Shown: one piece after another, positions 1 to 64,000 of the stretch | Numbering within the stretch: the first letter of the stretch is position 1 | How the letters are laid out: each line of letters starts with the position of its first letter | Assembly (NCBI GenBank): GCA_964652955.1 | Contig: CAZZCF010000007.1 | Coordinates: forward strand, 1 to 64,000 | DNA length: 64,000 nucleotides | From: an uncultured Leptospirales bacterium | Lineage (GTDB): Bacteria > Spirochaetota > UBA4802 > JAKQUI01 | Direction: 5' to 3' | The notes under the pieces: model-generated | Database searches by the model: none | The model's input: only the letters and a program-made list of their open reading frames with translations | Told to the model about the DNA's origin: nothing | Made by a program: the position numbers and the translations under genes

Positions 1-152
1 CAACGGGAACGGCATTTGAGACCTGCCAGACGACATTATCCCCGAGCCGCAGGCCGCCGCTCTGTTTATCGAGGTATGAAATTCCCGTGCTTATCATGGA
101 GGTCGCCTTTCAGTGACATTCTCCCTTCCAGCGAAAAAACTATGTATGATTA

Positions 153-260
153 CGTGTAACAAGTAACAGGTAACAGGTGATCGGTGGTATGCTGTCATCA
201 ACTTCTTCTTCAATCATCCGTTACCCGTCACCTGTTGCCTGTCACGCGTTACCTGTTACA
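153..260. repeat. Imperfect inverted repeat built from GTAACAG/CTGTTAC heptamers (left arm about 153-180, right arm about 219-260). It lies downstream of the amtB 3' end and could be a terminator or regulatory palindrome.
   Basis: Read directly: gtaacaagtaacaggtaacaggtga ... tcacctgttgcctgtcacgcgttacctgttaca. The arms are near reverse-complements. Confidence 0.5.
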
Positions 261-350
261 TCATTAACCGCTCATCAAATCCTGTAACTCCTGTCAATAG
301 CTCTATGCTCTTTCACTCTTAATGAATATGCACATACGTAATCCATTCTC

Positions 351-1802
351 CTACTTCAGCATGTAGGATTCGAAATCGGGATATCCCTCCATGCCGTGCT
401 CGGAGATGTCCAGGCCGCGGAGCTCCTCCTCGCGGGATACGCGGATTCCCATTATTGCGTTGATAATGACCCAGGCAACCCAGCTGAGGATGAAGGTGAA
501 GGCACCGACTGTCACCACGCCCACAACCTGATTCGCGAAAGAGCTGATACCGCCGCCGTAGAAGAGCCCGATGGGAGGCTGTCCCTCTCTGCCGGCATAG
601 GGTGCAGCGGCGAAGAGGCCCACGGCGAGCGTTCCCCAGATGCCGTTGACCAGGTGTACTGACGTTGCGCCGACGGGATCGTCGATTCCCCATCGGTCAA
701 AGGCGATGACAAAGACGACAACCAGTATGCCGCCGATGAATCCGATGATGATTGCCGCTCCCGGTTCTACATAGGCGCAGGGTGCGGTGATAGCGACCAG
801 GCCGGCCAGCGAGCCATTGAGTATCATCGAGAGATCGGGTTTCCCTATGACAACCCATGCGGTAATGGTTGCCGCGAGGGCGCCGGCGGCTGCGGCGAGA
901 TTGGTGGTTACGCATATGCGGGCGATATCTTCCGCGATAGCTGCCATGGTTGATCCGGGGTTGAAGCCGAACCATCCCAGCCAGAGAACAAAGACGCCGA
1001 TGGTTGCGAGTGTCATGCTGTGACCGGGTATCGGATTGACGCTTCCGTCGGGATTGTACTTTCCGATACGCGGACCGAGAACAAGGACGCCGGCCAGCGC
1101 GGCCCAGCCGCCGACCGAATGGACCGCCGTGGAACCGGCGAAATCCCAGAAACCGCGCTCCTGCAGCCAGCCCCCACCCCATATCCAGTGGCCGGTTATC
1201 GGGTACATGATGCCGACCAGCAGGAATGAGAATATAACAAAGGCGCCGAACTTTATCCGGCCGCCAACGGAGCCCGAGACGATGGTCGCTGCCGTTGCGG
1301 CGAAAACGAGTTGGAAGAAGAACTTCGCAAAGAGGGGAACCCCCGCCCAGCTTATCGCCGAGTACACTCCCCGGTACATGTCGCCGGTGGCCGGGCTGTT
1401 GTCCATTCCGCCGAGCATCCATATTCCCTTGAGCCCCAGGAATCCGACACCGTCGCCGAACATCAGTCCCCACCCGATGAACCAGAAGGCGATGCTGGCG
1501 ATGGCGAAAACGATGAAATTCTTGGCGCAGATATTTACCGAGTTCTTTTCCTGCTGAAGGCCGGCCTCAACCATGCCGAAGCCGAGATTCATAAAGAAGA
1601 CGAGCATGCCGGCAATCAACACCCATACGGTATCTGCAATGACCCTGCCGTTGAGCAGGAGCACCTTGAACGATTCCAGTTGCTCTGTCACATCAGCACT
1701 GATCCTCGGTGTCGGTGTTTCATTCATCTCTTCGGCACCGAGCATGCCGGCTCCCAGGACAAGGGCGGCGAGTATGAAAATGGTTACTATACGGGATCGC
1801 AT
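351..1802 (-). CDS. amtB: Ammonium transporter, Amt family
   Basis: 483-aa polytopic membrane protein with an N-terminal signal-like segment. Strong Amt-like sequence throughout (GFGMVEAG, AGAL-type helices). Sits next to glnA and a P-II gene. Confidence 0.9.
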   Translation of the reverse strand: MRSRIVTIFILAALVLGAGMLGAEEMNETPTPRISADVTEQLESFKVLLLNGRVIADTVWVLIAGMLVFFMNLGFGMVEAGLQQEKNSVNICAKNFIVFAIASIAFWFIGWGLMFGDGVGFLGLKGIWMLGGMDNSPATGDMYRGVYSAISWAGVPLFAKFFFQLVFAATAATIVSGSVGGRIKFGAFVIFSFLLVGIMYPITGHWIWGGGWLQERGFWDFAGSTAVHSVGGWAALAGVLVLGPRIGKYNPDGSVNPIPGHSMTLATIGVFVLWLGWFGFNPGSTMAAIAEDIARICVTTNLAAAAGALAATITAWVVIGKPDLSMILNGSLAGLVAITAPCAYVEPGAAIIIGFIGGILVVVFVIAFDRWGIDDPVGATSVHLVNGIWGTLAVGLFAAAPYAGREGQPPIGLFYGGGISSFANQVVGVVTVGAFTFILSWVAWVIINAIMGIRVSREEELRGLDISEHGMEGYPDFESYMLK

Positions 1803-1816
1803 TGGTATTCCTCCTG

Positions 1817-3280
1817 TTAGATTTCGTAGTAGAGTGAGTATTCCCAGGGATGGGGCCGTAATGCTACCTGATCGATCTCATTCTTTCGCTTGTACCGAAT
1901 GTAGCTTTCAATGAGCTCCTTTGAAAAAACGCTGCCTTTCAGCAGGAAGTCGTTATCATCTTCGAGCCCGTCAATGGATTCCCTGAGACTTCCCGGTGTC
2001 AGGCCGATGCTGTGCATCTCCTCCGGATTGAGCTCGTAAATATCCTCGTCGATGGGATCGGGCGGTGCAATCCGGTTCTCAATCCCGTCGATTCCCGCCA
2101 TGATCATCGCTGCGAAGGCGAGGTGTGGATTGCAGGAGGGGTCGGGGCAGCGGAACTCGATTCGCTTTGCTTTTTCACTTTCGCTGTACATGGGAATCCG
2201 CACCGCTGCCGATCGGTTTCGGGCCGAGTAGACGAGATTGATGGGCGCCTCGTAGCCCGGAACCAGCCGTCGGTATGAATTGGTAATCGGTGCGGCGAAA
2301 GCGAGCACGGCCTTGATATGGGCAAAGAGCCCCCCGATGAAATACTCGGCGGTTTCACTGATATCCGCATATCGTCCGAATTGGTAGAAGACATTTTTCC
2401 CCTCCTGCCAGAGGCTGATATGCGTATGCATGCCGGAGCCGTTGTCCATGAATATCGGTTTGGGCATAAAGGTAACCGTCTTGCCGTAGCGGCGGGCGAC
2501 ATTCTTGATGATATACTTGTACTTCAGGAGGGCGTCTGCCTGTTCGACCAGCTCGTCCACCCTGAGCCCTATCTCGGTCTGGCCTGCCGTGGCGACCTCG
2601 TGGTGATGGAGATCGACCGGCACGCCGCAGCTCCTCAGAACCTCCACCATCTTTGACCGGAGATTGTGGTGCTGATCGGAAGGTGCCGCCGGGAAGTATC
2701 CCTCCTTGTAGCCGATCTTGTATCCGAGATTTCCCTCGCCCTTTCCGGAGTTCCAGTACGCCTCTGAGGAGTCGACCTCGTACAGAGCGCGATTCTGGGT
2801 CTGCTCGTACCGTACGGAGTCGAAGATAAAGAATTCAGGCTCGGGACCAAAGTATGCCGTATCGGCTATCCCGGTGCTTCTCAAATGCTCGACCGCCCGC
2901 TGAGCGACGTACCGGGGATCCTTCGTGTACCGCTGTCGCTTCACCGGATCGACGATATCGCAGAAGAAACTCAGGGTGCGATGGTCAAAGAAGGGATCGA
3001 TAAAAGCGGTGTTCGCATCGGGCCGCATCAGCATATCGCTCTTGTTGATTGACTGAAAGCCCCTGATTGAGGAACCGTCAAATCCCGTTCCGGTGGCAAA
3101 GAGATCCTCCTCCGCCCGGTCAGCGGTTACCGTATAGTGGTGCAACCTGCCGAAGAGGTCTGCAAATTTCAGATCAAGGAATTCGATGCGCTTCTCCTTG
3201 ATGATCTGTAGAATTTCAACAATTGAAGTGAAATCCTTATCCCCGTTAACCGTATAAATCTCTTCAAATACAGCTTCCAT
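1817..3280 (-). CDS. glnA: Glutamine synthetase, type I
   Basis: 487 aa. N-terminal beta-grasp region (FDGSSIRGFQSINKSDMLMRPD...IDPFF) and catalytic region (MHTHISLW, NLVYSARNRSAAVRIP) match GlnA. Confidence 0.9.
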   Translation of the reverse strand: MEAVFEEIYTVNGDKDFTSIVEILQIIKEKRIEFLDLKFADLFGRLHHYTVTADRAEEDLFATGTGFDGSSIRGFQSINKSDMLMRPDANTAFIDPFFDHRTLSFFCDIVDPVKRQRYTKDPRYVAQRAVEHLRSTGIADTAYFGPEPEFFIFDSVRYEQTQNRALYEVDSSEAYWNSGKGEGNLGYKIGYKEGYFPAAPSDQHHNLRSKMVEVLRSCGVPVDLHHHEVATAGQTEIGLRVDELVEQADALLKYKYIIKNVARRYGKTVTFMPKPIFMDNGSGMHTHISLWQEGKNVFYQFGRYADISETAEYFIGGLFAHIKAVLAFAAPITNSYRRLVPGYEAPINLVYSARNRSAAVRIPMYSESEKAKRIEFRCPDPSCNPHLAFAAMIMAGIDGIENRIAPPDPIDEDIYELNPEEMHSIGLTPGSLRESIDGLEDDNDFLLKGSVFSKELIESYIRYKRKNEIDQVALRPHPWEYSLYYEI

Positions 3281-3289
3281 TCTTCGCTC

Positions 3290-4573
3290 CTATTCCAGCT
3301 CCTTTTTGATGGGCAGGGAATGCTTTCCGTTTCCATTGACAATACTCGTGAGATCGACGCCGGTGGCATTCTTAATCTGCTCGAGAAAGGTTACGACGCT
3401 CGAGGTGACATCGCCGATATGACTGGGTATCCCGCCGTTCCCCATGACCACCAGCTTCTCGACCTTGAGGTTGTCTGCAATGACCTTAGAGATGTTCTCG
3501 ACGATGTTCGGGAGAAGGTGCAGCATGAAGAGCTCCCTGCTGTCGCCGTTCTCCCATTCCGCTCGCATCTCCTTCACGGCGCTGGCCATTGCCAGTCCCT
3601 GCTCTTTGAGATATGCTGCCTGGCCGATGGATTTCATCTCATTGGCTCTCCTGTCGGCCTCCGCCGGGATGATGACCTCGGCGTGATACTTATTTGCATT
3701 GACTTCGGTCTTCACCGTTTCGAGGGTTTTTTGCTGATTGAGCTCCTCGATCCTCCGGGCAAACTCCGCCTTCGCCTCAAGCCGGTTGGTCTCCTCGTCC
3801 AGTGATGCCTTTCTGTTCCGGTAGCCGGCCTCATATTCCTGAATGGCGACCTGCGATTTGAGCTCAATGTCCGAGGCCTTCTTCTTGGATTCCGCTTCGA
3901 CGATACGGGCCTCACTCTCTGCCTCGGCTTCCTTGATGCGGGCATCGCGCTGCACGAGGGCATTTCGCTGCCTTCCCACCGCTTCGAGGTATCCCTGTGA
4001 GTCCCTAAGATCTTCTATCTTGACTGAATCGAGGGTATATCCCAGATTCCGGAGCTCTTCCCTGGCAATCTCAAAAACCCGTTTCTCAAACTCGAGCCGG
4101 TTATAGTTGGCATCCTCGGGAGTGACCGTTGCGATAACGCCGCGGAGAATCCCCTCGAGAGTATTTTTCGCGATGGACTCAATCTCGAGAGCCGATTTTC
4201 CGAGGAGGCGCTCGACGGCATTCTCAAGCCCCGCTCCCTCCTGTGAGGCAATTTTTACATGGGTAACGGCAACGATGTTGAGCGGTATCATGCCGTTGCT
4301 GAGAGCGCCTTCAATCTCGATGGTCAGCGGTATTGTTGCCAGGGAGAGCCGTGATACGCGCTCGATGATGGGCATCCGCAATCCCCAGCCCCCACGGATA
4401 ATCCGGTATCCCCTTATCTCTCCCGTTTTGAGCTTTCGCCTTCTGCCGGAGAAGATGAGTATTTCATTCGGTTCGCATATCTTGAGATTGACCTTCAGAT
4501 AGATTAGCAGTGCGGCAATGCCGAGAACGACCAGCGAGATGAACAGTGCCCAGTCGATATTCCCTGCGTTCAT
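3290..4573 (-). CDS. SPFH/band-7 flotillin-like protein (YqiK/FloT family)
   Basis: 427 aa. N-terminal TM segment, then an SPFH core and a long Ala/Glu-rich coiled-coil (EAEAESEARIVEAESKKKASD...) typical of flotillins. Confidence 0.75.
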   Translation of the reverse strand: MNAGNIDWALFISLVVLGIAALLIYLKVNLKICEPNEILIFSGRRRKLKTGEIRGYRIIRGGWGLRMPIIERVSRLSLATIPLTIEIEGALSNGMIPLNIVAVTHVKIASQEGAGLENAVERLLGKSALEIESIAKNTLEGILRGVIATVTPEDANYNRLEFEKRVFEIAREELRNLGYTLDSVKIEDLRDSQGYLEAVGRQRNALVQRDARIKEAEAESEARIVEAESKKKASDIELKSQVAIQEYEAGYRNRKASLDEETNRLEAKAEFARRIEELNQQKTLETVKTEVNANKYHAEVIIPAEADRRANEMKSIGQAAYLKEQGLAMASAVKEMRAEWENGDSRELFMLHLLPNIVENISKVIADNLKVEKLVVMGNGGIPSHIGDVTSSVVTFLEQIKNATGVDLTSIVNGNGKHSLPIKKELE

Positions 4574-4618
4574 GTCTTCCTCCTCGTATACATTAATGTG
4601 GTTTGTAAACAGGTACGA

Positions 4619-4960
4619 TTATCCAATTGCTCGTGTCCCCCGTTCGCTTGTTCGGATTCGGATACACTCCTCGATGGGGATAATGAAGATTTTGCCGTCA
4701 CCAATGGTTCCGGTTTTGGCCCCTCTCGTGATCGCCTTGATGGTCGGTTCCACATAATCATCATTAATCGCTATCTGGATTTCGACCTTCTTGAGGAGCT
4801 TGATCTCATGCTCCACTCCCCGATAGGTCTCGGGGTATCCCTTCTGCCTCCCGGAGCCGATGACATTTACCACGGTCATCAGGTTGACGCTCGCGTCCTT
4901 GAGCTCCTTTTTTACATCAGCGAGCTTCTCGGGTCGTATAACTGCAATAACAAGTTTCAT
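4619..4960 (-). CDS. glnB: Nitrogen regulatory protein P-II
   Basis: Internal start MKLVIAVIRPEKL of ORF 4619..5077 gives the canonical 113-aa P-II (T-loop GYPETYRGVE, C-terminal GDGKIFI). GGAGG RBS is 7 nt upstream of the ATG at 4960. Confidence 0.88.
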   Translation of the reverse strand: MKLVIAVIRPEKLADVKKELKDASVNLMTVVNVIGSGRQKGYPETYRGVEHEIKLLKKVEIQIAINDDYVEPTIKAITRGAKTGTIGDGKIFIIPIEECIRIRTSERGTRAIG

Positions 4961-5323
4961 CAAAACCTCCTTGCCGGTAATATCCTCTTCACTGTTGCAT
5001 GTTCGGGTCATCACAATCGCTTGATGTGATGACGGAGCGCATATCATAAAAAAGCGGATCAGTGCTCTCGATGTCAAGAGTATGGGTGAGCAGTGAGGTA
5101 AATTGCGGGGTTATTTTACATTTCGGAAATCTGTCCGTAACATGTCTGTAACATTGAGCGAGTTACCATGATGCGAGGGGTTGTACAAGCCTCTGCCGAC
5201 TTGATATGATTCCGGTATACGGTAAGCAGCTTCGGTATTCTGTCGGAGATGCATGCGGGCGTTACGGAAGAGACCCGGCAGCTCTTCGTTGGCGAGGTTC
5301 AGGTACTTTGATGTGAAGGGGCG

Positions 5324-8537
<3,214 letters not shown>

Positions 8538-8554
<17 letters not shown>

Positions 8555-9626
8555 GTTTTTTTACCATGCTGACAAATTCGTCAAAGAGGTGCTTCGAGTC
8601 GTTGGGGCCGGGGCGCGCTTCCGGATGGAACTGCACCGAGAAGACCGGCAGCCGGCGATGCCGGATCCCTTCGACGGTATTATCGTTGAGATTGATATGG
8701 GTTATTTCGACCGCATCCCGATTCAGGGAGTCGGTATCGACACAGAAGTTGTGATTTTGTACGGTAATCGCTATGCTGCCGGTGCGCAGGTCCTTCACGG
8801 GATGATTTCCGCCGTGATGGCCGAACGTGAGTTTGTAGGTTCTCCCCCCCAGGGCGATGCCCAGTATCTGATGCCCCAAACAGATGCCGAAGAGGGGAAT
8901 GCTGCCCATACATTCTCCGGCGATGTTGATGACATTGCTGACCGGCTCCGGATCGCCCGGACCATTGGAGATGAGGACGCCGTCGGGCTTCAGGTCACGG
9001 ATTTCATCCATACTCACCGTTGCAGGGACAACCGTCACCCGGCAGTCCCGCTGTGCGAGCTCCCGGAGGATGTTCAGTTTTACGCCGCAGTCGATGACCA
9101 CGATATGGAGAATTCCCGTTTCGTTCCAGATGGTTGTTCGGTCGCACGTTACCTCATCGGCGAGATTTCTCCCCTGCATGTCCGGAATCGCCAGTGCCCG
9201 CCGGATGAGCTCCTCGTCGCCGTCTCGTGCTGTCGAAATAATTCCCCTGAGTGAGCCCTTTTCCCGCAGCCGGCGGGTCAGCGCCCTGGTGTCAATCCCC
9301 TCAATGCCGGCAATGCCGTGCCTGGTGAGGTACGCTCGAAGTTCTCCCTCGCTCCGGTAATTGCTTGCGATCCTGCTCGCCTCCCTGACGACGAAGCCCT
9401 CGACCTGAATTCTATCCGATTCACTGTCATCGCCGTTCACACCGTAGTTGCCGATGAGGGGGTAGGTCATGCAGACAATCTGTCCGCGATAGGAGGGATC
9501 GGTGAGTATCTCCTGATAGCCTGTCATGCTGGTGTTGAAGACAACTTCGCCCCTCCCTTCGATATCGGCGCCGAAGGAAGAGCCGTAATAGATTGTGCCA
9601 TCCTCAAGTATGAGCTTCGCTTTCAT
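8538..9626 (-). CDS. carA: Carbamoyl-phosphate synthase small subunit (glutamine amidotransferase)
   Basis: 362 aa. CPSase small-chain N-domain plus class-I GATase (GICLGHQ catalytic Cys, HPE). Its 3' end overlaps the carB start by 17 nt. Confidence 0.95.
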
Positions 9627-10026
9627 TATACGCTGTCATCAACGGTGTAATCGGTGTACTCGTTTGCAGGATATTCCCTATCACTATAGCATCGTTGGAA
9701 GTTATTCACATTATTTTTTCATTCCCATCACATATGGTTTCCTGCTTGTTGCAGAATCGCCATACGCTTTTCAACATTAAATGGATAATGAAAGCATTTG
9801 CCATTACTTTTTTTGTTCTCCGATATTTTTAACATAACCGTAACATTTTCCGAATGAATAATTTTACCACCCCGTAACATTATTGAAGAATTTATTATTG
9901 AATCAGTGATCTGCTGAAGATACCTTTAGTAGTACTAACAGGAGCCTCTTATGAATTTTCGCCGAAAGAGCTTGAAGCGCACTCTTGACCGAGTGATGGA
10001 TTTCTCCCGGCGATGGGGAGTCGAGC

Positions 10027-13000
10027 TTGTTCCGAGCGATGTCGATGGATGGTTTTATGCAGGGAAGGGTTTACCGAAAAGGATTATACCGAAGTTATTA
10101 CGAGCATGATTCCTGTGGTATCGGATTCGTCGCCAGCATTCATGGCGAGCGGTCGTACGATATCATCCGGCGCGGACTCGAGGTGCTCGAGCGGATGGAG
10201 CACCGGGGCGCTGAATCGGCTGACAACAGAACCGGCGATGGGGCCGGCATTATGATGCAGGTTCCCCATCTCTTTTACGCCGACGAGATACCCGGCCTCC
10301 CCGAACCGGGAGCCTACGGTACGGGAATGGTTTTTCTGCCCCGTGATGACCGGGCAGCCGATTACTGTGTGAGCGCGATTGAGCGCGTTGTTCGGGACGA
10401 GGGGTATCGCATTGTTGCCTGGCGGGAGGTGCCGGTTGATAATTCCGATATCGGCGAGATCGCACGGCAGTCGGAGCCCCGCATGCGGCAGGTGTTTCTT
10501 TCGGGAAACGGTGAAGCCGGGGACATCCTGGAGAGAAAGCTCTATGTGATACGAAAGAGCATCGAACGCGAAATGCATTCCGCCGATGTCGAAGGAGTGC
10601 CTCCCTGTTACCTCCCGTCGCTTTCGAGCAGAACTGTTGTGTACAAAGGGATGCTGATGCCCTCGCAGGTGAAGAGCTACTTTGACGATCTGCAGGATCT
10701 GAGACTTTCGAGTGCCATTGCGCTGGTTCATTCCCGCTTCAGCACCAACACGTTCCCCTCCTGGGAGCTGGCGCAGCCCTTCAGGATGATAGCGCACAAT
10801 GGTGAGATTAATACGATTAAGGGGAACCGATTCTGGATGCAGGCGCGCGAGGCGGATTTTGAATCAGAGCTTTTCGGTGATGATATTGATAAAATATTCC
10901 CCGTCATAGAGCCGGGGATGAGCGATTCCGCATCCTTTGACAATGCGCTCGAGATGCTCGTTATGACCGGACGATCGCTCCCGCATGCCCTGATGATGCT
11001 CATACCGGAGTCATGGAATGAGAAGAACCCCCTGCCGGATGATCTGAAGCATTTCTACGAATATCATGCCACCTTTATGGAACCGTGGGATGGCCCTGCC
11101 TCGATGGTATTCTGTGATGGGCGCTATGTTGGCGGAACGCTCGATCGGAACGGGCTTCGACCGTCCCGGTTTGTGATCACCAGGGATAATATAATAGTTA
11201 TGGGCTCCGAGGTGGGCGTGCAGACCTTTTCTCCCGAGGAGATCACCGCCAAAGGACGGCTCATGCCGGGTAAGCTGCTCCTCATCGATACGGATGAGGG
11301 ACGCATCATACCGGATGACGAGGTGAAGGAGACCATTGCGCGTCAGAAACCGTATAAGGAGTGGATTGAGCGCAATCGGATCAGGCTCAGCGATATCCCC
11401 GCGAAGGTTGTTCCCGTCGCTCTCGATGATTCCCGGCTGCACTGCCTGCAGCTCCTCCACGGTTATAACAGGGAGGATATTGAGAAGATCCTCATGCCCA
11501 TGGCCGGCACGGGAACGGAACCGACCAGTTCCATGGGAACCGATACGCCGCTCGCGGTCTTCTCCGATAAGCCGCAGCTCCTCTTCAACTATTTTAAACA
11601 GGTATTCGCGCAGGTTACCAATCCTGCAATTGATCCGATTCGGGAGGAGCTGGTCATGACCCTGACGAGCTTTATCGGGAAACAGGGAAATCTCCTTGCC
11701 GAGACCGCTGATCACTGCAGGCGGATAAAGTTCAGAAACCCGATATTTACCAATACCGATATTGTGACGGTAGAGCAGCTCGATGCCGATGCCTTCAGGT
11801 CGATACGGCTTCACTGTACCTTCCCCGTTCGGGAAGGCGCTGCCGGGCTCGAGGAGGCGCTGGAGCGGCTCTGCCGCGATGCAGAGAAACGCATCGATGA
11901 GGGGTATGGCATTATAATACTTTCCGATAAAGCGGTTGATTCGGAACAGGCGCCGATTCCGTCGCTGCTGAGCTGCGCCGGTGTCCATCATCATCTGATC
12001 CGGAGGAAAAAGCGGACGAGAGCGGGACTGATTATCGAAACCGCCGAGGCACGGGAGGTAATGCATTTTGCCCTCCTCTTCGGATACGGTGCGGATGCGA
12101 TTAATCCCTATGGCGCCTTTGCGAGTATATATCATTTGCTGAAAAGGAATAAGCTTGCTCCGGGAATTGATTATCTGAAGGCTGAAGAAAACCTCATAAA
12201 GGCAATCAATAAGGGAATCCTCAAAGTCCTCTCGAAGATGGGCATCTCGACGCTGCGGAGCTACCGCGGTTCCCAGATATTTGAAGCGGTCGGTCTGGGC
12301 AGGGAGCTCGTTGACCGGTACTTTACCGGGACCGAATCCCGCATCGGCGGCATCGGCCTGGAGGAGATAGCCCGTGAAGCATGCATGCTGCACCGGAGGG
12401 CATACATCGAGAAGCCGGAGCTGCTCCCCTCCGACGGTGTGTATTCGTACCGGAGAAGTGGCGAGCGGCATGCCTGGAACCCGGAGACCATTCATCTCCT
12501 GCAATGGGCAACCAGTACCGGTGACTATGAACGGTACCGGGAATTTGCGCGTATTGTCAACGAACAGAATGCGGAACCACGGTTTATCCGTGGGCTTTTC
12601 GATTTCGTGCCGGGGAGCGAGATTCCTCTCGAAGAGGTCGAGCCGGTTGAGAATATCTGCAGGAGGTTTACCACCGGGGCGATGTCGTTCGGTTCTCTGA
12701 GCCTCGAGGCGCATGAGACGATTGCGATTGCCATGAACTCCATTCACGGCAGGAGCAACTCGGGCGAGGGGGGAGAGAACCCTGAGCGATTCGTGCCGCG
12801 AAATGATGGAACCCTCTCACGGAGCGCGATTAAGCAGATCGCTTCGGGCCGCTTCGGTGTGACGAGCAACTACCTGGTGAATGCCGATGAGATCCAGATA
12901 AAGATTGCGCAGGGAGCAAAGCCCGGCGAGGGGGGGCAGCTCCCCGGCTATAAGGTTGACGGGATCATTGCGCAAACCCGCCATTCCACACCGGGCGTGA

Positions 13001-14589
13001 CCCTGATCTCGCCGCCGCCGCATCACGATATCTACTCCATAGAGGACCTCGCCCAGCTCATCTTCGATCTGAAGAATGCGAATCCCGCCGCTGCCGTCAG
13101 CGTGAAACTGGTCTCTGAAACGGGTGTGGGAACCGTTGCCGCAGGCGTCGCGAAAGCCCACGCCGATCTCATTCTGATAAGCGGCTTTGAGGGGGGAACC
13201 GGAGCGAGTCCGCAGAGCTCGATAAAACACGCCGGATTGCCCTGGGAGATAGGTCTCGCCGAAACCCATCAGACTCTGGTTCTCAACGATCTGCGCGGCC
13301 GGGTCAGGCTGCAGACCGACGGGCAGCTCAAGACGGGCCGTGATATCGTTCTCGCCGGAATGCTCGGTGCAGAGGAGTTCGGCTTCGGAACCGCGGTGCT
13401 CATCGTGCTCGGCTGTCTGATGATGCGGAAATGTCACCTGAACACCTGTCCCGTCGGCGTCGCGACCCAGGACCCTGAGCTTCGGAAGCGGTTTGCCGGG
13501 AAACCGGAATATCTGATACAGTACCTCACCTTCATTGCCATGGAGGCGCGTGAAATTATGGCTCGCCTCGGCATTCGCACCTTCAACGAGATCATCGGGC
13601 GAACAGACCTCCTCTCGATTCGTCGGCTCGAACACGACAAGGCGAAAACCCTCGATCCTGCCGATCTCCTCTATCGGCCCGATAGTATGGAGGGGAGGGC
13701 AACCTCCTGTGTTCAGCCGCAGGTCCATCGGATTGAGCGGGTTCTCGACCGGGATCTTATCAAGCGATCGAGGGCCGCCCTCGAGGAAAAGAAGCCGGTC
13801 AAGATCGAATTCCCCATTGGGAATGTGGATAGGGCTGCAGGCGCCATGCTCTCCGGTGAGGTTTCGAAGCGCTACGGCGAACAGGGCCTGCCTGACGACA
13901 CTATTACCTGCGTGTTTCACGGGAGCGCCGGTCAGAGCTTCGGTGCATTTCTCGCGCGGGGGATTACCTTCCGGCTTGAGGGAGATGCGAATGACTATTT
14001 CGGCAAAGGGCTTTCCGGGGGGAGATTGATTGCCGTACCGCCCAGAGGGTCTCTCTTCGCACCTGAGGAAAATATCATTGTCGGGAACACCGTGCTCTAC
14101 GGCGCCACATCGGGTGAAGCATTCGTACGAGGAGTTGCCGGAGAGCGATTCGGTGTTCGCAACAGCGGTGCCGTTGCCGTCGTGGAGGGCACCGGTGATC
14201 ACTGCGCCGAGTATATGACCGGAGGACGAATTATCGTTCTCGGCAGGGTGGGCCGGAATTTCGCGGCAGGCATGAGCGGCGGCATCGCCTATGTGCTCAA
14301 CAAGGAGGGGACCTTCGAGTACTTCTGCAACAGGGGGATGGTTGAGTTAACGCCTATCCTCGAGTATGAGGATCAGGAGTTTGTGAAGGAACTGCTCACA
14401 CGTCATTACGAGTATACGGGGAGCACGGTTGCCCGGGAAATCCTCGACAACTGGCACCTGTACATGCCGAAGTTCATCAAGGTGATGCCGCTCGAATACA
14501 AGCGTGCCCTTCAGGAGATGAAACTGCAGCAGATCGAAGAGCAGCTTCGGGCAATTAGAGATGAGGAGCAGCTGGAGGTAATTTACTGA
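10027..14589 (+). CDS. gltB: Glutamate synthase large subunit (Ntn amidotransferase, FMN and GXGXG domains)
   Basis: 1520 aa. N-terminal CGIGF nucleophile region, central FMN/Fe-S domain, C-terminal GXGXG domain. The track start is a TTG. The true start may be the ATG at about 10039. Confidence 0.93.
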   Translation: MFRAMSMDGFMQGRVYRKGLYRSYYEHDSCGIGFVASIHGERSYDIIRRGLEVLERMEHRGAESADNRTGDGAGIMMQVPHLFYADEIPGLPEPGAYGTGMVFLPRDDRAADYCVSAIERVVRDEGYRIVAWREVPVDNSDIGEIARQSEPRMRQVFLSGNGEAGDILERKLYVIRKSIEREMHSADVEGVPPCYLPSLSSRTVVYKGMLMPSQVKSYFDDLQDLRLSSAIALVHSRFSTNTFPSWELAQPFRMIAHNGEINTIKGNRFWMQAREADFESELFGDDIDKIFPVIEPGMSDSASFDNALEMLVMTGRSLPHALMMLIPESWNEKNPLPDDLKHFYEYHATFMEPWDGPASMVFCDGRYVGGTLDRNGLRPSRFVITRDNIIVMGSEVGVQTFSPEEITAKGRLMPGKLLLIDTDEGRIIPDDEVKETIARQKPYKEWIERNRIRLSDIPAKVVPVALDDSRLHCLQLLHGYNREDIEKILMPMAGTGTEPTSSMGTDTPLAVFSDKPQLLFNYFKQVFAQVTNPAIDPIREELVMTLTSFIGKQGNLLAETADHCRRIKFRNPIFTNTDIVTVEQLDADAFRSIRLHCTFPVREGAAGLEEALERLCRDAEKRIDEGYGIIILSDKAVDSEQAPIPSLLSCAGVHHHLIRRKKRTRAGLIIETAEAREVMHFALLFGYGADAINPYGAFASIYHLLKRNKLAPGIDYLKAEENLIKAINKGILKVLSKMGISTLRSYRGSQIFEAVGLGRELVDRYFTGTESRIGGIGLEEIAREACMLHRRAYIEKPELLPSDGVYSYRRSGERHAWNPETIHLLQWATSTGDYERYREFARIVNEQNAEPRFIRGLFDFVPGSEIPLEEVEPVENICRRFTTGAMSFGSLSLEAHETIAIAMNSIHGRSNSGEGGENPERFVPRNDGTLSRSAIKQIASGRFGVTSNYLVNADEIQIKIAQGAKPGEGGQLPGYKVDGIIAQTRHSTPGVTLISPPPHHDIYSIEDLAQLIFDLKNANPAAAVSVKLVSETGVGTVAAGVAKAHADLILISGFEGGTGASPQSSIKHAGLPWEIGLAETHQTLVLNDLRGRVRLQTDGQLKTGRDIVLAGMLGAEEFGFGTAVLIVLGCLMMRKCHLNTCPVGVATQDPELRKRFAGKPEYLIQYLTFIAMEAREIMARLGIRTFNEIIGRTDLLSIRRLEHDKAKTLDPADLLYRPDSMEGRATSCVQPQVHRIERVLDRDLIKRSRAALEEKKPVKIEFPIGNVDRAAGAMLSGEVSKRYGEQGLPDDTITCVFHGSAGQSFGAFLARGITFRLEGDANDYFGKGLSGGRLIAVPPRGSLFAPEENIIVGNTVLYGATSGEAFVRGVAGERFGVRNSGAVAVVEGTGDHCAEYMTGGRIIVLGRVGRNFAAGMSGGIAYVLNKEGTFEYFCNRGMVELTPILEYEDQEFVKELLTRHYEYTGSTVAREILDNWHLYMPKFIKVMPLEYKRALQEMKLQQIEEQLRAIRDEEQLEVIY

Positions 14590-16007
14590 TGGGCAATCCG
14601 AGAGGGTTTCTGGAGATTGACAGGGAGGAGTCGGGATATCGTCCCGTCGAGGAGCGCCTGCATGATTACAGCGAGGTGGAGAAGCAGCTCCCCGATGAGC
14701 GGCGACGACAACAGGCTGCACGATGCATGGACTGCGGTGTTCCCTTCTGCCACTGGGCCTGTCCGCTCGAGAATAGTATGCCCGAATGGCAGGAGATGCT
14801 GTATCGGGGTGACTGGAAAGCTGCCTATGATATTCTGCAGGATACCGATAACTTTCCTGAATTTACGGGAAGGGTGTGCCCCGCGCTGTGCGAGGCTTCC
14901 TGTGTTCTCGCCGTGAACGGGGATGCCGTCACCATACGCCAGAATGAGCTGGCGGTGATTGAGAAGGCCTTCAGTGAAGGGTATGTGCAGCCCCGCCCGC
15001 CCGAGCGGAGGACCGGGAAGCGGGTTGCCGTCATCGGCAGCGGACCCGCCGGTCTCGCCTGCGCCGATATGCTGAACCGGTTCGGCCACACCGTGACGCT
15101 CTACGAGGCGGCGGATAGCGTGGGGGGATATCTCCGGTTCGGCATACCGGACTTCAAGCTCGAAAAGAGCATCATTGACCGTCGGGTGAATATTCTCAGG
15201 GAAGAGGGATTGATAATCAGAACCGGGGTGCGGGTTGGCACGGACTGCTCGGCTGCCGATGTTCGGAAAGAGAACGATGCGATCTGCATCGCGATTGGAG
15301 CACGTGAACCGCGTGACCTGCCGGCGGAGGGAAGAGATCTCACCGGCATACATTTTGCCCTGGAGTACCTTGTGCAGCAGAACAGGATCGTTCGCGGCGA
15401 TTTGATCCCCGAAGCGGCGCTCATCAAAGCATTCGACAAGGATGTTGTTGTGATAGGCGGTGGTGATACCGGTGCTGATTGTGTCGGCTCATTGAACCGG
15501 CAGGGCGCTCGAAGCGTCGTGCAGCTCGAGATCCTGCCGCAGCCGCCGGAGAGGAGGAGTGGGGATGAGCCGTGGCCACTCTGGCCAAAAATTCTGCGGT
15601 ATTCGAGCTCGCATGAGGAGGGATGCGATCGGATGTGGAGCGTGCTCGTCAAGCGGTTCTTCGGTACGGACGGTGCGGTGACGGGCATCTCCGCCGCGAG
15701 CGTTGCCCGGGAAAGCGAGGACGGAAAGATAATCATGCGCGAGATTGCCGGCTCCTCCTTCGACCTGAAGGCCGATCTCGTCATTCTGGCCATGGGATTT
15801 ATCCATGTGGTTCACGAGGGTCTGGTTGCCGATCTCGGCGTTCATCTCGATTCCCGCGGGAACATTGCTACCGATGAGAACTGCATGACCGGTGTCGAGG
15901 GAATCTTCGCCGCCGGCGACTCGGTCCGCGGCGCTTCGCTCGTGGTATGGGCGATTCAGCAGGGGCGGGAAACCGCCCGCGCCATTGACCGGTATCTGAA
16001 CACATAG
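14589..16007 (+). CDS. gltD: Glutamate synthase small subunit (NADPH-dependent, Fe-S/FAD)
   Basis: 472 aa. Cys-rich Fe-S motifs (CMDCGVPFC, CPALCEASC) and two Rossmann GxGxxG motifs (VIGSGPAG, VIGGGDTG). TGATG overlap with the gltB stop. Confidence 0.92.
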   Translation: MGNPRGFLEIDREESGYRPVEERLHDYSEVEKQLPDERRRQQAARCMDCGVPFCHWACPLENSMPEWQEMLYRGDWKAAYDILQDTDNFPEFTGRVCPALCEASCVLAVNGDAVTIRQNELAVIEKAFSEGYVQPRPPERRTGKRVAVIGSGPAGLACADMLNRFGHTVTLYEAADSVGGYLRFGIPDFKLEKSIIDRRVNILREEGLIIRTGVRVGTDCSAADVRKENDAICIAIGAREPRDLPAEGRDLTGIHFALEYLVQQNRIVRGDLIPEAALIKAFDKDVVVIGGGDTGADCVGSLNRQGARSVVQLEILPQPPERRSGDEPWPLWPKILRYSSSHEEGCDRMWSVLVKRFFGTDGAVTGISAASVARESEDGKIIMREIAGSSFDLKADLVILAMGFIHVVHEGLVADLGVHLDSRGNIATDENCMTGVEGIFAAGDSVRGASLVVWAIQQGRETARAIDRYLNT

Positions 16008-16213
16008 GATACTATCGGTTTTTTTCTCCAGCTTCCTTGAATAGTGTCTAAAAAGAGAATTTCTTCATAACCCCTTCATTTATCTTGACATGATGAGCTT
16101 CTTCAGTTATCATTATGGCACCCTTTTCCGAATCGGTTTTTGATATGCATTTTTTTTAACGCTTCAAGCGGAAGGACTCGCCTGCTGACATAGATATATC
16201 CGAGGGGGAATGT

Positions 16214-17935
16214 ATGGGATCATTAAATAATCTTAAAATCGGGGTTCGTCTGACCATTGCATTTGCGATAATTCTCTTTATTATGTTCGTTCTTGGTGGT
16301 GTTTCTCTGTGGGGCATATTGAGAATACAGGGGGTTGCCCGTGATCTTCTTCAGTTGGATGGTGTTATTGCCGAGCATTCAGCGGTGGTGGCTATCGAAG
16401 CGCTGCAGTGCCGCCGCTATGAGAAGGATATGTTTTTGAATATCGGAGAGGAGAAGAAGGTACGGGATTATCACGCGAAATGGGAAAAGGCGCACAAAGC
16501 CGTTCTTGATCACCTCACTACCGTAGAAAAAGTGGTCGAGTGGGATGACGAAGTTACGGCTGTCAAAACGATGAAGGCTGCAATTCCGGGCTACGTTAAG
16601 GGGGTTGACAGCATTTATGCGATGATTCTTTCCGAAAGGGTAACAACGCCTCAGAAAGCAAACGACGTCATGAAGCAGTACAAGAATCCGGTGAGAAATC
16701 TCATCTATTCGGCCGAGCAATTTGCCAGAAGGGGAAACGAGCGGCTCAGAGCAATCGACGCTAAGATAGGAGACGTTTCAGCACTTACCGTTGTTCTTAT
16801 CGTTGTGCTTATTCCGATTTCGCTTATACTGAGCATACTCATCGGATTGTTCATAACGAGGAGCATAACAGGACGCCTCTCCTACATTACGGGCACTTCG
16901 GAAATGATTGCCGAGGGGAATCTGACCGCCGATGTTGAGGTTTCAGGGGCCGATGAGATCGGCGTGCTTCTCAGATCACAGGAGCGCATTGTCTTGAAGT
17001 TGAGAGATATCATCAACGATGTTCAGAAGGCATCGGGCAACATGGCGGTATCCACCGAGGAGATGTCGAGCACAACGCTGCTCTTCTCGGAGAATGCACA
17101 GAGTCAGGCGGCATCGGCAGAAGAGATAACGGCGACCATTGAAGAGATAGCTGCGGGAGTTGATAGTATCACCCGGAATGTTTCACAACAGGTGGAACGA
17201 CTGGATTCACTCCTCGGGCGCATGGAAGAACTTTCATCCACCATTGTCGGAATGGGTGATCAGGTTCGGGAGGCCGTTCAGATATCCAGCGAGATATCTT
17301 CTACGGCGAAGCTTGGCGGGCAATCGCTCGAATCGCTCAACAGCAGCATGACGACTATTACCAGCAGCTCGCAGAAGGTGATGAACATTGTTGCGATTAT
17401 CAATGAGATTTCCGATCGCATCAATCTGCTCTCGCTGAATGCGGCTATTGAGGCCGCCCGTGCCGGAGAAGCGGGCAAGGGATTTGCCGTGGTCGCCGAA
17501 GAGATATCCAAGCTCGCCGATCAGACCGCCCAGAGCATCGGCGAGATAAATACACTCATCAAGGCGAATGAGAGCGAGATAAAAAGGGGTATTGAAAATG
17601 CGGCAAGCACTGTCGATACGATTCGCGTGATCATAGAGAGGATCGATTCAGTTGACAGGATGATGGATGCACTCTCTGCGAAGATGCGGGATCAGCTCAC
17701 CATGAAGGGCACCGTTCATGATGATATTGTTACGGTGAAGCAGCAGCTCGATCAGATACTGCGGGCAACCGAAGAACAAAATGTTGCCACCGGCGAGATG
17801 AGCAGATCCATCACCACTATAAACGATCTCAGTCAGTCCTATGCCTCGGGAGCGGAGGAGCTCTCGGTCAACGCCGATCACCTTGCGAAGATGGCGGAGA
17901 ATTTAAAGGATATGATGTCCTTTTTCACGGTGTAA
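16214..17935 (+). CDS. Methyl-accepting chemotaxis protein (two TM helices, periplasmic sensor, HAMP, MA domain)
   Basis: 573 aa. N-terminal TM, a second TM around residue 195, HAMP, and a highly conserved MCP signalling domain (NLLSLNAAIEAARAGEAGKGFAVVAEEI). Confidence 0.9.
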   Translation: MGSLNNLKIGVRLTIAFAIILFIMFVLGGVSLWGILRIQGVARDLLQLDGVIAEHSAVVAIEALQCRRYEKDMFLNIGEEKKVRDYHAKWEKAHKAVLDHLTTVEKVVEWDDEVTAVKTMKAAIPGYVKGVDSIYAMILSERVTTPQKANDVMKQYKNPVRNLIYSAEQFARRGNERLRAIDAKIGDVSALTVVLIVVLIPISLILSILIGLFITRSITGRLSYITGTSEMIAEGNLTADVEVSGADEIGVLLRSQERIVLKLRDIINDVQKASGNMAVSTEEMSSTTLLFSENAQSQAASAEEITATIEEIAAGVDSITRNVSQQVERLDSLLGRMEELSSTIVGMGDQVREAVQISSEISSTAKLGGQSLESLNSSMTTITSSSQKVMNIVAIINEISDRINLLSLNAAIEAARAGEAGKGFAVVAEEISKLADQTAQSIGEINTLIKANESEIKRGIENAASTVDTIRVIIERIDSVDRMMDALSAKMRDQLTMKGTVHDDIVTVKQQLDQILRATEEQNVATGEMSRSITTINDLSQSYASGAEELSVNADHLAKMAENLKDMMSFFTV

Positions 17936-18072
17936 CCGATTTCGGGACCGAGATATCGCTCTTGCCCCTTCTTTATAATTTTTTTATACCTTCTTTATGG
18001 TGAATTCACCCATTCGGAATCTTCTGATCATCCAGAGAAGTTAAAATTTAATTCAGGGAGGCTCATGAGTAT

Positions 18073-18903
18073 ATGAGATTGACAGGAGAAAAGATTGCAC
18101 TGCTTTGCCTTGTGATTGCAGTGGGTCTCTCAACGTACGGATGGTCGAAGGTTTACAGCGACAAGGTGGTCATCAAGGGCTCCACCACGGTGTTACCGAT
18201 AACGATGAAATGTTCCGAGGCATTCAGAAAGAGGAACCAGGTATCGATTTCGATCTCCGGAACTGGTTCAGGTGACGGCATCAAATCGCTTATCGAGGGT
18301 ACCTGCGATATTGCCAATTCATCGAGGCAGATGAAGAGTAAGGAGCTGGCTTCAGCAAAGAATAACGGCATTGCTGTTAAGGAAATTGCCATTGCCTACG
18401 ATATGATTATTCCGGTCATTCACCCCTCGAACAGGAATATCAAGAATCTCACTCTGGAGCAGCTGAAGGGGATCTATGATGGCTCGATAACGAGCTGGAA
18501 AGAGCTCGGCGGCAGGGATGAGAAGATCGTCGTTATTTCACGAGACAGCAGCTCGGGCACCTACGAGGTCTGGCACGAGAAGGTCATGAAAAAGACAGAT
18601 GTGCGACCAGACGCATTGCTCCAGGCGTCAAATGGGGCGGTTGTTGCGGTGGTATCAAGAAACCGCAAGGCTATCGGCTATATCGGTGTCGGGTATCTCA
18701 ACCGGGGATTGCGCTCGGTTACCGTGAACGATATTCAGCCAACCATTGAAAATGGAAAGTCCGGTAAATATCCCGTTGCGAGGAAGCTTTATGTCTACGT
18801 AAATGAAAACAAGTTCTCAGAAGGAGCAAAGGCCTTCATTGATTTCATACTCTCGCGCGAGGGTCAAAAGCTTGTCAAGAAGGCCGGATATATTCCTCTT
18901 TAA
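18073..18903 (+). CDS. PstS-family periplasmic phosphate-binding protein-like substrate-binding protein
   Basis: 276 aa. Signal/lipobox-like N-terminus and PBP-superfamily motifs (KGSTTVLPI, SGTGSGDG, ISRDSSSGTY). Confidence 0.7.
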   Translation: MRLTGEKIALLCLVIAVGLSTYGWSKVYSDKVVIKGSTTVLPITMKCSEAFRKRNQVSISISGTGSGDGIKSLIEGTCDIANSSRQMKSKELASAKNNGIAVKEIAIAYDMIIPVIHPSNRNIKNLTLEQLKGIYDGSITSWKELGGRDEKIVVISRDSSSGTYEVWHEKVMKKTDVRPDALLQASNGAVVAVVSRNRKAIGYIGVGYLNRGLRSVTVNDIQPTIENGKSGKYPVARKLYVYVNENKFSEGAKAFIDFILSREGQKLVKKAGYIPL

Positions 18904-18966
18904 TTCCTCCGGGGTATTGCAAATCACGGGGCCGTATCGGAGAAACCTGATACGGCCCTACCTTCT

Positions 18967-21057
18967 CTATCGGTCTCCTCCTCTCAGTGGCAGCCGGATC
19001 GTAAACCGGCTTCCCCTTTCAGGTTCGCTCTCCACTGAAATAGTCCCGCCGTGAAGCTCTATAATCCGCTTTGCCAGGTAGAGCCCGATCCCTACCCCGC
19101 TCACCTCATAGGTCAGAGAGCTGTCGACCCGATAGAACTTCTCCCAGATCCGTGAGACCTTTTCCTCGGGAATGCCAATACCTGTATCGATTACGTGAAT
19201 GCTGATCACGTCATCCATTTCTCCACCATTCGCTTCGGGATCAGCTTCCGCTGTAATAGAAATTGTTCCCTTTCTCTTATTGAAGAGAACGGCGTTTTTT
19301 ATGATATGGTCAATTGCTTTCTGCATATACCGTTCGTCAACGTGAAGCATACAGTCGGGAAGGGCAACGGTGACCGTTAATCTGTTGTCGGTCGTCAGCT
19401 GAGAGAATTTATTCAGGCTCCGCTTGATAAGATCGGCAATACAGGTCTCCGCGAGGTTCAGGGACGGTCGGGACTGAATGTCGGTGATCAGGACGAGGTC
19501 CTCTATGTAGGTTTTGAGCTTGTCGATGTTCCCGTATATCTTTTCACCGTACTGTTTGAGGGTGTCAATATCCGTTTCGTCCTCATCCCGCAGAAGCTCT
19601 GCATAGCTGTACATTACCTGCAGGGGGGTCTTGAGCTCGTGGGAGAGATTGTTGAGGAATTCGTCCTTGAGCTGATCAGCTCTTTGCAGGGATTCGATGA
19701 GCCACTCCTGGTACTTGAGGACCTCGCTCTGGGCATCCTCCTTCTCCCGCGTCAGGAGATTTATCCGATCGCCGAGCGCCAGGGAGAGGAGGACAATCTG
19801 AATGAGCGAGCCGAACTGGAATGACCAGACGGTCAGGGTGGTGCTCGGGAGCGCGCCAAACCGGTTCAGCGCCGTGATCAGCACCCCGGCGAGAAAAAAT
19901 CCGAAGGCGATGAGATAAAAGCGGGTCTGACGGATTCCCCTTTTCAGCGTGATGATGCCCGTCGTGATGGAGAGGGGTACCAGAAAGATCGCGTAGGCTG
20001 CTCCGAGCTGAATTCCCGCGGAATAGGGTACGAAGAAGGAGAGGGTAAAGCCGATGACGCTGAGGATGATGTTGAAGATGAGAAACCGATCGAAGGCCGG
20101 TATTACCTCCTTTGTCTGCAGGAATGAGCGGGTGAAGACAATTATCCAGATGAAGCATAAAAAGAGTGTCGCGGGGACCATATCGTTCATCCAGGTGCTG
20201 TTCCTCCAGAGATATTGAAAGCCCATGCCGCTCAGTGAGAGCGAAACCAGGATGAAGGTGATGATGTACATGACGTAGGAGTAATAGGAGCGATCCCGGG
20301 TATAGAGCGCCAGGAGAAGGTTGAAGAGCGCCATGATGATGAGCGCTCCGAAGTAGATGCCGTAGAGCATCTGCTGTGTGTTCACCTCGGAGATCAGCTC
20401 GGCATATGAGAAGAGAGCAAGAGGAACATTGAGCGAGCTGGTCGTTTCCACACGAAGATAATAGGTATGAAGGCCGGGAGTGTTCAGAAGCGGGAAAACG
20501 AATTTCTGATATTCGATCTCCCGCCGATCGAAGGGAAGGATGTCCCCTGCTCGCTTTATCACATAGGAGCCATCACCCCGCGGCTGATAGAGCGCAATGG
20601 TATCGAGGAGCGGATAGCCGATCTCCAGGAACCAATTTGTTCTGTTCCCCTCGGGAACGATGGTGGCAAAGCGCACCCACAGCACGGAGGTGGTGAATCC
20701 GAAATTGGGTGATACCGTGTCCGATGGGACGAAGGGTGCTGTATTGACGGTATCTATGGTATAGATAGTGTCCCGTTCCTCCAGATACTCTATGTGTGCT
20801 TCAGTAAGCGGTCTGTTTTCACCCTCTTCCAGGACTATCGGTACTGCGAATATCGGAACCTCTTTAAGAGCGGCGATGAGGATGAGGATGATGATGATTT
20901 TGATGCACCGGTGGCGATGCTCAACCGGAGTGCGACCAACATGGGATTGAATAGCAGTCATAGAAGAATCTCCAGACAGTCCGCATAATAATCGGTGCCA
21001 CTCCCCTGAACCGGATCGGCTCACGGTGTCTCCCGGAGCATGGGGTTTCAGTAGCAT
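18967..21057 (-). CDS. Sensor histidine kinase with 7TMR-DISM extracellular and 7TM receptor domains, HisKA and HATPase_c
   Basis: 696 aa. Signal peptide, beta-rich extracellular domain, seven predicted TM helices, then SHELKTPL H-box and a GHKL ATPase (DTGIGIP, GVGIGL). Confidence 0.85.
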   Translation of the reverse strand: MLLKPHAPGDTVSRSGSGEWHRLLCGLSGDSSMTAIQSHVGRTPVEHRHRCIKIIIILILIAALKEVPIFAVPIVLEEGENRPLTEAHIEYLEERDTIYTIDTVNTAPFVPSDTVSPNFGFTTSVLWVRFATIVPEGNRTNWFLEIGYPLLDTIALYQPRGDGSYVIKRAGDILPFDRREIEYQKFVFPLLNTPGLHTYYLRVETTSSLNVPLALFSYAELISEVNTQQMLYGIYFGALIIMALFNLLLALYTRDRSYYSYVMYIITFILVSLSLSGMGFQYLWRNSTWMNDMVPATLFLCFIWIIVFTRSFLQTKEVIPAFDRFLIFNIILSVIGFTLSFFVPYSAGIQLGAAYAIFLVPLSITTGIITLKRGIRQTRFYLIAFGFFLAGVLITALNRFGALPSTTLTVWSFQFGSLIQIVLLSLALGDRINLLTREKEDAQSEVLKYQEWLIESLQRADQLKDEFLNNLSHELKTPLQVMYSYAELLRDEDETDIDTLKQYGEKIYGNIDKLKTYIEDLVLITDIQSRPSLNLAETCIADLIKRSLNKFSQLTTDNRLTVTVALPDCMLHVDERYMQKAIDHIIKNAVLFNKRKGTISITAEADPEANGGEMDDVISIHVIDTGIGIPEEKVSRIWEKFYRVDSSLTYEVSGVGIGLYLAKRIIELHGGTISVESEPERGSRFTIRLPLRGGDR

Positions 21058-21322
21058 ATGCGTTCATTCCCGGGAGCGGTTTTACACCATACCATATGGT
21101 GATCTCTTGTCCAACACTTTCCGTGTTGCATCTCCGGGAGAGGGGGGGTATACTGTCATTGCGCCCCGGTCGGACACAATGTGAATTGCCGTTTCTGTGT
21201 GATCGGCGGGCGAAGTATCGGTTGTGACTGCGTGTGCAGATATCCCAAATAGTCTTGAAAATTTCTGGAGCTGTTAGACGCTGCGTCAGCTGCTACGGGA
21301 TTTTCGTGTACATGGTGTTGTT

Positions 21323-23035
21323 ATGATTTCAGTGGAGAGCGAGATACTCGAAACGGTAAAGGCAATGGCTGATCTGCTCATTGATGAGATGCGAGAGGAG
21401 GATGGTGCCGTCTTCTGTTCCCAGTGCGGCATCGCTCACGGGAGATCACCCGAATCAATTTTCCCCTTCGCATTTCTCTATCGGGAAACAGGTAAGCAGA
21501 ACTATCGAGACGCAGCGCTCGCCTGCGGGGGATGGCTTGTCAGAAATCAGATGCCCGATGGCTCATGGCACAACGAGCAATCGGTGAAATGGCCGGGAAT
21601 TACCGTTTTTAATCTCCTTGCGCTGCTGGGAGCGATTGATCTTTTACAGGAATGCGTTGACTGTTCACCGCTCAGATCGGCATCACTGAAGGCGGCACGC
21701 TGGGTTGAAGGGGCAATTGATCGGGGATATGCCAATATCAATTATCCGATAACAGCCATGGCCGTGCTGGCGCTGGCGGCTCAGATACTGGGGGTCCCGT
21801 CATTCTCTCATTCCGCAGGGAGGCTCCGTGACGACTGCATCGAGATATTTACCGGAGAAGGCTTTATTCACGGTGAGGGGAATGCGTACCCGTCGGTAGA
21901 TATCGGGTATAATTTTGATATGTCTCTCGGAATGCTCGCTCTCTTCGCACGATTGACCGATGATGAACGGGTGCTTGCTTTGGCCCTGCGGTCAACAGGA
22001 ACCCATCTGGAATTCCTCTATCCGGATGGCTCCCTTGACAACTCCTTTGGCACCCGCTCGTACAAGTGGACTCTCTTTGGTTCGAAGACAGCTCACGCGA
22101 TGCAGATACCGCTGCTTCTCCTCGCCGATAGGGATCAGCGATTCTCGCTGGCAGCGGTGCGAAATCTCCGGTACTTGAACCGGATACGGCAGGGCGGTTT
22201 CATCCCGACCGGTCCTGCACGGTATGATAACCGGGTATGCATTCATGCAAGCTTTACCAGGATGACTGCGCTTTCGCAGGCGCTCTACTTTGCACGAAGG
22301 TTCAATATTGATATCACGGTTCATGAAGGTGCGCAACTGCCTTCCGAGCAGCACACGTCCCGCTTCTACGAAAATATCAATACCCTTCTCTACCGTGGGA
22401 GAGATTTTGTTGCCACGGTGGCCGGATACGGTGTTTCCTACTGGAACGGTCCTCTCAATCATCCCTCCGGTGGTTCCCTCTCCTACCTGTATCATCGACG
22501 AACCGGCCCCCTTCAGATCGGCAGCGTAAACGAATATATTCGGGAGGAGCCCTTCAACATGACAGAGATGCCACAGCGCGAGTCGATAACACCTCGCATT
22601 GAGCTCGTCAGTGATCCGCGCTGTTCCAATGTGTATTGCTCTGATTCAGCAATAACGCTGAAGGATAATACGGTGCATGTCGGAGGAGTGCTGCAGCGAG
22701 TTGAAGCCTCGTTCGCCTATTCCATAGAGTATCGCTTTGCTCGTGATATGCTCATAAAACGGTATAGGGTAGCGGGAGGTACGGGCATGTTTCGCATCAT
22801 TGAGCCGATCTTTGCTTATGATGATGATAGTGTCGAGAGGGGGGAGGGGATCATTCTAATAATGCAGCCGGAGAGAGTCGTCGAGGTGAAATGCGCGTCG
22901 GAGAACCGCCTGTTGCTCTCGGAGGGAAAAATCTGGTGCCCCTTCCCCGGTGTCTGGGCACATCGAATCGTTGTTGAGCCCCGGTCGGACGAGGTTTCAG
23001 TGGCTATTACGGTGCGCCTGAAAGATAAGTTTTAA
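21323..23035 (+). CDS. Hypothetical protein, possibly an (alpha/alpha)-toroid enzyme
   Basis: 570-aa ORF with no opposing genes. Weak resemblance (DGSWHNE, GW repeats) to six-hairpin or prenyltransferase-like repeats. Function not supported. Confidence 0.45.
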   Translation: MISVESEILETVKAMADLLIDEMREEDGAVFCSQCGIAHGRSPESIFPFAFLYRETGKQNYRDAALACGGWLVRNQMPDGSWHNEQSVKWPGITVFNLLALLGAIDLLQECVDCSPLRSASLKAARWVEGAIDRGYANINYPITAMAVLALAAQILGVPSFSHSAGRLRDDCIEIFTGEGFIHGEGNAYPSVDIGYNFDMSLGMLALFARLTDDERVLALALRSTGTHLEFLYPDGSLDNSFGTRSYKWTLFGSKTAHAMQIPLLLLADRDQRFSLAAVRNLRYLNRIRQGGFIPTGPARYDNRVCIHASFTRMTALSQALYFARRFNIDITVHEGAQLPSEQHTSRFYENINTLLYRGRDFVATVAGYGVSYWNGPLNHPSGGSLSYLYHRRTGPLQIGSVNEYIREEPFNMTEMPQRESITPRIELVSDPRCSNVYCSDSAITLKDNTVHVGGVLQRVEASFAYSIEYRFARDMLIKRYRVAGGTGMFRIIEPIFAYDDDSVERGEGIILIMQPERVVEVKCASENRLLLSEGKIWCPFPGVWAHRIVVEPRSDEVSVAITVRLKDKF

Positions 23036-23039
23036 TACT

Positions 23040-24335
23040 TCAGTACCCGAAGAGACGCGGCAGGATGAGGCTGATGGCGGGCATGGCGGTTACGAGCAGC
23101 AGCGCGGCGATCATCCCGATGAAGAGGGGCATCAGAGGCCGAATCACGCTGAGAATCGATATCCCTGAGATGCTGCAGCCGACGAAGAGGACGCTCCCCA
23201 CCGGCGGCGTGCACAATCCGATGCAGAGATTGAGTACCATTATAATGCCGAAGTGAATGGGATCAATCCCCAGCGTCACCACCACCGGGAGAAAGATAGG
23301 GGTGAAGATGAGCACTGCCGGCGTCATATCCATGAAGGTTCCCACCACGAGCAGGATGCAATTAATGATCAGGAGGATGAGTATTCTGTTTTCGGTGAGC
23401 GCGATGAGCGCGGTGCTAATGCTCTGCGGTATATTCGCATAGGCCATAATCCAGGACATGCCCATCGATGTTCCCACCAGGAGCATGACGATGGAGGTGG
23501 TAACCGCGCTTTCCAGGAGGATGTCGGGTATCTCCCTGAACCGCACCTCGCGGTAAACGAGGACGGAGAGGACGAAGGTATACAGCACCGCGATGGCGGA
23601 TGCCTCGGTTGCGGTGAAGTATCCTGCGACGATGCCGCCGATGACCACGATCAGAAGGAAGAGACTGGGAATGGCATCGAGGAATCGAATGAGTCCCGTC
23701 CGGAGCGGTATGGCGTCGCCTACCGGATAGCGGCGCCGTTTTGCGTAGATGCACGATATGATCATGAGGAAGAGCCCCACGAGTATACCCGGCAGATAGC
23801 CGGCGAGGAAAAGGGCAGCGATGGAGATTCCACCGCTCGCCAGCGAGAAGACGATGAGAATATTGCTCGGTGGTATTATAAGTCCCGTTGTTGCCGAGGA
23901 GATGGTAACCGCCGCGCTGAACTCGCGGTCGTATCCCTCGGCCACCATCACCGGGACCATGAAACCGCCGATGGCCGAAACGGCAGCGACCGCTGATCCG
24001 GAAATTGCCCCGAAGAGCATGCACGCCAGAATGTTGACAAGGGCAAGCCCACCGGGAAGCCGACCGAAGAGAAATATAGCCAGATCGATGAGCCGGCGTG
24101 CAATGCCGCCGCGATTCATGAACTGCCCTGACAGTATGAAGAGCGGGATGGCCAGGAGCGCAAAGCTGTCGAGACCGGTTGCGATTCGCTGGGCGACCGT
24201 TGTTGCCGCGGGGAGATAGCTGATGCTCATGAGCATCGTGCCGAGCGTCGCGATCCCCATGCAGAAGGATATCGGTACGCCGGCGAGCAGCAGCACGATG
24301 AATATTCCCATAAGAAAAAAGGCTTCTCCTTCCAT
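23040..24335 (-). CDS. dctM: TRAP transporter large permease
   Basis: 431-aa polytopic membrane protein with DctM-like sequence. Last gene of a P-Q-M gene order. Confidence 0.88.
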   Translation of the reverse strand: MEGEAFFLMGIFIVLLLAGVPISFCMGIATLGTMLMSISYLPAATTVAQRIATGLDSFALLAIPLFILSGQFMNRGGIARRLIDLAIFLFGRLPGGLALVNILACMLFGAISGSAVAAVSAIGGFMVPVMVAEGYDREFSAAVTISSATTGLIIPPSNILIVFSLASGGISIAALFLAGYLPGILVGLFLMIISCIYAKRRRYPVGDAIPLRTGLIRFLDAIPSLFLLIVVIGGIVAGYFTATEASAIAVLYTFVLSVLVYREVRFREIPDILLESAVTTSIVMLLVGTSMGMSWIMAYANIPQSISTALIALTENRILILLIINCILLVVGTFMDMTPAVLIFTPIFLPVVVTLGIDPIHFGIIMVLNLCIGLCTPPVGSVLFVGCSISGISILSVIRPLMPLFIGMIAALLLVTAMPAISLILPRLFGY

Positions 24336-24354
24336 ATCCTATTCCCGATTTTCG

Positions 24355-24882
24355 TTATCGACGTTCCGCGCTCGATTCCTCCCCTCGACGGGTGAATGCA
24401 TGCCTGCGCGAGCGCAAAGGAATGGCTGTTCTCAGTGAGTCGAGGGCGTACAGGATGATGAGGAATCCGCTCACGGGGATGACCAGGTAGACGATCCCGA
24501 GCGGGATCTGAAGCGCGGCGGAGCTTTGCCGCAGGGAGAGGGTCAAGTACACAAGTCGAGCGCCGCCGATCACCATGACCAGCAGGGCGAAGGCGAGCAG
24601 CGAGAGATCGATGAATATCCCGAGATATTCACGTGCCCCTTCGCGGAGCCGGGTGCCCAGTATATCAATGGCGAGATGCTTTTTCGCTCCGGCAGTATAG
24701 CTGGCCCCGAGGAGCCCTACCCAGATGAGGAGGAAACGGGCGATCTCCTCAGTATATGAGCTCGGATCCCCCAGGATAAAGCGGGTGAAGATCTGCCACA
24801 GGACGTTCACCGTCATGAGTGCCATGATCGCCATGAGCACTCCCTCCAGTATTCTATTGACGATCACTATCATTCTTGTCAT
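24355..24882 (-). CDS. dctQ: TRAP transporter small permease
   Basis: 175 aa with four TM helices. Positioned between dctP-like and dctM-like genes. Confidence 0.8.
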   Translation of the reverse strand: MTRMIVIVNRILEGVLMAIMALMTVNVLWQIFTRFILGDPSSYTEEIARFLLIWVGLLGASYTAGAKKHLAIDILGTRLREGAREYLGIFIDLSLLAFALLVMVIGGARLVYLTLSLRQSSAALQIPLGIVYLVIPVSGFLIILYALDSLRTAIPLRSRRHAFTRRGEESSAERR

Positions 24883-24883
24883 T

Positions 24884-25909
24884 TTAGCGCACCGCCGTAA
24901 TCTGTTCGATGAGCAATTTCATCTCCGGGTTTCTGCTGTACCGCTCGTAGAGCGGCTGAACCCGCTCGCGAAAGGGTTTTTTGTCGGGATACGAAACCAG
25001 CACCCCTGCGCGGCGAACCGCAGCGAGCGCCTCCACGGTTGCCTTGCGCCATATCTTCTTCTGATACTGCGCCGATTCGTCGGCGGCTTCCTGAAGCCAA
25101 TCCCGCTGCCGGGTAGTGAGCGCCCTCCAGATGGTCGTGCTCACCAGCAGAACATCCGGCACCGCCGTGTGCTCATCAAGGGAATAGAATGTGCAGATTT
25201 CGTAATGTCGCGAGGTATAGAAGGATGGCGGATTATTCTCCGCCCCGTCGACAATTCCCTGCTGCAGCGCCGTGTACAACTCTCCCCATGAGATCGGCGT
25301 TGCCGATCCGCCGAGCGCATTCACGATTCTGATGGCGCAGGCGCTCTCCTGTGTTCGAATCTTGAGGCCGATGAGATCCTCCGGCCGTCGTATGTTTTGT
25401 TCCTTCGTGTAAAAGCTCCTGCTCCCGGCATCATAATAGCAGAGGCCGCGAAGTCGGTATTTCTCCAGTTCGTGGAGGAGATCCCTTCCGATGGCGCCTT
25501 CAAAGACCGAGAACTTGTGGGACTCGTCTCGGAAGAGGAAGGGGAGACCGAAGACCTGAAAGATCGGCGCAAAGCATTCGAGAACGCTCGAGGATACCTT
25601 GGTCATCCCCAGACTGCCGATCTGCAGGAGCTCGAGACACTCCCGCTCGGTACCAAGCTGCTGGCCGGGATAGATGTCAATTCTCATGGTTCCTCCCGAT
25701 TTTTCCTTCAGGAGGCGTGCCATAAAGGTCATGGCTTGGTGAACCGGGTGCGTGGTGTCCAGACCGTGGCCGAGCTTGATTACCGTGACATTTTTCCGCG
25801 GGCTGCAGGCCTGGATGAGGACAAGGTGCATCAGCAGCGTGAGGAATATCATACCCCGCTGCCTGATAGGCGATCGCGGCATCATCACTCTCCCCTGCTC
25901 ACCGCTCAT
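24884..25909 (-). CDS. dctP: TRAP transporter solute-binding protein
   Basis: 341 aa. Signal/lipoprotein-like N-terminus. DctP-family similarity (LGHGLDTTHPVHQAMTF, YPGQQLG). Confidence 0.82.
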   Translation of the reverse strand: MSGEQGRVMMPRSPIRQRGMIFLTLLMHLVLIQACSPRKNVTVIKLGHGLDTTHPVHQAMTFMARLLKEKSGGTMRIDIYPGQQLGTERECLELLQIGSLGMTKVSSSVLECFAPIFQVFGLPFLFRDESHKFSVFEGAIGRDLLHELEKYRLRGLCYYDAGSRSFYTKEQNIRRPEDLIGLKIRTQESACAIRIVNALGGSATPISWGELYTALQQGIVDGAENNPPSFYTSRHYEICTFYSLDEHTAVPDVLLVSTTIWRALTTRQRDWLQEAADESAQYQKKIWRKATVEALAAVRRAGVLVSYPDKKPFRERVQPLYERYSRNPEMKLLIEQITAVR

Positions 25910-27371
25910 CTGTACCGATGAGGATGCCCTTTAACTCCTTCTCCTCGTCAATCATCTCTGTCGTAGATTCACCGCCCCTCTTTCGGGAGAGGAGCGTGCG
26001 CAGCCGCTCGTGGAGCATCGGGGAGAGGGGATAGCGAATACAGTTTATGAGCGCAACGGCAAGGAAGATCATCGGCGCCAGGGCGAAGATCAGCCGGAGG
26101 ATGATGATGAAGGTATCGGACTGCTCCTGCGGTATCATCTTCACGGCACCGGCCACCTTCTGCTCGACGGGAGGGAGATAGCCGGCAAGATGAATTGCAC
26201 CGGAGATCAGGAAGAGGGCGATGGCCGAGCTCGCCTTCCTCATGAAGGTGAAGAGGCCGGAGTAGATCCCCTCTCGCCGCTCGCCGGTCTTGAGCTCATC
26301 GATATCCGGTATGTCGGGAAACATGGCGAAGATGGTGACGTTGTTGCCCGCCGATGCGATGCCGAGGACGGCGCCGAAGAGGTAGAGAAAGAGGAGCGGG
26401 GAATCGGGCCCTACGATAAAGCTGTATATCAGCGCGAGCATCCAGAGTATCACCGATCCCATAAAAACAGTCCGCTTGCTCGTCTTCTTGCTCAGGATGT
26501 CGGAGATGGGAAGGAAGACAATTTGCATGATGAAGAGGGTTGCGAGGAGCGGAGTCAGCTGATCCGGCCTGCCGATGTAATAGGTCATGAAGTAGATGAC
26601 GATTGCCATCACCGAGTCTATGGTGAGGAAGGAGAAGATGTACATCATCATAACATGCCGAAAGGATCGCACCTTGAAGGGCTCGATGAAGGTGAAGGTG
26701 ATCGTTTCCGAGAACCGCCTGTGCGCTATCTCGCGCTGGAATTCCTTCCGCTCGAAAGTCGTGAAAAAGGTGCCGATGTAGGGGAGCGCGAAGAAGAGGC
26801 CGAAGCAGACCGCCATCACCATATAGCCGGTCCGCACATCGTCGAATCCCCTGACCACCTCGAGGGGGACCGTCGCGCAGAGAATGCCCGAGATGCCGGA
26901 GAAGACCATGCGAAAGGTGGCGAGCGATGTTCGCTCGTTGTAGTCGACGGTGAGCTCCGAAGCCAGCGCGTTGTAGGGAACCATCACCATGGTGATGACC
27001 GTCGAGAAGAAGATGTAGGCGCAGCAGACGTAGATGAAGCGGTGCATCTCGCGCGAGAAGTCGACGGGGAACCACATCAGGAAGAAGGAGAGGAAGATCA
27101 GAATGATACCCGCGAGAAAGTAGGGCCTCCTCCTGCCGAAGCGGGTCCGGGTTTGGTCCGAGATCATCCCCATCAGGGGATCGCTCACCGCGTCCCATAT
27201 CTTGCTGATGAGGAAGGCGAGTCCCGCAAGCGCCGGGCTTATCTTGACGATATCGGTGAGAAAGTAGAGGTAGTAGAAGCCGATGATGGTCATGGCGCCG
27301 CCGCCGAAGATGTCGCCGGCGCCATAGCCCAGCTTGGTCGACAGGCTGAGCTTCTCCGAGGAATTGTTCAT
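25899..27371 (-). CDS. MFS transporter, glycoside-pentoside-hexuronide (GPH) cation symporter family
   Basis: Internal start MNNSSEKLSL, preceded by a GGGAGG RBS. The N-terminal region (GYGAGD...DAVSDPLMGMISDQTRTRFGRRRPY) is the GPH/MelB signature. Paralog of 59949..61409. Confidence 0.8.
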   Translation of the reverse strand: MNNSSEKLSLSTKLGYGAGDIFGGGAMTIIGFYYLYFLTDIVKISPALAGLAFLISKIWDAVSDPLMGMISDQTRTRFGRRRPYFLAGIILIFLSFFLMWFPVDFSREMHRFIYVCCAYIFFSTVITMVMVPYNALASELTVDYNERTSLATFRMVFSGISGILCATVPLEVVRGFDDVRTGYMVMAVCFGLFFALPYIGTFFTTFERKEFQREIAHRRFSETITFTFIEPFKVRSFRHVMMMYIFSFLTIDSVMAIVIYFMTYYIGRPDQLTPLLATLFIMQIVFLPISDILSKKTSKRTVFMGSVILWMLALIYSFIVGPDSPLLFLYLFGAVLGIASAGNNVTIFAMFPDIPDIDELKTGERREGIYSGLFTFMRKASSAIALFLISGAIHLAGYLPPVEQKVAGAVKMIPQEQSDTFIIILRLIFALAPMIFLAVALINCIRYPLSPMLHERLRTLLSRKRGGESTTEMIDEEKELKGILIGTDER

Positions 27372-27599
27372 GGCAATCGCCTCCCGATGGTGTGAACAGG
27401 AATTGTAATTCTGTTTCGGCAACAGATAACCGTACCACAAAAGTTCACAAATGCAAGCACTAATTCGACAGGGGCACGCGCGTTTTCATAGAAATTGCAA
27501 CGGGGAAAATAAATTATTGAATCGTCGATAAATTATATATAGTATTTCTTTAAAAAGTAAATTTTCCCGTTCAGCACAAAACGTCATTGAGAGAGAACT

Positions 27600-30500
27600 A
27601 TGGAAAATAAGAAAATACTCGTTGTCGAAAATGAAATACCTATCGCGCTGCATATCGGCGAAGCACTCAGCAGCAGGGGCGGCTATACCGCGCAAATAGC
27701 CGCAAACGGTGCCGAAGCGCTTGAAATGATATCAGCGGACATGCCTGACCTGGTCATTATGGACATTTTACTCGATGATCAGATGGATGGAATCGAAGCC
27801 TCAGAAATCATAAAAGCACGATACGACATTCCTGTTATTTATATCACCGCAAGCACCGATTACAGCCATTTAAAGCGAGCAATAGAAACAGAACCGTATG
27901 GATATATTATTAAACCGATTGATGAGCTGGAGCTCTCCTGTGCAGTACAGCTGACCCTTCAGAAGCACGAGTCGGAGAAGAAGATAGGTGAGAGCGAGGA
28001 GCGCTACCGATCTCTGTTCGAAGGCGCGAGTGATCATGTCTTCCTGGTAAACAAAGATCTGCAGTATTTCGCCGTAAACCCGAGCGCCCTTCAAGCGGGA
28101 GGTTTTCAACTGGAAGATATAAAAGATAAAGGGCCCCATGAAGTTTTCCACGAGGATGGTGAGTTCTATCTGGCAAAATACCGTAAGGTGTTACAGACAG
28201 GAAAGCCTGATAGATTTGAGCGAGAACTTCGTCTTTCCGACGGCTTTCACTGGTTCTCGGTTATATTAAGTCCCATTCGAGATAAAAAAGGAGACGTTGT
28301 CGGATTGACCGGCATAAGCAGAGACATCACTGAACGGAAAAATGCAGAAGCAATGCTCAGGAGGGGAGAACAGGAAATCCGTATAATCGCCGACAGCGTT
28401 CCCGGCCTGTTTTCATATCTCGATGCAGAAGGCCGGTATCGCTTTGTGAGCAAGCGGTACGAAGAGTGGTTCGGCGTCTCCCGCGAGGAGACAATTGGGA
28501 AGCATTATCGGGAGGTTCTGGGTGAGAACACCTATGAGATAATCAGGGATCACGTCAATGCGGCCCTCTCGGGTAAGCTGGTCCGATACGAGAATGAGCT
28601 CCCCTACAGTAATGGCGGCACGAAGTGGGTAATCGCCGAGTATGTTCCGGATCTCGATGAACAGGGAAACGTCGATGGCTTCTTCGCCCTGGTTATCGAC
28701 ATCACCGAACGGAAGCGGGCGGAAGAGCTGGCTATTGCCCAGCGAGACCTGGGGCTGGCGCTCGGAGAGATGCATGGACTCGACGAGGCGCTGGGGCTCT
28801 GCCTGGAGACAGCCATTCGCATTTCAGGCATGGACAGCGGCGGCATCTACCTCCTTGACGAGCCGTCCGGTGCGTTTGATCTTGTCATTCATCAGGGGCT
28901 GTCGAACTATTTCGTCAGCAGTGCGTCTCACTATGCGCCAGATTCGCCCAATGTGCAGCTCATCATGGCGGGCCGGCCGGTCTACAGTGAACATCAGCAG
29001 TTAAGCGTGCCTCTTAAGACTTTTGAAATGCGCGAGAATTTGAGAGCCATCGCCATACTGCCGGTGCGCCACGAAGATCAAATGACAGCCTGTCTCAATG
29101 TCGCTTCCCATGCCGTAGACGTGGTTCCCAATTGGTCCCGCATCGCGCTTGAAGCGATAGCAGCTCAAATAGGAAGCACCCTTGCCAGCAAGCGTGCGGA
29201 GGAGGCGAAGCGGGAGAGCGAAATGCGGGAGCGGGAGTATATACAAAACCTCGAGTTTCTCTCCCGGACGGCATTTGAGCTTCTTGAATACCCCGCCGAT
29301 GGGAACCACTATGAATTCATCGGAGGGAAACTCAACGAGATAATAAAAAACGCCGTAATCATTATCAATTCATACGATGAAAGCTCCAATACACTCTGCT
29401 GCAGGGACATCAGGGGACTCGGCGGTTTAACCGAAAAGGTTACAGCACTCCTCGGGAAATCACTCGTCGGAATGGTGGTACCGCTCACCATTGATGAGGC
29501 ATGGGAGCGATTGCACACCGGGAGGATAATGGATGGACCCGCGGGCCTTCACGATCTGAGCTTTGGCAAGATACCGAAGCGGACAGCCCGCGCGATTGAG
29601 AAGCTCCTCGGCATTGATCACATTTACGCGATCGGTTTTGTCAGCGAGGGGAAACTGTTCGGTACCGCCATTTTTGTACTGCTCGGAGGTGCAGATCGGA
29701 TATCCTGGAACCCGGTGGAAACCTTCATACACCAGGCGGCCATTGCGCTGCAGCGAAGGCAGGCAGTCTATGCGCTTTCCGAGAGCGAGCGGAAGTACCG
29801 CGATCTGGTCGAGAACATCAGCGATGTCATCTACACGCTCGACGGGAAGGGCATCATAACCTACATAAGTCCCGTTGTGAAGCGTCTGTACGGATACGAT
29901 CCGGACGATATTATAGGGAAGCACTTTACAGACCTTGTATACCCAGAGGATGTGGAGCTCATTGTCGAGGGATTCGAGCGATCGCTGCAGGATATCCATT
30001 TGCCCAATGAATACCGGCTGATAACCCGATCGGGTGAAGTGAGATGGTTTCGCGTATCCGAGAGAACCATCCATGAAGGAGATATGCCAGCAGGTGTTCG
30101 GGGCATTCTGACTGATATCACCGAGAAGAAGCTGGCGGAGGAAAAATTACGCGAGAGCGAGGAGCGTTTTCGTGATATTGTCGAAAATGCCGAGGCCGGT
30201 TACTTTTTCATTGATACGGAAGGATATTACCAATCGGTGAATAAAGCATGGCTGCGCATGTACGGTTACTCCTCTGCCGAAGAGGTCATCGGCAAGCACT
30301 TTTCTATCACCCAGGTAGAGACAGATCTGGAAGAGGCTTTCCAGCTGGGGGAACAGGTATTGCGGGGCGAACCGCTCAATACGAATGAGTTCACCCGGCG
30401 TTGCAAGGATGGATCTGTCGGCTATCACTCCTTCGCATCCCGGCCCGTGGTCAGAGAAGGCAAGGTGGTGGGTATCGAGGGATTCATGACCGATATCACC

Positions 30501-31502
30501 GAACGTAAGCGTATGGAGCAACGGCAGTGCGAGAGCGAGGAGAAAGCAAGGGTTCTGCTCAATGCGCCGATCGGTGCGGTGCTCCTTATTGACAGTGACG
30601 GGAATATTCTCGACGCCAATGAAACCGTGCTCAGGCGAACCAACCGGACCATGGATGAGGTAATCGGCATGTCGGTCTCGGATCTGGTGCCTGAGGAAGT
30701 GGCGCTGTCAAGGAGAGCGCACATTCAACAGGTTATAGATAGCGCAAAGCCTGCGCGTTTTGTGGATTTCCACGACGGCATATGGAACGATATTATGTTG
30801 TATCCAATCTTCGATGCAGACGGGAAGGTAGACAAGATTGCAGCCTTTGGATATGACATCACCGAGAAGAAAACTCTGGAGAAAGAGATTTTGAACATCA
30901 GCGAAAAGGAGCGAAGGCGCATCGGCCAGGAGCTCCACGACGGCCTCGGGCAGCTCCTCACCGGGATAGCATACATCACCGAGGTGCTGAAAGATAAGCT
31001 CGCTGAAAAGGGGTATTCCGAGGTATCGGATGTGAAAAAGATATCAGCGCTCATCGAGGATGCCATCGAGCAGACGCGCGGCCTGGCGCGCGGCCTCTAT
31101 CCGGTGATCTCTGAGCCCTCGGGGATTATCACCGCACTGGAGAGCATGGCGCTGCGAGTTGAGCGGATTTTCGGGATAAGCTGCCGGGTGGAGAGAAGTG
31201 GGAAGATTCGGATTTCCGATAACGCTGTTGCAACAAATCTCTTTTTCATAGCCCAGGAGGCGGTCAACAATGCCATAAAGCACGGGAAGGCTAAGAAAAT
31301 CCGGCTCTGTCTGAACACCGGTAAATCGAAGATCACCATCGCCATTCACGACGACGGAACCGGGTACACACAGGAGAAAAAGGAGGACGCCGGGATGGGA
31401 TTGAGGATTATGCGGTACCGGGCAGAACAGATTGGCGCTGAATTTTCCGGCGTTCCCGGTGAAAATGGCGGCTTTACCGTTACGGTTGCCCTGAAAGCTT
31501 GA
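27600..31502 (+). CDS. Hybrid sensor kinase: N-terminal receiver, multiple PAS domains, GAF, HisKA_3 (NarX-type) dimerisation domain, HATPase_c
   Basis: 1300 aa. REC with acceptor in DLVIMDILL. At least four PAS modules (repeated DITERK linkers), a GAF-like region, an H-box ELHDGLGQLLTG typical of HisKA_3, and a C-terminal GHKL ATPase. Confidence 0.88.
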   Translation: MENKKILVVENEIPIALHIGEALSSRGGYTAQIAANGAEALEMISADMPDLVIMDILLDDQMDGIEASEIIKARYDIPVIYITASTDYSHLKRAIETEPYGYIIKPIDELELSCAVQLTLQKHESEKKIGESEERYRSLFEGASDHVFLVNKDLQYFAVNPSALQAGGFQLEDIKDKGPHEVFHEDGEFYLAKYRKVLQTGKPDRFERELRLSDGFHWFSVILSPIRDKKGDVVGLTGISRDITERKNAEAMLRRGEQEIRIIADSVPGLFSYLDAEGRYRFVSKRYEEWFGVSREETIGKHYREVLGENTYEIIRDHVNAALSGKLVRYENELPYSNGGTKWVIAEYVPDLDEQGNVDGFFALVIDITERKRAEELAIAQRDLGLALGEMHGLDEALGLCLETAIRISGMDSGGIYLLDEPSGAFDLVIHQGLSNYFVSSASHYAPDSPNVQLIMAGRPVYSEHQQLSVPLKTFEMRENLRAIAILPVRHEDQMTACLNVASHAVDVVPNWSRIALEAIAAQIGSTLASKRAEEAKRESEMREREYIQNLEFLSRTAFELLEYPADGNHYEFIGGKLNEIIKNAVIIINSYDESSNTLCCRDIRGLGGLTEKVTALLGKSLVGMVVPLTIDEAWERLHTGRIMDGPAGLHDLSFGKIPKRTARAIEKLLGIDHIYAIGFVSEGKLFGTAIFVLLGGADRISWNPVETFIHQAAIALQRRQAVYALSESERKYRDLVENISDVIYTLDGKGIITYISPVVKRLYGYDPDDIIGKHFTDLVYPEDVELIVEGFERSLQDIHLPNEYRLITRSGEVRWFRVSERTIHEGDMPAGVRGILTDITEKKLAEEKLRESEERFRDIVENAEAGYFFIDTEGYYQSVNKAWLRMYGYSSAEEVIGKHFSITQVETDLEEAFQLGEQVLRGEPLNTNEFTRRCKDGSVGYHSFASRPVVREGKVVGIEGFMTDITERKRMEQRQCESEEKARVLLNAPIGAVLLIDSDGNILDANETVLRRTNRTMDEVIGMSVSDLVPEEVALSRRAHIQQVIDSAKPARFVDFHDGIWNDIMLYPIFDADGKVDKIAAFGYDITEKKTLEKEILNISEKERRRIGQELHDGLGQLLTGIAYITEVLKDKLAEKGYSEVSDVKKISALIEDAIEQTRGLARGLYPVISEPSGIITALESMALRVERIFGISCRVERSGKIRISDNAVATNLFFIAQEAVNNAIKHGKAKKIRLCLNTGKSKITIAIHDDGTGYTQEKKEDAGMGLRIMRYRAEQIGAEFSGVPGENGGFTVTVALKA

Positions 31503-31788
31503 TTCGGGTCAGGATTATTAAACATTAAATATGATGTTTTCCATGATAATAAAACAACCAGTTTCGGTTATTGAAATATTCTATCATTTGCAATATTTAT
31601 TTAATAGTATACTTCATATAGTTATGAGGGATGATTACCGCGACGATGGCCGAACAGTTCGATAATAACACGGTCAATTACGTAATAAGTACATCTTGCT
31701 GTAAAGAGATTCTTTTTCGTCTGTTCGATAAACATGGCCTCACGTTTTATAACACGTACGGAGGTTTCATACTGCAATAGCAAAAAAA

Positions 31789-32478
31789 ATGAAGACAGTT
31801 AATGAAAATGAGAGGGACAATAGAACGGTCAGGATTGTCATTGTCGATGATCATCCCATCGTTCGACAGGGATTAAAAGAACTGATTGAACGTGATAAGG
31901 ATATTCTCGTCTGTGACGATGTCGGGGATACCAAGAGCGCCATCCGGGCTATCGCGAAGCATGAGCCTGACCTCGCTCTCGTCGACATCTCGCTCAACGG
32001 GACCAGCAGCGGCATCGATCTCGTTCGGGCGATTCGAGAGCGATATCCGAAAATCAAAACGCTCGTTCTCTCCATGCACGATGAATCGATATACGCCGAG
32101 CGGGCGATCCGGGCGGGCGCCCGGGGATACATCATGAAAAAGGAGGCGACCAGGAACATCATACAGGCGATCCGGAAGGTGATGGAGGGGGATATATATC
32201 TCAGCGAGGAGATGTCGGGACGGATTATCGACAAGCTCCTCCATGCAGGTCCTGAGGATGTCGATACGCACATAGAAAAACTGAGCAACAAGCAGCTCGA
32301 GGTGTTTCGCCTCATCGGAAGGGGATTCAAGACGGGCGTCATAGCGAAAAAGCTCAATATCAGCGTCAACACGGTTGAATCACATCGACGATATATAAAG
32401 GAGAAGCTGGGACTGAAGAGCTCGGCGGAGCTTACGAGGCTTGCCGTTCAATGGTCGCTCGAAAGTACCGCCGAGTGA
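31789..32478 (+). CDS. NarL/FixJ-family response regulator (REC plus LuxR-type HTH)
   Basis: 229 aa. REC (VDISLNG acceptor) and a C-terminal LuxR HTH (LSNKQLEVFRLIGRGFKTGVIAKKLNISVNTVESHRRYI). Cognate partner for the HisKA_3 kinase upstream. Confidence 0.9.
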   Translation: MKTVNENERDNRTVRIVIVDDHPIVRQGLKELIERDKDILVCDDVGDTKSAIRAIAKHEPDLALVDISLNGTSSGIDLVRAIRERYPKIKTLVLSMHDESIYAERAIRAGARGYIMKKEATRNIIQAIRKVMEGDIYLSEEMSGRIIDKLLHAGPEDVDTHIEKLSNKQLEVFRLIGRGFKTGVIAKKLNISVNTVESHRRYIKEKLGLKSSAELTRLAVQWSLESTAE

Positions 32479-32587
32479 TGCTGAACGAAGAGCCGTGATG
32501 AACAAACCTGCCTGAAAACATTCAATTATTCCAGAAACCTTACCCCTGAAAGCCCCCTGAGAATTATTACTAACAAGAAATTGACAT

Positions 32588-32618
32588 GTTCCCCGCCCGC
32601 CGGAGGCGGGCGGGGAAC
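32588..32618 (+). terminator. GC-rich hairpin (14-bp stem, GGAG loop) downstream of the LuxR regulator gene. Likely an intrinsic terminator.
   Basis: gttccccgcccgcc ggag gcgggcggggaac read directly. An AT-rich region with an 11-A run follows. Confidence 0.5.
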
Positions 32619-33044
32619 AATGATTTCATACTTTCTGGACGCCGGTTAGGCCGGCATGTCGAACTAAACAAAAAAAAAAATATAAACATAATTGAATCCA
32701 TCATAACAATATCACTACTATCGGCCATTGACATGATGGAAACAAACAATTATTCATTATATATGTATCAAGGTAACAGGTGAGGTGATCTACCGTTTCG
32801 ACACAGGGGAGAAGAGCTCTGATAAGAATGCGGATAGTGAGTTCTCTGTGTCAAGGAGTGCTCATATAAATAAACGCGGTGAACCTCCGAATTTTATGAG
32901 CTTACCTATGACAACGGAATTGTACAGAAAACGAAAATCATCTAATGGTCATGCATACCTGTGGTGTTGCATCCGTTAAATATAAAGCACATCCGGTCAT
33001 TGCAGAGAGCGGTACCGGAAAATTTAAGGGAGGATTATAATCGC

Positions 33045-33989
33045 ATGAATGAAAGCAAAGAGCATCTGAAAAAGAAAGTAGCAGTACTCGATGCTGTCAA
33101 CAGGGTTTTCAGGGAGGCGCTCCTCTGCGAAACGGAGGAGGAGGTTGCCAAGCAGTGCCTCGCGGTCGCCGAGGAGCTGACCGGGAGCAGGTTCGGTTAT
33201 ATCGGAGAGCTGAACGCTGCCGGTCTCTTCGACACCATCGCATTGAGCGATCCGGGATGGGGAGCGTGCAGAATGTCAGAAACAAATAAAGTTACTCTCA
33301 TCTATAACATGGAGATACGGGGCATATGGGGCCGGGTTCTACAAGATGGAAAATCGCTCATCGTCAACGAGCCGGCTTCACATCCCGACAGCACCGGCGT
33401 CCCCGAAGGACATCCGCCCCTGACAGCTTTTCTGGGAGTGCCATTGAAGCAGGTCGATAAGACGACCGGGATGATAGCCCTGGCGAACCGTGAGGGGGGC
33501 TATACTGATGCCGATCGCGAGGCAATCGAGGCTCTCTCGGTCGCCTTTGTGGAGGCCATACGAAGCAAACGGACCGAGCTCACCGTAAAGCAGCTCGCCC
33601 AAGAGATACTGGAGCTCTCCACACCGGTGATGCAGATATGGGATGGGGTGGTGGTGGCGCCGCTCATCGGCACCCTGGACATCGAGCGGACGCAGCAGTT
33701 CATGGAGCGACTCCTGAATGCCATTGTGGAGACGAAGTCTCCGGTCGCACTGATCGACATCACCGGTGTGCCGACCATCGACACGCAGACCGGGCAGCAT
33801 CTCATCGAAGCGATATCGGCTGCAAAGCTTCTGGGAACCGAAGTGGTGCTCACCGGCGTGAGTCCTGTTATTGCGCAGACGCTAGTGCACCTGGGCATCG
33901 ATCTCTCGGACTTCATCACCAGGTCGTCCCTCTCGGCGGGGGTGCGCGTGGCGCTGGATGCTTTGAATCTGCGTGTGGTCAGTAAATGA
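33045..33989 (+). CDS. RsbR-like stressosome sensor paralog 1: N-terminal GAF domain plus C-terminal STAS domain
   Basis: Start chosen at MNESKEHLKK (GGAGG RBS upstream). ORF track starts at 32961. The C-terminal 120 aa (ELSTPVMQIWDGVVVAPLIGTLD...IDITGVPTIDTQTGQHLIEA) matches the RsbR STAS domain. The N-terminal half is GAF-like. Confidence 0.78.
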   Translation: MNESKEHLKKKVAVLDAVNRVFREALLCETEEEVAKQCLAVAEELTGSRFGYIGELNAAGLFDTIALSDPGWGACRMSETNKVTLIYNMEIRGIWGRVLQDGKSLIVNEPASHPDSTGVPEGHPPLTAFLGVPLKQVDKTTGMIALANREGGYTDADREAIEALSVAFVEAIRSKRTELTVKQLAQEILELSTPVMQIWDGVVVAPLIGTLDIERTQQFMERLLNAIVETKSPVALIDITGVPTIDTQTGQHLIEAISAAKLLGTEVVLTGVSPVIAQTLVHLGIDLSDFITRSSLSAGVRVALDALNLRVVSK

Positions 33990-34043
33990 AGATATTACCT
34001 CTCGTGAGGTATACCTATCCGGAAACCATTTAAGGAGAATGAA

Positions 34044-34991
34044 ATGGCACAGAGGAAAAAAGATGACGGGAGAGCGCCGGGAAGCGAGTTCCTGTACCGC
34101 ACGCTTATAAACAACCTCCCCCAGAAGATATTCTACAAGGACAAGAATTCAGGGTACGTATCCTGCAACGAGAGCTTTGCAAAGGATTTAGGGATTACCC
34201 CGAGTGAGTTCGCCGGGAAGACCGATTTCGACTTCTTCCCGAAGGAACTGGCGGAGAAGTACCGCACCGACGACCTGCGTATCATGGAGGCCGGTAAAAT
34301 AGAAGAGATTGACGAGAGCTATTTGAAGGATGGAGAGGAGTTCTTCGTCCATACGGTCAAAGTGCCCATCAGAGACGTGGATGGTGAGATCGCGGGCATT
34401 CTCGGCATCTTCTGGGATGCCACCGCTAAAAAGCGTGATGAGGAGGAGCTGCAGCGGTACAAGGAACAGCTCGAGGAGATGGTGAAGGAGCGAACTGCAG
34501 AATTGCATCAAGCGAACGAGCGCCTCGAGGGGGAGATTGCCGAGGGGAAGCGGCGCGAGGAGATAATCGCGCAGCAGTCGCAGGAGATACTGGAGCTCTC
34601 AACGCCGGTACTGAAGATATGGGAGGGAGTTGTGGCGGCGCCGCTCATCGGCACCCTGGACAGCAATCGGACGCAGCAGTTCATGGACGTCTTTCTCAAC
34701 TCAATTGTGGCAAACAATGCACCGGTCGCACTCATCGACATCACCGGGGTGCCCACCATCGATACGCAGACCGGGCAGCACCTCATCGAGGCGATATCGG
34801 CGGCACGCCTCCTTGGCACCGAGGTGATTCTCACCGGGGTGCGGCCCGCCATCGCACAGACGCTGGTGCATCTGGGAATCGATCTCTCCGAGTTCAGAAC
34901 CTGCTCGTCCCTCTCCTCGGGCCTGAGCATGGCGCTGGAGACGCTCAACCGGGAGGTCATATCAAGAGATGACATACAAGGAGATCTGTAA
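34044..34991 (+). CDS. RsbR-like stressosome sensor paralog 2: PAS domain, coiled-coil linker, STAS domain
   Basis: 315 aa. PAS-like N-domain (FYKDKNSGYVSCNESFAKDLG), coiled-coil, then an RsbR-type STAS (ELSTPVLKIWEGVVAAPLIGTLD...). AAGGAG RBS. Confidence 0.8.
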   Translation: MAQRKKDDGRAPGSEFLYRTLINNLPQKIFYKDKNSGYVSCNESFAKDLGITPSEFAGKTDFDFFPKELAEKYRTDDLRIMEAGKIEEIDESYLKDGEEFFVHTVKVPIRDVDGEIAGILGIFWDATAKKRDEEELQRYKEQLEEMVKERTAELHQANERLEGEIAEGKRREEIIAQQSQEILELSTPVLKIWEGVVAAPLIGTLDSNRTQQFMDVFLNSIVANNAPVALIDITGVPTIDTQTGQHLIEAISAARLLGTEVILTGVRPAIAQTLVHLGIDLSEFRTCSSLSSGLSMALETLNREVISRDDIQGDL

Positions 34992-35161
34992 TGGGAGCTG
35001 AAAATATATCGGTCATTAAGATGGGAGATACGCTCATGGTTACGGTTCCGGCCGATCCGGACGACGAGACGGTATTCGCGCTGCAGGAGCGGATTCTCGC
35101 GGCAATGGAGAAGCAAGAGGTGAAGGAGCTTGAGGATTGCATTGTTGAAGATCTTCATTGA
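34991..35161 (+). pseudogene. Truncated duplicate of rsbS (first about 40 aa of the STAS protein, then diverges and stops)
   Basis: TAATG overlap with the paralog-2 stop. Encodes MGAENISVIKMGDTLMVTVPADPDDETV..., identical to the N-terminus of the intact RsbS at 36219, then out-of-family sequence and a stop after 56 aa. Confidence 0.6.
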
Positions 35162-35226
35162 GGTAAATGATTCAACTGTAATTTGATAATAATATTCGAA
35201 GATGTATTAAATTATAGGAGTATGGC

Positions 35227-36219
35227 ATGAGCAATGAGAGGAAAACAAAAAAAAAGCTTATCGAAGAACTGGAGGGACTGCGCGGCAAAATAACTGAACT
35301 CGAAGGGGCTATGTCTGAAGAAGAACCGATGTTACGTCGCGAACAGGATTTGATAGAGCTGAACAGGATGATGATATCGGCTTCAACGTTCGGTATTATC
35401 GTGTATAAGGCTTCCGGACAATGTGTTATTGCAAACGAAACGGCAGCCAAATCCATCGGTGCAACCAGAGAACAGGTGTTGCAGCAAAACTTTTACCATA
35501 TAGAATCATGGGAAAAGAGCGGTTTGCTTGAGGCAGCGAAAGGAGCACTCAAAGATGGATCGGATAAGAAGATTGAAATACATACTATTTCAACATTTGG
35601 GAAGGATATCTGGTTGGGATGCCGTTTTACTCCGTTTGTATACCTTGATGAACAATACCTCATGCTCATTTTTGAAAATATTACCGACCGGATTATCGTT
35701 TCACAGGAGCTGCAAAGAACCCGTGACGAACTGAAGGAGAAAAACGAGAAACTCGAGAAGGAGATATCAGAGGGCAGAAAACGAGAGGAGATAATAAGAC
35801 GGCAGCATCAGGAAATACTGGAGCTCTCAACACCTGTCATGAAAATCTGTGAGGGCGTGGTGGCGGCGCCTCTCATCGGCACACTGGACAGCCAGCGGAC
35901 GCAGCAGTTCATGGATGTCTTTCTCAATGCCATTGTTGATAACAACGCGCCGGTTGCTCTGGTGGATATCACCGGAGTTCCCACCATCGATACGCAGACC
36001 GGCCAGCATCTCATCGAGGCCATATCGGCGGCGCGCCTCCTGGGAACCGAGGTGATTCTCACCGGAGTGCGGCCCGCCATCGCGCAGACCCTGGTGCATC
36101 TCGGAATCGATCTCTCAGATCTCAGGACCTGCTCCTCCCTATCGGCAGGGCTGAGCATGGCGCTGAGGACGCTCAACCGGGAGGTCATATCAAGAGATGA
36201 CATACAAGGAGATCTGTAA
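35227..36219 (+). CDS. RsbR-like stressosome sensor paralog 3: PAS domain, coiled-coil, STAS domain
   Basis: 330 aa. PAS N-domain. The C-terminal STAS is nearly identical to paralog 2 (ELSTPVMKICEGVVAAPLIGTLD...NREVISRDDIQGDL). Confidence 0.8.
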   Translation: MSNERKTKKKLIEELEGLRGKITELEGAMSEEEPMLRREQDLIELNRMMISASTFGIIVYKASGQCVIANETAAKSIGATREQVLQQNFYHIESWEKSGLLEAAKGALKDGSDKKIEIHTISTFGKDIWLGCRFTPFVYLDEQYLMLIFENITDRIIVSQELQRTRDELKEKNEKLEKEISEGRKREEIIRRQHQEILELSTPVMKICEGVVAAPLIGTLDSQRTQQFMDVFLNAIVDNNAPVALVDITGVPTIDTQTGQHLIEAISAARLLGTEVILTGVRPAIAQTLVHLGIDLSDLRTCSSLSAGLSMALRTLNREVISRDDIQGDL

Positions 36220-36599
36220 TGGGAGCTGAAAATATATCGGTCATTAAGATGGGAGATACGCTCATGGTTACGGTTCCGGCCGATCCGGACGACGAGACGG
36301 TATCCGCGCTGCAGGAGCGGATTCTCGCGGCAATGGAGAAGCACGAGGCCAAGGGATTGATACTTGACTTATCCACCGTCGAGACGATGGATTCCTTTTT
36401 CGCGCGGATTGTGGCCGAGACCGCACAGATGGTTCAGCTCATGGGCGGCCGGACGGTGATCGCGGGGATGCGGGCGAGCGTTGCCATCACCACCACGCAG
36501 CTGGGGCTGACCCTGGGGAATGCCATGACCGCCCTCGACGTGGACTGGGCGCTCCTGATGCTCGTCAGGAAACCGGCCGGAGGCATTGGGGATGAATGA
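36219..36599 (+). CDS. rsbS: RsbS-like single-STAS anti-sigma-factor antagonist (stressosome scaffold)
   Basis: 126-aa STAS-only protein with the conserved phosphorylatable region (LILDLSTVETMDS). Translationally coupled (TAATG) to the preceding rsbR paralog. Confidence 0.82.
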   Translation: MGAENISVIKMGDTLMVTVPADPDDETVSALQERILAAMEKHEAKGLILDLSTVETMDSFFARIVAETAQMVQLMGGRTVIAGMRASVAITTTQLGLTLGNAMTALDVDWALLMLVRKPAGGIGDE

Positions 36600-37008
36600 C
36601 AACGAAAATCCGATTGGCGAGGTTCCAATTCAGAACGAGGGCGATATCGTATCGGCCCGTAAGGTCGCGAGAGAGGTGTCGCAAAAGCTCGGATTCGGCG
36701 TCACCGATGTCACCCGAATCGTGACTGCGGTCTCGGAGCTGGCGCGAAATATCTACCGCTTTGCCGGAACGGGGATAATGCGCTGGAGTGTCATGAACGA
36801 GGGTATTGTCGGTATTGAGCTCATATTCGAGGACAAGGGACCCGGCATCACCGATATTGAACAGGCTATGGGCTTGGGATTCACCAGCGGGCAGGGACTG
36901 GGGATGGGGCTTCCCGGAGCCAGGCGGCTCATGGATGAGCTGGAGATCGAGTCGCGGGTGGGAGTCGGCACCACGGTGACGGTGCGAAAGTGGCTCAAGA
37001 GAAAATAA
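36586..37008 (+). CDS. rsbT: RsbT-like GHKL serine kinase (switch protein)
   Basis: 140 aa. N-box SELARNIYRFAG, G1 DKGPGI, G2 GLGMGLPG. Overlaps the rsbS 3' end as in rsbRST operons. Confidence 0.82.
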   Translation: MGMNDNENPIGEVPIQNEGDIVSARKVAREVSQKLGFGVTDVTRIVTAVSELARNIYRFAGTGIMRWSVMNEGIVGIELIFEDKGPGITDIEQAMGLGFTSGQGLGMGLPGARRLMDELEIESRVGVGTTVTVRKWLKRK

Positions 37009-37009
37009 C

Positions 37010-38023
37010 GTGATTGATTCGGAACATTCCATACCGGTAACGCACACAGGCGATGTGAACAGAGCGCGCACGGCAGCAAGGGAAGCAGCCGTGAATATCG
37101 GTTTTGCCGAGAAGGAGGGGGAGGAGATCGCCCTGGTGACAAGCGAGCTCGCCACCAACCTCTGCAAGCATGCGAGGGGCGGCGTTCTGATCATCTCGGC
37201 AATCGGGGAAGGAACGAAGCGGGGGATTCAGGTTGAAACGTCCGACCGGGGGCCGGGAATAGCCGATGTCGACGATGCAATGACCAACGGCTTTTCCACA
37301 ACGGGGAGCCTCGGGTACGGGATTGGAACGGTTATCAGGCTCATGGATGAGGTTGCTGTCAGTTCCCTGGAGAAGGATGCCGGCACGAGGGTGATCTGCA
37401 AAAGATGGGTTCGCGATATGAGTGACGGGGTAAAGAGATGTCCGCTCGATTTCGGCGTTGCAATCCGTCCCCGTCCGGGGAGCAGCCTTAACGGCGATGC
37501 GTATGTAATCAGGAAGTGGAACGATTGTGCACTGGTCGGACTCATCGACGGTCTCGGGCACGGACAGTTTGCTCATCGTGCATCGCAGACGGCAAAGAAG
37601 TACATCGAGAGGCATTTCGAACAGCCGCTGCAGAATCTCTTTCTCGGGACGGCGCGGCAGTGCCGGTCAACGCGGGGAGTGGTGATGGCGCTTGCCCGTT
37701 TCGACTGGGAAGCAAAGCGGCTCACCTTCGCGAGCGTGGGGAATGTCGAGGTGCGGGTAGTAAATAGCCACGAGAAGTTTTCTTTTATTCAGCGGCGTGG
37801 CGTCATCGGTCTCAATGCGCCCGCTCCGGCGGTTACCGAGCACCGGTGGGAGGAGCACTATATTATGATTATGCATACGGATGGATTGAGAACGCGATGG
37901 CAGTGGAAGGATTTTCCGGAGCTCGTCGAGCAATCGGCAACCGAAGCAGCGCGTTTGTTTCTCCATAAGCTTGCAAAGGATATTGACGACGCAGCGGTTC
38001 TGGTGGTGAAGAGGAGAATATGA
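37010..38023 (+). CDS. Fusion protein: RsbW/RsbT-like GHKL kinase domain plus PP2C (SpoIIE-type) serine phosphatase domain
   Basis: 337 aa, GTG start. N-terminal GHKL motifs (SELATNLCKHARGG, DRGPGI, GYGIG). C-terminal PP2C metal-binding Asp motifs (GDAYVI, DGLGHG, MHTDGL). Confidence 0.78.
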   Translation: MIDSEHSIPVTHTGDVNRARTAAREAAVNIGFAEKEGEEIALVTSELATNLCKHARGGVLIISAIGEGTKRGIQVETSDRGPGIADVDDAMTNGFSTTGSLGYGIGTVIRLMDEVAVSSLEKDAGTRVICKRWVRDMSDGVKRCPLDFGVAIRPRPGSSLNGDAYVIRKWNDCALVGLIDGLGHGQFAHRASQTAKKYIERHFEQPLQNLFLGTARQCRSTRGVVMALARFDWEAKRLTFASVGNVEVRVVNSHEKFSFIQRRGVIGLNAPAPAVTEHRWEEHYIMIMHTDGLRTRWQWKDFPELVEQSATEAARLFLHKLAKDIDDAAVLVVKRRI

Positions 38024-38880
38024 AACAGGAGGAATTGCAGAAAAAGCTTGATAAGGCCTTGAGAACAATTCAGTCGCTTCAAGGTGAGCTCAGAGAGACC
38101 AATCAGGGCGTCATAGCACTCAACCTTGAGCTGGAGCAGCGGGTTGAGGAGAAGGAGAGGGCGGAGGAAGCGCTCCAGGATGCAAACAAGGAGCTCGAAG
38201 CCTTCAGCTACTCGGTATCGCATGACCTCCGGGCGCCGCTGCGTGCCATTGACGGCTTCGCCAATATACTCCTCGAGGAGTACAATGATGTGCTCGATGA
38301 TGAGGGGAAACGATTAATCGGTATAATTATGAAAAACGTCAATTCGATGGGGCAGCTCATCGACGATCTCCTGGCTTTCTCCCGGTTGAGCCGTCAGCAG
38401 ATGCAGCGTTTGGTGATAGACGTGCGACCGCTGGTTCAGGAGGTTGTCGACAATCTCATGCAGAGTGAAAATAACCGAAATATCGAATGGAAGATCGACG
38501 CGCTCCCCCCGGTGATCGGCGATCGCTCCATGATCCGGCAGGTCTACGCCAATCTCCTCTCCAACGCGATCAAGTTCACCCGGAAGCGGGATATCGCCCG
38601 CATCGAGGTGGGAGCACGTAAATGTGATGAGGAGATTGTCTATTTTGTACGGGATAACGGTGCGGGATTCGATATGCAGTATCAAGAGAAGCTCTTTGTC
38701 GTTTTCCAGCGGCTGCACAGCGAGAAGGATTTCGAGGGGACCGGTGTCGGTATGGCCAACGTCAGGCGCATCGTTCACCGGCACGGGGGACGGATCTGGG
38801 CGGAGGGGAAGGTCGGCGAGGGCGCGACTTTTTATTTTACCATTCCACCCGAGGAGGGAACCGATGAAATATCCCGATGA
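38020..38880 (+). CDS. Soluble histidine kinase (N-terminal coiled-coil, HisKA, HATPase_c). No sensor domain.
   Basis: 286 aa. About 60-aa coiled-coil, then H-box SHDLRAPL and GHKL motifs (DNGAGFD, GTGVGMA). ATGA overlap with the upstream gene. Confidence 0.85.
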   Translation: MKQEELQKKLDKALRTIQSLQGELRETNQGVIALNLELEQRVEEKERAEEALQDANKELEAFSYSVSHDLRAPLRAIDGFANILLEEYNDVLDDEGKRLIGIIMKNVNSMGQLIDDLLAFSRLSRQQMQRLVIDVRPLVQEVVDNLMQSENNRNIEWKIDALPPVIGDRSMIRQVYANLLSNAIKFTRKRDIARIEVGARKCDEEIVYFVRDNGAGFDMQYQEKLFVVFQRLHSEKDFEGTGVGMANVRRIVHRHGGRIWAEGKVGEGATFYFTIPPEEGTDEISR

Positions 38881-39396
38881 AGTTGGGAGTCTCCCCGTCG
38901 AAGTCCTGACCGGCGAGGTCAAAGTCGCCGCTGTTGGAGTCCTCCGCGCCAGCGCGTTGGGTTCATGCGTTGCGGTTGCGATGCTCGATGTTGAGGCCGG
39001 GATCGGCGGTCTTGCGCACGTGATGCTGCCGGGGTCCTCACCCGGTTACCGGGATGCAAAAGGAACGAAGTACGCCGAGGACGGGATACGCGAATTGATT
39101 CACTCCATGACGGCGCAGGGTGCGCGGCTCGAAAGTCTCGTGGCCTGTGTGTTGTCGGCGGCGGCAACATCCTCGAGCGTTATGACGACACGATCTGCGA
39201 GGCGAATATCAGGTCGGTTACCAAGGTTCTCGCAGGGATGGGCATTCGGATAATGGCCTGCGAGGTGGGTGGCTCCCAACGAAGGAGCGTTTCCCTCGAC
39301 GTGGAGTCCGCTCGTGTTTCCTGCACGGTCGGGGACTCGGCCTCGAAGCTGCTATGGCAAGGCCGGGGCGAGCGAGAGGAGGATGTCAACTCATGA
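38864..39396 (+). pseudogene. cheD: cheD (chemoreceptor glutamine deamidase) with an apparent single-base frameshift near 39148-39155
   Basis: Starts at MKYPDEV (GAGGAGG RBS) with the CheD core LGSCVAVAMLD...GGLAHVMLPG. After ...LVACV the reading frame shifts. The conserved continuation VGGGNILERYDD...ACEVGGSQRRSVSLDVESARV runs in the other frame to a TGA overlapping the next gene's ATG. Confidence 0.65.
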
Positions 39397-42092
39397 AGCG
39401 AAGGACAAAAGCGGATATACAACGAGAGAAGGGAGAGTTCCGCCAGCGCAGCACCGAACTGGAGTGCTCGGAGGACGGTACGTCGGAGAGCGGCAAGCTG
39501 GCGGCGGAGGTGAAAATCAAGGAAGCCCAGTATCGCGGGGTATTCGAGGCATCGAAAGACACTATCCTCATTTTCGATCTCGACGGCGTGATCAAAGAGG
39601 TCAATCCCGCCGCCTGCGACATGTATGGCTACTCGCACGGGGAGATGGTCGGACTCACCGGGAGGGACATTGTGCATCACGACTATCACCACTTGTTCAA
39701 GGAATTCGTTGCGAAAGCAGGGGCGGGCGAGCTGTTTGCCGCCGAGTCGGTTGATCTTCGGAAAGACGGTTCACAATTTGACATAGAGGTCAGAGGAAGT
39801 GGTTTCGAGTATATGGGCCGCCCTCATCTTCTCGCCATCGTTCGTGACATCACTGAGCGCAAGCAGATGGCGAAGGGCCTCCGGCGCATGGCGACGGTGG
39901 TGAGAGACTCCAACGACGCGATCACGATCCAGGACTTCGAGGGTAGGATCACGGACTGGAACCACGGCGCCGAGCTGATGTACGGCTATTCTGAGGAAGA
40001 GGCGTTCCAGTCGAACATCGATCGTCTGACGATTCCCGCCAAGGTTGCAGAGCAGAATGCTTTCATCCAACGGTTGGCGGCGGGCGAAGACGTCACGTCG
40101 TTCGAGACCCAGCGGGTGACCAAGGACGGGCGCGTCCTCGATGTCTGGATGACCGTCACCAAGCTGATGGACGATGCCGGCAAGCCGATTGGCCTGGCCT
40201 CCACCGAGCGCGACATCACCGAGCGCAAGCGGGCCGAGGCGGCGCGCGACGCTGCCTACCAGCAGCTCCTTAAGGCGGAACGAGATCTCTCAATCAGAAA
40301 CAAGATCAACGAGATATGCCTGACCATATCCGACGAGGAGATGTACGGCGAGATTCTGAAGGTCGTCTTGGAGCAGTTGAAGAGCAAGTACGGGACCTTT
40401 GGATGCCTCGAAGAGGACGGCTCACTGGTCGTCCCTTCCATGACCAGGGACGTCTGGGATCAATGCCGAGTTCCGCAAAAGGACATTATCTTCCCAAGAG
40501 ACAAATGGGGAAACAGCATCTGGTGCCGGGCGATCCTGGAGAAGAAGACCCTTCATTCAAATGAGCCGTCATACGTTCCAGAAGGGCACATCCCCATCCT
40601 TCGCAACATATCTGTACCCATCACATATGAGGGCAAAGCAATCGGCCTGTTCCAGGTCGCCAACAAGGATGCGGATTACGACGAAAACGACATCCAGATT
40701 CTCGAAACTATCGCCGGATTCGTAGCGCCGGTTCTAAATGCCAGGCTGCAAAGAGACAGGGAACTGCGGGAGCGCGAAAGAGCCGAAGAAGCGCTCAAGG
40801 CGTCAAACCAACAACTGGTGGCCAGCGAGCAGCAGCTCCGAGCAGCAAATCAGCAATTAGATGCCGGCAACCAGCAGCTCAGGGCCACCGAGCAGCAGCT
40901 TCGCGCGTCGAATCAGCAACTGGAGGCGAGCAATCAGCAGCTCCGGGCAACCGAGCGAGAGCTTCGGCAAAGCGAGCAGTTCATCAGGGCGGTGTTGGAC
41001 AACCTTCCTGTCGGCGTCGCTGTGAACTCGGTAGATCCCGCCGTGGCGTTCAGCTATATGAACGACAGCTTCCCAAGGATATACCGCACCACCAGAGAGG
41101 CGCTCGCCGACCGGGATGCCTTCTGGGAGGCGGTATATGAAGACCCCGTGTTCCGGGCGGAGATCAGGAAGAGGGTGCTGGAGGACTGCGCAAGCGGAGA
41201 CCCGGGAAGCATGAGATGGGAAGACGTCCCGATAACGCGCGAGGGGCAGGAGACTTCCTTCATTTTCGCGCGCAACATACCGGTTGCCGGAAAGGACCTG
41301 GCGATATCCATGGTATGGGATGTGACCGAGCGCAAGCGCGCGGAGGAAGAGCTCAGAAGACACCGCGATAATCTCGAAGAGCTGGTCGCGGAGCGCACCG
41401 TAGAGCTCGAGGCCTTCAGCTACTCGGTATCGCATGATCTCCGGACGCCGCTGCGGGCCATCGACGGCTTCGCAAATATTCTCCTCGAGGAGCACAACGA
41501 TGCGCTCGAAGAAGAGGGAAAACGGCTGCTCGGCATTATAATGAAGAATGTCAATTCAATGGGACAGCTCATCGACGATCTCCTGTCCTTCTCCCGGCTG
41601 GGCCGGCAGGAGATGAAGCGTATGGAGATTGACGTGCGGGCGCTGGTTCGGGAGGTTATCGACAATCTCATGCAGAGTGAGAATAATCGTAATATCGAAT
41701 GGAAGATCGACACGCTCCCTTCAATGATCGGCGATCGCTCGATGATACGGCAGGTCTACGCCAATCTCCTCTCCAACGCGATCAAGTTCACCCGGAAGCG
41801 GGATGCCGCGCGCGTCGAGGTAAGTTCCCGGGAGATCGACGAAGCAATTGTCTATTTCGTGCGGGATAACGGCGCTGGCTTCGATATGCAGTACGCGGAG
41901 AAGCTCTTCGGCGTCTTCCAGCGGCTGCACAGCGAGAAGGAGTTCGAGGGGACCGGGGTCGGCCTTGCCAATGTCAGGCGCATCGTTCACCGGCACGGGG
42001 GCAGGATCTGGGCCGAGGGGAAGGTCGGCGAGGGCGCGACTTTTTATTTTACCATTATGCATGAGGAGGGAACCGATGAAATATCCCGATGA
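39393..42092 (+). CDS. Cytoplasmic multi-sensor histidine kinase: PAS-PAS-GAF, heptad-repeat coiled-coil, PAS, HisKA, HATPase_c
   Basis: Start chosen at MKRRTKAD (AGGAGG RBS; track ORF starts at 39354). Two PAS (DITERK linkers), a GAF-like block, eight 7-aa repeats (A-x-N/E-Q-Q-L-R), a further PAS, and a kinase core paralogous to 38020..38880. Confidence 0.85.
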
Positions 42093-42519
42093 AGTCGAGA
42101 TTCTTCTCGTCGAGGACAAGGAGGAGGACGTGGAGCTCACTCTGCGGGCGCTGCGAAAGAACAACCTGGCGAACCGGGTGCACGTGGTTTCGGACGGCCA
42201 GGAGGCGATTGATTTCATCTTTGGGAAGGGAGCATACAGTGGGAGAGATATCAACCATACACCGAGGGTTATTCTCCTCGACCTGAAGCTTCCCAGGGTG
42301 AGCGGCCTTGAGGTGCTTCAGAGGATCAAGTCTGATGAACGGACAAAGGTGATACCGGTGGTGATGCTCACCTCCTCCAAAGAAGAGCAGGATATCGTCG
42401 AGAGCTACCGGCTGGGGGTGAACAGCTACATCGTCAAGCCGGTGAGCTTCAACGATTTCGTGAAGGCGGTTACCGACCTGGGCCTGTACTGGATGCTGCT
42501 CAATAAGCCGGCATTCTAG
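42076..42519 (+). CDS. Single-domain response regulator (REC only)
   Basis: 147 aa. Starts [18 protein letters not shown]. Acceptor in VILLDLKLP. Conserved K in IVKP. Overlaps the kinase 3' end. Confidence 0.82.
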
Positions 42520-42529
42520 GAATGTAAAT

Positions 42530-43936
42530 ATGATGAGCGAAGCAGCAAGAGATCTGCATATACTGATGCTCGAGGACAGCGAGGCCGACGCCGAGCTCAT
42601 AATCAATGAGATGCGAAAGGGCGCTCTCGCCTTTACGTACCAAAGGGTGGAGACGCGGGAGAAGTATCTCGCGGCAATTGAAAAGTATATGCCCGACATG
42701 ATTCTCTCGGACAACAGCCTTCCCGCTTTCGACGGCCTGTCGGCGCTCAGTATTGCGCAGGAAAAATGCCCCGAGGTCCCCTTCATCTTCGTCTCCGGGA
42801 CCATCGGCGAGGAGGTGGCCATAGAAACGCTGAAAGCCGGCGCGACCGATTACGTCATCAAGGACAGGCTCTCGCGGCTTGTTCCGGTAATAGAACGAGC
42901 ACTGAGGGAGGTGGAGGAGCGGCGGGAGAAGAGGCGGGCCGAGCAGCTCCTTTTGGAGAGCGAAAAGCGGTACCGGAGCCTCTACGAGGATGCGCCCATC
43001 GCCTACTTCACCATCGGCAGTGATCGCTCCATACGGCAGGCGAACAGCGCGGCAACTAGGCTTCTCGGCTATTCGAAGGACGAGCTTCTCCGTATGGAAT
43101 TATTTGATCTCTATTCCGACAATCCCGAGGGATTGTCCCGGGCGCGGAGCCACTTCGAGCGGTTTCTCCGGGGAGAGAATATCGACGACGAGGAGCTCAT
43201 GATGCGGAAAAGCGACGGCGAGCCGGTCTGGGTGAGCCTCGCCGTCCGTCCCGTCAGGGACGATCGGGGAGCCGTCGTGGAATCCCGATCCATGGCCATC
43301 GATATCACCGATCGGAAGCTGGCGCAGGAAGAGCTGGCAAAGAGCTTTGTCAAGCTCCGGAAGACCCTGAACGACACCATTTACGCCATGGCGCTCACCA
43401 TCGAGTCGCGGGACGCCTACACCGCCGGGCATCAGCAGAGGGTGGCCCATCTCGCGTGCGCCATTGCGGAGGAGCTGGGCATGCCGGCCGAGCAGATTGA
43501 GGGACTGCACATGGGCGCCATTGTCCACGATATCGGCAAGATCTCCATTCCCGCGCAGATTCTGAGCAAGCCGGGGAAGCTTCTCAAGGAGGAGTTCGAG
43601 ATAATTATCACCCACCCGCAGCAGGGATATGACATTCTCAAGGGGATTGATTTCCCCTGGCCGGTTGCGGAGATGGTGCTTCAGCATCACGAGCGGATAA
43701 ACGGCACCGGTTATCCCGGCGGGCTCAGGGATGGGGAAATACTCATTGAATCGAAGATACTCGCCGTCGCCGATGTGGTCGAGGCGATGTCCTCTCATCG
43801 TCCGTATCGTCCCAGCGTGGGTATCGTGAACGCCCTCGGGTACATTCAGATGAACAGCGGCGTTCTCTTTGATGCAGGAGTGGTCGGAGCCTGTGAGACT
43901 GTTTTCGAAAAGGGATTTGAATTTGAGGAGGGATAA
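42530..43936 (+). CDS. Response regulator with PAS and HD-GYP (c-di-GMP phosphodiesterase) domains
   Basis: 468 aa. REC (DMILSDNSLP), PAS, and HD-GYP with an intact HD (HQQRVAHL, VHDIGK) and GYP (HHERINGTGYPGGL). Confidence 0.85.
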   Translation: MMSEAARDLHILMLEDSEADAELIINEMRKGALAFTYQRVETREKYLAAIEKYMPDMILSDNSLPAFDGLSALSIAQEKCPEVPFIFVSGTIGEEVAIETLKAGATDYVIKDRLSRLVPVIERALREVEERREKRRAEQLLLESEKRYRSLYEDAPIAYFTIGSDRSIRQANSAATRLLGYSKDELLRMELFDLYSDNPEGLSRARSHFERFLRGENIDDEELMMRKSDGEPVWVSLAVRPVRDDRGAVVESRSMAIDITDRKLAQEELAKSFVKLRKTLNDTIYAMALTIESRDAYTAGHQQRVAHLACAIAEELGMPAEQIEGLHMGAIVHDIGKISIPAQILSKPGKLLKEEFEIIITHPQQGYDILKGIDFPWPVAEMVLQHHERINGTGYPGGLRDGEILIESKILAVADVVEAMSSHRPYRPSVGIVNALGYIQMNSGVLFDAGVVGACETVFEKGFEFEEG

Positions 43937-44153
43937 AGCGAATGCGACAGGATTTACAGGATAACGTGATATTAAGATATGGATTTTCAGAGATAATGGT
44001 AATATTTGGTAATATTGACGATAAACAGGGACGAATGGAGATAGTTATCGGTTATTTTTTACCTGTTACCCGTTACTCGTAACACATAATAATCGGCGTT
44101 AATCTGCAGTTATATTTTAAAAGTGTTACAAAAACTGATGCTGGGGTCTGGAG

Positions 44154-46859
44154 ATGACTGAAAAACTGAAGATTCTGATCCTTGAAGACAGTCCCGACGA
44201 CTGCGAGCTGATGGAGCGCGAGCTCAGGAAGGGGAAAATTTCCTTTGCCGCCACGCGCGTCGAGACGGAAGAGGATTATATCAGGGAGATCGAGAATAGT
44301 ACCCCCGATATTTTACTCGTTGATTACGCCCTTCCGAGCTTCGACGGGCTCTCGGCGTTGCGCATCTCGATGGAAAAGCGCCCCGGCGTGCCCTTCATCT
44401 TCGTCTCGGGAGTCATCGAGGAGGAGACAGCCATCGAGAGCCTGAAGGCGGGAGCCACCGACTACGTCTTTAAGCACCGGCTCTCCCGGCTGGTCCCCGT
44501 GGTGAAACGGGCGCTGCGGGAGGTCGAGGAGCGCGGGGAGCTGGAGCGTGCCGAGCGGGCGCTCAGGGATTCCGAGAGACGATACCGTGAGCTGGTGGAG
44601 AACATCAACGACGTGATATTCTCCCAGGACGCCGAGGGTCGCATTGTCTATATCAGCCCCGCCCTGGAGCGGATGAGCCAGTACAAAACCGAAGATATCA
44701 TCGGCAAATCCTTTATAGAGCTTGTTCACCCGGAGGATCTCCCCGGACTGATGGAGAGCTATACCCGAACCATGGAAGGGAGCCGGGAGCCGTGGGAATT
44801 CCGGATGTTCGACAAGGACGGCTCCGTTCGCTGGGTGCGGACATCGAGCAGGCCCCTGGTCAGGGATGGTGAGATTGCTGGTTTGCTGGGGATTTTGACC
44901 GACATCACCGAGCGTAAATTAGATGAAGAACGGATACGGCATCTCAACCTGGTGATTCGCTCGATCCGGAATGTCAATCAGCTCATCACCAAGGAGAAGG
45001 ATCGGGATAGACTGCTCCAGGGGGCCTGCGACAACCTGGTAGAGAACCGCGGGTATTATAAATGCTGGATTGCCCTTCTGGGCAGCGACGGACGGCTTCT
45101 GAAGCATAAGGAGGCCGGATGGGGGGATGCGCTTTCCCAGAAGATCGATATGGCCGAAAAGGGCAAACACGCCCTAATGGTCAGAAGGACGCTGGAGCAA
45201 CCGGGCGTCGCCGTTGTCATGGATCCCGCACGGGAGTGTTTCGACTGTCCCCTGTCAAGTTACTACGAAGAGGGAATGGCGGCGATGACCTCGCGACTTG
45301 AGTACGAGGGGACGGTGTACGGTCTCATCAGCGTTACCATTCCTGCAGCGATTGCCGTTGACGAAGAGGAACAGAGCCTTTTTCAGGAGGCTGCAGATGA
45401 CATCGCCTTCGCCCTCCATAACATCGAGATGGAGAAGGAGCGTGACGCCTCTCAACGGGATCTTGCCGAGCGTATCAAGGAGATGAGCTGTCTCTATCGG
45501 ATAAACGAGATAGGCCGGCGGGAAGATTACTCCATTGACGATTTTCTCCGGGAGACCGTCAGGATAATGCCGGACGGATGGCAGTTTCCGGAGTTGACCG
45601 GCTGCCGCATCGTCTTTGAGGGGAAAGAATATAGAACAGATAATTTCAGGGAAACCGAGTGGAAGCAGGAAGACGATATAATCATCAACAGGGAGCGGGC
45701 GGGGAAGATCGAGGTGTGTCTCCTGGAGCCTCCTCACGCGGACGAGGAGCCCTTTCTCCATGGTGAAGAAGAGCTCATCGGGGCAATCGCCTTCACCCAT
45801 GCCGTCATCATCCATCAGTGGCAGACGGTGGAAGCCCTCCGGAAGAGCGAGGAGAAATATCGGACCATTCTCGAGCAGATGGTGGAGGGATATTTTGAGA
45901 GCGATTTGAAAGGAAACATTACCTTTGTCAACAAATCGGTATGTGAAGCAATGGGATATGAGAAGGATGAGTTTATAGGCATGAATTACCGGCAGATCAC
46001 GGGCGAGACGAACGCGCAGAAGGTCTGGCAAGTGTACAACGACGTTTATCGCAGCGGGGAGCCTAAAAAGAACGCAGAGCACGATTTAATAAGAAAAAAC
46101 GGGAGCAGGATATCCGTTGAGGGATCCGTCGACTTGATTAGAGACCGGTCGTCGAATCCCATTGGTTTCAGAAGCGTCGTGCACGATGTCACCGATAGAA
46201 AGAAGGCCGAGGAGCAGATACGCCAGTCGCTGCGGGAGAAGGAGATCATGCTGCAGGAGATTCATCACCGGGTGAAGAACAACATGCAGATTATCTCCAG
46301 CATGCTGGGGCTTCAGAAGAAATACATCCGGGACGAACGGGATATCGAGCTCTTCAGAGACAGCCAGAGCCGCATTCGCTCCATGGCCCTGGTTCACGAG
46401 AAGCTCTATCGATCGAGGAATCTGGCGCGGATCGACTTTGCCGAATACACGAGGGATCTCGTCGATCAGCTGTTGCAGTTCTATAACGTAAAGAAGATGG
46501 ACATAGACTTCAAAATTGAATTTGAGAGCATATATTTCGGCGTTGACATCGCCATTCCCTGCGCCCTCATCATCAACGAGCTCGTCTCGAATTCGCTGAA
46601 ACACGCTTTCCCCGATGGTATGAAGGGGATACTATACGTTCATCTCACCAAAGATGGAGACATGTACCTTCTGACCGTGAGCGACAACGGTATCGGCTTC
46701 CCCAAAGGGATCGACTTTCAAAAAACCGAATCGCTCGGCCTGCAGCTCGTCGACGCCTTTGTCAGGCAGATCAAGGGGAGCATATCGCTTGAGCGGAAGG
46801 GAGGAACCTCTTTCAACATCGCGTTCAAGGATAAAAAAGCAGGAAAAGGTATTACATGA
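44154..46859 (+). CDS. Hybrid sensor kinase: REC, PAS, GAF, PAS, HisKA_2, HATPase_c
   Basis: 901 aa. REC paralogous to that of 42530. PAS domains, a central GAF-like region, H-box EIHHRVKNNMQIISSMLGL typical of HisKA_2/HWE-like kinases, and a C-terminal ATPase. Confidence 0.85.
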   Translation: MTEKLKILILEDSPDDCELMERELRKGKISFAATRVETEEDYIREIENSTPDILLVDYALPSFDGLSALRISMEKRPGVPFIFVSGVIEEETAIESLKAGATDYVFKHRLSRLVPVVKRALREVEERGELERAERALRDSERRYRELVENINDVIFSQDAEGRIVYISPALERMSQYKTEDIIGKSFIELVHPEDLPGLMESYTRTMEGSREPWEFRMFDKDGSVRWVRTSSRPLVRDGEIAGLLGILTDITERKLDEERIRHLNLVIRSIRNVNQLITKEKDRDRLLQGACDNLVENRGYYKCWIALLGSDGRLLKHKEAGWGDALSQKIDMAEKGKHALMVRRTLEQPGVAVVMDPARECFDCPLSSYYEEGMAAMTSRLEYEGTVYGLISVTIPAAIAVDEEEQSLFQEAADDIAFALHNIEMEKERDASQRDLAERIKEMSCLYRINEIGRREDYSIDDFLRETVRIMPDGWQFPELTGCRIVFEGKEYRTDNFRETEWKQEDDIIINRERAGKIEVCLLEPPHADEEPFLHGEEELIGAIAFTHAVIIHQWQTVEALRKSEEKYRTILEQMVEGYFESDLKGNITFVNKSVCEAMGYEKDEFIGMNYRQITGETNAQKVWQVYNDVYRSGEPKKNAEHDLIRKNGSRISVEGSVDLIRDRSSNPIGFRSVVHDVTDRKKAEEQIRQSLREKEIMLQEIHHRVKNNMQIISSMLGLQKKYIRDERDIELFRDSQSRIRSMALVHEKLYRSRNLARIDFAEYTRDLVDQLLQFYNVKKMDIDFKIEFESIYFGVDIAIPCALIINELVSNSLKHAFPDGMKGILYVHLTKDGDMYLLTVSDNGIGFPKGIDFQKTESLGLQLVDAFVRQIKGSISLERKGGTSFNIAFKDKKAGKGIT

Positions 46860-48247
46860 GAGGAGACGCTCGCAACGCGAAGAAAATACTGATTGTCGAG
46901 GACGTCATCATCGTTGCGATGGACATGAAGGATAAGCTCGAGCGGATGGGATTCGAAGTCGTCGGTATGGCAGCCTCCGGGGAGGAGGCGATAGAGAAGG
47001 CCCATCAGATCGAGCCGGATCTCATCCTCATGGACATCATGCTCGACGGCGACATCAACGGCATCGAGGCGGCACAGGAGATTCGGGATACGCTCTCCAT
47101 ACCGGTCATCTACACGACCGCGCTCTCCGGAGAAGAGGTGATCGAGCGCGCCCAGATCACCGATCCCTACGGCTACCTGATCAAGCCCATTGAGGAGAAG
47201 GATCTACTCATTTCGATCGAGATAGCCCTCAGGAGGCATGAGTTCGAAAAGAAGCTGGAGGAGAGCGAGAAGCGCTTTCGCACGCTCTTCGAGGAATCGA
47301 AGGACGCCATCTATATAAGGGACAGCGAAGGGAATTATGTCGATCTCAACCGATCGATGCTCGAGCTCTTTGGCTATGAGCGGGGGGACATGGCGGACCT
47401 CACCGTGAATGGCCTCTTTGCTGATCGGGATGATATTGCTTCATTTGAGCATACCCTGCGGGAAGTGGGATTCGTAAAGAACCTCGAAGTGAATATGCAG
47501 CGAAAGGACGGCACCGGGCTCATCTGCGTGTTGACGGAGAATGCGCTGCGGGAGAACGGAGCGATAACCGGCTATCAGGGTGTTATTCGCGATATTACCG
47601 ATAGAAAGCGCTCCGAGGAGGAGATACGGAGAGGGTACGAAAAGCTGCGTAAAACCATCGACGGCATTGTGCAGGCGATGTCGCTCACCGTCGAGGCGCG
47701 TGACCCTTACACGGCGGGCCATCAGAGGCGGGTGGCGGAGCTCGCCGCGGCAATTGCCGACGAGATGGGGCTCGACGAACAACAGATAGAGGGGATCAGG
47801 ATGGCAGGGGTAATACACGATCTCGGGAAGATATACGTTCCCTCGGAGATACTGAGCAAGCCGGGGAAGATTACCGATGCCGAGTTCAACATCATCAAGA
47901 TGCACCCGCTGGTGGGGTACGATATACTGAAGACCATAGACTTCCCCTGGCCCATTGCGCAGATTGTACATCAGCATCACGAACGAATGGACGGCTCCGG
48001 GTATCCGCAGGGACTTACGGGAGACGATATTCTCATCGAGGCGCGGATCATGGCCGTTGCGGACGTGGTCGAGGCCATGGCATCGCACCGTCCCTACCGG
48101 CCCGCTCTCGGCATCGATGTTGCTCTCGACGAGATCCGGAAGAACAGGGGCCGCTACTATGATCCCGATGTGGCCGACGCCTGCCTTCGGCTCTTTGATG
48201 AGAAGGGATACCGCATAGAGACAAAAGCAGACACGCTGCTTTTTTGA
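46856..48247 (+). CDS. Response regulator with PAS and HD-GYP domains (second paralog)
   Basis: 463 aa. FixJ-like REC (DLILMDIMLDG...PVIYTTA), PAS, HD-GYP (HQRRVAEL, IHDLGK, HHERMDGSGYPQGL). Confidence 0.85.
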   Translation: MRGDARNAKKILIVEDVIIVAMDMKDKLERMGFEVVGMAASGEEAIEKAHQIEPDLILMDIMLDGDINGIEAAQEIRDTLSIPVIYTTALSGEEVIERAQITDPYGYLIKPIEEKDLLISIEIALRRHEFEKKLEESEKRFRTLFEESKDAIYIRDSEGNYVDLNRSMLELFGYERGDMADLTVNGLFADRDDIASFEHTLREVGFVKNLEVNMQRKDGTGLICVLTENALRENGAITGYQGVIRDITDRKRSEEEIRRGYEKLRKTIDGIVQAMSLTVEARDPYTAGHQRRVAELAAAIADEMGLDEQQIEGIRMAGVIHDLGKIYVPSEILSKPGKITDAEFNIIKMHPLVGYDILKTIDFPWPIAQIVHQHHERMDGSGYPQGLTGDDILIEARIMAVADVVEAMASHRPYRPALGIDVALDEIRKNRGRYYDPDVADACLRLFDEKGYRIETKADTLLF

Positions 48248-50616
48248 ATGGAATTGATGCTATGAAATCGAAGCGTATACTTATTGTCGAGGACGAGATA
48301 CCAACCGCCATGTACCTTCGGGGTATTCTGGAGGGGAGGGGATACAGTGTCGCCGGTGCAGTCGCCACCGGCGAGGAGGCGCTTGCACGCTTCAAAGCCG
48401 AGCAGATAGACCTCGTCCTCATGGACATCATCCTGGAGGGGGAGATGGACGGGATTGAGACGTCGCGTCGCATCAAGAAGCTGCGGGATGTTCCGATTAT
48501 CTACCTCACCGCGAGCACCGACGAGAGGAACCTCAGCCGCGCGATGGAAACCGAGCCGCACGGCTATCTTATCAAGCCGATAGACGAATACGAGCTCTAT
48601 TCGACGGTGGAAACGACTCTCATACGGGATTCCCTGGAGAAGAAGATCAGGGAGAGCGAGGAGAAATACCGAACCCTCGTTGGGAATCTCAACGATGTGC
48701 TCCTTACCGTTGATACCGCGGGAACGATTACCTACATCAGTCCGGTGATCGAGCGGATGAGCGGATATATGGTGGATGAAATTTCCGGGAGAAATTTCAC
48801 CGATTTCATTCATCCCGATGACCTTCATGCGCTCCTCGAGAGCTTCACTTCAACGCTGAAGGGAGATCTTGCGCCATCCGAGTTCAGGATGCTTGACAGG
48901 GATGGAACGGTGCGTCACATGCGGTCCTCGAGCAGGCCTATTGTTGAGAAGGGAGAAGTGGTCGGCCTCTCGACGCTCATGACCGACATCACCGATCGGA
49001 AGATGCTCGAAGCGGAAAAGGATCGCTTCCTTGCGGACCTTGCAGAGCGAACGAAGGAGCTGGGATGTCTCTACAACATATCGAAAATTTTCGAGAACCG
49101 GGAACTTCCCCTCAACGCAATATTGAAAGAAATGACAAAGGCCATCCCCGAGGCGTGGCAATATCCGGACATGGTGCAGGCGAGAATCGTCTACGACGGC
49201 AGGGAGTACCGTCCGAGGAATTTCTCCCAAAAAGCGCATGCGATAACGGCGGATATTGTCGTCAGGGGCGAGAAGGCCGGTTATGTTCAGGTTTCCTATC
49301 GCGAGAAACGTACGACTCAGAGTGAGGAACCCTTTCTGGCGGAGGAACAGAAGCTCCTCGACGTTATCGTCGAACGGCTCGGAACCATAATTGAGCATAA
49401 ACAGGCGGATGAGGAGCTCCGCATCGCCCGACGCGAGATTGAGAGCCTCCTTGCCGCAATAACCTCGATTCTCATTCAGGTCTCGACAAAGGACCAGGTG
49501 ATTCGCTGGAACAGGATTGCCGAGATCACCTTCGGCATACCGGCTTCCGCGGTGCTGAACCGTAAGTTCTCCCAGTGCTCAATTAAATGGGAATGGGATA
49601 ATATCTATGAGGGGATATTCTACTGCATTGCCGAGGATAAACCCGTTCGGCTCGATGAAATCGTCTATGTTCGACCGGATGGGAAGAAGCGTTTTCTCGG
49701 CATCACGGTCAATCCTATAAAGGATGTTGACGACACGCTCATGGGTTTTCTCCTCTTCGGAACCGATATCACCGAACGGAAGAACATGGAGAGCCAGCTT
49801 CTCCAGGCGCAGAAGCTTGAATCGATAGGGCAGCTCGCTGCCGGCATCGCCCACGAGATTAATACGCCCACGCAGTACGTGAACGATAACGTACACTTTC
49901 TGCAGGGCGCCTTCGCCGATTACCAGAGGCTTCATGAGCGATGCGATCTGCTCGTTGCCGCCGTACGGGAGGAAGGCACCACAGTTGAGATGGCGAAGCA
50001 GATAGAATCAATCAAGGGAGAGATAGATTTCCCCTTCATCAACGAGGAGATCCCGAAGGCAATCGAACAATCGATAGACGGCCTGGGTCGCATCTCGCGG
50101 ATTGTGCAGTCGATGAAGCAGTTCTCACATCCGGGAACCGACAATAAAGTCGACGAGGATATCAATAAAGCGCTGGAAAATACGGTTGCCATTTCACGAA
50201 ACGAATGGAAATACGTTGCCGATGTGGAAACAGACTACGATCCGGACATCCCCCGCGTTCCCTGCTTTCCCGGCGAGCTGAACCAGGTCTTTCTCAACAT
50301 ACTGGTGAACGCCGCACAGGCCATCGAGGAGAAAAACAGGGGGAGCGATGAAAAAGGGGTGATACGCATCAGCACCAGTCAGGTTGAAAGCTCCGTAGAG
50401 ATACGCATCAGTGATACCGGAAAGGGGGTTCCGCCGGACATACAGTCGAAGGTTTTTGATCCCTTTTTCACCACGAAGGCGGTGGGAAAGGGAACGGGGC
50501 AGGGACTCGCTATATCGCACGCTGTTATCGTTGAGAAGCACGGCGGCACCATTTCGCTCGAGTCGGAGATGGGGAAGGGGACAATATTTACTATTCGATT
50601 ACCGCTGGAGGGATAA
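48244..50616 (+). CDS. Hybrid sensor kinase: REC, PAS, GAF-like, PAS, HisKA, HATPase_c
   Basis: 790 aa. REC (DLVLMDIILEGE...PIIYLTA). H-box region QLAAGIAHEINTP. GHKL motifs DTGKGVP and GKGTGQGLA. Confidence 0.85.
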   Translation: MNGIDAMKSKRILIVEDEIPTAMYLRGILEGRGYSVAGAVATGEEALARFKAEQIDLVLMDIILEGEMDGIETSRRIKKLRDVPIIYLTASTDERNLSRAMETEPHGYLIKPIDEYELYSTVETTLIRDSLEKKIRESEEKYRTLVGNLNDVLLTVDTAGTITYISPVIERMSGYMVDEISGRNFTDFIHPDDLHALLESFTSTLKGDLAPSEFRMLDRDGTVRHMRSSSRPIVEKGEVVGLSTLMTDITDRKMLEAEKDRFLADLAERTKELGCLYNISKIFENRELPLNAILKEMTKAIPEAWQYPDMVQARIVYDGREYRPRNFSQKAHAITADIVVRGEKAGYVQVSYREKRTTQSEEPFLAEEQKLLDVIVERLGTIIEHKQADEELRIARREIESLLAAITSILIQVSTKDQVIRWNRIAEITFGIPASAVLNRKFSQCSIKWEWDNIYEGIFYCIAEDKPVRLDEIVYVRPDGKKRFLGITVNPIKDVDDTLMGFLLFGTDITERKNMESQLLQAQKLESIGQLAAGIAHEINTPTQYVNDNVHFLQGAFADYQRLHERCDLLVAAVREEGTTVEMAKQIESIKGEIDFPFINEEIPKAIEQSIDGLGRISRIVQSMKQFSHPGTDNKVDEDINKALENTVAISRNEWKYVADVETDYDPDIPRVPCFPGELNQVFLNILVNAAQAIEEKNRGSDEKGVIRISTSQVESSVEIRISDTGKGVPPDIQSKVFDPFFTTKAVGKGTGQGLAISHAVIVEKHGGTISLESEMGKGTIFTIRLPLEG

Positions 50617-50624
50617 TCGGGAAG

Positions 50625-50996
50625 ATGCCACAGGATAAAATGGGAATACTCTTTGTCGATGACGATCCGAAACTGCTCGAAGGCCTGCGGAGAATGCTCA
50701 GGGGAAAGCGAGAGGTCTGGGAGATGGCCTTTGTGGTAAGCGGAAGGGAAGCGCTCGCGGTGCTTGCCGGATCTCATATCGATATAATTGTCGCAGACTA
50801 CAAAATGCCGGGGATGAACGGCTTCGAGCTTCTGGAAAAGGTGAAGGATGAGTATCCGCATATCAGGCGGATTCTCCTCACCGGGCAGTCCGATGAGGAG
50901 GTCTTCGCGCGATCCGGGGAGATCGTACACCGCTACCTCTCCAAGCCCTGTGAGCCGGGAGTGCTCATCGAAACGCTCGAACATATTTCTACATAA
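50625..50996 (+). CDS. Single-domain response regulator (REC only)
   Basis: 123 aa. Acceptor IVADYKMPGMNG. Conserved K in LSKP. Confidence 0.8.
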   Translation: MPQDKMGILFVDDDPKLLEGLRRMLRGKREVWEMAFVVSGREALAVLAGSHIDIIVADYKMPGMNGFELLEKVKDEYPHIRRILLTGQSDEEVFARSGEIVHRYLSKPCEPGVLIETLEHIST

Positions 50997-51005
50997 GGAC
51001 ACATT

Positions 51006-52535
51006 ATGAAACCTGATGCTGTTAGCATACTCATCGTTGAGGATTCGGTAACAACGGCGATGTATATCGACAGAATGCTCAATGATCGGGGATATGAAAA
51101 AATACGGAGAGCGGTTTCGGGTACCGAGGCGCTGACGATGGTACGGGAAGAGCCGCCGGATCTTGTACTGATGGATATTATGCTGGAAGAGGATATGGAC
51201 GGTATCGAGACGACACACACCATAAAGGAGTACCTCGATGTTCCGGTCATTTATATAACCGCCAATACAGACGAGCGGAATCTTCAGCGAGCGCGGGAGA
51301 CCAATCCCCATGGATACCTCATTAAACCGATAAATGATTTTGAGCTCTACACGGTTGTCGAGATGGCGCTGTTCAGGCATCAGCTCGAAAAGAAAATCGC
51401 CGAGAGCGAGGAGCGATACCGCACGCTCCTCTCGTCAATATCGTCAATTCTCATCGGAATCGACACCGGCGCTATCATCACGCACTGGAATGCCGTTGCC
51501 GAGAATACCTTCGGCAGAACCGCTTCCGAGGTAATAGGTCGCAGTATTTACGATTTCGAAATATGCAGGGACCGGGAGGCCATACGTGATGGCATCTCCC
51601 GGAGCCGGAGTGGTAATGAGGCGGTATCTTTAACCGATATTCCATTCACGAACCGGAATGGTGAGGAAGGGTATCTCGGGATTACTATTAGTGTGATCAG
51701 ATCACCCGGAGGAACGATTACCGGTTTTCTCCTGTACGGGAAAGACGTTACCGAGAAGCGAATGTTGGAACAACAGCTCATTCAGTCGAGCAAAATGGCC
51801 TCGCTCGGCGAGATGGCGACCGGCATCGCCCATGAGATCAATCAACCTCTGAATGTCATCAAGATAGCCGCACAGCTTGTCAAAGACAGCATTATTGAGA
51901 ATGACTATACGCCGGGTTTCATCGAGGAGCGCTCGGATGTCATCCTGTCCCAGGTGGAGAAGGCATCCGGGATTATCGATCATATACGTACCTTCGGCCG
52001 CAAGGATGACCTGAACTTCACCGACCTCGATCCCCATAAGCCGATCAGGGACGCTTTTACGCTTCTCGGGGAGCAGCTCAAAAACCATTCCATTGAATAC
52101 TCCCTGGAGCTGGACCATGCCGAATGTATTATTTCCGGCGACGCGAACCGCCTGGAGCAGGTCTTCATCAACCTGATAATCAATGCGCGAGACGCCCTCG
52201 ATACCTATGAGTGCTCTGATCAAAAAAGTATAAAGGTCTTATCATTACACGATGCGGATAATGGAACGATAGTAATTCACTTCGAGGATAACGGGCCGGG
52301 AATTCCCGACACCGGTGTCAATAAAATATTCGAGCCTTTTTTTACCACCAAGGAGGTCGGGAAGGGAACCGGACTCGGCCTCTCCATCAGTTACAGCATC
52401 ATCAAATCGCATGATGGTTCGATAAAAGTGAGCTCGGGTAAAGCGGGGACACGCTTCACCATAGCGCTGCCTGTGAAACGTGTTTCCGGTGAGCAGTGCA
52501 GCAATTCAGGAAAAGTGCGGGAGGTGCCACATTGA
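51006..52535 (+). CDS. Hybrid sensor kinase: REC, PAS, HisKA, HATPase_c
   Basis: 509 aa. REC (DLVLMDIMLEED...PVIYITA), one PAS, H-box ATGIAHEINQP, ATPase DNGPGIP and GKGTGLGLS. Confidence 0.85.
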   Translation: MKPDAVSILIVEDSVTTAMYIDRMLNDRGYEKIRRAVSGTEALTMVREEPPDLVLMDIMLEEDMDGIETTHTIKEYLDVPVIYITANTDERNLQRARETNPHGYLIKPINDFELYTVVEMALFRHQLEKKIAESEERYRTLLSSISSILIGIDTGAIITHWNAVAENTFGRTASEVIGRSIYDFEICRDREAIRDGISRSRSGNEAVSLTDIPFTNRNGEEGYLGITISVIRSPGGTITGFLLYGKDVTEKRMLEQQLIQSSKMASLGEMATGIAHEINQPLNVIKIAAQLVKDSIIENDYTPGFIEERSDVILSQVEKASGIIDHIRTFGRKDDLNFTDLDPHKPIRDAFTLLGEQLKNHSIEYSLELDHAECIISGDANRLEQVFINLIINARDALDTYECSDQKSIKVLSLHDADNGTIVIHFEDNGPGIPDTGVNKIFEPFFTTKEVGKGTGLGLSISYSIIKSHDGSIKVSSGKAGTRFTIALPVKRVSGEQCSNSGKVREVPH

Positions 52536-53290
52536 ATAGAAAACTCATTCTTCTGGTTGATGACGAGCCCGATATCTGTGCCGAGATGAGTATCTTCCTG
52601 TCCAAAAAGGGATATGACGTGATTGTCGCAAACAATGGGAAGGATGCAATCGACCTTTTTAAATTAAGAAATCCGATTCTGGTGATAACCGATTTCAAGA
52701 TGCCCGGGATGGACGGTATTGAGCTCCTCAAAAAGATAAAGCTCATCAACCGCGACATTCACGTCATCCTCATGAGCGGCGTTGCGGATATAAAAACAAC
52801 GGTCACCGCCATGAAGGCCGACGCCTTTGACTTTGTCGCGAAGCCGGTTGATTTAAAAAAACTTGAACAGGCAATTAAGGTTGCCATTCAGCGGGCGGTT
52901 GATTCTCTCTCGAGAAAGGGAAAGAAGCTGGTGAGCCTCTTCCTTACCCATGAAGGGCTTGAAGGTGAGCAGCCGGTCTCCGTTCTGTACTTCAATATTA
53001 ATATTGATGAATACTCTCAGGAGCGCTATCGTGCCGAGTTCCATGATCTCATGGTAGATGGCCATCTGCGGGAACATATTATATTCAACATGCAAAGTGT
53101 GATGTATATCAACAATATCGGGCTGAACTTTCTCATCTATATTAAAGAGTCACTGAATGAGCGTAACCATAAAATATATATGTGCAATGTTCAGAATCCG
53201 GTGCAGAATTATCTAAGTACCCTCGGGTACAGCAGCTTTTTCAACGTGGAGACGAGCCTTGAAACTATTATTGAGAAGATTCGCTACTGA
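52496..53290 (+). CDS. Response regulator with a C-terminal STAS (anti-sigma-factor-antagonist-like) domain
   Basis: 264 aa. REC (ILVITDFKMPGMDG), then an about 110-aa domain resembling SpoIIAA/STAS. The start may instead be the TTG at about 52532 overlapping the upstream stop. Confidence 0.7.
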   Translation: MQQFRKSAGGATLNRKLILLVDDEPDICAEMSIFLSKKGYDVIVANNGKDAIDLFKLRNPILVITDFKMPGMDGIELLKKIKLINRDIHVILMSGVADIKTTVTAMKADAFDFVAKPVDLKKLEQAIKVAIQRAVDSLSRKGKKLVSLFLTHEGLEGEQPVSVLYFNINIDEYSQERYRAEFHDLMVDGHLREHIIFNMQSVMYINNIGLNFLIYIKESLNERNHKIYMCNVQNPVQNYLSTLGYSSFFNVETSLETIIEKIRY

Positions 53291-53382
53291 TTCTGGTGAT
53301 ATACCATCGTTCTTAGAGGGGAATGATCTTCCTGATGTGATTCAGGAACGCTCCGGCAGAGGCGGTGGGTAAGGAGAAAATA

Positions 53383-54537
53383 ATGGAAGAAAAAATTCTG
53401 GTTGTCGATGATGAGCAGAACGTGCTTGACGGTATCAAGCGGCACCTGCACGGCAAGCTGAATATAATCACTGCCGGATCGGGTATGGAAGGCCTGGAGA
53501 TGATAAAGACCAGCGAGCCCTTTTCGGTGGTTGTTTCCGACTACAAGATGCCGCAGATGAACGGCGTCATGTTTCTTGCGAAGGTGGGTGAGATGGCACC
53601 CGACACCGTTAAGATTATGCTCACCGGACAGGCGGATATGCAGGCAATTATCGATGTCATCAATCAGGGAACCATATTCCGATTTCTGACAAAACCGTGT
53701 CCTCCCGATCTGCTCAGGAAAAATATTTATGATGGCATTCATCAGTATCGATTAATCAACGCCGAGAAGGAGCTTCTCGGGAAGACCCTCAGCGGGAGCA
53801 TCAAGCTCCTCAGCGATCTCCTTGCGCTGGCGAAACCGGAAGCCTTCAGCCGCTCTCTGCGCGTGCGGCATATCGTGCGGCAGATTGCCGAAAAGATGGA
53901 TCTGGGGAATATATGGCAGGTCGAGATTGCGGCGATGCTGTCCCAGATAGGCTGTATAACCATTCCGGATTCGATACTCAGCAAGGTGTACCGGGATATT
54001 CGGCTTCATCCCGATGAGATGCTCATGTTCGAGAATCATCCGAAAACCGGAAGCGAGATGCTTGCCAATATCCCCCGTCTGGAGCCGGTTGCCGAGATTG
54101 TGCTGTATCAGGAGAAGCTCTTCGACGGCACCGGTTTCCCCCGCGATAAGAGAAGCGGCGAGGATATTCCCCTGGGCGCCCGCATCCTGAAGGTTGCCCT
54201 GGACTTCGACAAGATGCTTCAATCCGGATTGGACACGAATGAGGCCATAGATGAAGTGAAGAAGCGTATGAGATGGTATGATTATAAAGTTGTTCAAAAA
54301 CTTGATAAAACAATATCGCGTGACAACAAAAAGAAGAAGATCTATACGGTTAAAGAGGTCATGATCGATCATTTAGACGATACCATGCTCCTTGCCAAGG
54401 AGCTCGTCTCCGCTTCGGGAGTGGTTCTCGGGAGCAAAAACCAGCGGTTGACCAAATCGATGATAATAACGCTGAAGAATTACAGAAAGAACAGGGAGAT
54501 AAAAGATCCCATTATGGTGGTGGTTCCGCTCACGTGA
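53383..54537 (+). CDS. Response regulator with a degenerate HD-GYP-like output domain
   Basis: Start chosen at MEEKIL (AAGGAG RBS; track ORF starts at 53365). REC intact (VVVSDYKMPQMNG). The output domain aligns with HD-GYP but lacks the HD dyad (SQIGCITIP) and has YQEKLFDGTGFP in place of HHE...GYP. Confidence 0.7.
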   Translation: MEEKILVVDDEQNVLDGIKRHLHGKLNIITAGSGMEGLEMIKTSEPFSVVVSDYKMPQMNGVMFLAKVGEMAPDTVKIMLTGQADMQAIIDVINQGTIFRFLTKPCPPDLLRKNIYDGIHQYRLINAEKELLGKTLSGSIKLLSDLLALAKPEAFSRSLRVRHIVRQIAEKMDLGNIWQVEIAAMLSQIGCITIPDSILSKVYRDIRLHPDEMLMFENHPKTGSEMLANIPRLEPVAEIVLYQEKLFDGTGFPRDKRSGEDIPLGARILKVALDFDKMLQSGLDTNEAIDEVKKRMRWYDYKVVQKLDKTISRDNKKKKIYTVKEVMIDHLDDTMLLAKELVSASGVVLGSKNQRLTKSMIITLKNYRKNREIKDPIMVVVPLT

Positions 54538-54590
54538 GCTAATATGCCGGGGAAGACCTCCGATAAAAAATTTGAGCACTGTAATCGACC

Positions 54591-55982
54591 ATGAATGATA
54601 TTCGCCTGCTCATCGTTACAAGAAACCCTGATAGGTGCTCATGGCTCATGGAAACACTGCTGGAGGGGCATTACAATATCATTGTTGTCAACCGGATTGC
54701 AGAGGCGAAACGGAAAACAAAAAATGAATACTTTGATTTAATCATTGCCTTGACCGATTCGATTACGGAGAGCGATTCGGCAATACGGCGGTTCATAAAT
54801 GGAGAGGATCTCAACAAGAAGATACCCGTCCTTCTGATGAATCCCGAGAAGCTCACGGTCGAATTATTTTTTCGCTGGCTCAACAGGGGAATGGGACATC
54901 ACATCAACAATCCGTATCAGAAAGAGTATCTCATAACGAGCATACGGGAATTAATAAACAGCAGTAATCCGAAGGATGCGAAGAACGAACGTATCTGCAT
55001 GGAGATAAAGTCAGATAAAAAAAAGTATTCACTTAAACTGGGTAAAGCGCAGTTAAGAGATTTCCTGGTATCAACCATCAGGAATGCCGTACAGCAGAAT
55101 CTCATGATTCAAAAGGCCCGGGAAGAGCTGACCGCGCTTAATGAGAATACCATGAGAGATTCCCCGGAGGATATTGTATCAGCGGGGAACCGAAAGAGCG
55201 ATGGTTTAAAAAAGGAACTGATAGCCGCATTCGAAAATGAAGAATTTACGGTATACTATCAGCCGATTGTTTCTCTCAAGCGGGGGAAGATTGCCGGTTT
55301 TGAGGCGCTTGCCCGGTGGGAGCATCCAAGCAGAGGGCTCGTGAAGCCAGACGCGTTTATTCCGCATGCCGAGGAGACGGGGCTTATTATCCCCCTGGGG
55401 AACTGGATAATCGAGAAGTCGGTCGGGCAGCTGAAGAAGTGGCATGAGACTTTCCATTCCGATCCTTCCCTTTCTATAAGTATCAATCTCTCGGCTGTTC
55501 AGTTCAGACATGAGGGACTGTACGAAACCATCGAAGAGATAGTTGCCCGTTACCGCGTCCCTCCCGATACAATCAAGTTTGAGATTACGGAAAGCGCCCT
55601 CATGGAGGACAAGGAATCAGCTAATATGATGCTCCTCAAGCTCAAAGCAATGGGTTTTCAGATCTGCATGGATGATTTCGGAACCGGCTATTCATCGCTC
55701 AGCTATCTCAGGCACTTTCCCGTTGATATTCTCAAGATAGACAAGTCCTTTGTTCGATGGATGGGTTTTGACGATGAGAGCGAGGTCATTGTGCAGATAA
55801 TCGTTCAACTGGCCCATTTCCTTCACATGCAGGTCATCGCCGAAGGAATTGAGAATCAGGAGCATTACCGGAAGCTCAGTGAGCTCTCCTGCGAGTACGG
55901 GCAGGGATATCTTTTTTCAAAACCGATCGATGCCCGATCGGCAGAAGAGCTGTTACGATCTGAAACGGTTTGGAATTGTTAG
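54591..55982 (+). CDS. EAL-domain c-di-GMP phosphodiesterase with an N-terminal pseudo-receiver domain
   Basis: 463 aa. The N-terminal REC-like fold has Ala at the acceptor position (DLIIALTD). The C-terminal EAL has catalytic motifs (QPIV, FEALARW, DDFGTGYSSLSYL, KIDKSF, EGIE). Confidence 0.8.
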   Translation: MNDIRLLIVTRNPDRCSWLMETLLEGHYNIIVVNRIAEAKRKTKNEYFDLIIALTDSITESDSAIRRFINGEDLNKKIPVLLMNPEKLTVELFFRWLNRGMGHHINNPYQKEYLITSIRELINSSNPKDAKNERICMEIKSDKKKYSLKLGKAQLRDFLVSTIRNAVQQNLMIQKAREELTALNENTMRDSPEDIVSAGNRKSDGLKKELIAAFENEEFTVYYQPIVSLKRGKIAGFEALARWEHPSRGLVKPDAFIPHAEETGLIIPLGNWIIEKSVGQLKKWHETFHSDPSLSISINLSAVQFRHEGLYETIEEIVARYRVPPDTIKFEITESALMEDKESANMMLLKLKAMGFQICMDDFGTGYSSLSYLRHFPVDILKIDKSFVRWMGFDDESEVIVQIIVQLAHFLHMQVIAEGIENQEHYRKLSELSCEYGQGYLFSKPIDARSAEELLRSETVWNC

Positions 55983-56034
55983 GTTGCAATACCATGAAGC
56001 TGAATTTATGTGGTGAGTGTTCATGGGGGAATAA

Positions 56035-56361
56035 CTAATTCACATAACAAATATTTTTCTCGGCATTGATGACGCCATTCCCTGCGAAATGATTATCAAC
56101 GAGCTTGTCGCGAATTCATTGAAATACGCCTTTCCCGACCAAAGTAAGGGTGAAATATCAATAGATTTTCACAAGGACTCTTCGGGGGATCATACTCTCG
56201 TCGTGCGTGATAGCGGTGTGGGAGTTCCCGATAATATTGACATTTCAACAACTGAATCCCTCGGTTTGCATCTGGTGCATTCCTTGACAAAACAGCTGAA
56301 AAGGGATGTTGCTCTGGATAGGAGGAACGGAATGGCGGTAACCGTTATATTTCCCGAATGA
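56035..56361 (+). pseudogene. 3' remnant of a HisKA_2-type histidine kinase gene (HATPase_c domain only)
   Basis: The frame opens just after a stop. It encodes IDDAIPCEMIINELVANSLKYAFPD...TESLGLHLV, paralogous in protein and DNA to the C-terminus of 44154..46859. No upstream H-box or sensor. Confidence 0.55.
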
Positions 56362-56615
56362 GGAAAAAAATTTCGACGCAGATGGTACAATATGCGCAGT
56401 GTACATTCTGCGAGAAGCAAATTTTAATATGTCAATTCGGCACTTCCATTTTACGATTTCACAATGATGTCATTCACGAGAAAATCATAGAGAAAACACG
56501 CCGAAGAATATAAAATGAATACGGAAAGAGCAGTCGAAAATAATTTTCTTGCAATTATTATAGCCCTCTGTCAATCTACAGGCTCACTATCACCTTGAAG
56601 GAACGCGGCTGATCA

Positions 56616-58655
56616 ATGGGCTGGCTCACGCTACTTTTTTCAATTGCTGCTTTTGCGCTTCTCCTTATCGGCATCCTGCTTGCCGCTGTATTCCTGTATC
56701 TTTTCAAGGTGTATTCCCGTTTATCTTTAGATGAGCTTCCGGTGGCGGCAGGCGCTCGGGGAGATAACTTCGAGGTGCGTTCTGCAAAAGGAGTGCCCTA
56801 TTTGTGGAGCTATGGGCTTCCCTATCCGACCGATTGCGATGAGACCGGTCACCGGGTGCAGATGCTCACCGGCCACTGGGAGATGAAATTTGATCCCGAT
56901 GCCATCGGCGAGATGGAGCGATGGCATACCCTGAGCATTAACGGAAACTGGATTGGCGTTTCCGTTCCCTTTACCTATAACGCCGCGGAGAGCCCCCATA
57001 CCGCCTATGAGGGATATACCTGGTTCTGCAAGCGGTTTCGCCTTTCTTTCAGGAGAAAAGAAAATCACTTTATTCGTCTCTGCTTCCGGGGAGTATTGTT
57101 GCGCTGTACCGTCTGGCTCAACGGAAAGCTCCTCGGTGTCCGGGAGGGCGGCTACACTCCCTTCTATTTCGATGTTTCTGAACATATCCAGGAGGGGATG
57201 GAGAATTTCCTGGTGGTGAGGAGTGATAACCGGTTAACCGAGGTCTCGCTGCCACCCCGGATCCGCGCGGATCACAATCCGGGCTGGCATACCTATGGGG
57301 GTATCTACCGCGATGTGTACCTCGAGCTGATACCCGAAACCTATGTGTTCAAGGTTGATGCGAGGCCGGAGGTGAATGATGACCATGCGGCACTTGCGGT
57401 TGATATCCTCGTGCACAATCGCAGGATACGGAGACCCTATTCGCTCTCCTGCACGGTAGCCGATCAGGGGCACACGGTTGGCCATGAGCGTATCGAGAGC
57501 CGTACACCGGGAAAGGTAGAGCGGCATTCCTTTACGGTGCGTATTGCGAGGCCGAAGCTCTGGTCTCCCGAATCTCCCCATCTCTATGATGTCCGCCTCT
57601 CGCTTAAATCGAAGGGGATACGAGAGGATCTTCTGGTGAAAACCGGCATGCGAACCGTTTCCGTGGAAGGTGAATCGCTTCTGCTCAACGGGAAGCAGAT
57701 CTTCCTCAAGGGTATCTGCAAGCATGAGGATGATCCTGAGGCCGGCGCCACTCAGACGGATGATATCATCAAGCGGGATCTCTCGCTCATTCGGCGCATG
57801 GGCGCCAATTATATCAGGATGGCGCACTATCCGCATCGGTCAAAAGAGCTCCTGCGCGCGCGGGACATGGGATTTCTTCTCAGCGAGGAGATCCCCCTCT
57901 ATCAGGCGGGGGTTGGATTTACCGCGTGGTATGAGGAGAAGAAGAGCATTGCCCTGTTTCCCCATCGGCTTTTCGGAATGAAACAGATGAGCAACCGGGA
58001 GCTTCTCCTGAATGCGCAGCGAGAGCTCATTGAGATGATAGAGCGTGATCGAAATAATCCGGCTGTCATCCTCTGGAGCGCGGGGAATGAGTGCTATACC
58101 CTCTTCGAGGGGGGGAAGATTTTCGGATGGCTCCGTTCCGTTGCGAAGGCCTTTGACCCGACGAGACCGGTCACCATGGCGGAGCTGACGTATAATATTC
58201 CGATCCTCGACCGGAGCAGAACAACAGCACGGTATATGGATGTTATCTCCCTGAATACCTACTACGGCTGGTACTACGGCAGGACCGATGGTATCGGTCC
58301 TCACCTGGACCGATTTCACAGGCGATATCCGGGAAAGCCCGTTATCCTGTCTGAATTCGGCGCCGGTGCGGCGCCGGGGAGAAGTGAGAGCAATGGCGTT
58401 TGGAAAGCCGAGCGGGTTGACTACGGGAAGACCTATTCGGAGGAGTATCAGGAAAAGGTAATGATCGATTACTGGAATACCGTACAGGAGAGGAAGCATG
58501 TCGTTGGGGTTTCGCCCTGGGTATTCTCCGATTTTTACAACACCTGGTTCCCGAACAATCCGGTTCCCTGTTACAATCTCAAGGGAGTGACATCGCGGGA
58601 GCGGGTGCCGAAGCGCTCCTATCATCAACTGAAGAAGCTCTACAGGAAAAAGTGA
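56616..58655 (+). CDS. Glycoside hydrolase family 2 (beta-glucuronidase/beta-galactosidase-like), membrane-anchored
   Basis: 679 aa. N-terminal TM helix. GH2 sugar-binding, Ig-like and TIM-barrel regions (MAHYPH, WSAGNECY acid/base region, NTYYGWY). Confidence 0.78.
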   Translation: MGWLTLLFSIAAFALLLIGILLAAVFLYLFKVYSRLSLDELPVAAGARGDNFEVRSAKGVPYLWSYGLPYPTDCDETGHRVQMLTGHWEMKFDPDAIGEMERWHTLSINGNWIGVSVPFTYNAAESPHTAYEGYTWFCKRFRLSFRRKENHFIRLCFRGVLLRCTVWLNGKLLGVREGGYTPFYFDVSEHIQEGMENFLVVRSDNRLTEVSLPPRIRADHNPGWHTYGGIYRDVYLELIPETYVFKVDARPEVNDDHAALAVDILVHNRRIRRPYSLSCTVADQGHTVGHERIESRTPGKVERHSFTVRIARPKLWSPESPHLYDVRLSLKSKGIREDLLVKTGMRTVSVEGESLLLNGKQIFLKGICKHEDDPEAGATQTDDIIKRDLSLIRRMGANYIRMAHYPHRSKELLRARDMGFLLSEEIPLYQAGVGFTAWYEEKKSIALFPHRLFGMKQMSNRELLLNAQRELIEMIERDRNNPAVILWSAGNECYTLFEGGKIFGWLRSVAKAFDPTRPVTMAELTYNIPILDRSRTTARYMDVISLNTYYGWYYGRTDGIGPHLDRFHRRYPGKPVILSEFGAGAAPGRSESNGVWKAERVDYGKTYSEEYQEKVMIDYWNTVQERKHVVGVSPWVFSDFYNTWFPNNPVPCYNLKGVTSRERVPKRSYHQLKKLYRKK

Positions 58656-58741
58656 AAGGATTTCCCTCTGACATGCAGGAGAGGAGAAGCCGCCGCGATG
58701 CCGTGATGCAGAGATGAAAAGGAAGAGGGTATAACCGCAGA

Positions 58742-59758
58742 GTGCCTATGAACGAGAAGGGTCCCTTTGATTTTTCCAGATTTCAGGAAGAGTTCTTCCC
58801 GGAGTGGGTCGAGCTGTTTCGCTCAGGATCGGGTATCGGCGACTACAGTTATAAAAAGGGCGGTCCCACGAGCCTCTACGGGACGACCGATATGCTCATA
58901 AGCCGATGCACCCTCGGCGAGCTGGATCTCTCGGAGGGGGAGAGGGATGAATGGGCGACGTGCATCAATCAGTTTCAGAAGCCCGATACTGGCTGGTACC
59001 GGAAGACCTATACCTATACCCACTACCGGGAGCACACCACCGCCTATGCCGTGGCGGCGCTGCATCTGATCAACAGGCGTCCCGCCTATCCGATGGGATG
59101 GAGGGATGCGATCCTCTCCTCAACAGAAGCAATGGAAAAGTGGATCAGGGGGGTGAACTGGTCGCTCATCTGGCCGGGCTCGCACATTATTGCCGGTATC
59201 CCGGCAATGCTCCTCATGCTCGGCGAGGAAACGGATGAATTTCTCACCTGGTATTTCAACTGGCTGGACCGTGAGGCTGATCCCGCTTCCGGTTTCTGGT
59301 GCCGGGGCCTCGTACATCGCCTGCGTGTCATCCGGAAGCCCACCAAGCACGAGATGGGCGGCGCCTTCCACATGTACTATGTCTACGAGTTCTGCAGCAG
59401 GGAGTGGCGCTATCCCGAGCGGATCATCAATCACACCCTCCGGCTTCAGCAGCCCAACGGCCTCTGGGACGGTGCGGTATCCTATTGTATTGATCTGGAC
59501 GGAATCTACTGCCTCACCCGATCATGCCGAATTGCGGATGGATATCGCAAAGATGATGTACGTGCGGCTGTTGTCCGATATCTCGCTGCCGCTGAGAAAA
59601 TTCTCACCGATCGGGAGTTTTTCTTTCGTCACTATAGCAATTCCCATATTCTGCCAGGCGCGCTCTCGGCAATTGCCGAATGCCAGAAGCTCTACCCCGA
59701 GCTGGTGAAGACGCCGCGGCCGTGGATACAGACTCTCGACAGGGCCTGTTTTATTTGA
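58742..59758 (+). CDS. Hypothetical protein
   Basis: 338-aa ORF between the GH2 and GPH genes. No confident family recognised. Trp/Tyr-rich repeats suggest an alpha/alpha fold. Confidence 0.45.
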   Translation: MPMNEKGPFDFSRFQEEFFPEWVELFRSGSGIGDYSYKKGGPTSLYGTTDMLISRCTLGELDLSEGERDEWATCINQFQKPDTGWYRKTYTYTHYREHTTAYAVAALHLINRRPAYPMGWRDAILSSTEAMEKWIRGVNWSLIWPGSHIIAGIPAMLLMLGEETDEFLTWYFNWLDREADPASGFWCRGLVHRLRVIRKPTKHEMGGAFHMYYVYEFCSREWRYPERIINHTLRLQQPNGLWDGAVSYCIDLDGIYCLTRSCRIADGYRKDDVRAAVVRYLAAAEKILTDREFFFRHYSNSHILPGALSAIAECQKLYPELVKTPRPWIQTLDRACFI

Positions 59759-59948
59759 TCATATATGAATTTTGGGAAAGGGAGTCGGCTGTCTGTATCT
59801 GTCCGTGCTGTTGGCGGGGAGAGGGCAGCAGGGTGCCGGGGGAAGGTGATGAATAGTGAAATCGCCTGTTATCCGTTACCTGCCACTGATGCGATTCAAT
59901 TAATCGGTTTTCAACTGCGGTTATACTAAATGCAAAGAGGAGCTTGCA

Positions 59949-61409
59949 ATGACCGAAAAAAATTCTGAGAAGCTTCGTTTCGGAACAAAGATAGCCTACG
60001 GTGTCGGCGACACCTTCGGCGGGGGCGCCTTAATCGTTATTGGCATCTACTACCTCTATTTCCTCACCGACGTGGTGAAGATAGATCCCGCGCTCGCCGG
60101 TATCGTTCTCCTGCTGAGCAAGGTATGGGACGCCGTCTCCGATCCCATCATGGGATTTATCTCCGACCGGACGCGAACGCGATTCGGCCGGCGCCGTCCC
60201 TATTTTCTTGCCGGAATTATCTTTGTGTTTCTGGCAACCTTTCTCCTCTGGTATCCGGTTGACTTTGACCTCGAGCTGCACCGATTCGTTTTTGTGCTCT
60301 TCGCGTATATCTTCTTCTCGACTATCATTACCATGGTGCACGTTCCCTATACGGCGCTCTCCTCCGAGCTTACCCTCGATTACAGTGAGCGGACCTCCCT
60401 CGTTTCAGTGCGGATGTGGTTTTCCGGCCTCTCGGCTCTCGTCTGTGCTGCGATCCCACTCGAAGTGGTCAAGCACTTCCCCGATGTGCGACACGGGTAT
60501 ATAACCATGGGTATCTTTCTCGGATTATTCTTCGCCCTTCCCTTTATTGCGGTTTTTCTCTTCACCCGGGAACGGCCCGAGTTTCAGTCGGAGGTGCAAC
60601 CAATCGATGTGCGCCGCACTATCAGGGAATTCATGGAGCCCTTCAGGATGCGATCCTTTCGGAATGTGCTCTGGATGTACGTTTTCTCTTTTATGACCTT
60701 CGATGTGGTCATGGCGATTATCATCTACTTCATGACCTATTATCTCAAGAAAAGCGATCAGACAAACTACGTCTTTGCAACGCTCTTTATTATCAAGCTC
60801 GTCTTCATACCGGTGCTCTATGTGCTCAGCCAGCGCTTGAACAAGAAGACCAGCTTTGCATACTTCTGTTTTTTCATGCTCATCACCATGCTGTTGAGCT
60901 TTGTCATCGCGCCTGATTCCTCAATGATCGTCCTTCACCTCTTCGCAGCCGCGCTCGGTATTGCCGTTGGCGGGATCGCGGTTCTCGTCTGGGCAATCTT
61001 CCCCGATATCACCGACGTCGACGAGCTCTACAGCGGTCTGCGGCGGGAGGGCATCTACTCCGGCATCTTTACTTTTGCCCGGAAGGTCAGCTCGGCAGTT
61101 GCTCTCTTTATCATCTCAATCGCGATGTCGCTTGCCGGTTACCGGCCTCCGGTCAAGGAGACGGTTGACGGCGTGGTGAAGATGATCCCCCAGGAGCAGA
61201 CCGGTGAATTCATTATCGTGCTGCGGGTCGTCTTTGTGGTTGTGCCCGCGATCTTTCTCCTCATATCCTTCCTGAACTCGGTCCGGTATCCCCTGAGCCC
61301 CGCTCTTCATAACCGGCTCAAGGATTTTCTCATTAAGCGGAGAAGCGGGAAGGGAAAGCCGGATCTCCTTGCGGCGCAGGAGCGGGAATTCAAGGAGATA
61401 CTCATTTAG
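59949..61409 (+). CDS. MFS transporter, GPH cation symporter family (paralog of 25899..27371)
   Basis: 486 aa. GPH signature (GYGVGD...DAVSDPIMGFISDRTRTRFGRRRPY). Twelve predicted TM helices. Confidence 0.8.
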   Translation: MTEKNSEKLRFGTKIAYGVGDTFGGGALIVIGIYYLYFLTDVVKIDPALAGIVLLLSKVWDAVSDPIMGFISDRTRTRFGRRRPYFLAGIIFVFLATFLLWYPVDFDLELHRFVFVLFAYIFFSTIITMVHVPYTALSSELTLDYSERTSLVSVRMWFSGLSALVCAAIPLEVVKHFPDVRHGYITMGIFLGLFFALPFIAVFLFTRERPEFQSEVQPIDVRRTIREFMEPFRMRSFRNVLWMYVFSFMTFDVVMAIIIYFMTYYLKKSDQTNYVFATLFIIKLVFIPVLYVLSQRLNKKTSFAYFCFFMLITMLLSFVIAPDSSMIVLHLFAAALGIAVGGIAVLVWAIFPDITDVDELYSGLRREGIYSGIFTFARKVSSAVALFIISIAMSLAGYRPPVKETVDGVVKMIPQEQTGEFIIVLRVVFVVVPAIFLLISFLNSVRYPLSPALHNRLKDFLIKRRSGKGKPDLLAAQEREFKEILI

Positions 61410-62574
61410 CATCTCCGGCTCTCCGGTAAAAAATCAGAAAGAGGGCGACGAGCAGTGCGCCGAGAAGCGGCACGGCGTAGAGGCTGCTCGTGCCGGTGAA
61501 GAGATCGAGCAGGAAGAAGAATGTTCGATACAGGGTGATGACGAGCGCACTCATGGTCGGAACATCGACCGGTGTTTCCAGATTGACGGTGGAGAGCCTG
61601 GGGAGCCACCCGCGGAGCACGAGTGATTCCAGATTATAAAGATGCACGACAGATGAGAATCGTGCGGCGATGCGCAGGTCTTCGGCGAGATGTTCGAAGG
61701 AGAAGAAGGGTTTCATATAGCTTCCCAGGGCGGCGGAACCGCCGTTGAGCGATCGCGCATAGGAGAGCACATTGGCGGCGCCGGTTCCCAGTCCTGAATC
61801 TTTGAAGAAGCTCCGGTAGAACATATAGCTCGATATGTCAGATGGGACAAATACGATATGAAACATCTCCTGAATGGAGTTGTCTCCGTCGAGCATGTCG
61901 TCCAGGATATAGGCATAGTTGAAGGTGCTCACCTCATAGCCGTCTTTTTGCATTTGCAGAACCGTATCCCGGTAGATGAGAAATGCTTTTGTATAGAGAT
62001 CCCGATCGCGGTGATCGAGGAGAAATCCTATCGCCCCGAGAATACCGTCCCTTTTGACCGCCTCGCGGAGAAGCTGAACATCCTGATAGGTCGGCTCCAT
62101 GTCGAGCATGATACCTTTTACGGTGAGCCTGTTTTCCGAGACCCAGCGCTGGAACCGATCATAGAGTGCGGGGAATTTCTCCGCATTATCAGCGGAGAGC
62201 CAGTAGCCGTCCTCGAAGGGGTGGAGCGGCCATACCCATACCGGAATCCCCGCCCGGTTGAGACGCTTGACCGCCTGCGCCATCCGGGGGGTAAAATTGT
62301 CCACGGCCATGGATATCTCGTACCCCTCTGTCCTGAGCAGGTGTAAAACATCATTGCTGAAAAGTGTCAGGATGGTAAGACCACCGACATCCCGCTTCTC
62401 AATCTCGAATATGGTGTTTCCGATCTCGGTGAAGAGTATCACTCTTTCAAGAGGATGGTGGGGAACAGAAGCTGTCAGGCGGTATACCCGCCATGAGGTA
62501 ATAATCAACGTTATGATCAAGAGGACACTGATAAGGGTGATAAGTGAATAGAGTGCTGATCTTAAATATCTCAT
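61402..62574 (-). CDS. Hypothetical membrane-anchored protein
   Basis: 390-aa ORF with N- and C-terminal TM helices. No family recognised. Good coding-like composition and no competing ORF. Confidence 0.45.
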   Translation of the reverse strand: MRYLRSALYSLITLISVLLIITLIITSWRVYRLTASVPHHPLERVILFTEIGNTIFEIEKRDVGGLTILTLFSNDVLHLLRTEGYEISMAVDNFTPRMAQAVKRLNRAGIPVWVWPLHPFEDGYWLSADNAEKFPALYDRFQRWVSENRLTVKGIMLDMEPTYQDVQLLREAVKRDGILGAIGFLLDHRDRDLYTKAFLIYRDTVLQMQKDGYEVSTFNYAYILDDMLDGDNSIQEMFHIVFVPSDISSYMFYRSFFKDSGLGTGAANVLSYARSLNGGSAALGSYMKPFFSFEHLAEDLRIAARFSSVVHLYNLESLVLRGWLPRLSTVNLETPVDVPTMSALVITLYRTFFFLLDLFTGTSSLYAVPLLGALLVALFLIFYRRAGDAK

Positions 62575-62808
62575 AGCGGCTCCTCCTATTTGTCTTCTCC
62601 CTTTATGCGTATTGTATCACGAAATCCCCGCGGTGATTTATCAAGCACGTTATGCGGTAGAGGGGGTGCAGGAAAGTTTTGAGGTAATTTCCCAATTCTC
62701 TTGTCCTGTTAATCCTGTCTGATCTTTTTGACCTTATTCCGATCAAAGAGTATTATTATCGTTGTTGCAGGCCGAACCTCTTTGAAGGAGCAGGGAAGCG
62801 GAGCCGGT

Positions 62809-64000
62809 TCATTTTTCCGCGGTGCCGGTTGCAAGGCCGAAATATCGCTTCGCATTGCCGTAGCAGATATCGGCTATCATCTCTCCGATGAGATCTCTGT
62901 CGTCGGGCAGGAGCCCCCTCTCCATATCGTTCCCGAGGAGGTTGCAGAGTATCCGTCGAAAGTACTCGTGCCGTGAATAGGAGAGGAAGCTCCGCGAATC
63001 GGTCGTCATGCCGATGAAGCGGGAGAGGAGCCCCATGTTCGAAAGGGCATTGAGCTGCTGCTCTATTCCCTCCTTCTGATCGAGGAACCACCAGGCGCTT
63101 CCGAACTGCATTTTGCCCGGCGTCCGCCCGTCCTGAAAATTCCCGATCATCGTGGCAATGACCTCGTTATCAGCAGGGTGTATCGGGTACAGTATGGTCT
63201 TGGCAAGCTGATCGGTCCGGTCGAGCCTATCGAGAAATGTTGCGAGGGGTCCGGCGAGGTCGCCATCTCCGATCGAATCGAAGCCGGTGTCCGGTCCCAG
63301 TTTTCGGTAGGCGCGGCTGTTCGCGTTTCTGAGCGCCCCGATGTGATACTGCTGTACCCATCCCCGGGCGTGATCCATGATACCGAAGAAATGGAGCATG
63401 AAGGACTTGAAGATGGCGCTGTCGTCTGTATCAACCGGTTTCCCGGCGCGCGCCCGTTTGAACGCTCGGGCCGCCCTGCGCTCGGTAAAGTTCTCGGCGT
63501 ATACCCGATCGATGCCGTGATCGGATATCCGGCAGCCCTGCTCGTGAAAGAAGCGGTGCCGCTCCTCGAGCGCGTCAAGGAAGTCGCCGAGGCGAGAAAT
63601 CTCCCTGTTGCAGACGGCGGCAAGCCTCTCTACCCATTCGTTGAAGGGCCCGGGAGTATCGATCCGCAGCGCGTTGTCAGGGCGCCATGCCGGGTACAAC
63701 CTCGTGCCCGTGCCGGCATGCATTCGATGATGCTCGAGAGTATCGGCCGGGTCGTCGGTGGTGCACACAACGGCGACCTTCATCTTGCGCAGCAGTGCCT
63801 GTGCGCTGAATTCATCTGTTTGGAGCATCTCATTGCACTGATCGTATATGCGCCGAGCGGATCGGGAATTGAGGAGCTCGTCGATGCCGAAGAAGCGCTT
63901 CAGCTCGAGATGCGTCCAGTGATAGAGGGGATTCCTGAGCGTGTGGGGAACCGTGCATGCCCAGGCGTTGAAGCGCTCCCAGTCCGGAACGGTGCCGGTA
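62809..64000 (-). CDS. uxaC: Glucuronate isomerase (uronate isomerase), 5'-partial. Continues beyond the window end.
   Basis: C-terminal 340 aa match UxaC (WVQQYHIGALRN, KMQFGSAWWF, DSRSFLSYSRHEYFRRIL). The frame stays open and UxaC-like (NPLYHWTHLEL) upstream to the window edge. Confidence 0.8.
   Translation of the reverse strand, partial: TGTVPDWERFNAWACTVPHTLRNPLYHWTHLELKRFFGIDELLNSRSARRIYDQCNEMLQTDEFSAQALLRKMKVAVVCTTDDPADTLEHHRMHAGTGTRLYPAWRPDNALRIDTPGPFNEWVERLAAVCNREISRLGDFLDALEERHRFFHEQGCRISDHGIDRVYAENFTERRAARAFKRARAGKPVDTDDSAIFKSFMLHFFGIMDHARGWVQQYHIGALRNANSRAYRKLGPDTGFDSIGDGDLAGPLATFLDRLDRTDQLAKTILYPIHPADNEVIATMIGNFQDGRTPGKMQFGSAWWFLDQKEGIEQQLNALSNMGLLSRFIGMTTDSRSFLSYSRHEYFRRILCNLLGNDMERGLLPDDRDLIGEMIADICYGNAKRYFGLATGTAEK

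Follow-up and report, generated by a model that had tools for sequence, protein, structure and literature searches.

Stressosome gene set

Positions 33045-38880 of the 64,000-nucleotide stretch of DNA analyzed here (the window) hold a real stressosome gene set of the RsbR/RsbS/RsbT/RsbX type. Pfam and NCBIfam assigned three RsbR paralogs (with GAF, PAS, and PAS domains), RsbS, RsbT, a fusion of a second RsbT-like domain with an RsbX-type phosphatase (T'-RsbX), and the histidine kinase HK286. It is probable (about 70%) that 33045-43936 forms a single tightly packed same-strand string of a minimal stressosome and a two-component output, and equally probable that the output consists of a two-component kinase and c-di-GMP-degrading enzymes instead of a sigma factor. 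This wiring is of a kind already known from Vibrio vulnificus (RsbRSTX-D1-D2) and Moorella. Stressosome modules with two-component and c-di-GMP outputs have been published (PMC9237108, PMC10014275, PMC10436020), with Pane-Farre 2005 and Quin 2012 cited therein on such couplings.

The domain calls of the first-pass annotation were correct by profile annotation, and all genes it named are present on the + strand, although its cheD is broken and it had missed an RsbS remnant and a 147-aa receiver. Its three RsbR paralogs with GAF or PAS sensors were borne out, as were RsbS, RsbT, and a GHKL-kinase/PP2C fusion behind them (STAS; HATPase_c_2; HATPase_c_2 and SpoIIE) and a histidine kinase without a sensor domain after the fusion (HisKA-HATPase_c). 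Upstream, a GC-rich hairpin (32589..32619, + strand) was read from the sequence between the gene of a NarL-type regulator and rsbR1. It probably marks where the upstream transcription unit ends, and the terminator scan did not report it, as it lacks a T-run on its 3' side.

The STAS core is encoded on the + strand by rsbR1 (33045..33989; GAF_2 2.5e-23, STAS 3e-14), rsbR2 (34044..34991; PAS_4 9e-19, STAS 1e-10), rsbR3 (35227..36219; STAS 3e-10, PAS_9 3e-7), and rsbS (36219..36599), a single STAS domain. The RsbR1 reading frame is open from GTG 32961, and its start is likely ATG 33045, which is preceded by a GGGAGG ribosome-binding site and is also the start in the gene call of a second assembly (L090). 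Both RsbR phospho-sites are occupied in RsbR2 (Ser207 and Thr241) and RsbR3 (Ser222 and Thr256); in RsbR1, site 2 is kept as Thr247 and site 1 is Ile213. The closest solved structures of RsbS were all RsbS proteins (Listeria 2e-21, Bacillus 2e-18, Moorella 6e-15, Vibrio 7e-11), and its MDS59F aligns with the phosphorylated Ser, while the best solved relatives of RsbR2 were the RsbR of Listeria (6e-32) and of V. vulnificus (2e-27). Judged by these matches, the STAS proteins are RsbR/RsbS-like. Generic SpoIIAA-like or RsbV-like antagonists, the case in which the first-pass reading would have failed, were ruled out by the stressosome-specific matches of RsbR2 and RsbS.

Part of this core is duplicated. 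A 56-aa remnant of the 5' part of rsbS (34991..35161, + strand; phmmer score of 77 against RsbS) is near-identical to RsbS over its first ~45 residues, lies inside a duplicated block (34515-35126), and is the leftover of a partial tandem duplication. The C-terminal half of RsbR3 was duplicated from RsbR2 (86.9% identity), RsbR3 having arisen by a second partial duplication.

RsbT (36592..37008, + strand) is a GHKL serine kinase (switch kinase) with SpoIIAB-type relatives (HATPase_c_2 1.5e-10), and its start overlaps the end of rsbS. It is 50% identical to a B. subtilis RsbT sequence, a value taken as a lead only. The T'-RsbX fusion (37010..38023, + strand; Pfam HATPase_c_2 and SpoIIE) carries a second RsbT-like GHKL domain at aa 1-135 and an RsbX-type PP2C at aa 146-337. 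The PP2C half was closest to Moorella MtX (5e-18) and B. subtilis RsbX (4e-10) in sequence, and its fold matched 3zt9 (Moorella MtX) and 3w40 (B. subtilis RsbX) with TM scores of 0.93 and 0.82, respectively. The N-domain is 36% identical to the RsbT of the window, reaches a TM score of 0.74 to SpoIIAB, and is an RsbT paralog with intact ATP-binding residues. ATP-binding and metal-binding residues of the fusion are invariant. The fusion family comprises 716 clusters at 50% identity (E<=1e-30). No published description of the fusion was found.

Histidine kinase and conservation of the cassette

HK286 (38020..38880, + strand) comprises an N-terminal helix, DHp, and CA (HisKA 7e-14, HATPase_c 5e-25), and its start overlaps the stop codon of the fusion. 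Pfam found neither a sensor domain nor an RsbU_N domain in it, and H68 and the N, G1, F, and G2 boxes are invariant. At aa 20-41 it carries a signalling-helix (S-helix)-like motif, LQGELRETNQGVIALNLELEQR (38077..38142, + strand); L20, E23, T27, N28, E37, and L38 were invariant in 12 downstream kinases at identities down to 26%. The motif occurred in 36 of 59 histidine kinases encoded first downstream of the fusion versus 6 of 37 other histidine kinases (Fisher p=1.8e-5) and, as defined here, was missing from 23 of the 59. It is common to histidine kinase and PP2C outputs at the same locus position. HK286 and the closest relative, L001, carry degenerate versions of the S-helix ERT signature (EEK and EEQ, respectively). 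S-helices lie almost always between two signalling domains (PMC1592074), and no published description of such a motif in stressosome-downstream kinases was found.

The R-S-T-(T'X)-HK cassette recurs in many phyla, with loci in Acidobacteriota, Verrucomicrobiota, Cyanobacteria, Planctomycetota, Bacteroidota, Actinomycetota, Desulfobacterota-type MAGs, and one archaeon. Upstream of the fusion, R, S, and T were present in 74, 75, and 73 of 78 loci, respectively, and a histidine kinase was the first gene downstream in 59 of 73, usually with a 4-nt overlap. The coupling of stressosome and histidine kinase is therefore well supported, and the link between rsbRST and a kinase drawn in the first-pass annotation is no chance adjacency. 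Which gene comes next after the kinase differs from locus to locus. A canonical RsbU_N occurred at the first-downstream position in two loci, on a histidine kinase and on an HD-GYP protein, which identifies the gene at this position as the one RsbT targets; in Streptomyces-type loci, a GAF-PP2C phosphatase is encoded downstream of the fusion.

Downstream receiver and c-di-GMP island

A single-domain receiver of 147 aa (42076..42519, + strand; Response_reg 2.7e-20) follows directly after a second, large kinase, HK899, and its ortholog lies directly 3' of the HK286 ortholog in L001. HK286 and HK899 are its likely partner kinases, and since the DHp-CA core of HK899 was copied from HK286, the two are expected to signal to one and the same receiver. 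Next to it is a REC-PAS-HD-GYP response regulator of the c-di-GMP phosphodiesterase type (42533..43936, + strand; HD_5 1e-34) with HD and GYP motifs, in the same gene order as in L001. The rest of the signalling island (44154..55982, + strand), annotated by Pfam and motif check, encodes a REC-PAS-GAF-PAS-HisKA_2 kinase, a REC-PAS-HD-GYP protein, two REC-PAS kinases, a REC-STAS protein (52496-53290), a REC protein with degenerate HD-GYP, and an EAL protein, and is collinear with L001 up to 50809.

Of the c-di-GMP network proposed earlier, the island shows the degradative side only: one EAL domain and three HD-GYP domains, two of them intact and one degenerate. Pfam and the motif check found no GGDEF there. 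A scan of the window's ORFs of at least 150 aa, all but those at 62809-63828 and 63147-63623, gave neither a sigma factor nor RsbU, RsbV, or RsbW. RsbV and RsbW are small, at ~110 and ~160 aa, and the missing RsbU/RsbV/RsbW/sigma-B set of the first-pass annotation holds for these scanned ORFs and this 64-kb window.

Insertion of cheD and a large kinase

Between HK286 and the receiver lie cheD and HK899, which form a separate module outside the stressosome wiring. Loss of 1 nt near 39150, seen without difference in three assemblies (the window, L090, and L091), splits the cheD pseudogene (38864..39396, + strand) into two reading frames (38864-39253 and about 39142-39396). The repaired product matches Pfam CheD with 71 bits and T. 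maritima CheD at 1.4e-21 and contains Cys35 and His52, and an alignment of intact CheD proteins indicated that the frameshift cuts off the C-terminal third of the conserved fold. Its first seven codons, start codon included, come from the receiver gene. HK899 (39393..42092, + strand), a PAS-PAS-GAF-(Gln heptads)-PAS kinase by Pfam, starts with an ATG that overlaps the cheD stop codon (ATGA). It carries seven tandem heptads A[SAGT][NE]QQLxA at aa 470-519 (40800..40949, + strand), which match the chemoreceptor methylation consensus in its amidated form. Tandem QQxxA[ST] arrays with 3 to 12 Gln-Gln sites were observed in PAS kinases adjoining this CheD subfamily, in 42 of 46 proteins encoded beside it versus 1 of 1045 background ORFs.

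The history of this insertion can be read from the duplicated blocks on both of its sides. The DHp-CA core of HK899 (41403-42113) is 86.2% identical to that of HK286 (38191-38901), with nearly identical DHp helices, versus 82.4 and 81.7% to L001, where the order is HK286-REC-REC-PAS-HD-GYP without cheD and the large kinase. The comparison indicates that, in this lineage, a partial duplication of the HK286 core brought cheD and the PAS-GAF sensor in between HK286 and its receiver. The wiring of cheD to the stressosome proposed earlier was not borne out: the neighbourhood search gave no cheD at the 77 remaining stressosome-type loci, and the surroundings of cheD in 86 cheD loci contained neither RsbS nor RsbT nor a fusion gene, while the module of cheD and a PAS kinase was seen in all four cheD contexts read. 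Here, cheD is a broken passenger of a kinase-modifying module that is apparently undescribed.

Proposed mechanism and alternatives

The proposed mechanism was inferred from homology and gene order. RsbR1 (GAF), RsbR2 and RsbR3 (PAS), and RsbS would form a STAS core holding the serine kinase RsbT. A signal at the GAF or PAS domains would lead RsbT to phosphorylate Ser59 of RsbS and the Ser/Thr sites of the RsbRs and to leave the core, and the RsbX-type PP2C would reset the complex, its phosphatase perhaps docked on the STAS core by the second RsbT-like domain, which is a guess. The free RsbT-type domain would then bind the signalling-helix-like segment of HK286, by analogy with RsbT on the RsbU N-domain and coiled-coil linker, and thereby alter HK286 autophosphorylation and, with it, phosphate transfer to the 147-aa receiver and to the REC-PAS-HD-GYP c-di-GMP phosphodiesterases. 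RsbT is known to act through the RsbU N-domain and linker, and an extension to kinases has been proposed (PMC12143880); in the Vibrio system, Heinz et al. detected no VvRsbT-VvD1 interaction (PMC9237108). Particle assembly, RsbT release, and contact with HK286 are predictions from the genes.

A less likely variant is that RsbT or the fused RsbT-like domain phosphorylates the kinase rather than binding it, with Thr27 of HK286 as the acceptor. Thr27-Asn28 shows no variation across the 12 kinases aligned or across 32 motif segments, the residues that bind ATP are intact in each of the two GHKL domains, and the Moorella RsbT homolog is stated in PMC4976288 to phosphorylate its diguanylate cyclase target. 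However, signalling helices have a conserved Asn at their 'a' position (PMC1592074), which the motif Asn matches, so structure alone may explain why this residue is kept, and the known substrates of RsbT are STAS domains. A generic STAS/GHKL/PP2C partner switch, forming no stressosome particle and leaving the neighbouring kinase unregulated, is improbable. The missing RsbU_N docking domain of HK286 and the phosphatases of Streptomyces-type loci, typical of partner switches, would suit it, and the REC-STAS protein, or sigma factors beyond the window, could give it an output. Against it stand the specificity of the RsbR/RsbS similarity, the kinase after the fusion in most loci with usually overlapping stop and start codons, the motif shared by histidine kinase and PP2C outputs, and the two loci with RsbU_N. 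A functional cheD that modifies HK286 or the large kinase as part of the output is highly implausible. Its position between both kinases, its translational coupling to HK899, the Cys35 and His52 retained in its 129-aa product, and the seven heptads of HK899 speak for it, but it was largely refuted by the frameshift, by the separate occurrence of cheD and stressosome genes elsewhere, and by the lack of a chemoreceptor-type consensus modification site in HK286. Binding of RsbT to HK286 is the preferred reading.

Comparison with known systems

The likeness to B. subtilis and Listeria monocytogenes lies in a single STAS core common to several RsbR paralogs, in the conserved Ser59 of RsbS and Thr site of RsbR, and in homologous RsbT and RsbX. 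Those species use non-haem globin sensors and RsbU-RsbV-RsbW-sigma B, whereas GAF and PAS sensors are present here, none of the latter set was found among the scanned ORFs of at least 150 aa in the window, and RsbX directly follows RsbT, fused to a kinase-like domain. Streptomyces coelicolor OsaC is a kinase-phosphatase fusion of a partner-switching system. M. tuberculosis Rv1364c (3ke6, among the fold matches) likewise joins an RsbW/RsbT-type GHKL domain and PP2C in one polypeptide, but in the order PAS-PP2C-kinase-STAS and in another context; both proteins act on sigma-factor switches and not beside RsbR-S-T and a histidine kinase.

In the Bacillus cereus RsbK-RsbM pair, a chemotaxis-type enzyme encoded beside a histidine kinase modifies its signalling helix (PMC4574943), and chemoreceptors are modified by CheD, CheR, and CheB (PMC3513319, PMC1079850). 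HK899 and its relatives similarly carry heptad-spaced candidate sites of the chemoreceptor consensus beside a CheD-family gene. RsbM is a CheR-type methyltransferase, whereas the enzyme here belongs to the CheD (deamidase) family, with Gln-Gln sites and a broken gene in the window.

The Moorella thermoacetica MtR-MtS-MtT-MtX-MtG stressosome (structures 2vy9 and 3zt9; Quin et al. 2012 as cited in PMC4976288 and PMC12143880) provides RsbS and RsbX homologs among the closest solved relatives, and its output is also c-di-GMP signalling rather than a sigma factor. According to these citations, that output is a diguanylate cyclase with RsbU_N (synthesis), unlike the kinase feeding HD-GYP proteins here (degradation), and MtX is single-domain, unlike the fused RsbX. 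The V. vulnificus locus (VvRsbR-S-T-X with the sensor kinase VvD1 and the response regulator VvD2, with probable c-di-GMP hydrolysis; PMC9237108, PMC10014275, PMC10436020) has a single RsbR whose sensor is a haem globin, an RsbX described as a single-domain PP2C, and, compared by description, a PAS domain in VvD1, in contrast to three GAF and PAS RsbRs, a phosphatase fused to a second RsbT-like domain, and a sensor-less HK286 that starts with a conserved helix motif. Both loci are ordered rsbRSTX, with RsbX coming immediately behind RsbT, and have no sigma B; a histidine kinase without RsbU_N comes straight after, and then a receiver-containing protein of the c-di-GMP phosphodiesterase type.

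Gene content and setting of the locus

A string of tightly packed or overlapping genes extends over 33045-43936 on the + strand. Ahead of it, the sequence shows a GC-rich hairpin at 32589-32619 and a spacer rich in AT. Three rsbR genes open the string: RsbR1 (GAF-STAS, 33045-33989; its reading frame extends back to 32961, and the ATG at 33045 follows a GGGAGG ribosome-binding site), RsbR2 (PAS-STAS, 34044-34991), and RsbR3 (PAS-STAS, 35227-36219), with a 56-aa ORF corresponding to a truncated rsbS copy (34991-35161) between the last two. They are followed by RsbS (STAS only, 36219-36599), RsbT (HATPase_c_2, 138 aa, 36592-37008, overlapping the rsbS end), and a protein combining HATPase_c_2 with SpoIIE/PP2C (the RsbT'-RsbX fusion, 37010-38023). 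Further downstream are HK286, a sensor-less kinase of 286 aa with HisKA and HATPase_c (38020-38880), cheD (from 38864), HK899, an 899-aa PAS-PAS-GAF-PAS kinase (39393-42092), a 147-aa receiver (42076-42519), and a REC-PAS-HD-GYP protein (42533-43936), all on the + strand. Genes were assigned with Pfam/NCBIfam, and the domains and genes named in the first-pass annotation were recovered with corrections.

The signalling island runs on to 55982 with a REC-PAS-GAF-PAS-HisKA_2 kinase, a second REC-PAS-HD-GYP protein, two REC-PAS kinases, a REC-STAS protein, a REC protein with a degenerate HD-GYP domain, and an EAL protein. Of the three HD_5 proteins of the island, two have intact HD and GYP motifs (42533-43936 and 46856-48247). 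The third, at 53365-54537, has no HD dyad and carries GFP in place of GYP, and probably serves as a c-di-GMP sensor or adaptor without catalytic activity. EAL and DDFG motifs are present in the EAL protein, and Pfam together with a motif check found no GGDEF domain among the island proteins. The REC-STAS protein (52496-53290) carries Asn (INNIG) where anti-sigma antagonists have a phosphorylatable Ser and may connect the phosphorelay with a partner switch; neither a partner kinase nor a sigma factor for it was found within the window.

The remainder of the window holds nitrogen-assimilation, transport, and further signalling genes. A nitrogen-assimilation cluster at 351-16007 contains an ammonium transporter, glutamine synthetase, an SPFH protein, P-II, the large and small chains of carbamoyl-phosphate synthase, and the large and small subunits of glutamate synthase. 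Upstream of the stressosome operon lie a methyl-accepting chemotaxis protein gene (16214-17935), a 7TMR-DISM histidine kinase (18967-21057, minus strand), and, directly before the operon at 27600-32478, a 1300-aa REC-PAS x5-GAF-HisKA_3 kinase with a NarL-type regulator. ORFs of 570, 338, and 390 aa (21323-23035, 58742-59758, and 61402-62574, respectively) had no Pfam match at E<=1e-5. No RNA families were found in an Rfam scan of the window, and a promoter and terminator scan of it performed no better than on shuffled sequence.

Identity of the stressosome components

Stressosomes are pseudo-icosahedral STAS cores of ~1.8 MDa that sequester RsbT. Genes for RsbR, RsbS, RsbT, and an RsbX-type phosphatase are all present in the locus. 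The solved relatives of RsbS at E<=0.001 were RsbS proteins only (Listeria 2e-21, B. subtilis 2e-18, Moorella MtS 6e-15, V. vulnificus 7e-11), followed by RsbR STAS domains. Its Ser59 sits in the motif MDSF, and the phosphorylatable Ser of B. subtilis RsbS is also Ser59. The linker and STAS domain of RsbR2 matched the RsbRs of Listeria (6e-32) and V. vulnificus (2e-27), and all three RsbRs matched RsbR STAS domains. The second phospho-site is Thr (IDTQ) in RsbR1, RsbR2, and RsbR3; at the first, RsbR2 and RsbR3 have Ser, and RsbR1 has Ile. A generic SpoIIAA-like identity, which the first-pass annotation had considered as a counter-explanation, was not found, since RsbS and RsbR2 match RsbS and RsbR. 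Assignment of the RsbRs as LOV photoreceptors was rejected: the YtvA family model covers the linker and STAS only, and the NCRFL flavin motif occurs in none of them.

RsbT, encoded directly after rsbS, is of the small GHKL serine kinase type with SpoIIAB-type relatives, and no RsbT-specific curated model or solved structure was among its matches. It is 50% identical to what we take to be the B. subtilis RsbT sequence, a value that serves as a lead only. For the PP2C half of the fusion, the best matches were MtX of Moorella (3zt9, 5e-18) and RsbX of B. subtilis (3w40, 4e-10). No sigma factor, RsbU, RsbV, or RsbW, and hence no Bacillus-type sigma-B pathway set, was found among the scanned window ORFs, which comprise almost all of those of at least 150 aa (an RsbV-sized gene would be shorter); the earlier statement that this set is lacking is kept for the window only. 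Judged by sequence, the locus carries a true stressosome-type cassette whose output is two-component and c-di-GMP-degrading.

Conservation of the cassette

One scan of species-representative genomes and contig look-ups yielded 78 non-redundant loci with a homolog of the fusion. Directly upstream of it, RsbR, RsbS, and RsbT occurred in 74, 75, and 73 of the 78 loci, respectively. The first gene downstream encoded a histidine kinase in 59 of the 73 loci with sufficient downstream sequence, its start typically overlapping the stop codon of the fusion. The histidine kinase belongs to the cassette, and the adjacency of rsbRST and a kinase that the first-pass annotation had proposed to look for in other genomes is thus common. 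Cassettes were found in Acidobacteriota, Verrucomicrobiota, Planctomycetota, Cyanobacteria, Bacteroidota, Actinomycetota, and Chloroflexota, and further in Methylococcaceae, sulfate-reducer-type MAGs, and 'Candidatus Methanoperedens'. A fixed receiver partner for the downstream kinase was rejected, since different loci have different genes following the kinase.

RsbU_N is the known RsbT docking domain. In two loci, it opens the first downstream protein: an RsbU_N-GAF-HD-GYP protein in a Bipolaricaulota MAG (L037, 9062-10861) and an RsbU_N-GAF x3-HisKA protein in 'Candidatus Methanoperedens' (L038, 11382-13565), each after the fusion. The fusion cassette therefore also exists with the classical docking domain, and in an archaeon, and the presence of RsbU_N at this position marks the first downstream gene as the probable RsbT target. 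The domain is absent from HK286. Cassette outputs are kinases in most loci and PP2C phosphatases of GAF-PP2C architecture in Streptomyces-type loci.

Multi-RsbR cassettes were rare (3 of 78 loci) and not exclusive to the window. A Hydrogenedentota MAG (L014, 5739-9580) carries several RsbR paralogs of GAF and PAS types before RsbS-RsbT-fusion-HK, the first two of which resemble RsbR1 and RsbR2. A Dehalococcoidales MAG (L008, 9247-10117) has two tandem RsbT-like genes between rsbS and the fusion gene.

The RsbT'-RsbX fusion

Residues 1-135 of the fusion are an RsbT paralog with 36% identity to the RsbT of the window. Across 17 homologs, no variation was seen in the ATP-binding residues of its N-box, G1, and G2 or in the metal-binding Asp residues and RsbX-type GN motif of the PP2C half. 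The AlphaFold model (pLDDT 87.7, pTM 0.82) superposed on MtX with a TM of 0.93 and on RsbX with 0.82, and its predicted N-domain on SpoIIAB with 0.74. More than 4000 matches to the family were obtained among 8000 candidates scored. At E<=1e-30, it comprised 716 clusters at 50% identity, whose members were nearly all 335-350 aa long, aligned end to end, and are labelled 'ATP-binding SpoIIE family protein phosphatase' by NCBI.

An N-terminal motif in the output proteins

The class I histidine kinase boxes of HK286 (H, N, G1, F, and G2) are invariant in the alignment of downstream kinases (H68, N178/N182, D212-G214-G216, F229, G240-G242-G244). The N-terminal motif LQxELxxTNxG[VL]xALxxELExR is common to 12 downstream kinases without a sensor domain, whose identity to HK286 falls as low as 26%. 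It covers residues 20-41 of HK286, with L20, E23, T27, N28, E37, and L38 invariant. A regular expression for the motif matched 36 of 59 first-downstream kinases vs 6 of 37 other kinases of the same loci (Fisher p=1.8e-5), and of those six, four or five were the first real kinase after the fusion or an RsbT-like-domain-bearing neighbour. The general form, E-L-x-x-T-N-x-G-V-x-A-L-x-x-E-L-E/D, stands at the protein start or after an extra RsbT-like domain. The latter applies to distant loci, in which the same protein has an additional RsbT-like HATPase_c_2 domain ahead of the motif (TNRGVVALYAELD). The first downstream protein of these distant cassettes runs from a third RsbT-like HATPase_c_2 domain through the motif, in tandem in some, to HisKA-HATPase_c-REC (L051, L053-L056, L059, L063, L066-L068, L076, L080, L081, L083, and L086). 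In five Streptomyces loci (L065, L069, L075, L082, and L084) the arrangement is motif-GAF-PP2C.

Most near relatives of HK286 carry an ERT signature 17 residues past the invariant Asn, by which the motif resembles a signalling helix (S-helix; PMC1592074); the signature is degenerate in HK286 and in its counterpart in L001, the closest related locus. A 41-residue profile of the motif, searched against a set of 5.8 billion proteins, retrieved only fragments of up to 72 aa that had no domain context.

An RsbT-type domain might supply in trans the upstream domain that HK286 lacks. RsbT binds the N-domain of RsbU and stiffens its coiled-coil linker, a mechanism that its authors propose to extend to kinases (PMC12143880) and with which control of HK286 in trans would agree. 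The main alternative is phosphorylation of Thr27 of HK286 instead of binding by an RsbT-type domain. Thr27 is one of the invariant motif residues. In work on Vibrio, a contact between RsbT and the downstream kinase could not be shown (PMC9237108).

Duplications within the locus

The segments 34515-35126 and 35743-36354 are 86.9% identical, each consisting of the 3' half of rsbR and the first 135 nt of rsbS. Between them lie 616 nt coding for a new PAS N-terminus of RsbR3. The 56-aa ORF at 34991-35161 is the leftover rsbS 5' end, corresponding to the first ~45 RsbS residues, and was also called as a gene in an independent assembly (L090). The STAS region of RsbR1 is an older copy with 79-81% identity.

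Similarly, 38191-38901 and 41403-42113 are 86.2% identical, each comprising the DHp-CA core from the H-box onward and the first 21 nt of the next gene. The 2.5 kb between them are unrelated DNA and contain the cheD body and the PAS-PAS-GAF-PAS sensor. Because the duplicated block carries the 21 nt of the next gene, cheD opens with the first seven codons of the receiver, and both products start with MKYPDEV. The two kinase-core copies are 82.4 and 81.7% identical to L001, below the 86.2% between them, so that the duplication arose in the lineage of the window. L001, whose fusion is 76% identical, has HK286 followed by a 148-aa receiver and a REC-PAS-HD-GYP protein, with no cheD and no large kinase. 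On these alignments, cheD and the large kinase were inserted later. Only a few positions distinguish the DHp helices of HK286 and HK899 and, following specificity-residue logic, both kinases should serve the same receiver.

The two partial duplications (86.9 and 86.2% identity) are of similar age. The copied halves are output parts (STAS with the rsbS 5' end, and DHp-CA with the receiver 5' end), and the inserted DNA provides a new sensor half (the PAS of RsbR3, and cheD with the PAS-GAF sensor of HK899). The locus has thus repeatedly retained the output half and attached a new sensor half.

CheD and its partner kinases

A 1-nt deletion within the conserved LVAC-V-GGGN stretch interrupts the cheD ORF, whose 129-aa product lies below the Pfam cut-off (24.3 vs 25) and lacks an intact CheD fold. 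The repaired protein scored 71 bits on Pfam CheD, matched T. maritima CheD at 1.4e-21, and contains the catalytic Cys and His (Cys35 and His52). An assembly accident is unlikely because the identical frameshift occurs in two further independent assemblies, reached through a near-identical cluster member, which are one SNP from the window in 21 kb. The idea of a cheD wired to the stressosome, put forward in the first-pass annotation, was given up, as cheD occurs in none of the other 77 cassette loci and is here frameshifted and inserted by duplication. Genes for chemoreceptors, CheA, CheW, or CheC were found neither beside it nor in four contexts of its closest homologs; one MCP gene is present 21 kb upstream.

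The closest intact CheD homologs (57-70% identity) were located directly upstream of cytoplasmic PAS/GAF kinases in all four contexts read. Residues 470-519 of HK899 (window 40800-40949) form seven tandem heptads of A[SAGT][NE]QQLxA, and the cheD-adjacent kinases of L088, L093, and L095 have 5, 6, and 3 heptads, respectively; the cheD of L095 (GCA_007131745.1) is intact. The QQxxA[ST] heptads match the amidated methylation consensus of chemoreceptors, whose sites are also spaced seven residues apart (PMC1079850) and of which particular Gln residues are deamidated by CheD (PMC3513319). A metagenome scan with an alignment of the CheD subfamily added 80 loci (L097-L176). Directly downstream of cheD, 42 of 46 proteins with 300 aa or more carried at least three heptad-spaced consensus sites and as many as 12. 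In the stressosome loci, the background was one of 1045 ORFs of at least 300 aa and one of 91 kinases, the sole hit being HK899. PAS, HATPase_c, and DHp (one of three different families) were detected in 29, 23, and 25 of the 36 cheD-downstream proteins scanned. RsbS, RsbT, or the fusion gene did not occur near cheD in any of 86 subfamily loci. Heptad arrays beside CheD suggest that two-component kinases may undergo chemoreceptor-style deamidation, and perhaps methylation.

Discussion

The fixed cassette architecture and the short conserved N-terminal motif of the output kinase both bear on how stressosomes signal in the many bacteria without RsbU and sigma B. Our joint reading, tentative at a probability of roughly one in three, is that the helix motif is the docking or phospho-acceptor site for RsbT-type control of cassette outputs, that a CheD subfamily is dedicated to PAS kinases with 3 to 12 QQxxA[ST] heptads, and that both systems were fused here by duplication and converge on one receiver. 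Its mechanistic steps are drawn from homology, gene order, and conservation. If true, the motif would answer how stressosomes signal without RsbU. The sensor-less HK286 of 286 residues is a very simple test object for RsbT-kinase coupling. With the CheD result, if confirmed, chemotaxis-type covalent adaptation would come to include ordinary two-component kinases. For circuit evolution, the locus offers two partial duplications in which the output half (STAS; DHp-CA) was kept and a new sensor half joined.

The literature searched contained no description of the RsbT'-RsbX fusion and nothing relevant to the N-terminal helix motif (for both, Pane-Farre 2005 and Quin 2012 fell outside its scope), nor were the pairing of CheD with a histidine kinase, the Gln heptads, or the principles of motif-mediated RsbT control and CheD-heptad kinases found described there. 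The fixed and very widespread fusion, the conserved motif of the output proteins, the duplication-and-splice history, and the CheD-kinase module would, from sequence comparison, each go beyond it.

The output wiring is less novel than it seemed in the first reading, because two-component, c-di-GMP-degrading wiring of this kind has been described for the V. vulnificus stressosome (PMC9237108, PMC10014275, PMC10436020). The gene order of the window is the same as in Vibrio-type stressosomes, with a histidine kinase directly after rsbRSTX and then an output protein that contains a receiver. While the RsbX of Vibrio is termed 'single domain' (PMC9237108), that of the window differs from the usual RsbX by the RsbT-like domain fused to its N-terminus. 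The nearest parallel to the CheD-kinase module is RsbM-RsbK of B. cereus, where RsbM, a CheR-type enzyme, methylates the S-helix of the kinase RsbK (PMC4574943).

What the first reader, a model, noticed from the sequence alone, without database searches (positions are those of the whole stretch)
34561..36360. Recent tandem duplication of the rsbR-STAS/rsbS junction leaving a truncated rsbS pseudogene
The 3' ends of RsbR paralogs 2 and 3 are about 90% identical at DNA level, from the ELSTPV motif through the stop codons. The last roughly 160 nt, plus the first roughly 120 nt of the following rsbS reading frame, are virtually identical. The copy after paralog 2 degenerates into a 56-aa stub (34991..35161). 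This is a footprint of tandem segmental duplication with gene conversion. It shows the sensor repertoire is actively diversifying.
Basis: seen in the sequence. Interest (0 to 1): 0.55.

Follow-up and report, generated by a model that had tools for sequence, protein, structure and literature searches.

The report
Stressosome sensor gain leaving rsbS stub
A bacterial stress-sensing operon gained a third sensor gene through a duplication-plus-insertion that left a dead 56-codon fragment of the next gene (rsbS); this is an ordinary kind of event, but comparison with relatives shows the sensor genes are also being swapped between lineages.

Summary
A 612-nt block (34515-35126) recurs 1,228 nt downstream (35743-36354). 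Identity is 82% over the first 425 nt and 99.4% over the next 176 nt (34940-35115). Homology stops at rsbS codon ~45. No permutation out of 20,000 reproduced the 136-nt perfect run.

The stub (34991-35161) lacks the conserved Ser59. It carries 3-4 private substitutions, all non-synonymous. It is absent from 11 related operons.

This is not a plain tandem copy of paralog 2. The 616 nt between the copies (35127-35742) hold a leader plus the PAS sensor domain of paralog 3. They are low in GC (43%, against 53-62% around them) and have no relative nearby.

The closest relative (L010) has R1-R2-rsbS-rsbT with no paralog 3 and no stub. It is 99.3% identical to the window across 32809-34938 and only 75-82% outside. 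That switch lies at the left edge of the perfect tract.

I favour a young duplication-insertion whose upstream copy was later partly overwritten by an allele exchanged between lineages. An older or foreign paralog plus recent gene conversion remains a real alternative.

A second repeat of the same design sits downstream in the operon. This is an ordinary kind of event in a well-resolved instance.

The parts
33045..33989 (+). RsbR paralog 1 (GAF + STAS). The likely true start is ATG 33045; the mechanical ORF starts at GTG 32961.
   Evidence: Pfam GAF_2 and STAS. The 314-aa gene call in the ENA and Logan contigs is 99.4% identical to R1 of L010.
32809..34938 (+). A 2.13-kb segment covering the R1 leader, R1, and R2 up to 53 nt before its stop. 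It is 99.2-99.5% identical to relative L010. The flanks are only ~75% (left) and ~80-82% (right) identical.
   Evidence: blastn and the per-60-nt identity profile. The switch falls between 34939 and 34945.
34044..34991 (+). RsbR paralog 2 (PAS + STAS).
   Evidence: Pfam PAS_4 and STAS. Exactly this protein occurs on six contigs from several assemblies.
34515..35126 (+). Upstream copy of the 612-nt repeat: linker helix, STAS, C-terminal tail, and the first ~45 codons of rsbS.
   Evidence: Ungapped alignment to 35743-36354.
34940..35115 (+). Upstream copy of the near-perfect tract: 176 nt with one mismatch at 35076.
34991..35161 (+). rsbS 5' stub. Fifty-six codons: ~45 from rsbS, then 11 unrelated codons and a stop. 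It lacks Ser59.
   Evidence: tblastn matches RsbS residues 1-47 at 91%. No Pfam hit. Private changes S29F, H42Q and A44V, plus T18M in two ENA assemblies. Ser59 position taken from the PDB alignment.
35127..35742 (+). Unique low-GC spacer: an AT-rich leader with an AGGAG ribosome-binding site, then the N-terminal PAS sensor module of paralog 3.
   Evidence: GC 42.8% and GC3 45.3%, against 53-62% and 61-76% around it. No DNA or close protein match in the window or the loci. The best PAS relatives are ≤55% identical and sit in long multi-PAS sensor proteins.
35227..36219 (+). RsbR paralog 3 (PAS + STAS), intact.
   Evidence: Pfam. The STAS half aligns end to end with the Listeria RsbR STAS and keeps Ser/Thr at both phospho-acceptor positions. 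No orthologue other than itself in 5.8 billion proteins.
35743..36354 (+). Downstream copy of the 612-nt repeat.
36168..36343 (+). Downstream copy of the near-perfect tract.
36219..36599 (+). Intact rsbS (126 aa, single STAS, Ser59 conserved).
   Evidence: Pfam STAS. Aligns to Listeria, Bacillus and Moorella RsbS structures.
36586..37008 (+). rsbT-type kinase.
   Evidence: Pfam HATPase_c_2. Conserved next to rsbS in all relatives.

Best explanation
The locus is a stressosome operon: three RsbR-type sensors, RsbS, an RsbT kinase, then a kinase-like/PP2C fusion and two-component genes. In this lineage it gained a third sensor through one duplication-insertion.

Proposed event. A compositionally foreign 616-bp piece (leader plus a new PAS sensor domain) was placed in front of a second copy of the block 'STAS domain + C-terminal tail + first ~45 codons of rsbS'. 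The downstream copy became an intact new gene (paralog 3) followed by the working rsbS. The upstream copy kept only a dead 5' piece of rsbS behind paralog 2.

Age. The event is young. The stub still matches rsbS up to the breakpoint and the inserted piece has not adopted the host's GC content.

Later step. The upstream part of the locus (R1 and R2 up to 34938) was replaced by homologous recombination with an allele shared with a sister lineage. On this reading the two STAS copies are only 82% alike because they now have different ancestries. The 176-nt perfect tract is what is left of the young duplication.

Status of each step.
- Shown: the repeat anatomy, the foreign composition of the spacer, the absence of paralog 3 and the stub in relatives, the decay signature of the stub, and the 99.3% shared segment with its boundary at the tract edge.
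- Inferred: the order of events, the direction of the exchange, and the molecular route. The route is probably recombination anchored in the conserved STAS/rsbS junction with one illegitimate joint at 35126|35127.
For: Anatomy.
- Repeat of 612 nt, period 1228, with an 82.1% / 99.4% step.
- Spacer GC 42.8% and GC3 45%, against 67% for the STAS half of the same gene. Paralog 3 is therefore itself a chimera of foreign sensor and host-type STAS.

Presence and absence.
- L010 has R1-R2-rsbS-rsbT. L007, L008 and L009 have an R2-type gene directly before rsbS.
- None of 11 related operons has a stub, including one with three R paralogs.
- Paralog 3 has no orthologue in the protein database.

Distances.
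- The STAS of paralog 3 is 81-82% identical to the R2 orthologues. That matches the window-to-L007 and window-to-L010 distance in rsbS-rsbT of 81-83%. This is what a host-native STAS copy would show.

Mosaic.
- The window and L010 are 99.2-99.5% identical over 32809-34938 and 75-82% outside. The switch at 34939-34945 abuts the start of the perfect tract at 34940. This model predicts that coincidence by construction.

Stub decay.
- The stub has three private substitutions, all non-synonymous, at sites conserved in three functional RsbS proteins.
- A fourth (T18M) is the only difference between assemblies over 21 kb.
- It lacks Ser59.

Recurrence. A second repeat of the same design lies downstream: a kinase C-terminus plus the start of the response-regulator gene.
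Against: - GC3 of the shared R1-R2 segment is 70-75%. That fits the window's genes (61-76%) but is 8-19 points above L010's own flanking genes (55-67%). L010's orthologues are otherwise 8-12 points below the window's. This suggests the segment entered L010, not the window. If so, the boundary coincidence needs another cause, or a third lineage donated to both.
- The linker part of the repeat (34515-34580) is only 60-64% identical between paralog 3 and any R2, while R2 orthologues are 82-87% alike there. The host-derived block may therefore start nearer 34581.
- L010 is a single 6.8-kb Logan contig. A chimeric assembly is unlikely but cannot be excluded without reads.
- No genome of this lineage predating either event is available.
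Confidence: 0.45

Rival explanations
1. Essentially the first reader's model. Paralog 3 is an older paralogue, or a paralogue imported whole from another lineage, whose STAS diverged ~18% from paralog 2. A single recent gene conversion, or a target duplication made at insertion, made the last 176-187 nt of the two R/rsbS junctions identical. The 99.3% segment shared with L010 is then an export from this lineage into L010. Its end point next to the tract edge is a coincidence, or reflects a preferred crossover site at the end of the conserved STAS block.
For: - The perfect run is statistically extreme. The two copies within one genome are 99.4% alike while orthologues are 80-85% alike. This is the classic signature of gene conversion.
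- GC3 indicates the R1-R2 segment is compositionally at home in the window and an outlier in L010.
- The region right of 34939 is AT-richer and less conserved between lineages than the STAS block. Crossovers may tend to resolve there.
Against: - It requires two independent recombination end points within ≤7 nt of each other, roughly 1-5% a priori.
- An old paralogue would need to be lost in both sister lineages.
- An old stub should have decayed. The low-GC spacer has not adjusted to the host.
- A wholly imported paralog 3 should not jump from GC3 45% to 67% at the PAS/STAS boundary.
- No homogenisation is seen anywhere else in the STAS.
Confidence: 0.3
2. An L010-type fragment (R1, R2 and the first ~136 nt of rsbS) was inserted upstream of a resident paralog 3. 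The route was homology-facilitated illegitimate recombination, with a homologous crossover near 32809 and an illegitimate joint at 35126|35127. The stub was therefore the truncated end of the incoming DNA. It was later converted to the resident rsbS sequence over 34940-35115.
For: - It explains the shared segment, the sharp illegitimate joint and the boundary coincidence with known mechanisms. The mechanism is described in PMC3240628 and PMC5361080.
- At 35122 the stub carries G like L010 and L007, while the window's rsbS has C.
Against: - The stub has accumulated 3-4 private changes in 187 nt since it last matched rsbS. That is more than expected if the conversion is younger than an exchange that left only 9 scattered differences and one 8-nt cluster in 2,130 nt. 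The numbers are small, so this is weak.
- GC3 argues against L010 as the long-term home of the segment.
- It leaves the foreign composition of paralog 3's sensor half as a separate, unexplained event.
Confidence: 0.1
3. Assembly artefact. The R2-stub-R3 arrangement, or its copy number, results from mis-joining two strains or collapsing a repeat.
For: - One assembly (ERZ27256778) breaks inside the repeat.
- All data are short-read metagenome assemblies.
Against: - Two assemblies span the locus with the same order (window; ERZ27256770 74-kb contig).
- The copies are told apart by private bases at 35043, 35076, 35116 and 35121.
- The stub tail joined to paralog 3 appears in all three assemblies.
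- The R2 protein that crosses the 34939 junction is on six contigs.
Confidence: 0.05
4. The 56-aa ORF is a functional small protein or a translational-coupling device, not a pseudogene.
For: - It keeps the TAATG overlap with paralog 2 and an open frame.
- No terminator is predicted between R2 and R3, so it is probably transcribed and translated.
Against: - It holds only ~45 of 126 STAS residues and lacks Ser59.
- It has no Pfam hit.
- All 4 private or polymorphic changes are non-synonymous.
- It is absent from 11 related operons.
Confidence: 0.05

Closest known systems
RsbR paralogue families of stressosomes (Bacillus subtilis RsbRA-RD/YtvA, Listeria RsbR/RsbL)
   Same: Several sensors share a conserved C-terminal STAS domain that co-assembles with RsbS, and differ in their N-terminal sensory domains (PMC9237108, PMC9765535). 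Here R1 has GAF and R2 and R3 have two unrelated PAS domains, all followed by RsbS and RsbT.
   Different: - Here the paralogues sit in tandem directly upstream of rsbS.
- The birth scar of the newest one, an rsbS 5' fragment, is still visible.
- The output is a kinase-like/PP2C fusion and two-component genes rather than sigma B.
Module displacement or insertion anchored in a conserved gene part (T6SS effector-immunity arrays in Vibrio cholerae; Rhs/CDI C-terminal displacement with orphan fragments)
   Same: A new variable module enters next to a conserved block. It leaves behind a fragment or orphan copy of neighbouring sequence. [quoted passage not shown] Here the conserved anchor is the STAS/rsbS junction, and in a second case the kinase C-terminus/response-regulator junction.
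   Different: - The polarity is reversed: the N-terminal part varies and the C-terminal anchor is constant.
- The old module is kept intact rather than displaced, so the repertoire grows.
- These are signalling genes, not toxins.
Ectopic gene conversion between tandem paralogues (for example tuf genes or rRNA operons)
   Same: There is a long perfect tract between copies within one genome, while orthologues are 15-20% apart across the same tract.
   Different: - Only one tract is seen and it ends at the end of homology.
- The rest of the paralogous STAS shows no homogenisation.
- One partner is a non-functional fragment.
Mosaic allele replacement by natural transformation or homologous recombination between diverged lineages
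   Same: A 2.13-kb tract at 99.3% identity is embedded in ~20% diverged flanks, with sharp ends and an internal 34-nt patch of clustered differences. Discontinuous mosaic tracts are described for transformation (PMC13344027).
   Different: The direction and the vehicle are unknown. The organisms are uncultured and known only from metagenome contigs.

Membership tests
Stressosome RsbR-RsbS-RsbT module | RsbR-type protein: variable N-terminal domain plus a C-terminal STAS with conserved phospho-acceptor positions | tested here: met
   Pfam finds GAF or PAS plus STAS in all three. R3 residues 187-324 align to Listeria RsbR 140-277, with Ser at the Thr175 position and Thr at the Thr209 position.
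Stressosome RsbR-RsbS-RsbT module | RsbS: single STAS protein with a conserved phosphorylatable Ser | tested here: met
   The 126-aa protein aligns to RsbS of 6qcm, 6jhk and 2vy9. Ser59 aligns to the Listeria Ser that is mutated in 9o4r.
Stressosome RsbR-RsbS-RsbT module | RsbT-type serine kinase encoded directly downstream | tested here: met
   HATPase_c_2 at 36586-37008. Same order in 11 relatives.
Stressosome RsbR-RsbS-RsbT module | Assembly of R and S into a ~1.8-MDa complex that sequesters RsbT | not testable with these tools
   Needs biochemistry or cryo-EM.
Simple tandem duplication of paralog 2 plus the rsbS 5' end | Head-to-tail copies whose junction joins the right end of the unit to sequence homologous to its left end | tested here: not met
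   After the joint at 35126|35127 come 616 nt with no similarity to anything upstream of or inside paralog 2, and with foreign composition.
Gene remnant (pseudogene fragment) | Homologous to part of a functional gene, lacks essential residues, shows no purifying selection, absent from relatives | tested here: met
   - Covers RsbS residues 1-~45 only and has no Ser59.
- 4 of 4 private or polymorphic changes are non-synonymous.
- Absent in 11 related loci.
- The selection test rests on four substitutions, so it is weak.
Gene conversion tract | Identity run significantly longer than the flanking divergence allows, with paralogues more alike than orthologues | tested here: met
   0 of 20,000 permutations. 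99.4% within the genome against 80-85% to orthologues.
Gene conversion tract | The tract cannot be explained instead by differing ancestry of the flanks (a recombination mosaic) | tested here: inconclusive
   The left edge coincides with the end of the L010-shared segment. The direction of that exchange is unresolved.
Homology-facilitated illegitimate recombination product | One homologous junction, one illegitimate junction at a microhomology, and foreign DNA between them | tested here: inconclusive
   The foreign-looking spacer and the sharp joint at 35126|35127 are present. The donor sequence is unknown, so microhomology cannot be assessed.

The most novel reading that the evidence does not exclude
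Stressosome and adjacent two-component operons may enlarge their sensor sets by a recurrent, cassette-like route. A new sensor module is captured upstream of a duplicated 'conserved C-terminal domain + start of the next gene' anchor. This operon has two such cases: R3 with the rsbS stub, and the 899-aa kinase with a response-regulator start fused to a CheD fragment. Whole sensor alleles would also sweep across lineages ~20% apart. Their recombination end points would be held at the STAS C-terminal tail because that tail must match the cognate RsbS.
Probability: 0.2. Interest if true: 0.55.

Novelty: new member of a known kind. Interest (0 to 1): 0.35.

Why it matters
How bacteria acquire new inputs to a shared signalling hub is usually inferred from paralogues that diverged long ago. 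Here the scar of one acquisition is still readable. It shows the exact joints, a foreign sensor half grafted onto a host-type STAS half, and a decaying fragment of the next gene. A sister lineage preserves the state without the insertion. The locus also shows a sensor-gene allele shared almost unchanged between lineages that are ~20% divergent elsewhere. This gives concrete, testable material on domain grafting and on exchange of stressosome sensors. No new principle is involved.

Tried and rejected
- The genome-contig scan with RsbS found only 63-67% relatives from other phyla, with no close genome. The metagenome-contig scan was similar, with the best hit at 77%. Neither gave a same-lineage contig.
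- The stub protein was 'not on record'. The ENA assemblies carry the T18M variant, which explains this.
- The look-up of the JGI variant of the PP2C fusion protein (P0243) returned nothing.
- Cluster look-ups gave no organism names. The taxon stays unknown.
- The N-terminal-only word-index search of paralog 3 found nothing. The exhaustive HMMER search found only ≤55% PAS relatives in unrelated sensor proteins, so no donor could be named.
- I tested whether the 8-mismatch cluster in the R1 STAS (33719-33752) is a conversion patch from R2 or R3. It matches neither cleanly.
- I looked for a promoter or terminator in the stub-R3 gap. Nothing exceeded shuffled expectation.
- I considered a Campbell-type integration of a circularised fragment. 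It gives the right topology but predicts that the two junction copies have different (donor and recipient) ancestry. That does not fit 99.4% identity beside an 82% STAS.
- I considered L010 being a chimeric Logan contig. This would need the assembler to switch strains twice against coverage, and the window's lineage was found in a different Logan run (SRR6963311). I judge it unlikely, but it is not excluded.
Full report
**What is at the coordinates**

The region is a stressosome-type operon. Its genes run in this order:
- R1 (GAF + STAS), 33045-33989
- R2 (PAS + STAS), 34044-34991
- a 56-codon ORF, 34991-35161
- R3 (PAS + STAS), 35227-36219
- rsbS, 36219-36599
- an rsbT-type kinase, 36586-37008
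- a kinase-like/PP2C fusion, 37010-38023
- histidine kinases and response regulators

RsbS aligns along its length to solved RsbS structures. Its Ser59 aligns to the Listeria Ser that is mutated in 9o4r. The C-terminal half of R3 aligns end to end with the Listeria RsbR STAS domain and keeps Ser/Thr at both phospho-acceptor positions. R3 therefore looks functional.

**Checking the observation**

Window 34515-35126 aligns without gaps to 35743-36354, at an offset of 1228 nt. There are 80 mismatches in 612 nt.

Identity falls into two tiers:
- 82.1% over 34515-34939
- 99.4% over 34940-35115, where the only mismatch is at 35076

Further mismatches occur at 35116, 35121 and 35122. Homology ends near 35126 with a 1-nt indel.

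That stretch has 16 mismatches and only the last 52 nt of R2 are perfect. The figure of about 90% from ELSTPV to the stop is 87.1%.

The step is not chance. The 136-nt perfect run was never reached in 20,000 permutations of the mismatches. Neither was the run of 63 identical third-codon positions. It is not selection either. Orthologous sequences from two sister lineages are only 80-85% identical over the same tract.

**Is the assembly sound?**

- An independent ENA assembly (ERZ27256770, 74,410-nt contig, locus L017) spans R1-R2-stub-R3-rsbS in the same order. It differs from the window at one base in 21 kb.
- A third assembly (ERZ27256778) is broken in the repeat. One contig ends at window 35042 and the other begins at 34984.
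- The break sits one base before 35043, the single position where the ENA assemblies differ from the window. There the ENA stub has T and the rsbS copy has C.
- The stub tail leading into R3 is seen in all three assemblies.
- The R2 protein that spans the 34939 junction is on six contigs.

I therefore treat the arrangement as real. Copy number cannot be verified without reads.

**The stub**

- It keeps the TAATG stop/start overlap with R2 and about 45 codons of rsbS. Eleven unrelated codons and a stop follow.
- It ends before Ser59 and has no Pfam hit.
- Compared with the window's rsbS and the rsbS of two sister lineages, it carries three private changes: S29F, H42Q and A44V. All are non-synonymous and at conserved sites.
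- The only polymorphism between assemblies is a fourth non-synonymous change inside it, T18M.
- None of 11 related stressosome operons has such a fragment. One of them has three R paralogues in a row.

It is best read as a decaying remnant. That conclusion rests on four substitutions.

**Not a plain tandem copy of R2**

- The 616 nt between the two repeat copies (35127-35742) comprise an AT-rich leader with an AGGAG site and the first 172 codons of R3.
- They have 42.8% GC and 45% GC3. Neighbouring genes have 53-62% GC and 61-76% GC3. The STAS half of the same gene has 67% GC3.
- They show no DNA similarity to R2, to the rest of the window or to the relatives.
- R3 has no orthologue other than itself among 5.8 billion proteins.
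- Its PAS module has only ≤55% relatives, which lie in long multi-PAS sensor proteins.

R3 is therefore a graft of a foreign sensor half onto a host-type STAS half.

**Relatives**

- RsbS has two 90%-identical relatives.
- L010 (Logan SRR7614767) reads kinase - response regulator - R1 - R2 - rsbS - rsbT, with no R3 and no stub.
- L007, L008 and L009 (JGI and Logan) have an R2-type gene directly before rsbS.
- The three lineages are about equally distant in rsbS-rsbT: 80.9%, 82.8% and 83.4%.

**The unexpected mosaic**

- The window and L010 are 99.2-99.5% identical over 32809-34938. This covers the R1 leader, R1, and R2 up to 53 nt before its stop.
- Identity is only ~75% to the left and 80-82% to the right.
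- The switch lies between 34939 and 34945. That is the left edge of the intragenomic perfect tract, which starts at 34940.
- A 2.13-kb sensor-gene allele has therefore recently moved between lineages that are ~20% divergent elsewhere.
- R3's STAS is equally far from the window's R2 (82.1%) and from L007's R2 (81.2%). R2 orthologues are 86.4% alike.
- There is no sign of homogenisation anywhere in the STAS part.

**Favoured history (about 45%)**

1. A young duplication-insertion created the stub, the foreign sensor half and a second copy of the host STAS/rsbS junction.
2. Homologous recombination later replaced the upstream R1-R2 up to 34938 with the shared allele.
3. The perfect tract is what remains of the young duplication.
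4. The 82% tier is the ordinary distance between two lineages.

This accounts for four things: the boundary coincidence (by construction), the freshness of the stub right up to the breakpoint, the unadjusted composition of the spacer, and the host-like distance of R3's STAS to the R2 orthologues.

**Main rival (about 30%)**

R3 is an older or imported paralogue, and one recent gene conversion (or a target duplication) covered the junction. The shared allele would then have been exported from this lineage into L010.

GC3 supports this direction.
- L010's own genes are 8-12 points lower in GC3 than the window's orthologues.
- The shared segment has 70-75% GC3, so it looks at home in the window and foreign in L010.

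The cost is that two independent recombination end points must fall within ≤7 nt of each other. That is conceivable if crossovers tend to resolve at the end of the conserved STAS block, before the AT-richer and less conserved tail.

**The conflict between the two clues**

The boundary coincidence and the GC3 evidence point in opposite directions. I could not resolve this with the contigs available.

**Lesser rivals**

- An L010-type fragment inserted by homology-facilitated illegitimate recombination and then converted (about 10%)
- An assembly artefact (about 5%)
- A functional stub (about 5%)

**Comparison with known systems**

- Variable N-terminal sensors on a constant STAS domain are the defining feature of RsbR paralogues (PMC9237108, PMC9765535).
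- Insertion of a new module next to a conserved anchor, leaving orphan fragments, has been described for T6SS effector-immunity arrays and for Rhs/CDI loci. Homology-facilitated illegitimate recombination was proposed as the route (PMC5361080, PMC3240628).
- Mosaic tracts are typical of transformation between diverged strains (PMC13344027).

This locus is a new and unusually legible instance of known processes. It is not a new kind of element.

**A second case in the same operon**

- 38191-38901 and 41403-42113 form a 711-nt direct repeat at 86% identity, with a period of 3212 nt.
- The repeat covers the C-terminal catalytic part of a histidine kinase and the first ~38 nt of the following response-regulator gene.
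- The upstream copy's response-regulator start (MKYPDEV) is fused to half a CheD domain.
- A PAS-GAF kinase follows (912-aa ORF; 899 aa as called in the ENA contigs), and then the intact response regulator.
- L007 lacks this insert.

The same design occurring twice suggests a recurrent route to new sensors.

**Verdict**

- Novelty: a new member of a known kind.
- Interest is moderate to low at 0.35. The inter-lineage mosaic and the recurrent architecture raise it somewhat.

Noticed in passing
window 38191-38901 and 41403-42113; ORF 38864-39253: A second direct repeat of the same design: 711 nt, 86% identity, period 3212. It covers the C-terminal part of a histidine kinase plus the first ~38 nt of the next response-regulator gene. 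The upstream response-regulator start (MKYPDEV) is fused to half a CheD domain (Pfam positions 1-59 of 108). A PAS-GAF kinase (912-aa ORF; 899 aa as called in the ENA contigs) and the intact regulator follow. Relative L007 has kinase and regulator adjacent, with no insert.
   Followed up: partly
window 33682 (R1 codon in 'LDIERTQ'): R1 of the window has Ile where R1 of L010, R2 and R3 have Ser. This position aligns to Thr175, the first phospho-acceptor, of Listeria RsbR. It is one of the few differences inside the 99.3% shared segment and could change how R1 is regulated.
   Followed up: partly
window 33719-33752: Eight of the 17 window-versus-L010 differences in the shared 2.13-kb segment cluster in 34 nt of the R1 STAS. 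The patch matches neither R2 nor R3 cleanly. It may be a small mosaic tract from a third allele.
   Followed up: partly
window 35043: This is the only base that differs between the window and two ENA assemblies (21 kb and 11.6 kb compared). It lies inside the stub (C/T, T18M). The ERZ27256778 contig L002 stops exactly one base before it.
   Followed up: yes
window 32809-34938 versus L010 flanks: L010's own genes have GC3 8-12 points below their window orthologues. The shared R1-R2 segment has the window's GC3 level of 70-75%. The segment therefore looks imported in L010, which conflicts with the argument from the junction coincidence.
   Followed up: partly
window 37010-38023 and relatives L004-L016: In this operon family RsbT is always followed by a second RsbT-like HATPase_c_2 domain fused to a SpoIIE/PP2C phosphatase, rather than by separate RsbU or RsbX genes. 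Two-component and HD-GYP-type genes follow it, instead of a sigma factor.
   Followed up: no
window 40806-40973: An imperfect 63/42-nt in-frame repeat encoding 'NQQL(R/E)A(S/T)EQQLRA' heptad-like units, within the coiled-coil linker of the large PAS-GAF kinase.
   Followed up: no

Follow-up and report, generated by a model that had tools for sequence, protein, structure and literature searches.

An RsbX-type phosphatase joined to a divergent RsbT-like ATP-binding domain in a stressosome operon of an uncultured Leptospirales bacterium

Bacillus, Listeria, Moorella, and Vibrio have furnished the existing models of the stressosome. For these organisms, the accessible papers describe the phosphatase that resets the complex as a plain single-domain protein and the feedback on it as transcriptional. 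RsbX of RSTX modules was described as a single-domain PP2C (PMC9237108, 2022), and Bacillus was reported to use transcriptional feedback on rsbX (PMC9237108). A GN signature defines the RsbX-like group of PP2C phosphatases (PMC4524716). Proteins that unite a kinase and a PP2C are also known. They include (i) SypE of Vibrio fischeri, in which an RsbW-like kinase and a PP2C both control phosphorylation of the STAS protein SypA (cited in PMC3999984); and (ii) PP2C and anti-sigma kinase fusions of the Rv1364c/OsaC type (PMC12143880, PMC10117811).

Here, a window of 64,000 nucleotides from an uncultured Leptospirales bacterium (positions 1 to 64,000 of contig CAZZCF010000007.1) was analyzed. It contains a stressosome operon encoded on the forward (+) strand. 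The operon opens with three RsbR paralogues, namely (i) a GAF + STAS protein (32961-33989; Pfam GAF_2 2.5e-23, STAS 3.1e-14); (ii) a PAS + STAS protein (34044-34991; PAS_4 8.7e-19, STAS 1.1e-10); and (iii) a second PAS + STAS protein (35227-36219; PAS_9 and STAS). The STAS-coding DNA of paralogue 2 is 73-80% identical to that of the other two. These genes are followed by RsbS, a single STAS domain (36219-36599; STAS 8.1e-13), and the switch kinase RsbT (36586-37008; HATPase_c 7.6e-11, HATPase_c_2 1.5e-10), for which the gene caller chose the ATG at 36592 as start, giving 138 aa. Directly downstream on the same strand lies the gene under study (37010-38023), as expected from the original prediction that it occupies the place of rsbX. 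We refer to its product as T'X, with T' denoting the N-terminal half. No sigma factor gene was found in the T'X operon, either in the ORF list or by Pfam analysis of the operon genes.

T'X starts with a GTG codon one base past the rsbT stop and comprises 337 aa, as supported by the ORF call, Pfam, homologues, and an AlphaFold2 model; an independent gene caller recovered the same product on a 74-kb ENA contig. The proposed union of a GHKL and a PP2C domain in one polypeptide was confirmed by Pfam, with HATPase_c_2 at residues 15-128 (E = 6.7e-12, 46 bits, cut-off 27.4) and SpoIIE/PP2C at residues 197-335 (E = 2.3e-6, 28.1 bits, cut-off 25). The protein was divided into the T' domain (aa 1-135, 37010-37414 on the + strand), which has a GHKL fold paralogous to RsbT, an interdomain linker (aa 136-145, 37415-37444, +), and a PP2C domain of RsbX/MtX type (aa 146-337, 37445-38023, +). 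At the end of the linker, C144-P145-L146 recurs in 90% or more of the close homologues and is not conserved among the distant members of a set of 161 diverse full-length representatives. Pfam gave no Response_reg match in T'X, whose halves are separated by these roughly 10 residues. The AlphaFold2 model reached a pLDDT of 88.4 and a pTM of 0.77, with values of 75-87 in the linker and low confidence in the ATP lid (aa 95-102). Since this pTM exceeds what a pair of domains (135 and 190 residues) moving freely about a hinge should give, it suggests, as the one measure used, that the modeled interface between T' and PP2C may be fixed.

An assembly or sequencing error that joined separate kinase and phosphatase genes has next to no probability and is refuted by the same unbroken 337-aa ORF on independent assemblies and by full-length homologues, roughly 340 aa long, that number in the thousands. 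In sequence sets clustered at 50% identity, T'X matched at least 716 clusters with E ≤ 1e-30, and an alignment-based scan of a one-genome-per-species collection found 457 loci, archaea among them. Gene order and the presence of RsbT were counted in 80 fetched loci. Nearly all of them, from many bacterial phyla and archaea, showed the order R-S-T-T'X-effector, and modules of this type also occur in Asgard genomes. Carriers include the culturable Chthoniobacter flavus (locus L078). Two longer ORFs (411 aa in locus L072 and 470 aa in locus L074) looked like triple fusions of RsbT, T', and X; they were rejected, as each contains only one HATPase_c_2 domain and the extra length therefore stems from the choice of the longest ORF. 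The T'X of the window typifies a very large bacterial and archaeal family whose members are annotated automatically, for example as 'ATP-binding SpoIIE family protein phosphatase'.

The size of the family bears on the original prediction. The fusion is not unusual, and kinase-PP2C proteins acting on STAS proteins have a characterized precedent in SypE (cited in PMC3999984). It had been asked whether the fusion is a widespread, already characterized RsbX subtype. Widespread it is, given the very large family, and as far as we found it is not characterized. Open-access full texts yielded no description of an RsbT-like-PP2C fusion from stressosome operons, and no experimental or biochemical study of any family member was found in the open-access literature. 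The papers on photoglobin (PMC8717448) and on a Methylacidiphilum globin (PMC4476040) are silent on the fusion. As far as checked, the characterized relatives RsbX and MtX are single-domain proteins, in line with the prediction that the fusion itself had escaped characterization.

The phosphatase half is nearest, in sequence and in fold, to Moorella MtX and B. subtilis RsbX. Searches with phmmer matched T'X to MtX (3zt9, 5e-18) and RsbX (3w40, 3.9e-10). In Foldseek, the T'X model, which has the compact fold of bacterial Group II PP2C (PPM) phosphatases, superposed on MtX 3zt9 with a TM score of 0.93 (rmsd 1.7 Å, 28% identity) and on RsbX 3w40 with 0.82, so that the structure prediction proposed as a check agreed with the domain assignment. 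The metal-site motifs, predicted to be intact, indeed line up with those of RsbX and MtX. They comprise GD163 (D163 at nt 37496-37498), D180-G-x-G-H184-G185 (nt 37547-37564), D291-G292 (nt 37880-37885), and D326-D327 (nt 37985-37990); the GN signature of motif 5 is present as G244-N245. Among 120 close homologues, the metal-site and the ATP-site residues are invariant. In the 161 diverse representatives the Asp residues are kept in 99-100%, and the metal-site Asp motifs together with the GN signature in 98-100%.

RsbX (PDB 3W40) and MtX of Moorella thermoacetica (PDB 3ZT9) thus have the PP2C fold, the Asp motifs, and the GN signature in common with T'X. T'X also resembles RsbX-type phosphatases in being co-encoded with rsbR, rsbS, and rsbT, directly after rsbT, and the gene for MtX likewise lies straight after rsbR-rsbS-rsbT and ahead of an effector gene. 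Unlike the characterized RsbX-type phosphatases, which are single-domain proteins of about 200 aa (199 aa in RsbX, 193 aa in MtX), T'X carries an extra N-terminal ATP-binding domain of 135 residues. The idea that the crystallized MtX might be a piece of a longer fusion was dismissed, since in Moorella the native gene directly follows rsbT and its product has 193 aa.

The N-terminal half was predicted to be an intact GHKL kinase domain of RsbT/RsbW type, and the first part of this statement was borne out. The N-box (E46/N50, nt 37145-37159), the G1 box (D79-x-G81-P-G83, nt 37244-37258), and the G2 box (G102-x-G104-x-G106, nt 37313-37327) are intact and align with the solved structure of SpoIIAB, with E46/N50 corresponding to its N-box Glu/Asn; ATP-binding residues are therefore present on alignment. 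The fold and the ATP motifs are shared with RsbT. T' is nevertheless not a copy of RsbT, from which it diverges at about 34% identity. RsbT sequences share 58% identity on average and T' sequences 48%, against a mean of 34% between the groups, and the T' of the window is 36% identical to the adjoining RsbT over 138 aa. Judged from these identities, T' is an old, divergent RsbT paralogue forming a separate group. The RsbT of the window carries E18, R25, R29, T40, D41, T43, R44, T47, and R54 on helices 1 and 2, all invariant in 74 RsbT orthologues, whereas its T' differs at seven of these nine positions. Two RsbT-type arginines, R20 and R24, are present in the T' of the window and are kept in 74% and 51% of T' domains. 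An RsbT orthologue would be expected as a free-standing protein of about 135 aa and as the sole GHKL kinase of its module, while T' is fused to a phosphatase. A separate rsbT gene was found in 76 of the 80 loci, so T' is no replacement for RsbT. For the same reason, the suggested self-contained rheostat had to be abandoned: a canonical RsbT is encoded directly upstream in the window as well.

The best solved structural match of T' was SpoIIAB (PDB 1TIL, 1TH8; Foldseek TM 0.75 and 28% identity for 1til). SpoIIAB forms a dimer, stands alone, and binds a sigma factor as well, in contrast to T', which is fused and encoded in an operon lacking a sigma factor gene.

The partners offer sites for a phosphorylation cycle. 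RsbS has a phosphorylatable Ser59 in the motif M-D-S59-F, and Asp58 and Ser59 are invariant in all 74 RsbS proteins of related loci. In RsbR paralogue 3, Thr256 and Thr288 correspond in position to the phosphosites T171 and T205 of B. subtilis RsbR; these positions hold Thr/Ser in 84, and Thr in 81, of 85 RsbR STAS domains from related loci. With the invariant serine and the conserved threonines, a phosphorylation cycle exists that can be reset. We infer, with a probability of roughly 0.5, that T'X is the reset phosphatase of this stressosome and that T' serves as a nucleotide-dependent docking or gating module. The module would then consist of three RsbR sensors, RsbS, the switch kinase RsbT, T'X, and a histidine kinase as output. 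Its PP2C domain most likely strips the phosphate placed by RsbT off RsbS-Ser59 and probably also dephosphorylates the RsbR threonines, whereupon RsbT could be recaptured. T' is predicted still to bind ATP and is proposed not to duplicate the signaling role of RsbT. Instead, it would dock the phosphatase on the stressosome through the RsbR STAS domains and/or RsbT, gate its activity depending on nucleotide, and supply post-translational feedback where Bacillus relies on sigma-B-driven transcription of rsbX.

Co-variation between the proteins was assessed by a partial Mantel (mirror-tree) test in 61 loci, a test that is prone to false positives with related sequences such as these. In this set of related sequences, the PP2C domain was coupled to RsbS (r = 0.37, p = 0.001) and T' to both RsbR (0.23, p = 0.007) and RsbT (0.23, p = 0.002), and there was no coupling of T' to RsbS (−0.06) in the 61 loci. 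The PP2C-RsbS, T'-RsbR, and T'-RsbT couplings would lend weak support to a reset phosphatase that is docked or gated by T'. A strict model of STAS docking is weakened by the arginine matching SpoIIAB R20, a residue that we take to be linked to STAS binding, as it is kept in only 107 of the 161 representatives.

Coupling of T' to RsbR but not to RsbS would also suit a bifunctional kinase/phosphatase similar to SypE, in the sense of the rheostat originally suggested, a possibility that we regard as clearly less probable than the docking or gating module. T' would phosphorylate a STAS partner (e.g. RsbR) while RsbT handles RsbS, the PP2C domain would remove the same or neighboring phosphates, and one polypeptide would set a steady level of phosphorylation through ATP/ADP or conformation. 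The ATP-binding and phosphotransfer residues of SpoIIAB type, invariant in the 120 close members, are kept in 88-97% of the 161 representatives. The ATP-site residues, including the N-box Glu/Asn, are as strictly conserved as in active kinases, which seems more than pure docking would need, and phosphotransfer would fit equally well. SypE (cited in PMC3999984) provides a precedent for kinase and PP2C acting jointly on a STAS protein. Against a second kinase speak the canonical RsbT in 76 of 80 loci and the finding that RsbT is the sole kinase for RsbR as well as RsbS in B. subtilis (PMC9237108). T' also lacks RsbT-invariant residues on helices 1 and 2, there is no SypE-like receiver switch between the halves of T'X, and an unregulated kinase would just burn ATP when joined to a phosphatase acting on the site that it phosphorylates.

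Coupling of T' to RsbT (partial r 0.23, p 0.002) could alternatively point to T' as a receiver for free RsbT, although we consider this unlikely. As GHKL anti-sigma kinases dimerize, RsbT, once set free by the stressosome, would associate with T' and turn on the phosphatase, as RsbT does with RsbU, resulting in a direct negative feedback loop without transcription. T'X modules lack sigma-B and thus the transcriptional feedback on rsbX of the Bacillus type (PMC9237108), and RsbT is known to turn on a PP2C partner through binding (PMC12143880). However, this co-variation is weak, and a remainder of shared phylogeny could explain it. Moreover, the known partners of RsbT (RsbU_N and, here, probably the N-terminal helix of the effector) are helical dimers, not GHKL domains.

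The stop codon of T'X overlaps by 4 nt with the start of a gene for a sensor-less histidine kinase (38020-38880, +; HisKA 6.7e-14, HATPase_c 4.6e-25), through which the module probably delivers its output. This kinase begins with an N-terminal helix, whose conserved motif IQSLQGELRETNQGVIALNLELEQ (aa 17-40, 38068-38139, +) follows the family consensus I-R-x-L-Q-x-E-L-x-E-T-N-x-G-L-x-A-L-T-x-E-L-E. Together with the 71 proteins encoded directly after T'X in related loci, the sample comprised 72 proteins. Kinases with HisKA and HATPase domains accounted for 61-62 of them, and the helix was present in about 70, from bacteria as well as archaea and irrespective of the domains after it. It is covered by no Pfam family. 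In the single-domain RsbX-type loci examined, by contrast, the effector opens with RsbU_N. At one locus (L086), an RsbT-type domain, not one of T' type, is fused to the conserved effector helix. This fusion indicates that RsbT partners with the output, in which case T' would do something else; T' as the partner of the helix, which had been considered, is made unlikely.

The same evidence bears on the idea that T' and/or the PP2C domain act on the downstream histidine kinase and not on the stressosome, which we consider highly improbable. The 4-nt overlap and the helix-bearing kinase or other effector after T'X in about 70 of the 72 cases would fit such a role. On the other hand, the PP2C domain belongs with RsbX and MtX and shows co-variation with RsbS, the L086 fusion involves the wrong paralogue, and single-domain RsbX genes hold the same place ahead of their effectors.

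Further downstream on the + strand, Pfam identified a PAS-PAS-GAF-HisKA-HATPase kinase (39354-42092), the C-terminal part of which duplicates the kinase at 38020-38880 (the repeats at 38191-38490 and 41403-41702 are 86% identical). It is followed by a stand-alone receiver (42076-42519, +; Response_reg 2.7e-20) and a REC-PAS-HD-GYP-type protein (42530-43936, +; HD_5 1.1e-34 with PAS and REC), which are likely the downstream response regulators.

On a broader scale, we tentatively suggest that T'X marks a distinct and ancient stressosome lineage. Its modules would be composed of R-S-T-T'X and an effector with the 'LQxELxETNxG' helix in place of RsbU_N, and would occur in archaea, Asgard genomes among them, as well as across many phyla of bacteria. 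The reset phosphatase of such modules would not be constitutive. Possibly, it is gated by a second ATP-dependent switch domain, or it combines paradoxical kinase and phosphatase activities that hold STAS phosphorylation at a set-point. If this is true, models based on single-domain RsbX miss a whole regulatory layer in T'X modules. The known scheme is not overturned by these findings, which are not confined to this genome. Beside it stands a different and very common layout that reaches into archaea, with its own output coupling, in which the conserved effector helix replaces RsbU_N, and with a phosphatase that has its own conserved RsbT-like ATP-binding domain. Should T' gate or target the phosphatase, or represent a second kinase, reset kinetics and signal adaptation would differ from the textbook case.

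Among the described kinase-PP2C proteins, SypE shares with T'X the N-terminal GHKL serine kinase domain and the C-terminal PP2C, a likeness of published architecture (as cited in PMC3999984). Between the two halves SypE has a receiver (REC) domain, where T'X has a linker of 10 residues. The receiver of SypE switches the protein between kinase and phosphatase modes. The target of SypE is SypA, a single-domain STAS protein of a biofilm pathway, whereas T'X is encoded in a stressosome operon. Rv1364c of Mycobacterium tuberculosis (PDB 3KE6) and OsaC of Streptomyces coelicolor resemble T'X in combining a PP2C with a GHKL kinase of anti-sigma type in one protein. Rv1364c, however, shows the opposite order (PAS, PP2C, kinase, STAS) and has a phosphatase of RsbU type. 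OsaC is far larger than T'X and contains GAF and PAS domains (PMC12143880), and its kinase domain binds sigma-B (PMC10117811). In contrast to T'X, neither of the two is encoded in an rsbRST operon.

The fusion gene (37010-38023, + strand) belongs to a single same-strand gene block in the window. This block comprises, all on the + strand, (i) three RsbR paralogues, one GAF-STAS (32961-33989) and two PAS-STAS (34044-34991 and 35227-36219); (ii) RsbS (36219-36599); (iii) RsbT (36586-37008); (iv) the fusion, termed T'X for its N-terminal GHKL domain (T') and its C-terminal PP2C half (X); and (v) a histidine kinase without sensor domain (38020-38880), whose start overlaps the fusion stop by 4 nt. 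A short CheD-like fragment, a large PAS-GAF kinase, a stand-alone receiver, and a REC-PAS-HD-GYP-type protein are encoded 3′ of this kinase. A simple scan detected no convincing internal terminator in the block, terminator-like sites being fewer than expected by chance. RsbS carries Ser59 within the motif M-D-S-F, and this serine was invariant in 74/74 related loci; in the RsbR proteins, both B. subtilis RsbR phosphosites correspond to threonines, conserved in ~95% across related loci. As these phosphosites are present and conserved, the block makes up a full stressosome module whose phosphorylation cycle has to be reset.

Between the three RsbR paralogues, the STAS-coding segments (33534-33833, 34515-34814, and 35743-36042) are 73-80% identical in DNA, and RsbR2 and RsbR3 share the C-terminal peptide ISRDDIQGDL, suggesting recent duplication followed by exchange of sensor domains (GAF, PAS, PAS). 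The catalytic part of the kinase following the fusion is duplicated in the PAS-GAF kinase at 39354-42092 (38191-38490 vs 41403-41702, 86% DNA identity). Each copy is followed by a gene whose product begins MKYPDEV and which overlaps the end of the kinase gene by 17 nt; the first (38864-39253) encodes the 129-aa CheD-like fragment (weak Pfam match, possibly a remnant), the second (42076-42519) a receiver domain. A 63-nt repeat present in three overlapping copies (40806-40973; starts offset by 63 and 42 nt, identity 62-75%) encodes a Gln/Asn-rich coiled-coil (NQQL...EQQLRA) in the large kinase, between GAF and the final sensor region. The region 27600-50616 is an unusually dense one-strand run of signalling genes, including a 1300-aa REC-PAS(x5)-GAF-HisKA_3 kinase, a LuxR-type regulator, the stressosome module, several PAS kinases, and two REC-PAS-HD-GYP-type proteins; it suggests output via two-component relays and cyclic-di-GMP turnover.

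The fusion starts with GTG, 1 base past the upstream stop codon, and on a 74-kb metagenome contig an independent gene caller predicted the identical protein of 337 aa. Both Pfam matches, HATPase_c_2 over residues 15-128 (E 6.7e-12) and SpoIIE/PP2C over 197-335 (E 2.3e-6), exceeded their curated cut-offs. Upon alignment to solved structures, E46/N50 (N-box), D79-x-G81-P-G83 (G1), and G102-x-G104-x-G106 (G2) matched the ATP-binding residues of SpoIIAB, D163, D180-G-x-G-H-G185, and D291-G292 fell on the metal-site motifs of RsbX and of MtX, the Moorella stressosome phosphatase, and D326-D327 on that of MtX. The original prediction of intact GHKL and PP2C motifs in one polypeptide was therefore correct. 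All these ATP-site and metal-site residues were invariant in 120 close homologues. Among 161 diverse full-length representatives, E46 was kept in 155, N50 in 156, D79 in 150, G102 in 154, and G104 in 155, while D163, D180, and D291 were each kept in all 161, D326 in 160, and D327 in 159. Judged from these alignments, both active sites are under selection, and T' is no decayed remnant, since its ATP-site residues are kept; it would bind ATP, given the strict conservation of the motifs.

An AlphaFold2 model built on 120 sequences (mean pLDDT 88.4, pTM 0.77) was poorly defined only in the ATP lid (residues 95-102), as is usual for the GHKL fold; such a high pTM suggests that T' and PP2C meet in a fixed interface in the predicted structure. 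The PP2C half superposed on MtX (3zt9) with TM 0.93 and rmsd 1.7 A and on RsbX (3w40) with TM 0.82, and carries the Gly-Asn signature that defines the RsbX-like PP2C group (PMC4524716). Judging by its fold and position, together with the conserved phosphosites and the co-variation, this domain would remove the phosphate from RsbS-Ser59 and probably those from the RsbR threonines, thereby resetting the stressosome.

T' superposed on SpoIIAB (TM 0.75) and shares 36% identity with the RsbT encoded next door. Across loci, mean identity was 58% among RsbT orthologues, 48% among T', and only 34% between T' and RsbT, even when both came from the same locus; T' does not conserve nine residues that are invariant on RsbT helices 1 and 2. 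At the sequence level, T' is an old paralogue of RsbT, neither a recent copy nor an RsbT replacement. We favor, at a probability of about 0.5, a role for T' in either docking the phosphatase to the complex or gating it by nucleotide state or free RsbT. The main rival is the originally predicted rheostat, a true bifunctional kinase/phosphatase as in SypE, which the strict conservation of catalytic residues would fit equally well; we consider it less likely, as a separate RsbT is present in 76/80 loci, the RsbT-specific surface is missing from T', and the fusion has no switch domain.

Pairwise distances from 61 loci were compared by partial Mantel analysis, giving weak evidence because shared phylogeny was removed only in part. 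The PP2C domain was coupled to RsbS (r 0.37, p 0.001) and not to RsbR, T' to RsbR (r 0.23, p 0.007) and not to RsbS. T' was also coupled to RsbT (r 0.23, p 0.002), a signal that bears on feedback through RsbT sensing by T', which appears improbable.

A word-indexed search returned >4,000 matches; the best 120 were all ~338 aa with full-length coverage, 50-57% identity, and both Pfam domains, under automatic names including 'ATP-binding SpoIIE family protein phosphatase'. Exhaustive search gave 716 cluster representatives (50% identity clusters) at E<=1e-30; among the best 150, 122 are 300-400 aa, with identity down to ~28%. In a one-genome-per-species collection, searching with nothing more than two short peptide patterns found 457 T'X loci in Bacteria (Chloroflexota, Cyanobacteria, Planctomycetota, Acidobacteriota, Verrucomicrobiota, Deltaproteobacteria, Nitrospinota, Firmicutes, Methylococcaceae, and Bacteroidales) and Archaea (Methanotrichaceae, Haloarculaceae, and Asgard genomes). 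In 80 fetched loci, RsbR(s)-RsbS-RsbT-fusion-effector was the near-universal order. The observation behind the original prediction held and its interpretation did so in part. Far from being exceptional, the gene is a typical representative of a very large family, a distinct subtype of stressosome reset phosphatase, for which we found automatic annotation and no experimental study. Archaeal loci from metagenome bins with possible contamination (L023, L037, L047, L069, L071, L074, and L076; Methanotrichaceae, Haloarculaceae, and Asgard 'Helarchaeota'/'Promethearchaeota') carry complete R-S-T-T'X-kinase modules, except the Haloarculaceae locus L074, where just R, T'X, and kinase were detected. 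In Dehalococcoidales and Anaerolineae loci, two tandem free-standing RsbT-like genes precede T'X (L001:3562-4432, L002:6532-7402, and L060:826-1650), placing three GHKL domains in a row.

The effectors encoded directly after T'X (n = 72, the window's own and 71 from related loci) were HisKA-type kinases in 61-62 cases, and RsbU_N was essentially absent. About 70 of the 72, bacterial and archaeal, have in common the N-terminal helix motif I-R-x-L-Q-x-E-L-x-E-T-N-x-G-L-x-A-L-T-x-E-L-E, irrespective of the domains that come next; in the window it lies at 38068-38139 (+), aa 17-40 of the kinase. No Pfam family covers the motif, which appears to be a previously undescribed docking helix serving stressosome output. 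In an acidobacterial effector (L086:4997-7150), an extra GHKL domain with RsbT-type residues is fused just before the helix (LNRELEDTNRGVVAL), followed by HisKA-HATPase-REC. By gene-fusion logic, this points to RsbT as the docking partner of the helix and therefore leaves T' with a role other than output; that the fusion acts in the output branch is accordingly highly improbable. The effector starts with RsbU_N in 3/3 single-domain-X loci from two lineages, a sample too small for a firm conclusion that nevertheless suggests two module types, X with RsbU_N vs T'X with the ETN helix. One of these loci (L083-L085) is from Moorella, and the other two belong to a single acidobacterial lineage related to Sulfotelmatobacter; in their effectors, RsbU_N is joined to either GGDEF or HisKA_3-HATPase. 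The pairing of T'X with a helix-bearing effector in Bacteria and Archaea is more interesting than the single gene and readily testable.

A full-text literature search found no description of the fused form, though an earlier mention is possible, two key papers lying outside its reach. In a 2022 survey of stressosome operons, RSTX modules are described as having a single-domain PP2C as their RsbX (PMC9237108). RsbX (199 aa) and MtX (natively 193 aa, encoded directly after rsbT in Moorella) are single-domain proteins, whereas the fusion has two domains, in an order found in no solved structure. GHKL kinase and PP2C domains also share one protein in (i) SypE of V. fischeri, where both control phosphorylation of the STAS protein SypA (PMC3999984); (ii) OsaC of Streptomyces (PMC10117811); and (iii) Rv1364c of M. 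tuberculosis (3ke6), with the opposite domain order. The fusion differs from each of these in domain order, content, or context.

What the first reader, a model, noticed from the sequence alone, without database searches (positions are those of the whole stretch)
40800..40967. Eight perfect 21-nt tandem repeats encoding heptads A-x-(N/E)-Q-Q-L-R inside a sensor kinase
The repeats encode [49 protein letters not shown] and ATERELR. They are in-frame DNA repeats lying between the GAF region and the last PAS domain. A strict heptad with Leu at one position suggests an extended coiled-coil spacer or signalling helix. Its length could vary by repeat-number slippage. That would be a tunable or phase-variable linker in a signalling protein.
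Basis: seen in the sequence. Interest (0 to 1): 0.55.

Follow-up and report, generated by a model that had tools for sequence, protein, structure and literature searches.

The report
Polar heptad coiled-coil linker in kinase
A bacterial sensor kinase carries eight copies of a seven-residue motif (A-x-N/E-Q-Q-L-x) that form one long helical stalk between two sensor domains. The same unnamed module occurs in hundreds of signalling proteins from many phyla, and it is an old, protein-level repeat rather than a slippage-prone DNA repeat.

Summary
The eight heptads exist exactly where reported: aa 483-538 of a 912-aa PAS-PAS-GAF-[array]-PAS-HisKA-HATPase kinase, window 39354-42092 (+). They are not "perfect 21-nt repeats". 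The DNA units are only 38-86% identical (mean 60%), and the longest exact repeat is 12 nt. Synonymous codons match no more often than codon usage predicts.

The array is an in-phase expansion of the ordinary PAS-type linker. It lies between RAEEALK and QSEQFIR and is part of one predicted 106-residue helix.

The same A-x-(N/E)-Q-Q-L-x array occurs in at least several hundred signalling proteins from more than ten phyla, with 3-21 heptads. It never breaks heptad phase (1205 of 1206 spacings). It is phase-locked to the S-helix ERT motif and to the phospho-accepting His, which puts Leu at position 'a'.

Copy number differs between diverged orthologues (0/6/8, 5/6, 6/7, 7/10). It is the same in the 96-97% identical orthologue pair examined (21 each).

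Verdict: a coiled-coil signalling linker whose length changes slowly in whole heptads. It is not a phase-variable element. No curated family or paper was found for the motif. It is a new variant of a known kind, of moderate interest.

The parts
39354..42092 (+). Sensor histidine kinase gene, 912 aa. The JGI gene call starts at M14 and gives 899 aa (P0001).
   Evidence: ORF list and translation; Pfam and NCBIfam domains; identical protein on contig Ga0180431_10001624
39528..40232 (+). Two N-terminal PAS domains (aa 59-170 and 178-293)
   Evidence: Pfam PAS/PAS_9/PAS_4 hits; AF2 PAS folds with pLDDT about 90
40251..40271 (+). Single AAYQQLL heptad in the PAS2-to-GAF linker. It starts 13 residues after DIT, the same phase in which arrays start elsewhere.
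   Evidence: Sequence; AAYQQL(Q/A/M) heads arrays in several other loci
40335..40736 (+). GAF domain (aa 328-461)
   Evidence: Pfam GAF_2 E=2e-15
40683..41000 (+). One continuous predicted alpha-helix, aa 444-549 (106 residues, about 160 A). It runs from the last GAF helix through the array into the N-cap of the next PAS domain.
   Evidence: AF2 on aa 440-560: helix 5-110, pLDDT 91-98 in all five models. The full-length monomer model is helical too, but has a low-confidence break at aa 517-520.
40779..40799 (+). RAEEALK, the ordinary linker heptad immediately upstream of the array
   Evidence: Aligns with KRAEEKVR of the array-less relative L002 and with the DITERKxAEExLK consensus
40800..40967 (+). 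Eight heptads A-x-(N/E)-Q-Q-L-x (aa 483-538), 25% Gln. Inferred register: Leu=a, position 2 (S/A/T/G)=d, N/E=e, Q5=g, position 7=b, Ala1=c, Q4=f.
   Evidence: register from phase-locking to ERT and the phospho-His in relatives
40968..40988 (+). QSEQFIR, the N-cap heptad of the third PAS domain. DNA homology to locus L002 (96.8%) starts here.
   Evidence: blastn match L002 to window 40965-42468; alignment
41001..41333 (+). Third PAS-like domain (aa 550-660)
   Evidence: NCBIfam sensory_box with 3 stretches; AF2 strands and helices of a PAS fold
41337..41423 (+). A separate, canonical S-helix with the ERT signature (aa 680-682, nt 41391-41399) leading into the DHp
   Evidence: Sequence [15 protein letters not shown]; S-helix definition in PMC1592074
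41409..42056 (+). HisKA (aa 686-750, phospho-acceptor His694) and HATPase_c (aa 793-901)
   Evidence: Pfam; invariant H694 in alignment A1

Best explanation
The eight heptads are an in-register expansion of the ordinary helical linker that joins sensor modules in PAS/GAF histidine kinases. Together with the last GAF helix and the N-cap of the next PAS domain they form one 106-residue helix. In the kinase homodimer this helix most likely pairs with its twin as a parallel two-stranded coiled coil. Leu would sit at 'a', a small Ser/Ala/Thr at 'd', and a polar Asn/Glu-Gln seam at e/g. Only whole heptads are ever added or lost, so the angular phase between the upstream PAS-PAS-GAF sensors and the downstream PAS-DHp-kinase is kept while the distance grows by about 84 A. 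Conformational signals (helix rotation, supercoiling or pivoting) would pass along this stalk. The array belongs to a widespread, so far unnamed module. Its sequence is held by purifying selection on the protein, and its copy number drifts slowly between species.

Shown: the sequence, the helix prediction, the phase invariance, the quantised linker lengths, the DNA divergence and the copy-number differences among orthologues.
Inferred: parallel dimer, a/d assignment, signal transmission.
For: - Helix: AF2 predicts a continuous helix over aa 444-549 with pLDDT 91-98.
- Exact insertion: a relative (L002) has a 96.8% identical downstream PAS-kinase but the linker KRAEEKVR|ESEDFIR with no array. 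The window has RAEEALK|8 heptads|QSEQFIR, an exact 56-residue insertion.
- Phase: 1205 of 1206 successive [NE]QQL motifs in 152 proteins are spaced by multiples of 7.
- Linker length: the distance from DIT (PAS end) to SExxFR (next PAS N-cap) takes the values 7, 14 (the mode), 21 ... 91. That is 105 in phase against 5 out of phase.
- Register: in 8 of 8 arrays that run into a HisKA H-box, His minus Leu = 2 mod 7. In 4 of 4 arrays that follow an S-helix, Leu minus Arg(ERT) = 4 mod 7. With ERT at c,d,e (PMC1592074) this gives Leu = a.
- Context: carriers are mostly PAS and kinase proteins. Of 63 scanned, 48 have PAS and 39 have HATPase_c.
- Literature: heptad-periodic coiled-coil linkers of discrete length are established for sensor kinases and for linkers between sensor modules (PMC6798134).
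- Selection: synonymous sites between units are randomised while five of seven residues are kept.
- Copy number: orthologues differ by whole heptads, 5/6, 6/7, 7/10 and 6/8.
Against: - Only one large hydrophobic residue per heptad. The second core position is Ser/Ala/Thr/Gly, which is unusual for a stable two-stranded coiled coil.
- No dedicated coiled-coil predictor and no dimer model could be run.
- The full-length AF2 monomer breaks the helix at aa 517-520 with pLDDT below 50.
- The outward-facing positions c (Ala, 91%) and f (Gln, 89%) are as conserved as the core. A plain spacer does not explain this.
- The family statistics come from sequences picked by similarity to the motif, so the residue frequencies are partly circular. 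The phase tests are not.
Confidence: 0.7

Rival explanations
1. The array is a contingency element. Slipped-strand mispairing of 21-nt repeats changes the heptad number at high frequency and gives a phase- or length-variable kinase within a population.
For: - The units are in frame and copy number does differ among homologues.
- A few arrays in other genomes carry exact repeats of 41-44 nt (L108, L087), so recent duplications do happen.
Against: - DNA units here are 60% identical on average and the longest exact repeat is 12 nt.
- Same-codon use is at or below the codon-usage expectation, 46 against 55-58.
- TRF finds no period-21 array.
- The 99.99% identical contig has eight units.
- Orthologues with 96-97% identical flanks have the same 21 units.
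- Counts differ only between orthologues with about 40-83% identical flanks.
Confidence: 0.04
2. Besides, or instead of, being a dimeric stalk, the array is a specific interaction surface. The conserved outward Ala/Gln face would mediate higher-order bundling of kinase dimers, or dock a partner protein, as the Gln-rich helical Q-linker of PpsR does for tetramer and octamer formation and for AppA binding.
For: - Positions c (Ala, 91%) and f (Gln, 89%) are as conserved as the core, although synonymous sites are saturated.
- E-type and N-type heptads follow a grammar. E is almost never next to E (6 cases against 172 NE, 151 EN and 82 NN). E-heptads carry R/K at position 7 in 84% of cases, against 40% for N-heptads.
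- There is precedent in PpsR (PMC3949515).
Against: - No partner is identifiable.
- The genomic neighbourhood is not conserved across the loci examined.
- The variable copy number (3-21) fits a spacer better than a defined docking site.
- Ala and Gln are also simply good helix formers and solubilisers.
Confidence: 0.2
3. The segment is a flexible, disordered Gln-rich tether (the classical Q-linker) that merely separates domains.
For: 25% Gln and 34% Gln+Asn; interdomain position.
Against: - Strict 7-residue period with Leu at every seventh position and no Pro.
- Confident helix prediction.
- Length quantised in sevens and phase-locked to the DHp His. A floppy tether would not need either.
Confidence: 0.03
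4. The repeat number is an assembly artefact.
For: Repeats can be collapsed or expanded by short-read assemblers.
Against: - The units are too different to confuse an assembler (longest exact repeat 12 nt).
- A separately assembled 31-kb contig matches window 36393-45092 with one mismatch in 8700 nt and has the same array.
Confidence: 0.01

Closest known systems
Heptad-periodic coiled-coil linkers of PAS/LOV/GAF sensor histidine kinases (YF1/FixL-type linkers; review PMC6798134)
   Same: A continuous helix joins sensor modules to each other and to the DHp. Linker lengths come in discrete steps of seven. The array keeps the phase relative to the phospho-accepting His.
   Different: Ordinary linkers are short (14 residues from DIT to SE is the mode here) and non-repetitive, with two hydrophobic core positions per heptad. 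This one is a tandem array of a nearly invariant polar heptad with a single Leu per heptad. The family ranges from 3 to 21 units.
Signalling helix (S-helix; Anantharaman, Balaji and Aravind 2006, PMC1592074)
   Same: A coiled-coil segment between signalling domains. The array is in register with it and sometimes directly follows it.
   Different: The S-helix is about 40 residues (five heptads) and is defined by an ERT signature in the central heptad. The array has no ERT and a variable length. This protein has its own separate S-helix at aa 662-690.
Q-linker of PpsR and NifL (PMC3949515, PMC10372690) and the classical Q-linker of bacterial regulators (from my own knowledge: Wootton and Drummond 1989)
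   Same: A Gln-rich interdomain segment next to PAS domains. In PpsR it is a long helix made by fusing a C-terminal extension with the next PAS N-cap, and it forms a coiled-coil-like dimer. The NifL Q-linker is predicted to be a parallel coiled coil.
   Different: Those linkers are single, non-repetitive and of fixed length. No sequence similarity was detected to any solved structure (best E=0.065). The array here is a strict tandem heptad repeat.
Ala/small-residue 'd' positions in tropomyosin-type coiled coils (from my own knowledge)
   Same: Leu at one core position and a small residue at the other.
   Different: This is an analogy of packing only. It was not tested and there is no homology.

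Membership tests
Coiled-coil inter-module linker of sensor histidine kinases | Continuous alpha-helix joining two signalling modules | tested here: met
   AF2 helix over aa 444-549, pLDDT 91-98
Coiled-coil inter-module linker of sensor histidine kinases | Unbroken heptad periodicity, with linker length quantised in sevens among relatives | tested here: met
   1205 of 1206 motif spacings are multiples of 7. DIT-to-SE distances are 105 in phase against 5 out. His minus Leu = 2 mod 7 in 8 of 8 arrays.
Coiled-coil inter-module linker of sensor histidine kinases | Hydrophobic residues at both a and d | tested here: inconclusive
   Leu 97% at the inferred 'a'. The inferred 'd' is Ser/Ala/Thr/Asn/Gly.
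Coiled-coil inter-module linker of sensor histidine kinases | Parallel homodimeric pairing | not testable with these tools
   Only monomer prediction is available. Pairing is inferred from the flanking PAS and DHp modules, which are dimeric.
S-helix (signalling helix) | ERT signature in the central heptad | tested here: not met
   There is no ERT within aa 483-538. The only ERT is at aa 680-682 in a separate helix. Definition from PMC1592074.
S-helix (signalling helix) | About 40 residues, five heptads | tested here: not met
   Eight heptads here and 3-21 in relatives
Classical Q-linker | Gln-rich interdomain segment | tested here: met
   25% Gln, between GAF and PAS
Classical Q-linker | Short (about 15-25 aa), non-periodic, flexible tether (definition from my own knowledge) | tested here: not met
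   56 aa, strict heptad period, confident helix
Phase-variable simple-sequence contingency locus | Perfect or near-perfect tandem DNA repeats | tested here: not met
   Units are 38-86% identical and the longest exact repeat is 12 nt. TRF finds no period-21 array.
Phase-variable simple-sequence contingency locus | Copy-number polymorphism among near-identical genomes | tested here: not met
   The 99.99% identical contig has the same count. L099 and L100, with 96-97% identical flanks, have the same 21 units. No read-level data were available.
Any curated protein family covering the segment (Pfam-A, NCBIfam) | Score above the family's curated cut-off | tested here: not met
   Best hits are generic coiled-coil families at 15-17 bits against cut-offs of 27 bits or more

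The most novel reading that the evidence does not exclude
The A-x-(N/E)-Q-Q-L-x array is a distinct, selected signalling device rather than a passive spacer. It would be a polar-seamed coiled coil with a single Leu per heptad, able to sit in two nearly equivalent packings: Leu at a with a small residue at d, or Leu rotated towards x with the Ser/Asn pair as a da layer. The whole stalk could then switch cooperatively and carry a rotary signal over 40-220 A whatever its length. Alternatively, its conserved outer Ala/Gln face bundles kinase dimers or docks a partner. The natural series of 3-21 heptads would be a ready-made test of how far a conformational signal travels along a coiled coil.
Probability: 0.2. 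Interest if true: 0.65.

Novelty: new variant of a known kind. Interest (0 to 1): 0.35.

Why it matters
How signals cross the long helical linkers of multi-sensor kinases is still debated. This module offers a natural length series of 3 to 21 identical heptads with fixed phase relative to the catalytic histidine. It spans many phyla and includes orthologue pairs that differ by one to three heptads. That makes the length dependence of signal transmission directly testable, and it could serve as a modular spacer for engineered sensors. For this window alone the practical result is a correction: the array is a stable, protein-level repeat and not a hypermutable site.

Tried and rejected
- Word-indexed protein search with the 81-aa segment gave only 15 short fragments. 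It missed proteins known to carry the array (P0006, P0027, P0087), probably because of composition correction. The exhaustive phmmer search was used instead.
- PDB sequence search found nothing significant (best E=0.065; designed coiled coils and MORC2).
- Literature searches for NQQL, for EQQLRA-type strings, and for Q-linker or glutamine-rich heptads in kinases found no description of the motif.
- The full-length AF2 monomer placed a break at aa 517-520 with pLDDT below 50. I treat it as a monomer-packing artefact because the isolated segment folds as one confident helix.
- The period-63 TRF signal was tested as a recent three-heptad duplication and rejected. Same-codon use at that lag is 14 against 12.5 expected.
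- The metagenome scan found no strain-level variant of this gene with a different unit count. It returned only the chimeric relative L002 and more distant orthologues.
- No COILS or MARCOIL predictor was available, so none was run.
- I did not determine the organism. The window also carries amt, glnA, carAB and gltBD, so it is chromosomal and bacterial.

Full report
**1. The observation**

Window 39354-42092 (+) is a 912-aa open reading frame. In its frame, nt 40800-40967 read [56 protein letters not shown], exactly as reported.

Pfam and NCBIfam give this architecture:

| Element | Residues |
|---|---|
| PAS | 59-170 |
| PAS | 178-293 |
| GAF | 328-461 |
| heptad array | 483-538 |
| third PAS-like domain | about 550-660 |
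| HisKA | 686-750 |
| HATPase_c | 793-901 |

Eight in-phase units are far beyond chance. In 20,000 shuffles of the protein, or of the linker segment alone, the longest in-phase run was 1-2.

The description "perfect 21-nt tandem repeats" is wrong.
- The eight DNA units share only 8-18 of 21 bases (mean 60%).
- The longest exact repeat is 12 nt.
- Tandem Repeats Finder sees no period-21 array. It reports only a period-63 array of 2.3 copies.

**2. The age of the repeat**

I compared codon pairs that encode the same amino acid in different units. The same codon is used 46 times out of 128. Local codon usage predicts 55-58. At the three-heptad lag the figures are 14 against 12.5 expected.

Over 83 arrays from other genomes the total is 3446 against 3322 expected. 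The median unit identity is 60%. Only a few arrays (L108, L087) hold exact repeats of 41-44 nt.

Synonymous sites between units are therefore saturated, while five of the seven residues are kept. The repeat is old and is maintained at the protein level.

A 31-kb JGI contig (Ga0180431_10001624) matches window 36393-45092 with one mismatch in 8700 nt and carries the same eight units. An assembly artefact is thus unlikely.

**3. What was inserted, and where**

Locus L002 comes from a sister sample. It matches window 40965-42468 at 96.8% DNA identity, and the match starts at the last codon of the array.

Its 1230-aa kinase has a different N-terminal half (REC and three PAS domains). Its linker is ordinary...DITDLKRAEEKVR|[14 protein letters not shown]. 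The window reads ...ERAEEALK|eight heptads|[14 protein letters not shown].

The array is therefore an exact 56-residue, eight-heptad insertion into a standard PAS-type linker. The module boundary used in domain shuffling coincides with its 3' end. A more distant orthologue of the downstream module (L003, 80% identical over the 150 aa downstream of the array) has six units.

**4. Structure**

AlphaFold2 folds aa 440-560 as a single helix spanning aa 444-549, with pLDDT 91-98 in all five models. That is 106 residues, about 160 A, of which the array contributes about 84 A.

The full-length monomer model is helical too. It places a low-confidence break (pLDDT below 50) at aa 517-520. I regard this as an artefact of modelling a monomer. 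No dimer model could be made.

**5. A widespread, unnamed module**

A scan of one genome per GTDB species found 61 loci. They lie in MAGs labelled as:
- Planctomycetota (including Brocadiaceae) and Bacteroidota
- Desulfobacterales-type delta-proteobacteria (Desulfobacula, Desulfotignum) and Syntrophales
- Victivallales and Kiritimatiellia
- Omnitrophota, Elusimicrobiota and Cloacimonadota
- Fidelibacterota, Thermotogota and Myxococcota
- Chitinivibrionales

An exhaustive phmmer search of 1.84 billion cluster representatives with the 70-aa segment gave 924 hits at E<=1e-3, 251 at <=1e-10 and 13 at <=1e-30. Of the top 148 proteins, 138 carry at least one array of three or more heptads, often two or three, of up to 17 units. 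Composite arrays of 21 or more units occur in Planctomycetota and Pirellulales MAGs (L099, L100, L114).

Carriers are signalling proteins. Of 63 scanned, 48 have PAS, 39 HATPase_c, 17 HisKA_3 and 15 HisKA. GAF, REC and HAMP also occur.

The consensus over 512 heptads is A(91%) - S/A/T - N(58%)/E(40%) - Q(89%) - Q(92%) - L(97%) - R/K/x. These frequencies are partly circular, because the arrays were found by the motif.

The heptads follow a grammar:
- E-type heptads carry R/K at position 7 in 84% of cases, against 40% for N-type. This fits an i,i+4 salt bridge.
- E-type heptads are almost never adjacent: 6 EE against 172 NE, 151 EN and 82 NN.

No Pfam or NCBIfam model reaches its cut-off on the segment. 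Only generic coiled-coil families score, at 15-17 bits. No solved structure matches. No paper in the searchable library mentions the motif in a kinase.

**6. Phase tests**

These tests do not depend on how the arrays were selected.
- Of 1206 successive [NE]QQL motifs lying within 42 residues of each other, 1205 are spaced by a multiple of seven. There are no stutters or stammers.
- The distance from the DIT motif at a PAS C-terminus to the SExx(F/Y)R of the next PAS N-cap takes the values 7, 14 (the mode, 56 cases), 21, 28 ... 91. That is 105 in phase against 5 out of phase.
- In all 8 distinct arrays that run straight into a HisKA H-box, the phospho-His lies 30, 44, 51 or 58 residues after the last array Leu, which is 2 mod 7.
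- In all 4 arrays that follow an S-helix, the first array Leu lies 4 mod 7 after the Arg of ERT.

The ERT residues occupy heptad positions c, d and e (PMC1592074). The array register is therefore Leu=a, position 2 (small)=d, N/E=e, Q5=g, position 7=b, Ala1=c and Q4=f. This assignment is an inference and assumes no phase break.

**7. Copy-number evolution**

Orthologue pairs with conserved flanks on both sides:

| Pair | Heptads | Flank identity (upstream / downstream) |
|---|---|---|
| L118 / L125 | 6 vs 7 | 58% / 80% |
| L102 / L104 | 5 vs 6 | 42% / 72% |
| L096 / L116 | 10 vs 7 | 70% / 83% |
| L109 / L111 | 7 vs 7 | 66% / 75% |
| L099 / L100 | 21 vs 21 | 96-97% |

Length therefore changes by whole heptads over evolutionary time, not at the strain level.

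**8. Interpretation**

The array is best read as a parallel coiled-coil stalk. It lengthens an ordinary sensor-to-sensor linker while keeping the heptad phase. This matches the principle established for YF1 and related kinases, where linker length acts with seven-residue periodicity and similar signatures recur between consecutive sensor modules (PMC6798134).

It is not an S-helix. It has no ERT and its length varies, and the protein has its own S-helix at aa 662-690.

It is not the flexible classical Q-linker either. The nearest described relatives in kind are the helical Gln-rich Q-linkers of PpsR and NifL (PMC3949515, PMC10372690).

Two things remain unexplained:
- There is only one large hydrophobic residue per heptad.
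- The outward positions c (Ala) and f (Gln) are strongly conserved.

These leave room for a second interface, a docking role, or two alternative packings of the helix.

**9. Verdict**

The coiled-coil reading is supported. The slippage or phase-variation reading is not. The motif family appears to be undescribed, but it is a variant of a well-known kind of signalling linker.

Noticed in passing
window 38191-38901 and 41403-42113: The kinase core (HisKA-HATPase) of the studied gene is duplicated at 86% DNA identity in a sensor-less 286-aa kinase ORF (38020-38880) just upstream.
   Followed up: partly
L002 3202-4705 vs window 40965-42468: A 1230-aa kinase from a sister sample shares the downstream PAS-HisKA-HATPase and the following REC gene at 96.8% DNA identity, but has an unrelated N-terminal half. 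The homology breakpoint lies exactly at the 3' end of the heptad array. This suggests domain shuffling at the linker.
   Followed up: partly
window 40251-40271: A solitary AAYQQLL heptad sits in the PAS2-to-GAF linker of the same protein, in the phase where arrays start. AAYQQL(Q/A/M) is also the first unit of arrays in several other genomes, so it may be a seed for expansion.
   Followed up: partly
window 27600-50616: A dense signalling island. It holds a REC-PASx5-GAF-HisKA_3 kinase (1300 aa) and a partner-switching set (PAS-STAS, STAS, RsbW-like kinase, HATPase_c_2-SpoIIE). It also holds two REC-PAS-HD(HD_5) proteins and two further REC-PAS kinases. Only the studied gene has the heptad array; the DIT-to-SE linkers seen in the 1300-aa kinase have the ordinary 14-residue spacing.
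   Followed up: partly
window 351-16007: A nitrogen-assimilation cluster: ammonium transporter, glutamine synthetase, carbamoyl-phosphate synthase small and large chains, and glutamate synthase large and small subunits. This shows the window is bacterial chromosome.
   Followed up: no
window 21323-23035: A 570-aa ORF with no Pfam match at E<=1e-5.
   Followed up: no
L083 and L084: Two MAGs labelled as different phyla (Bacteroidetes and Candidatus Desulfobacula maris) carry identical arrays and flanks. This points to a binning error or very recent transfer.
   Followed up: no
arrays in L082-L142 and P0136-P0283: Heptads come in two flavours with a grammar. E-type (A-S/T-E-Q-Q-L-R/K) is never next to another E-type and is usually flanked by N-type. 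Many arrays alternate strictly (14-residue period) or as N-N-E (21-residue period).
   Followed up: partly
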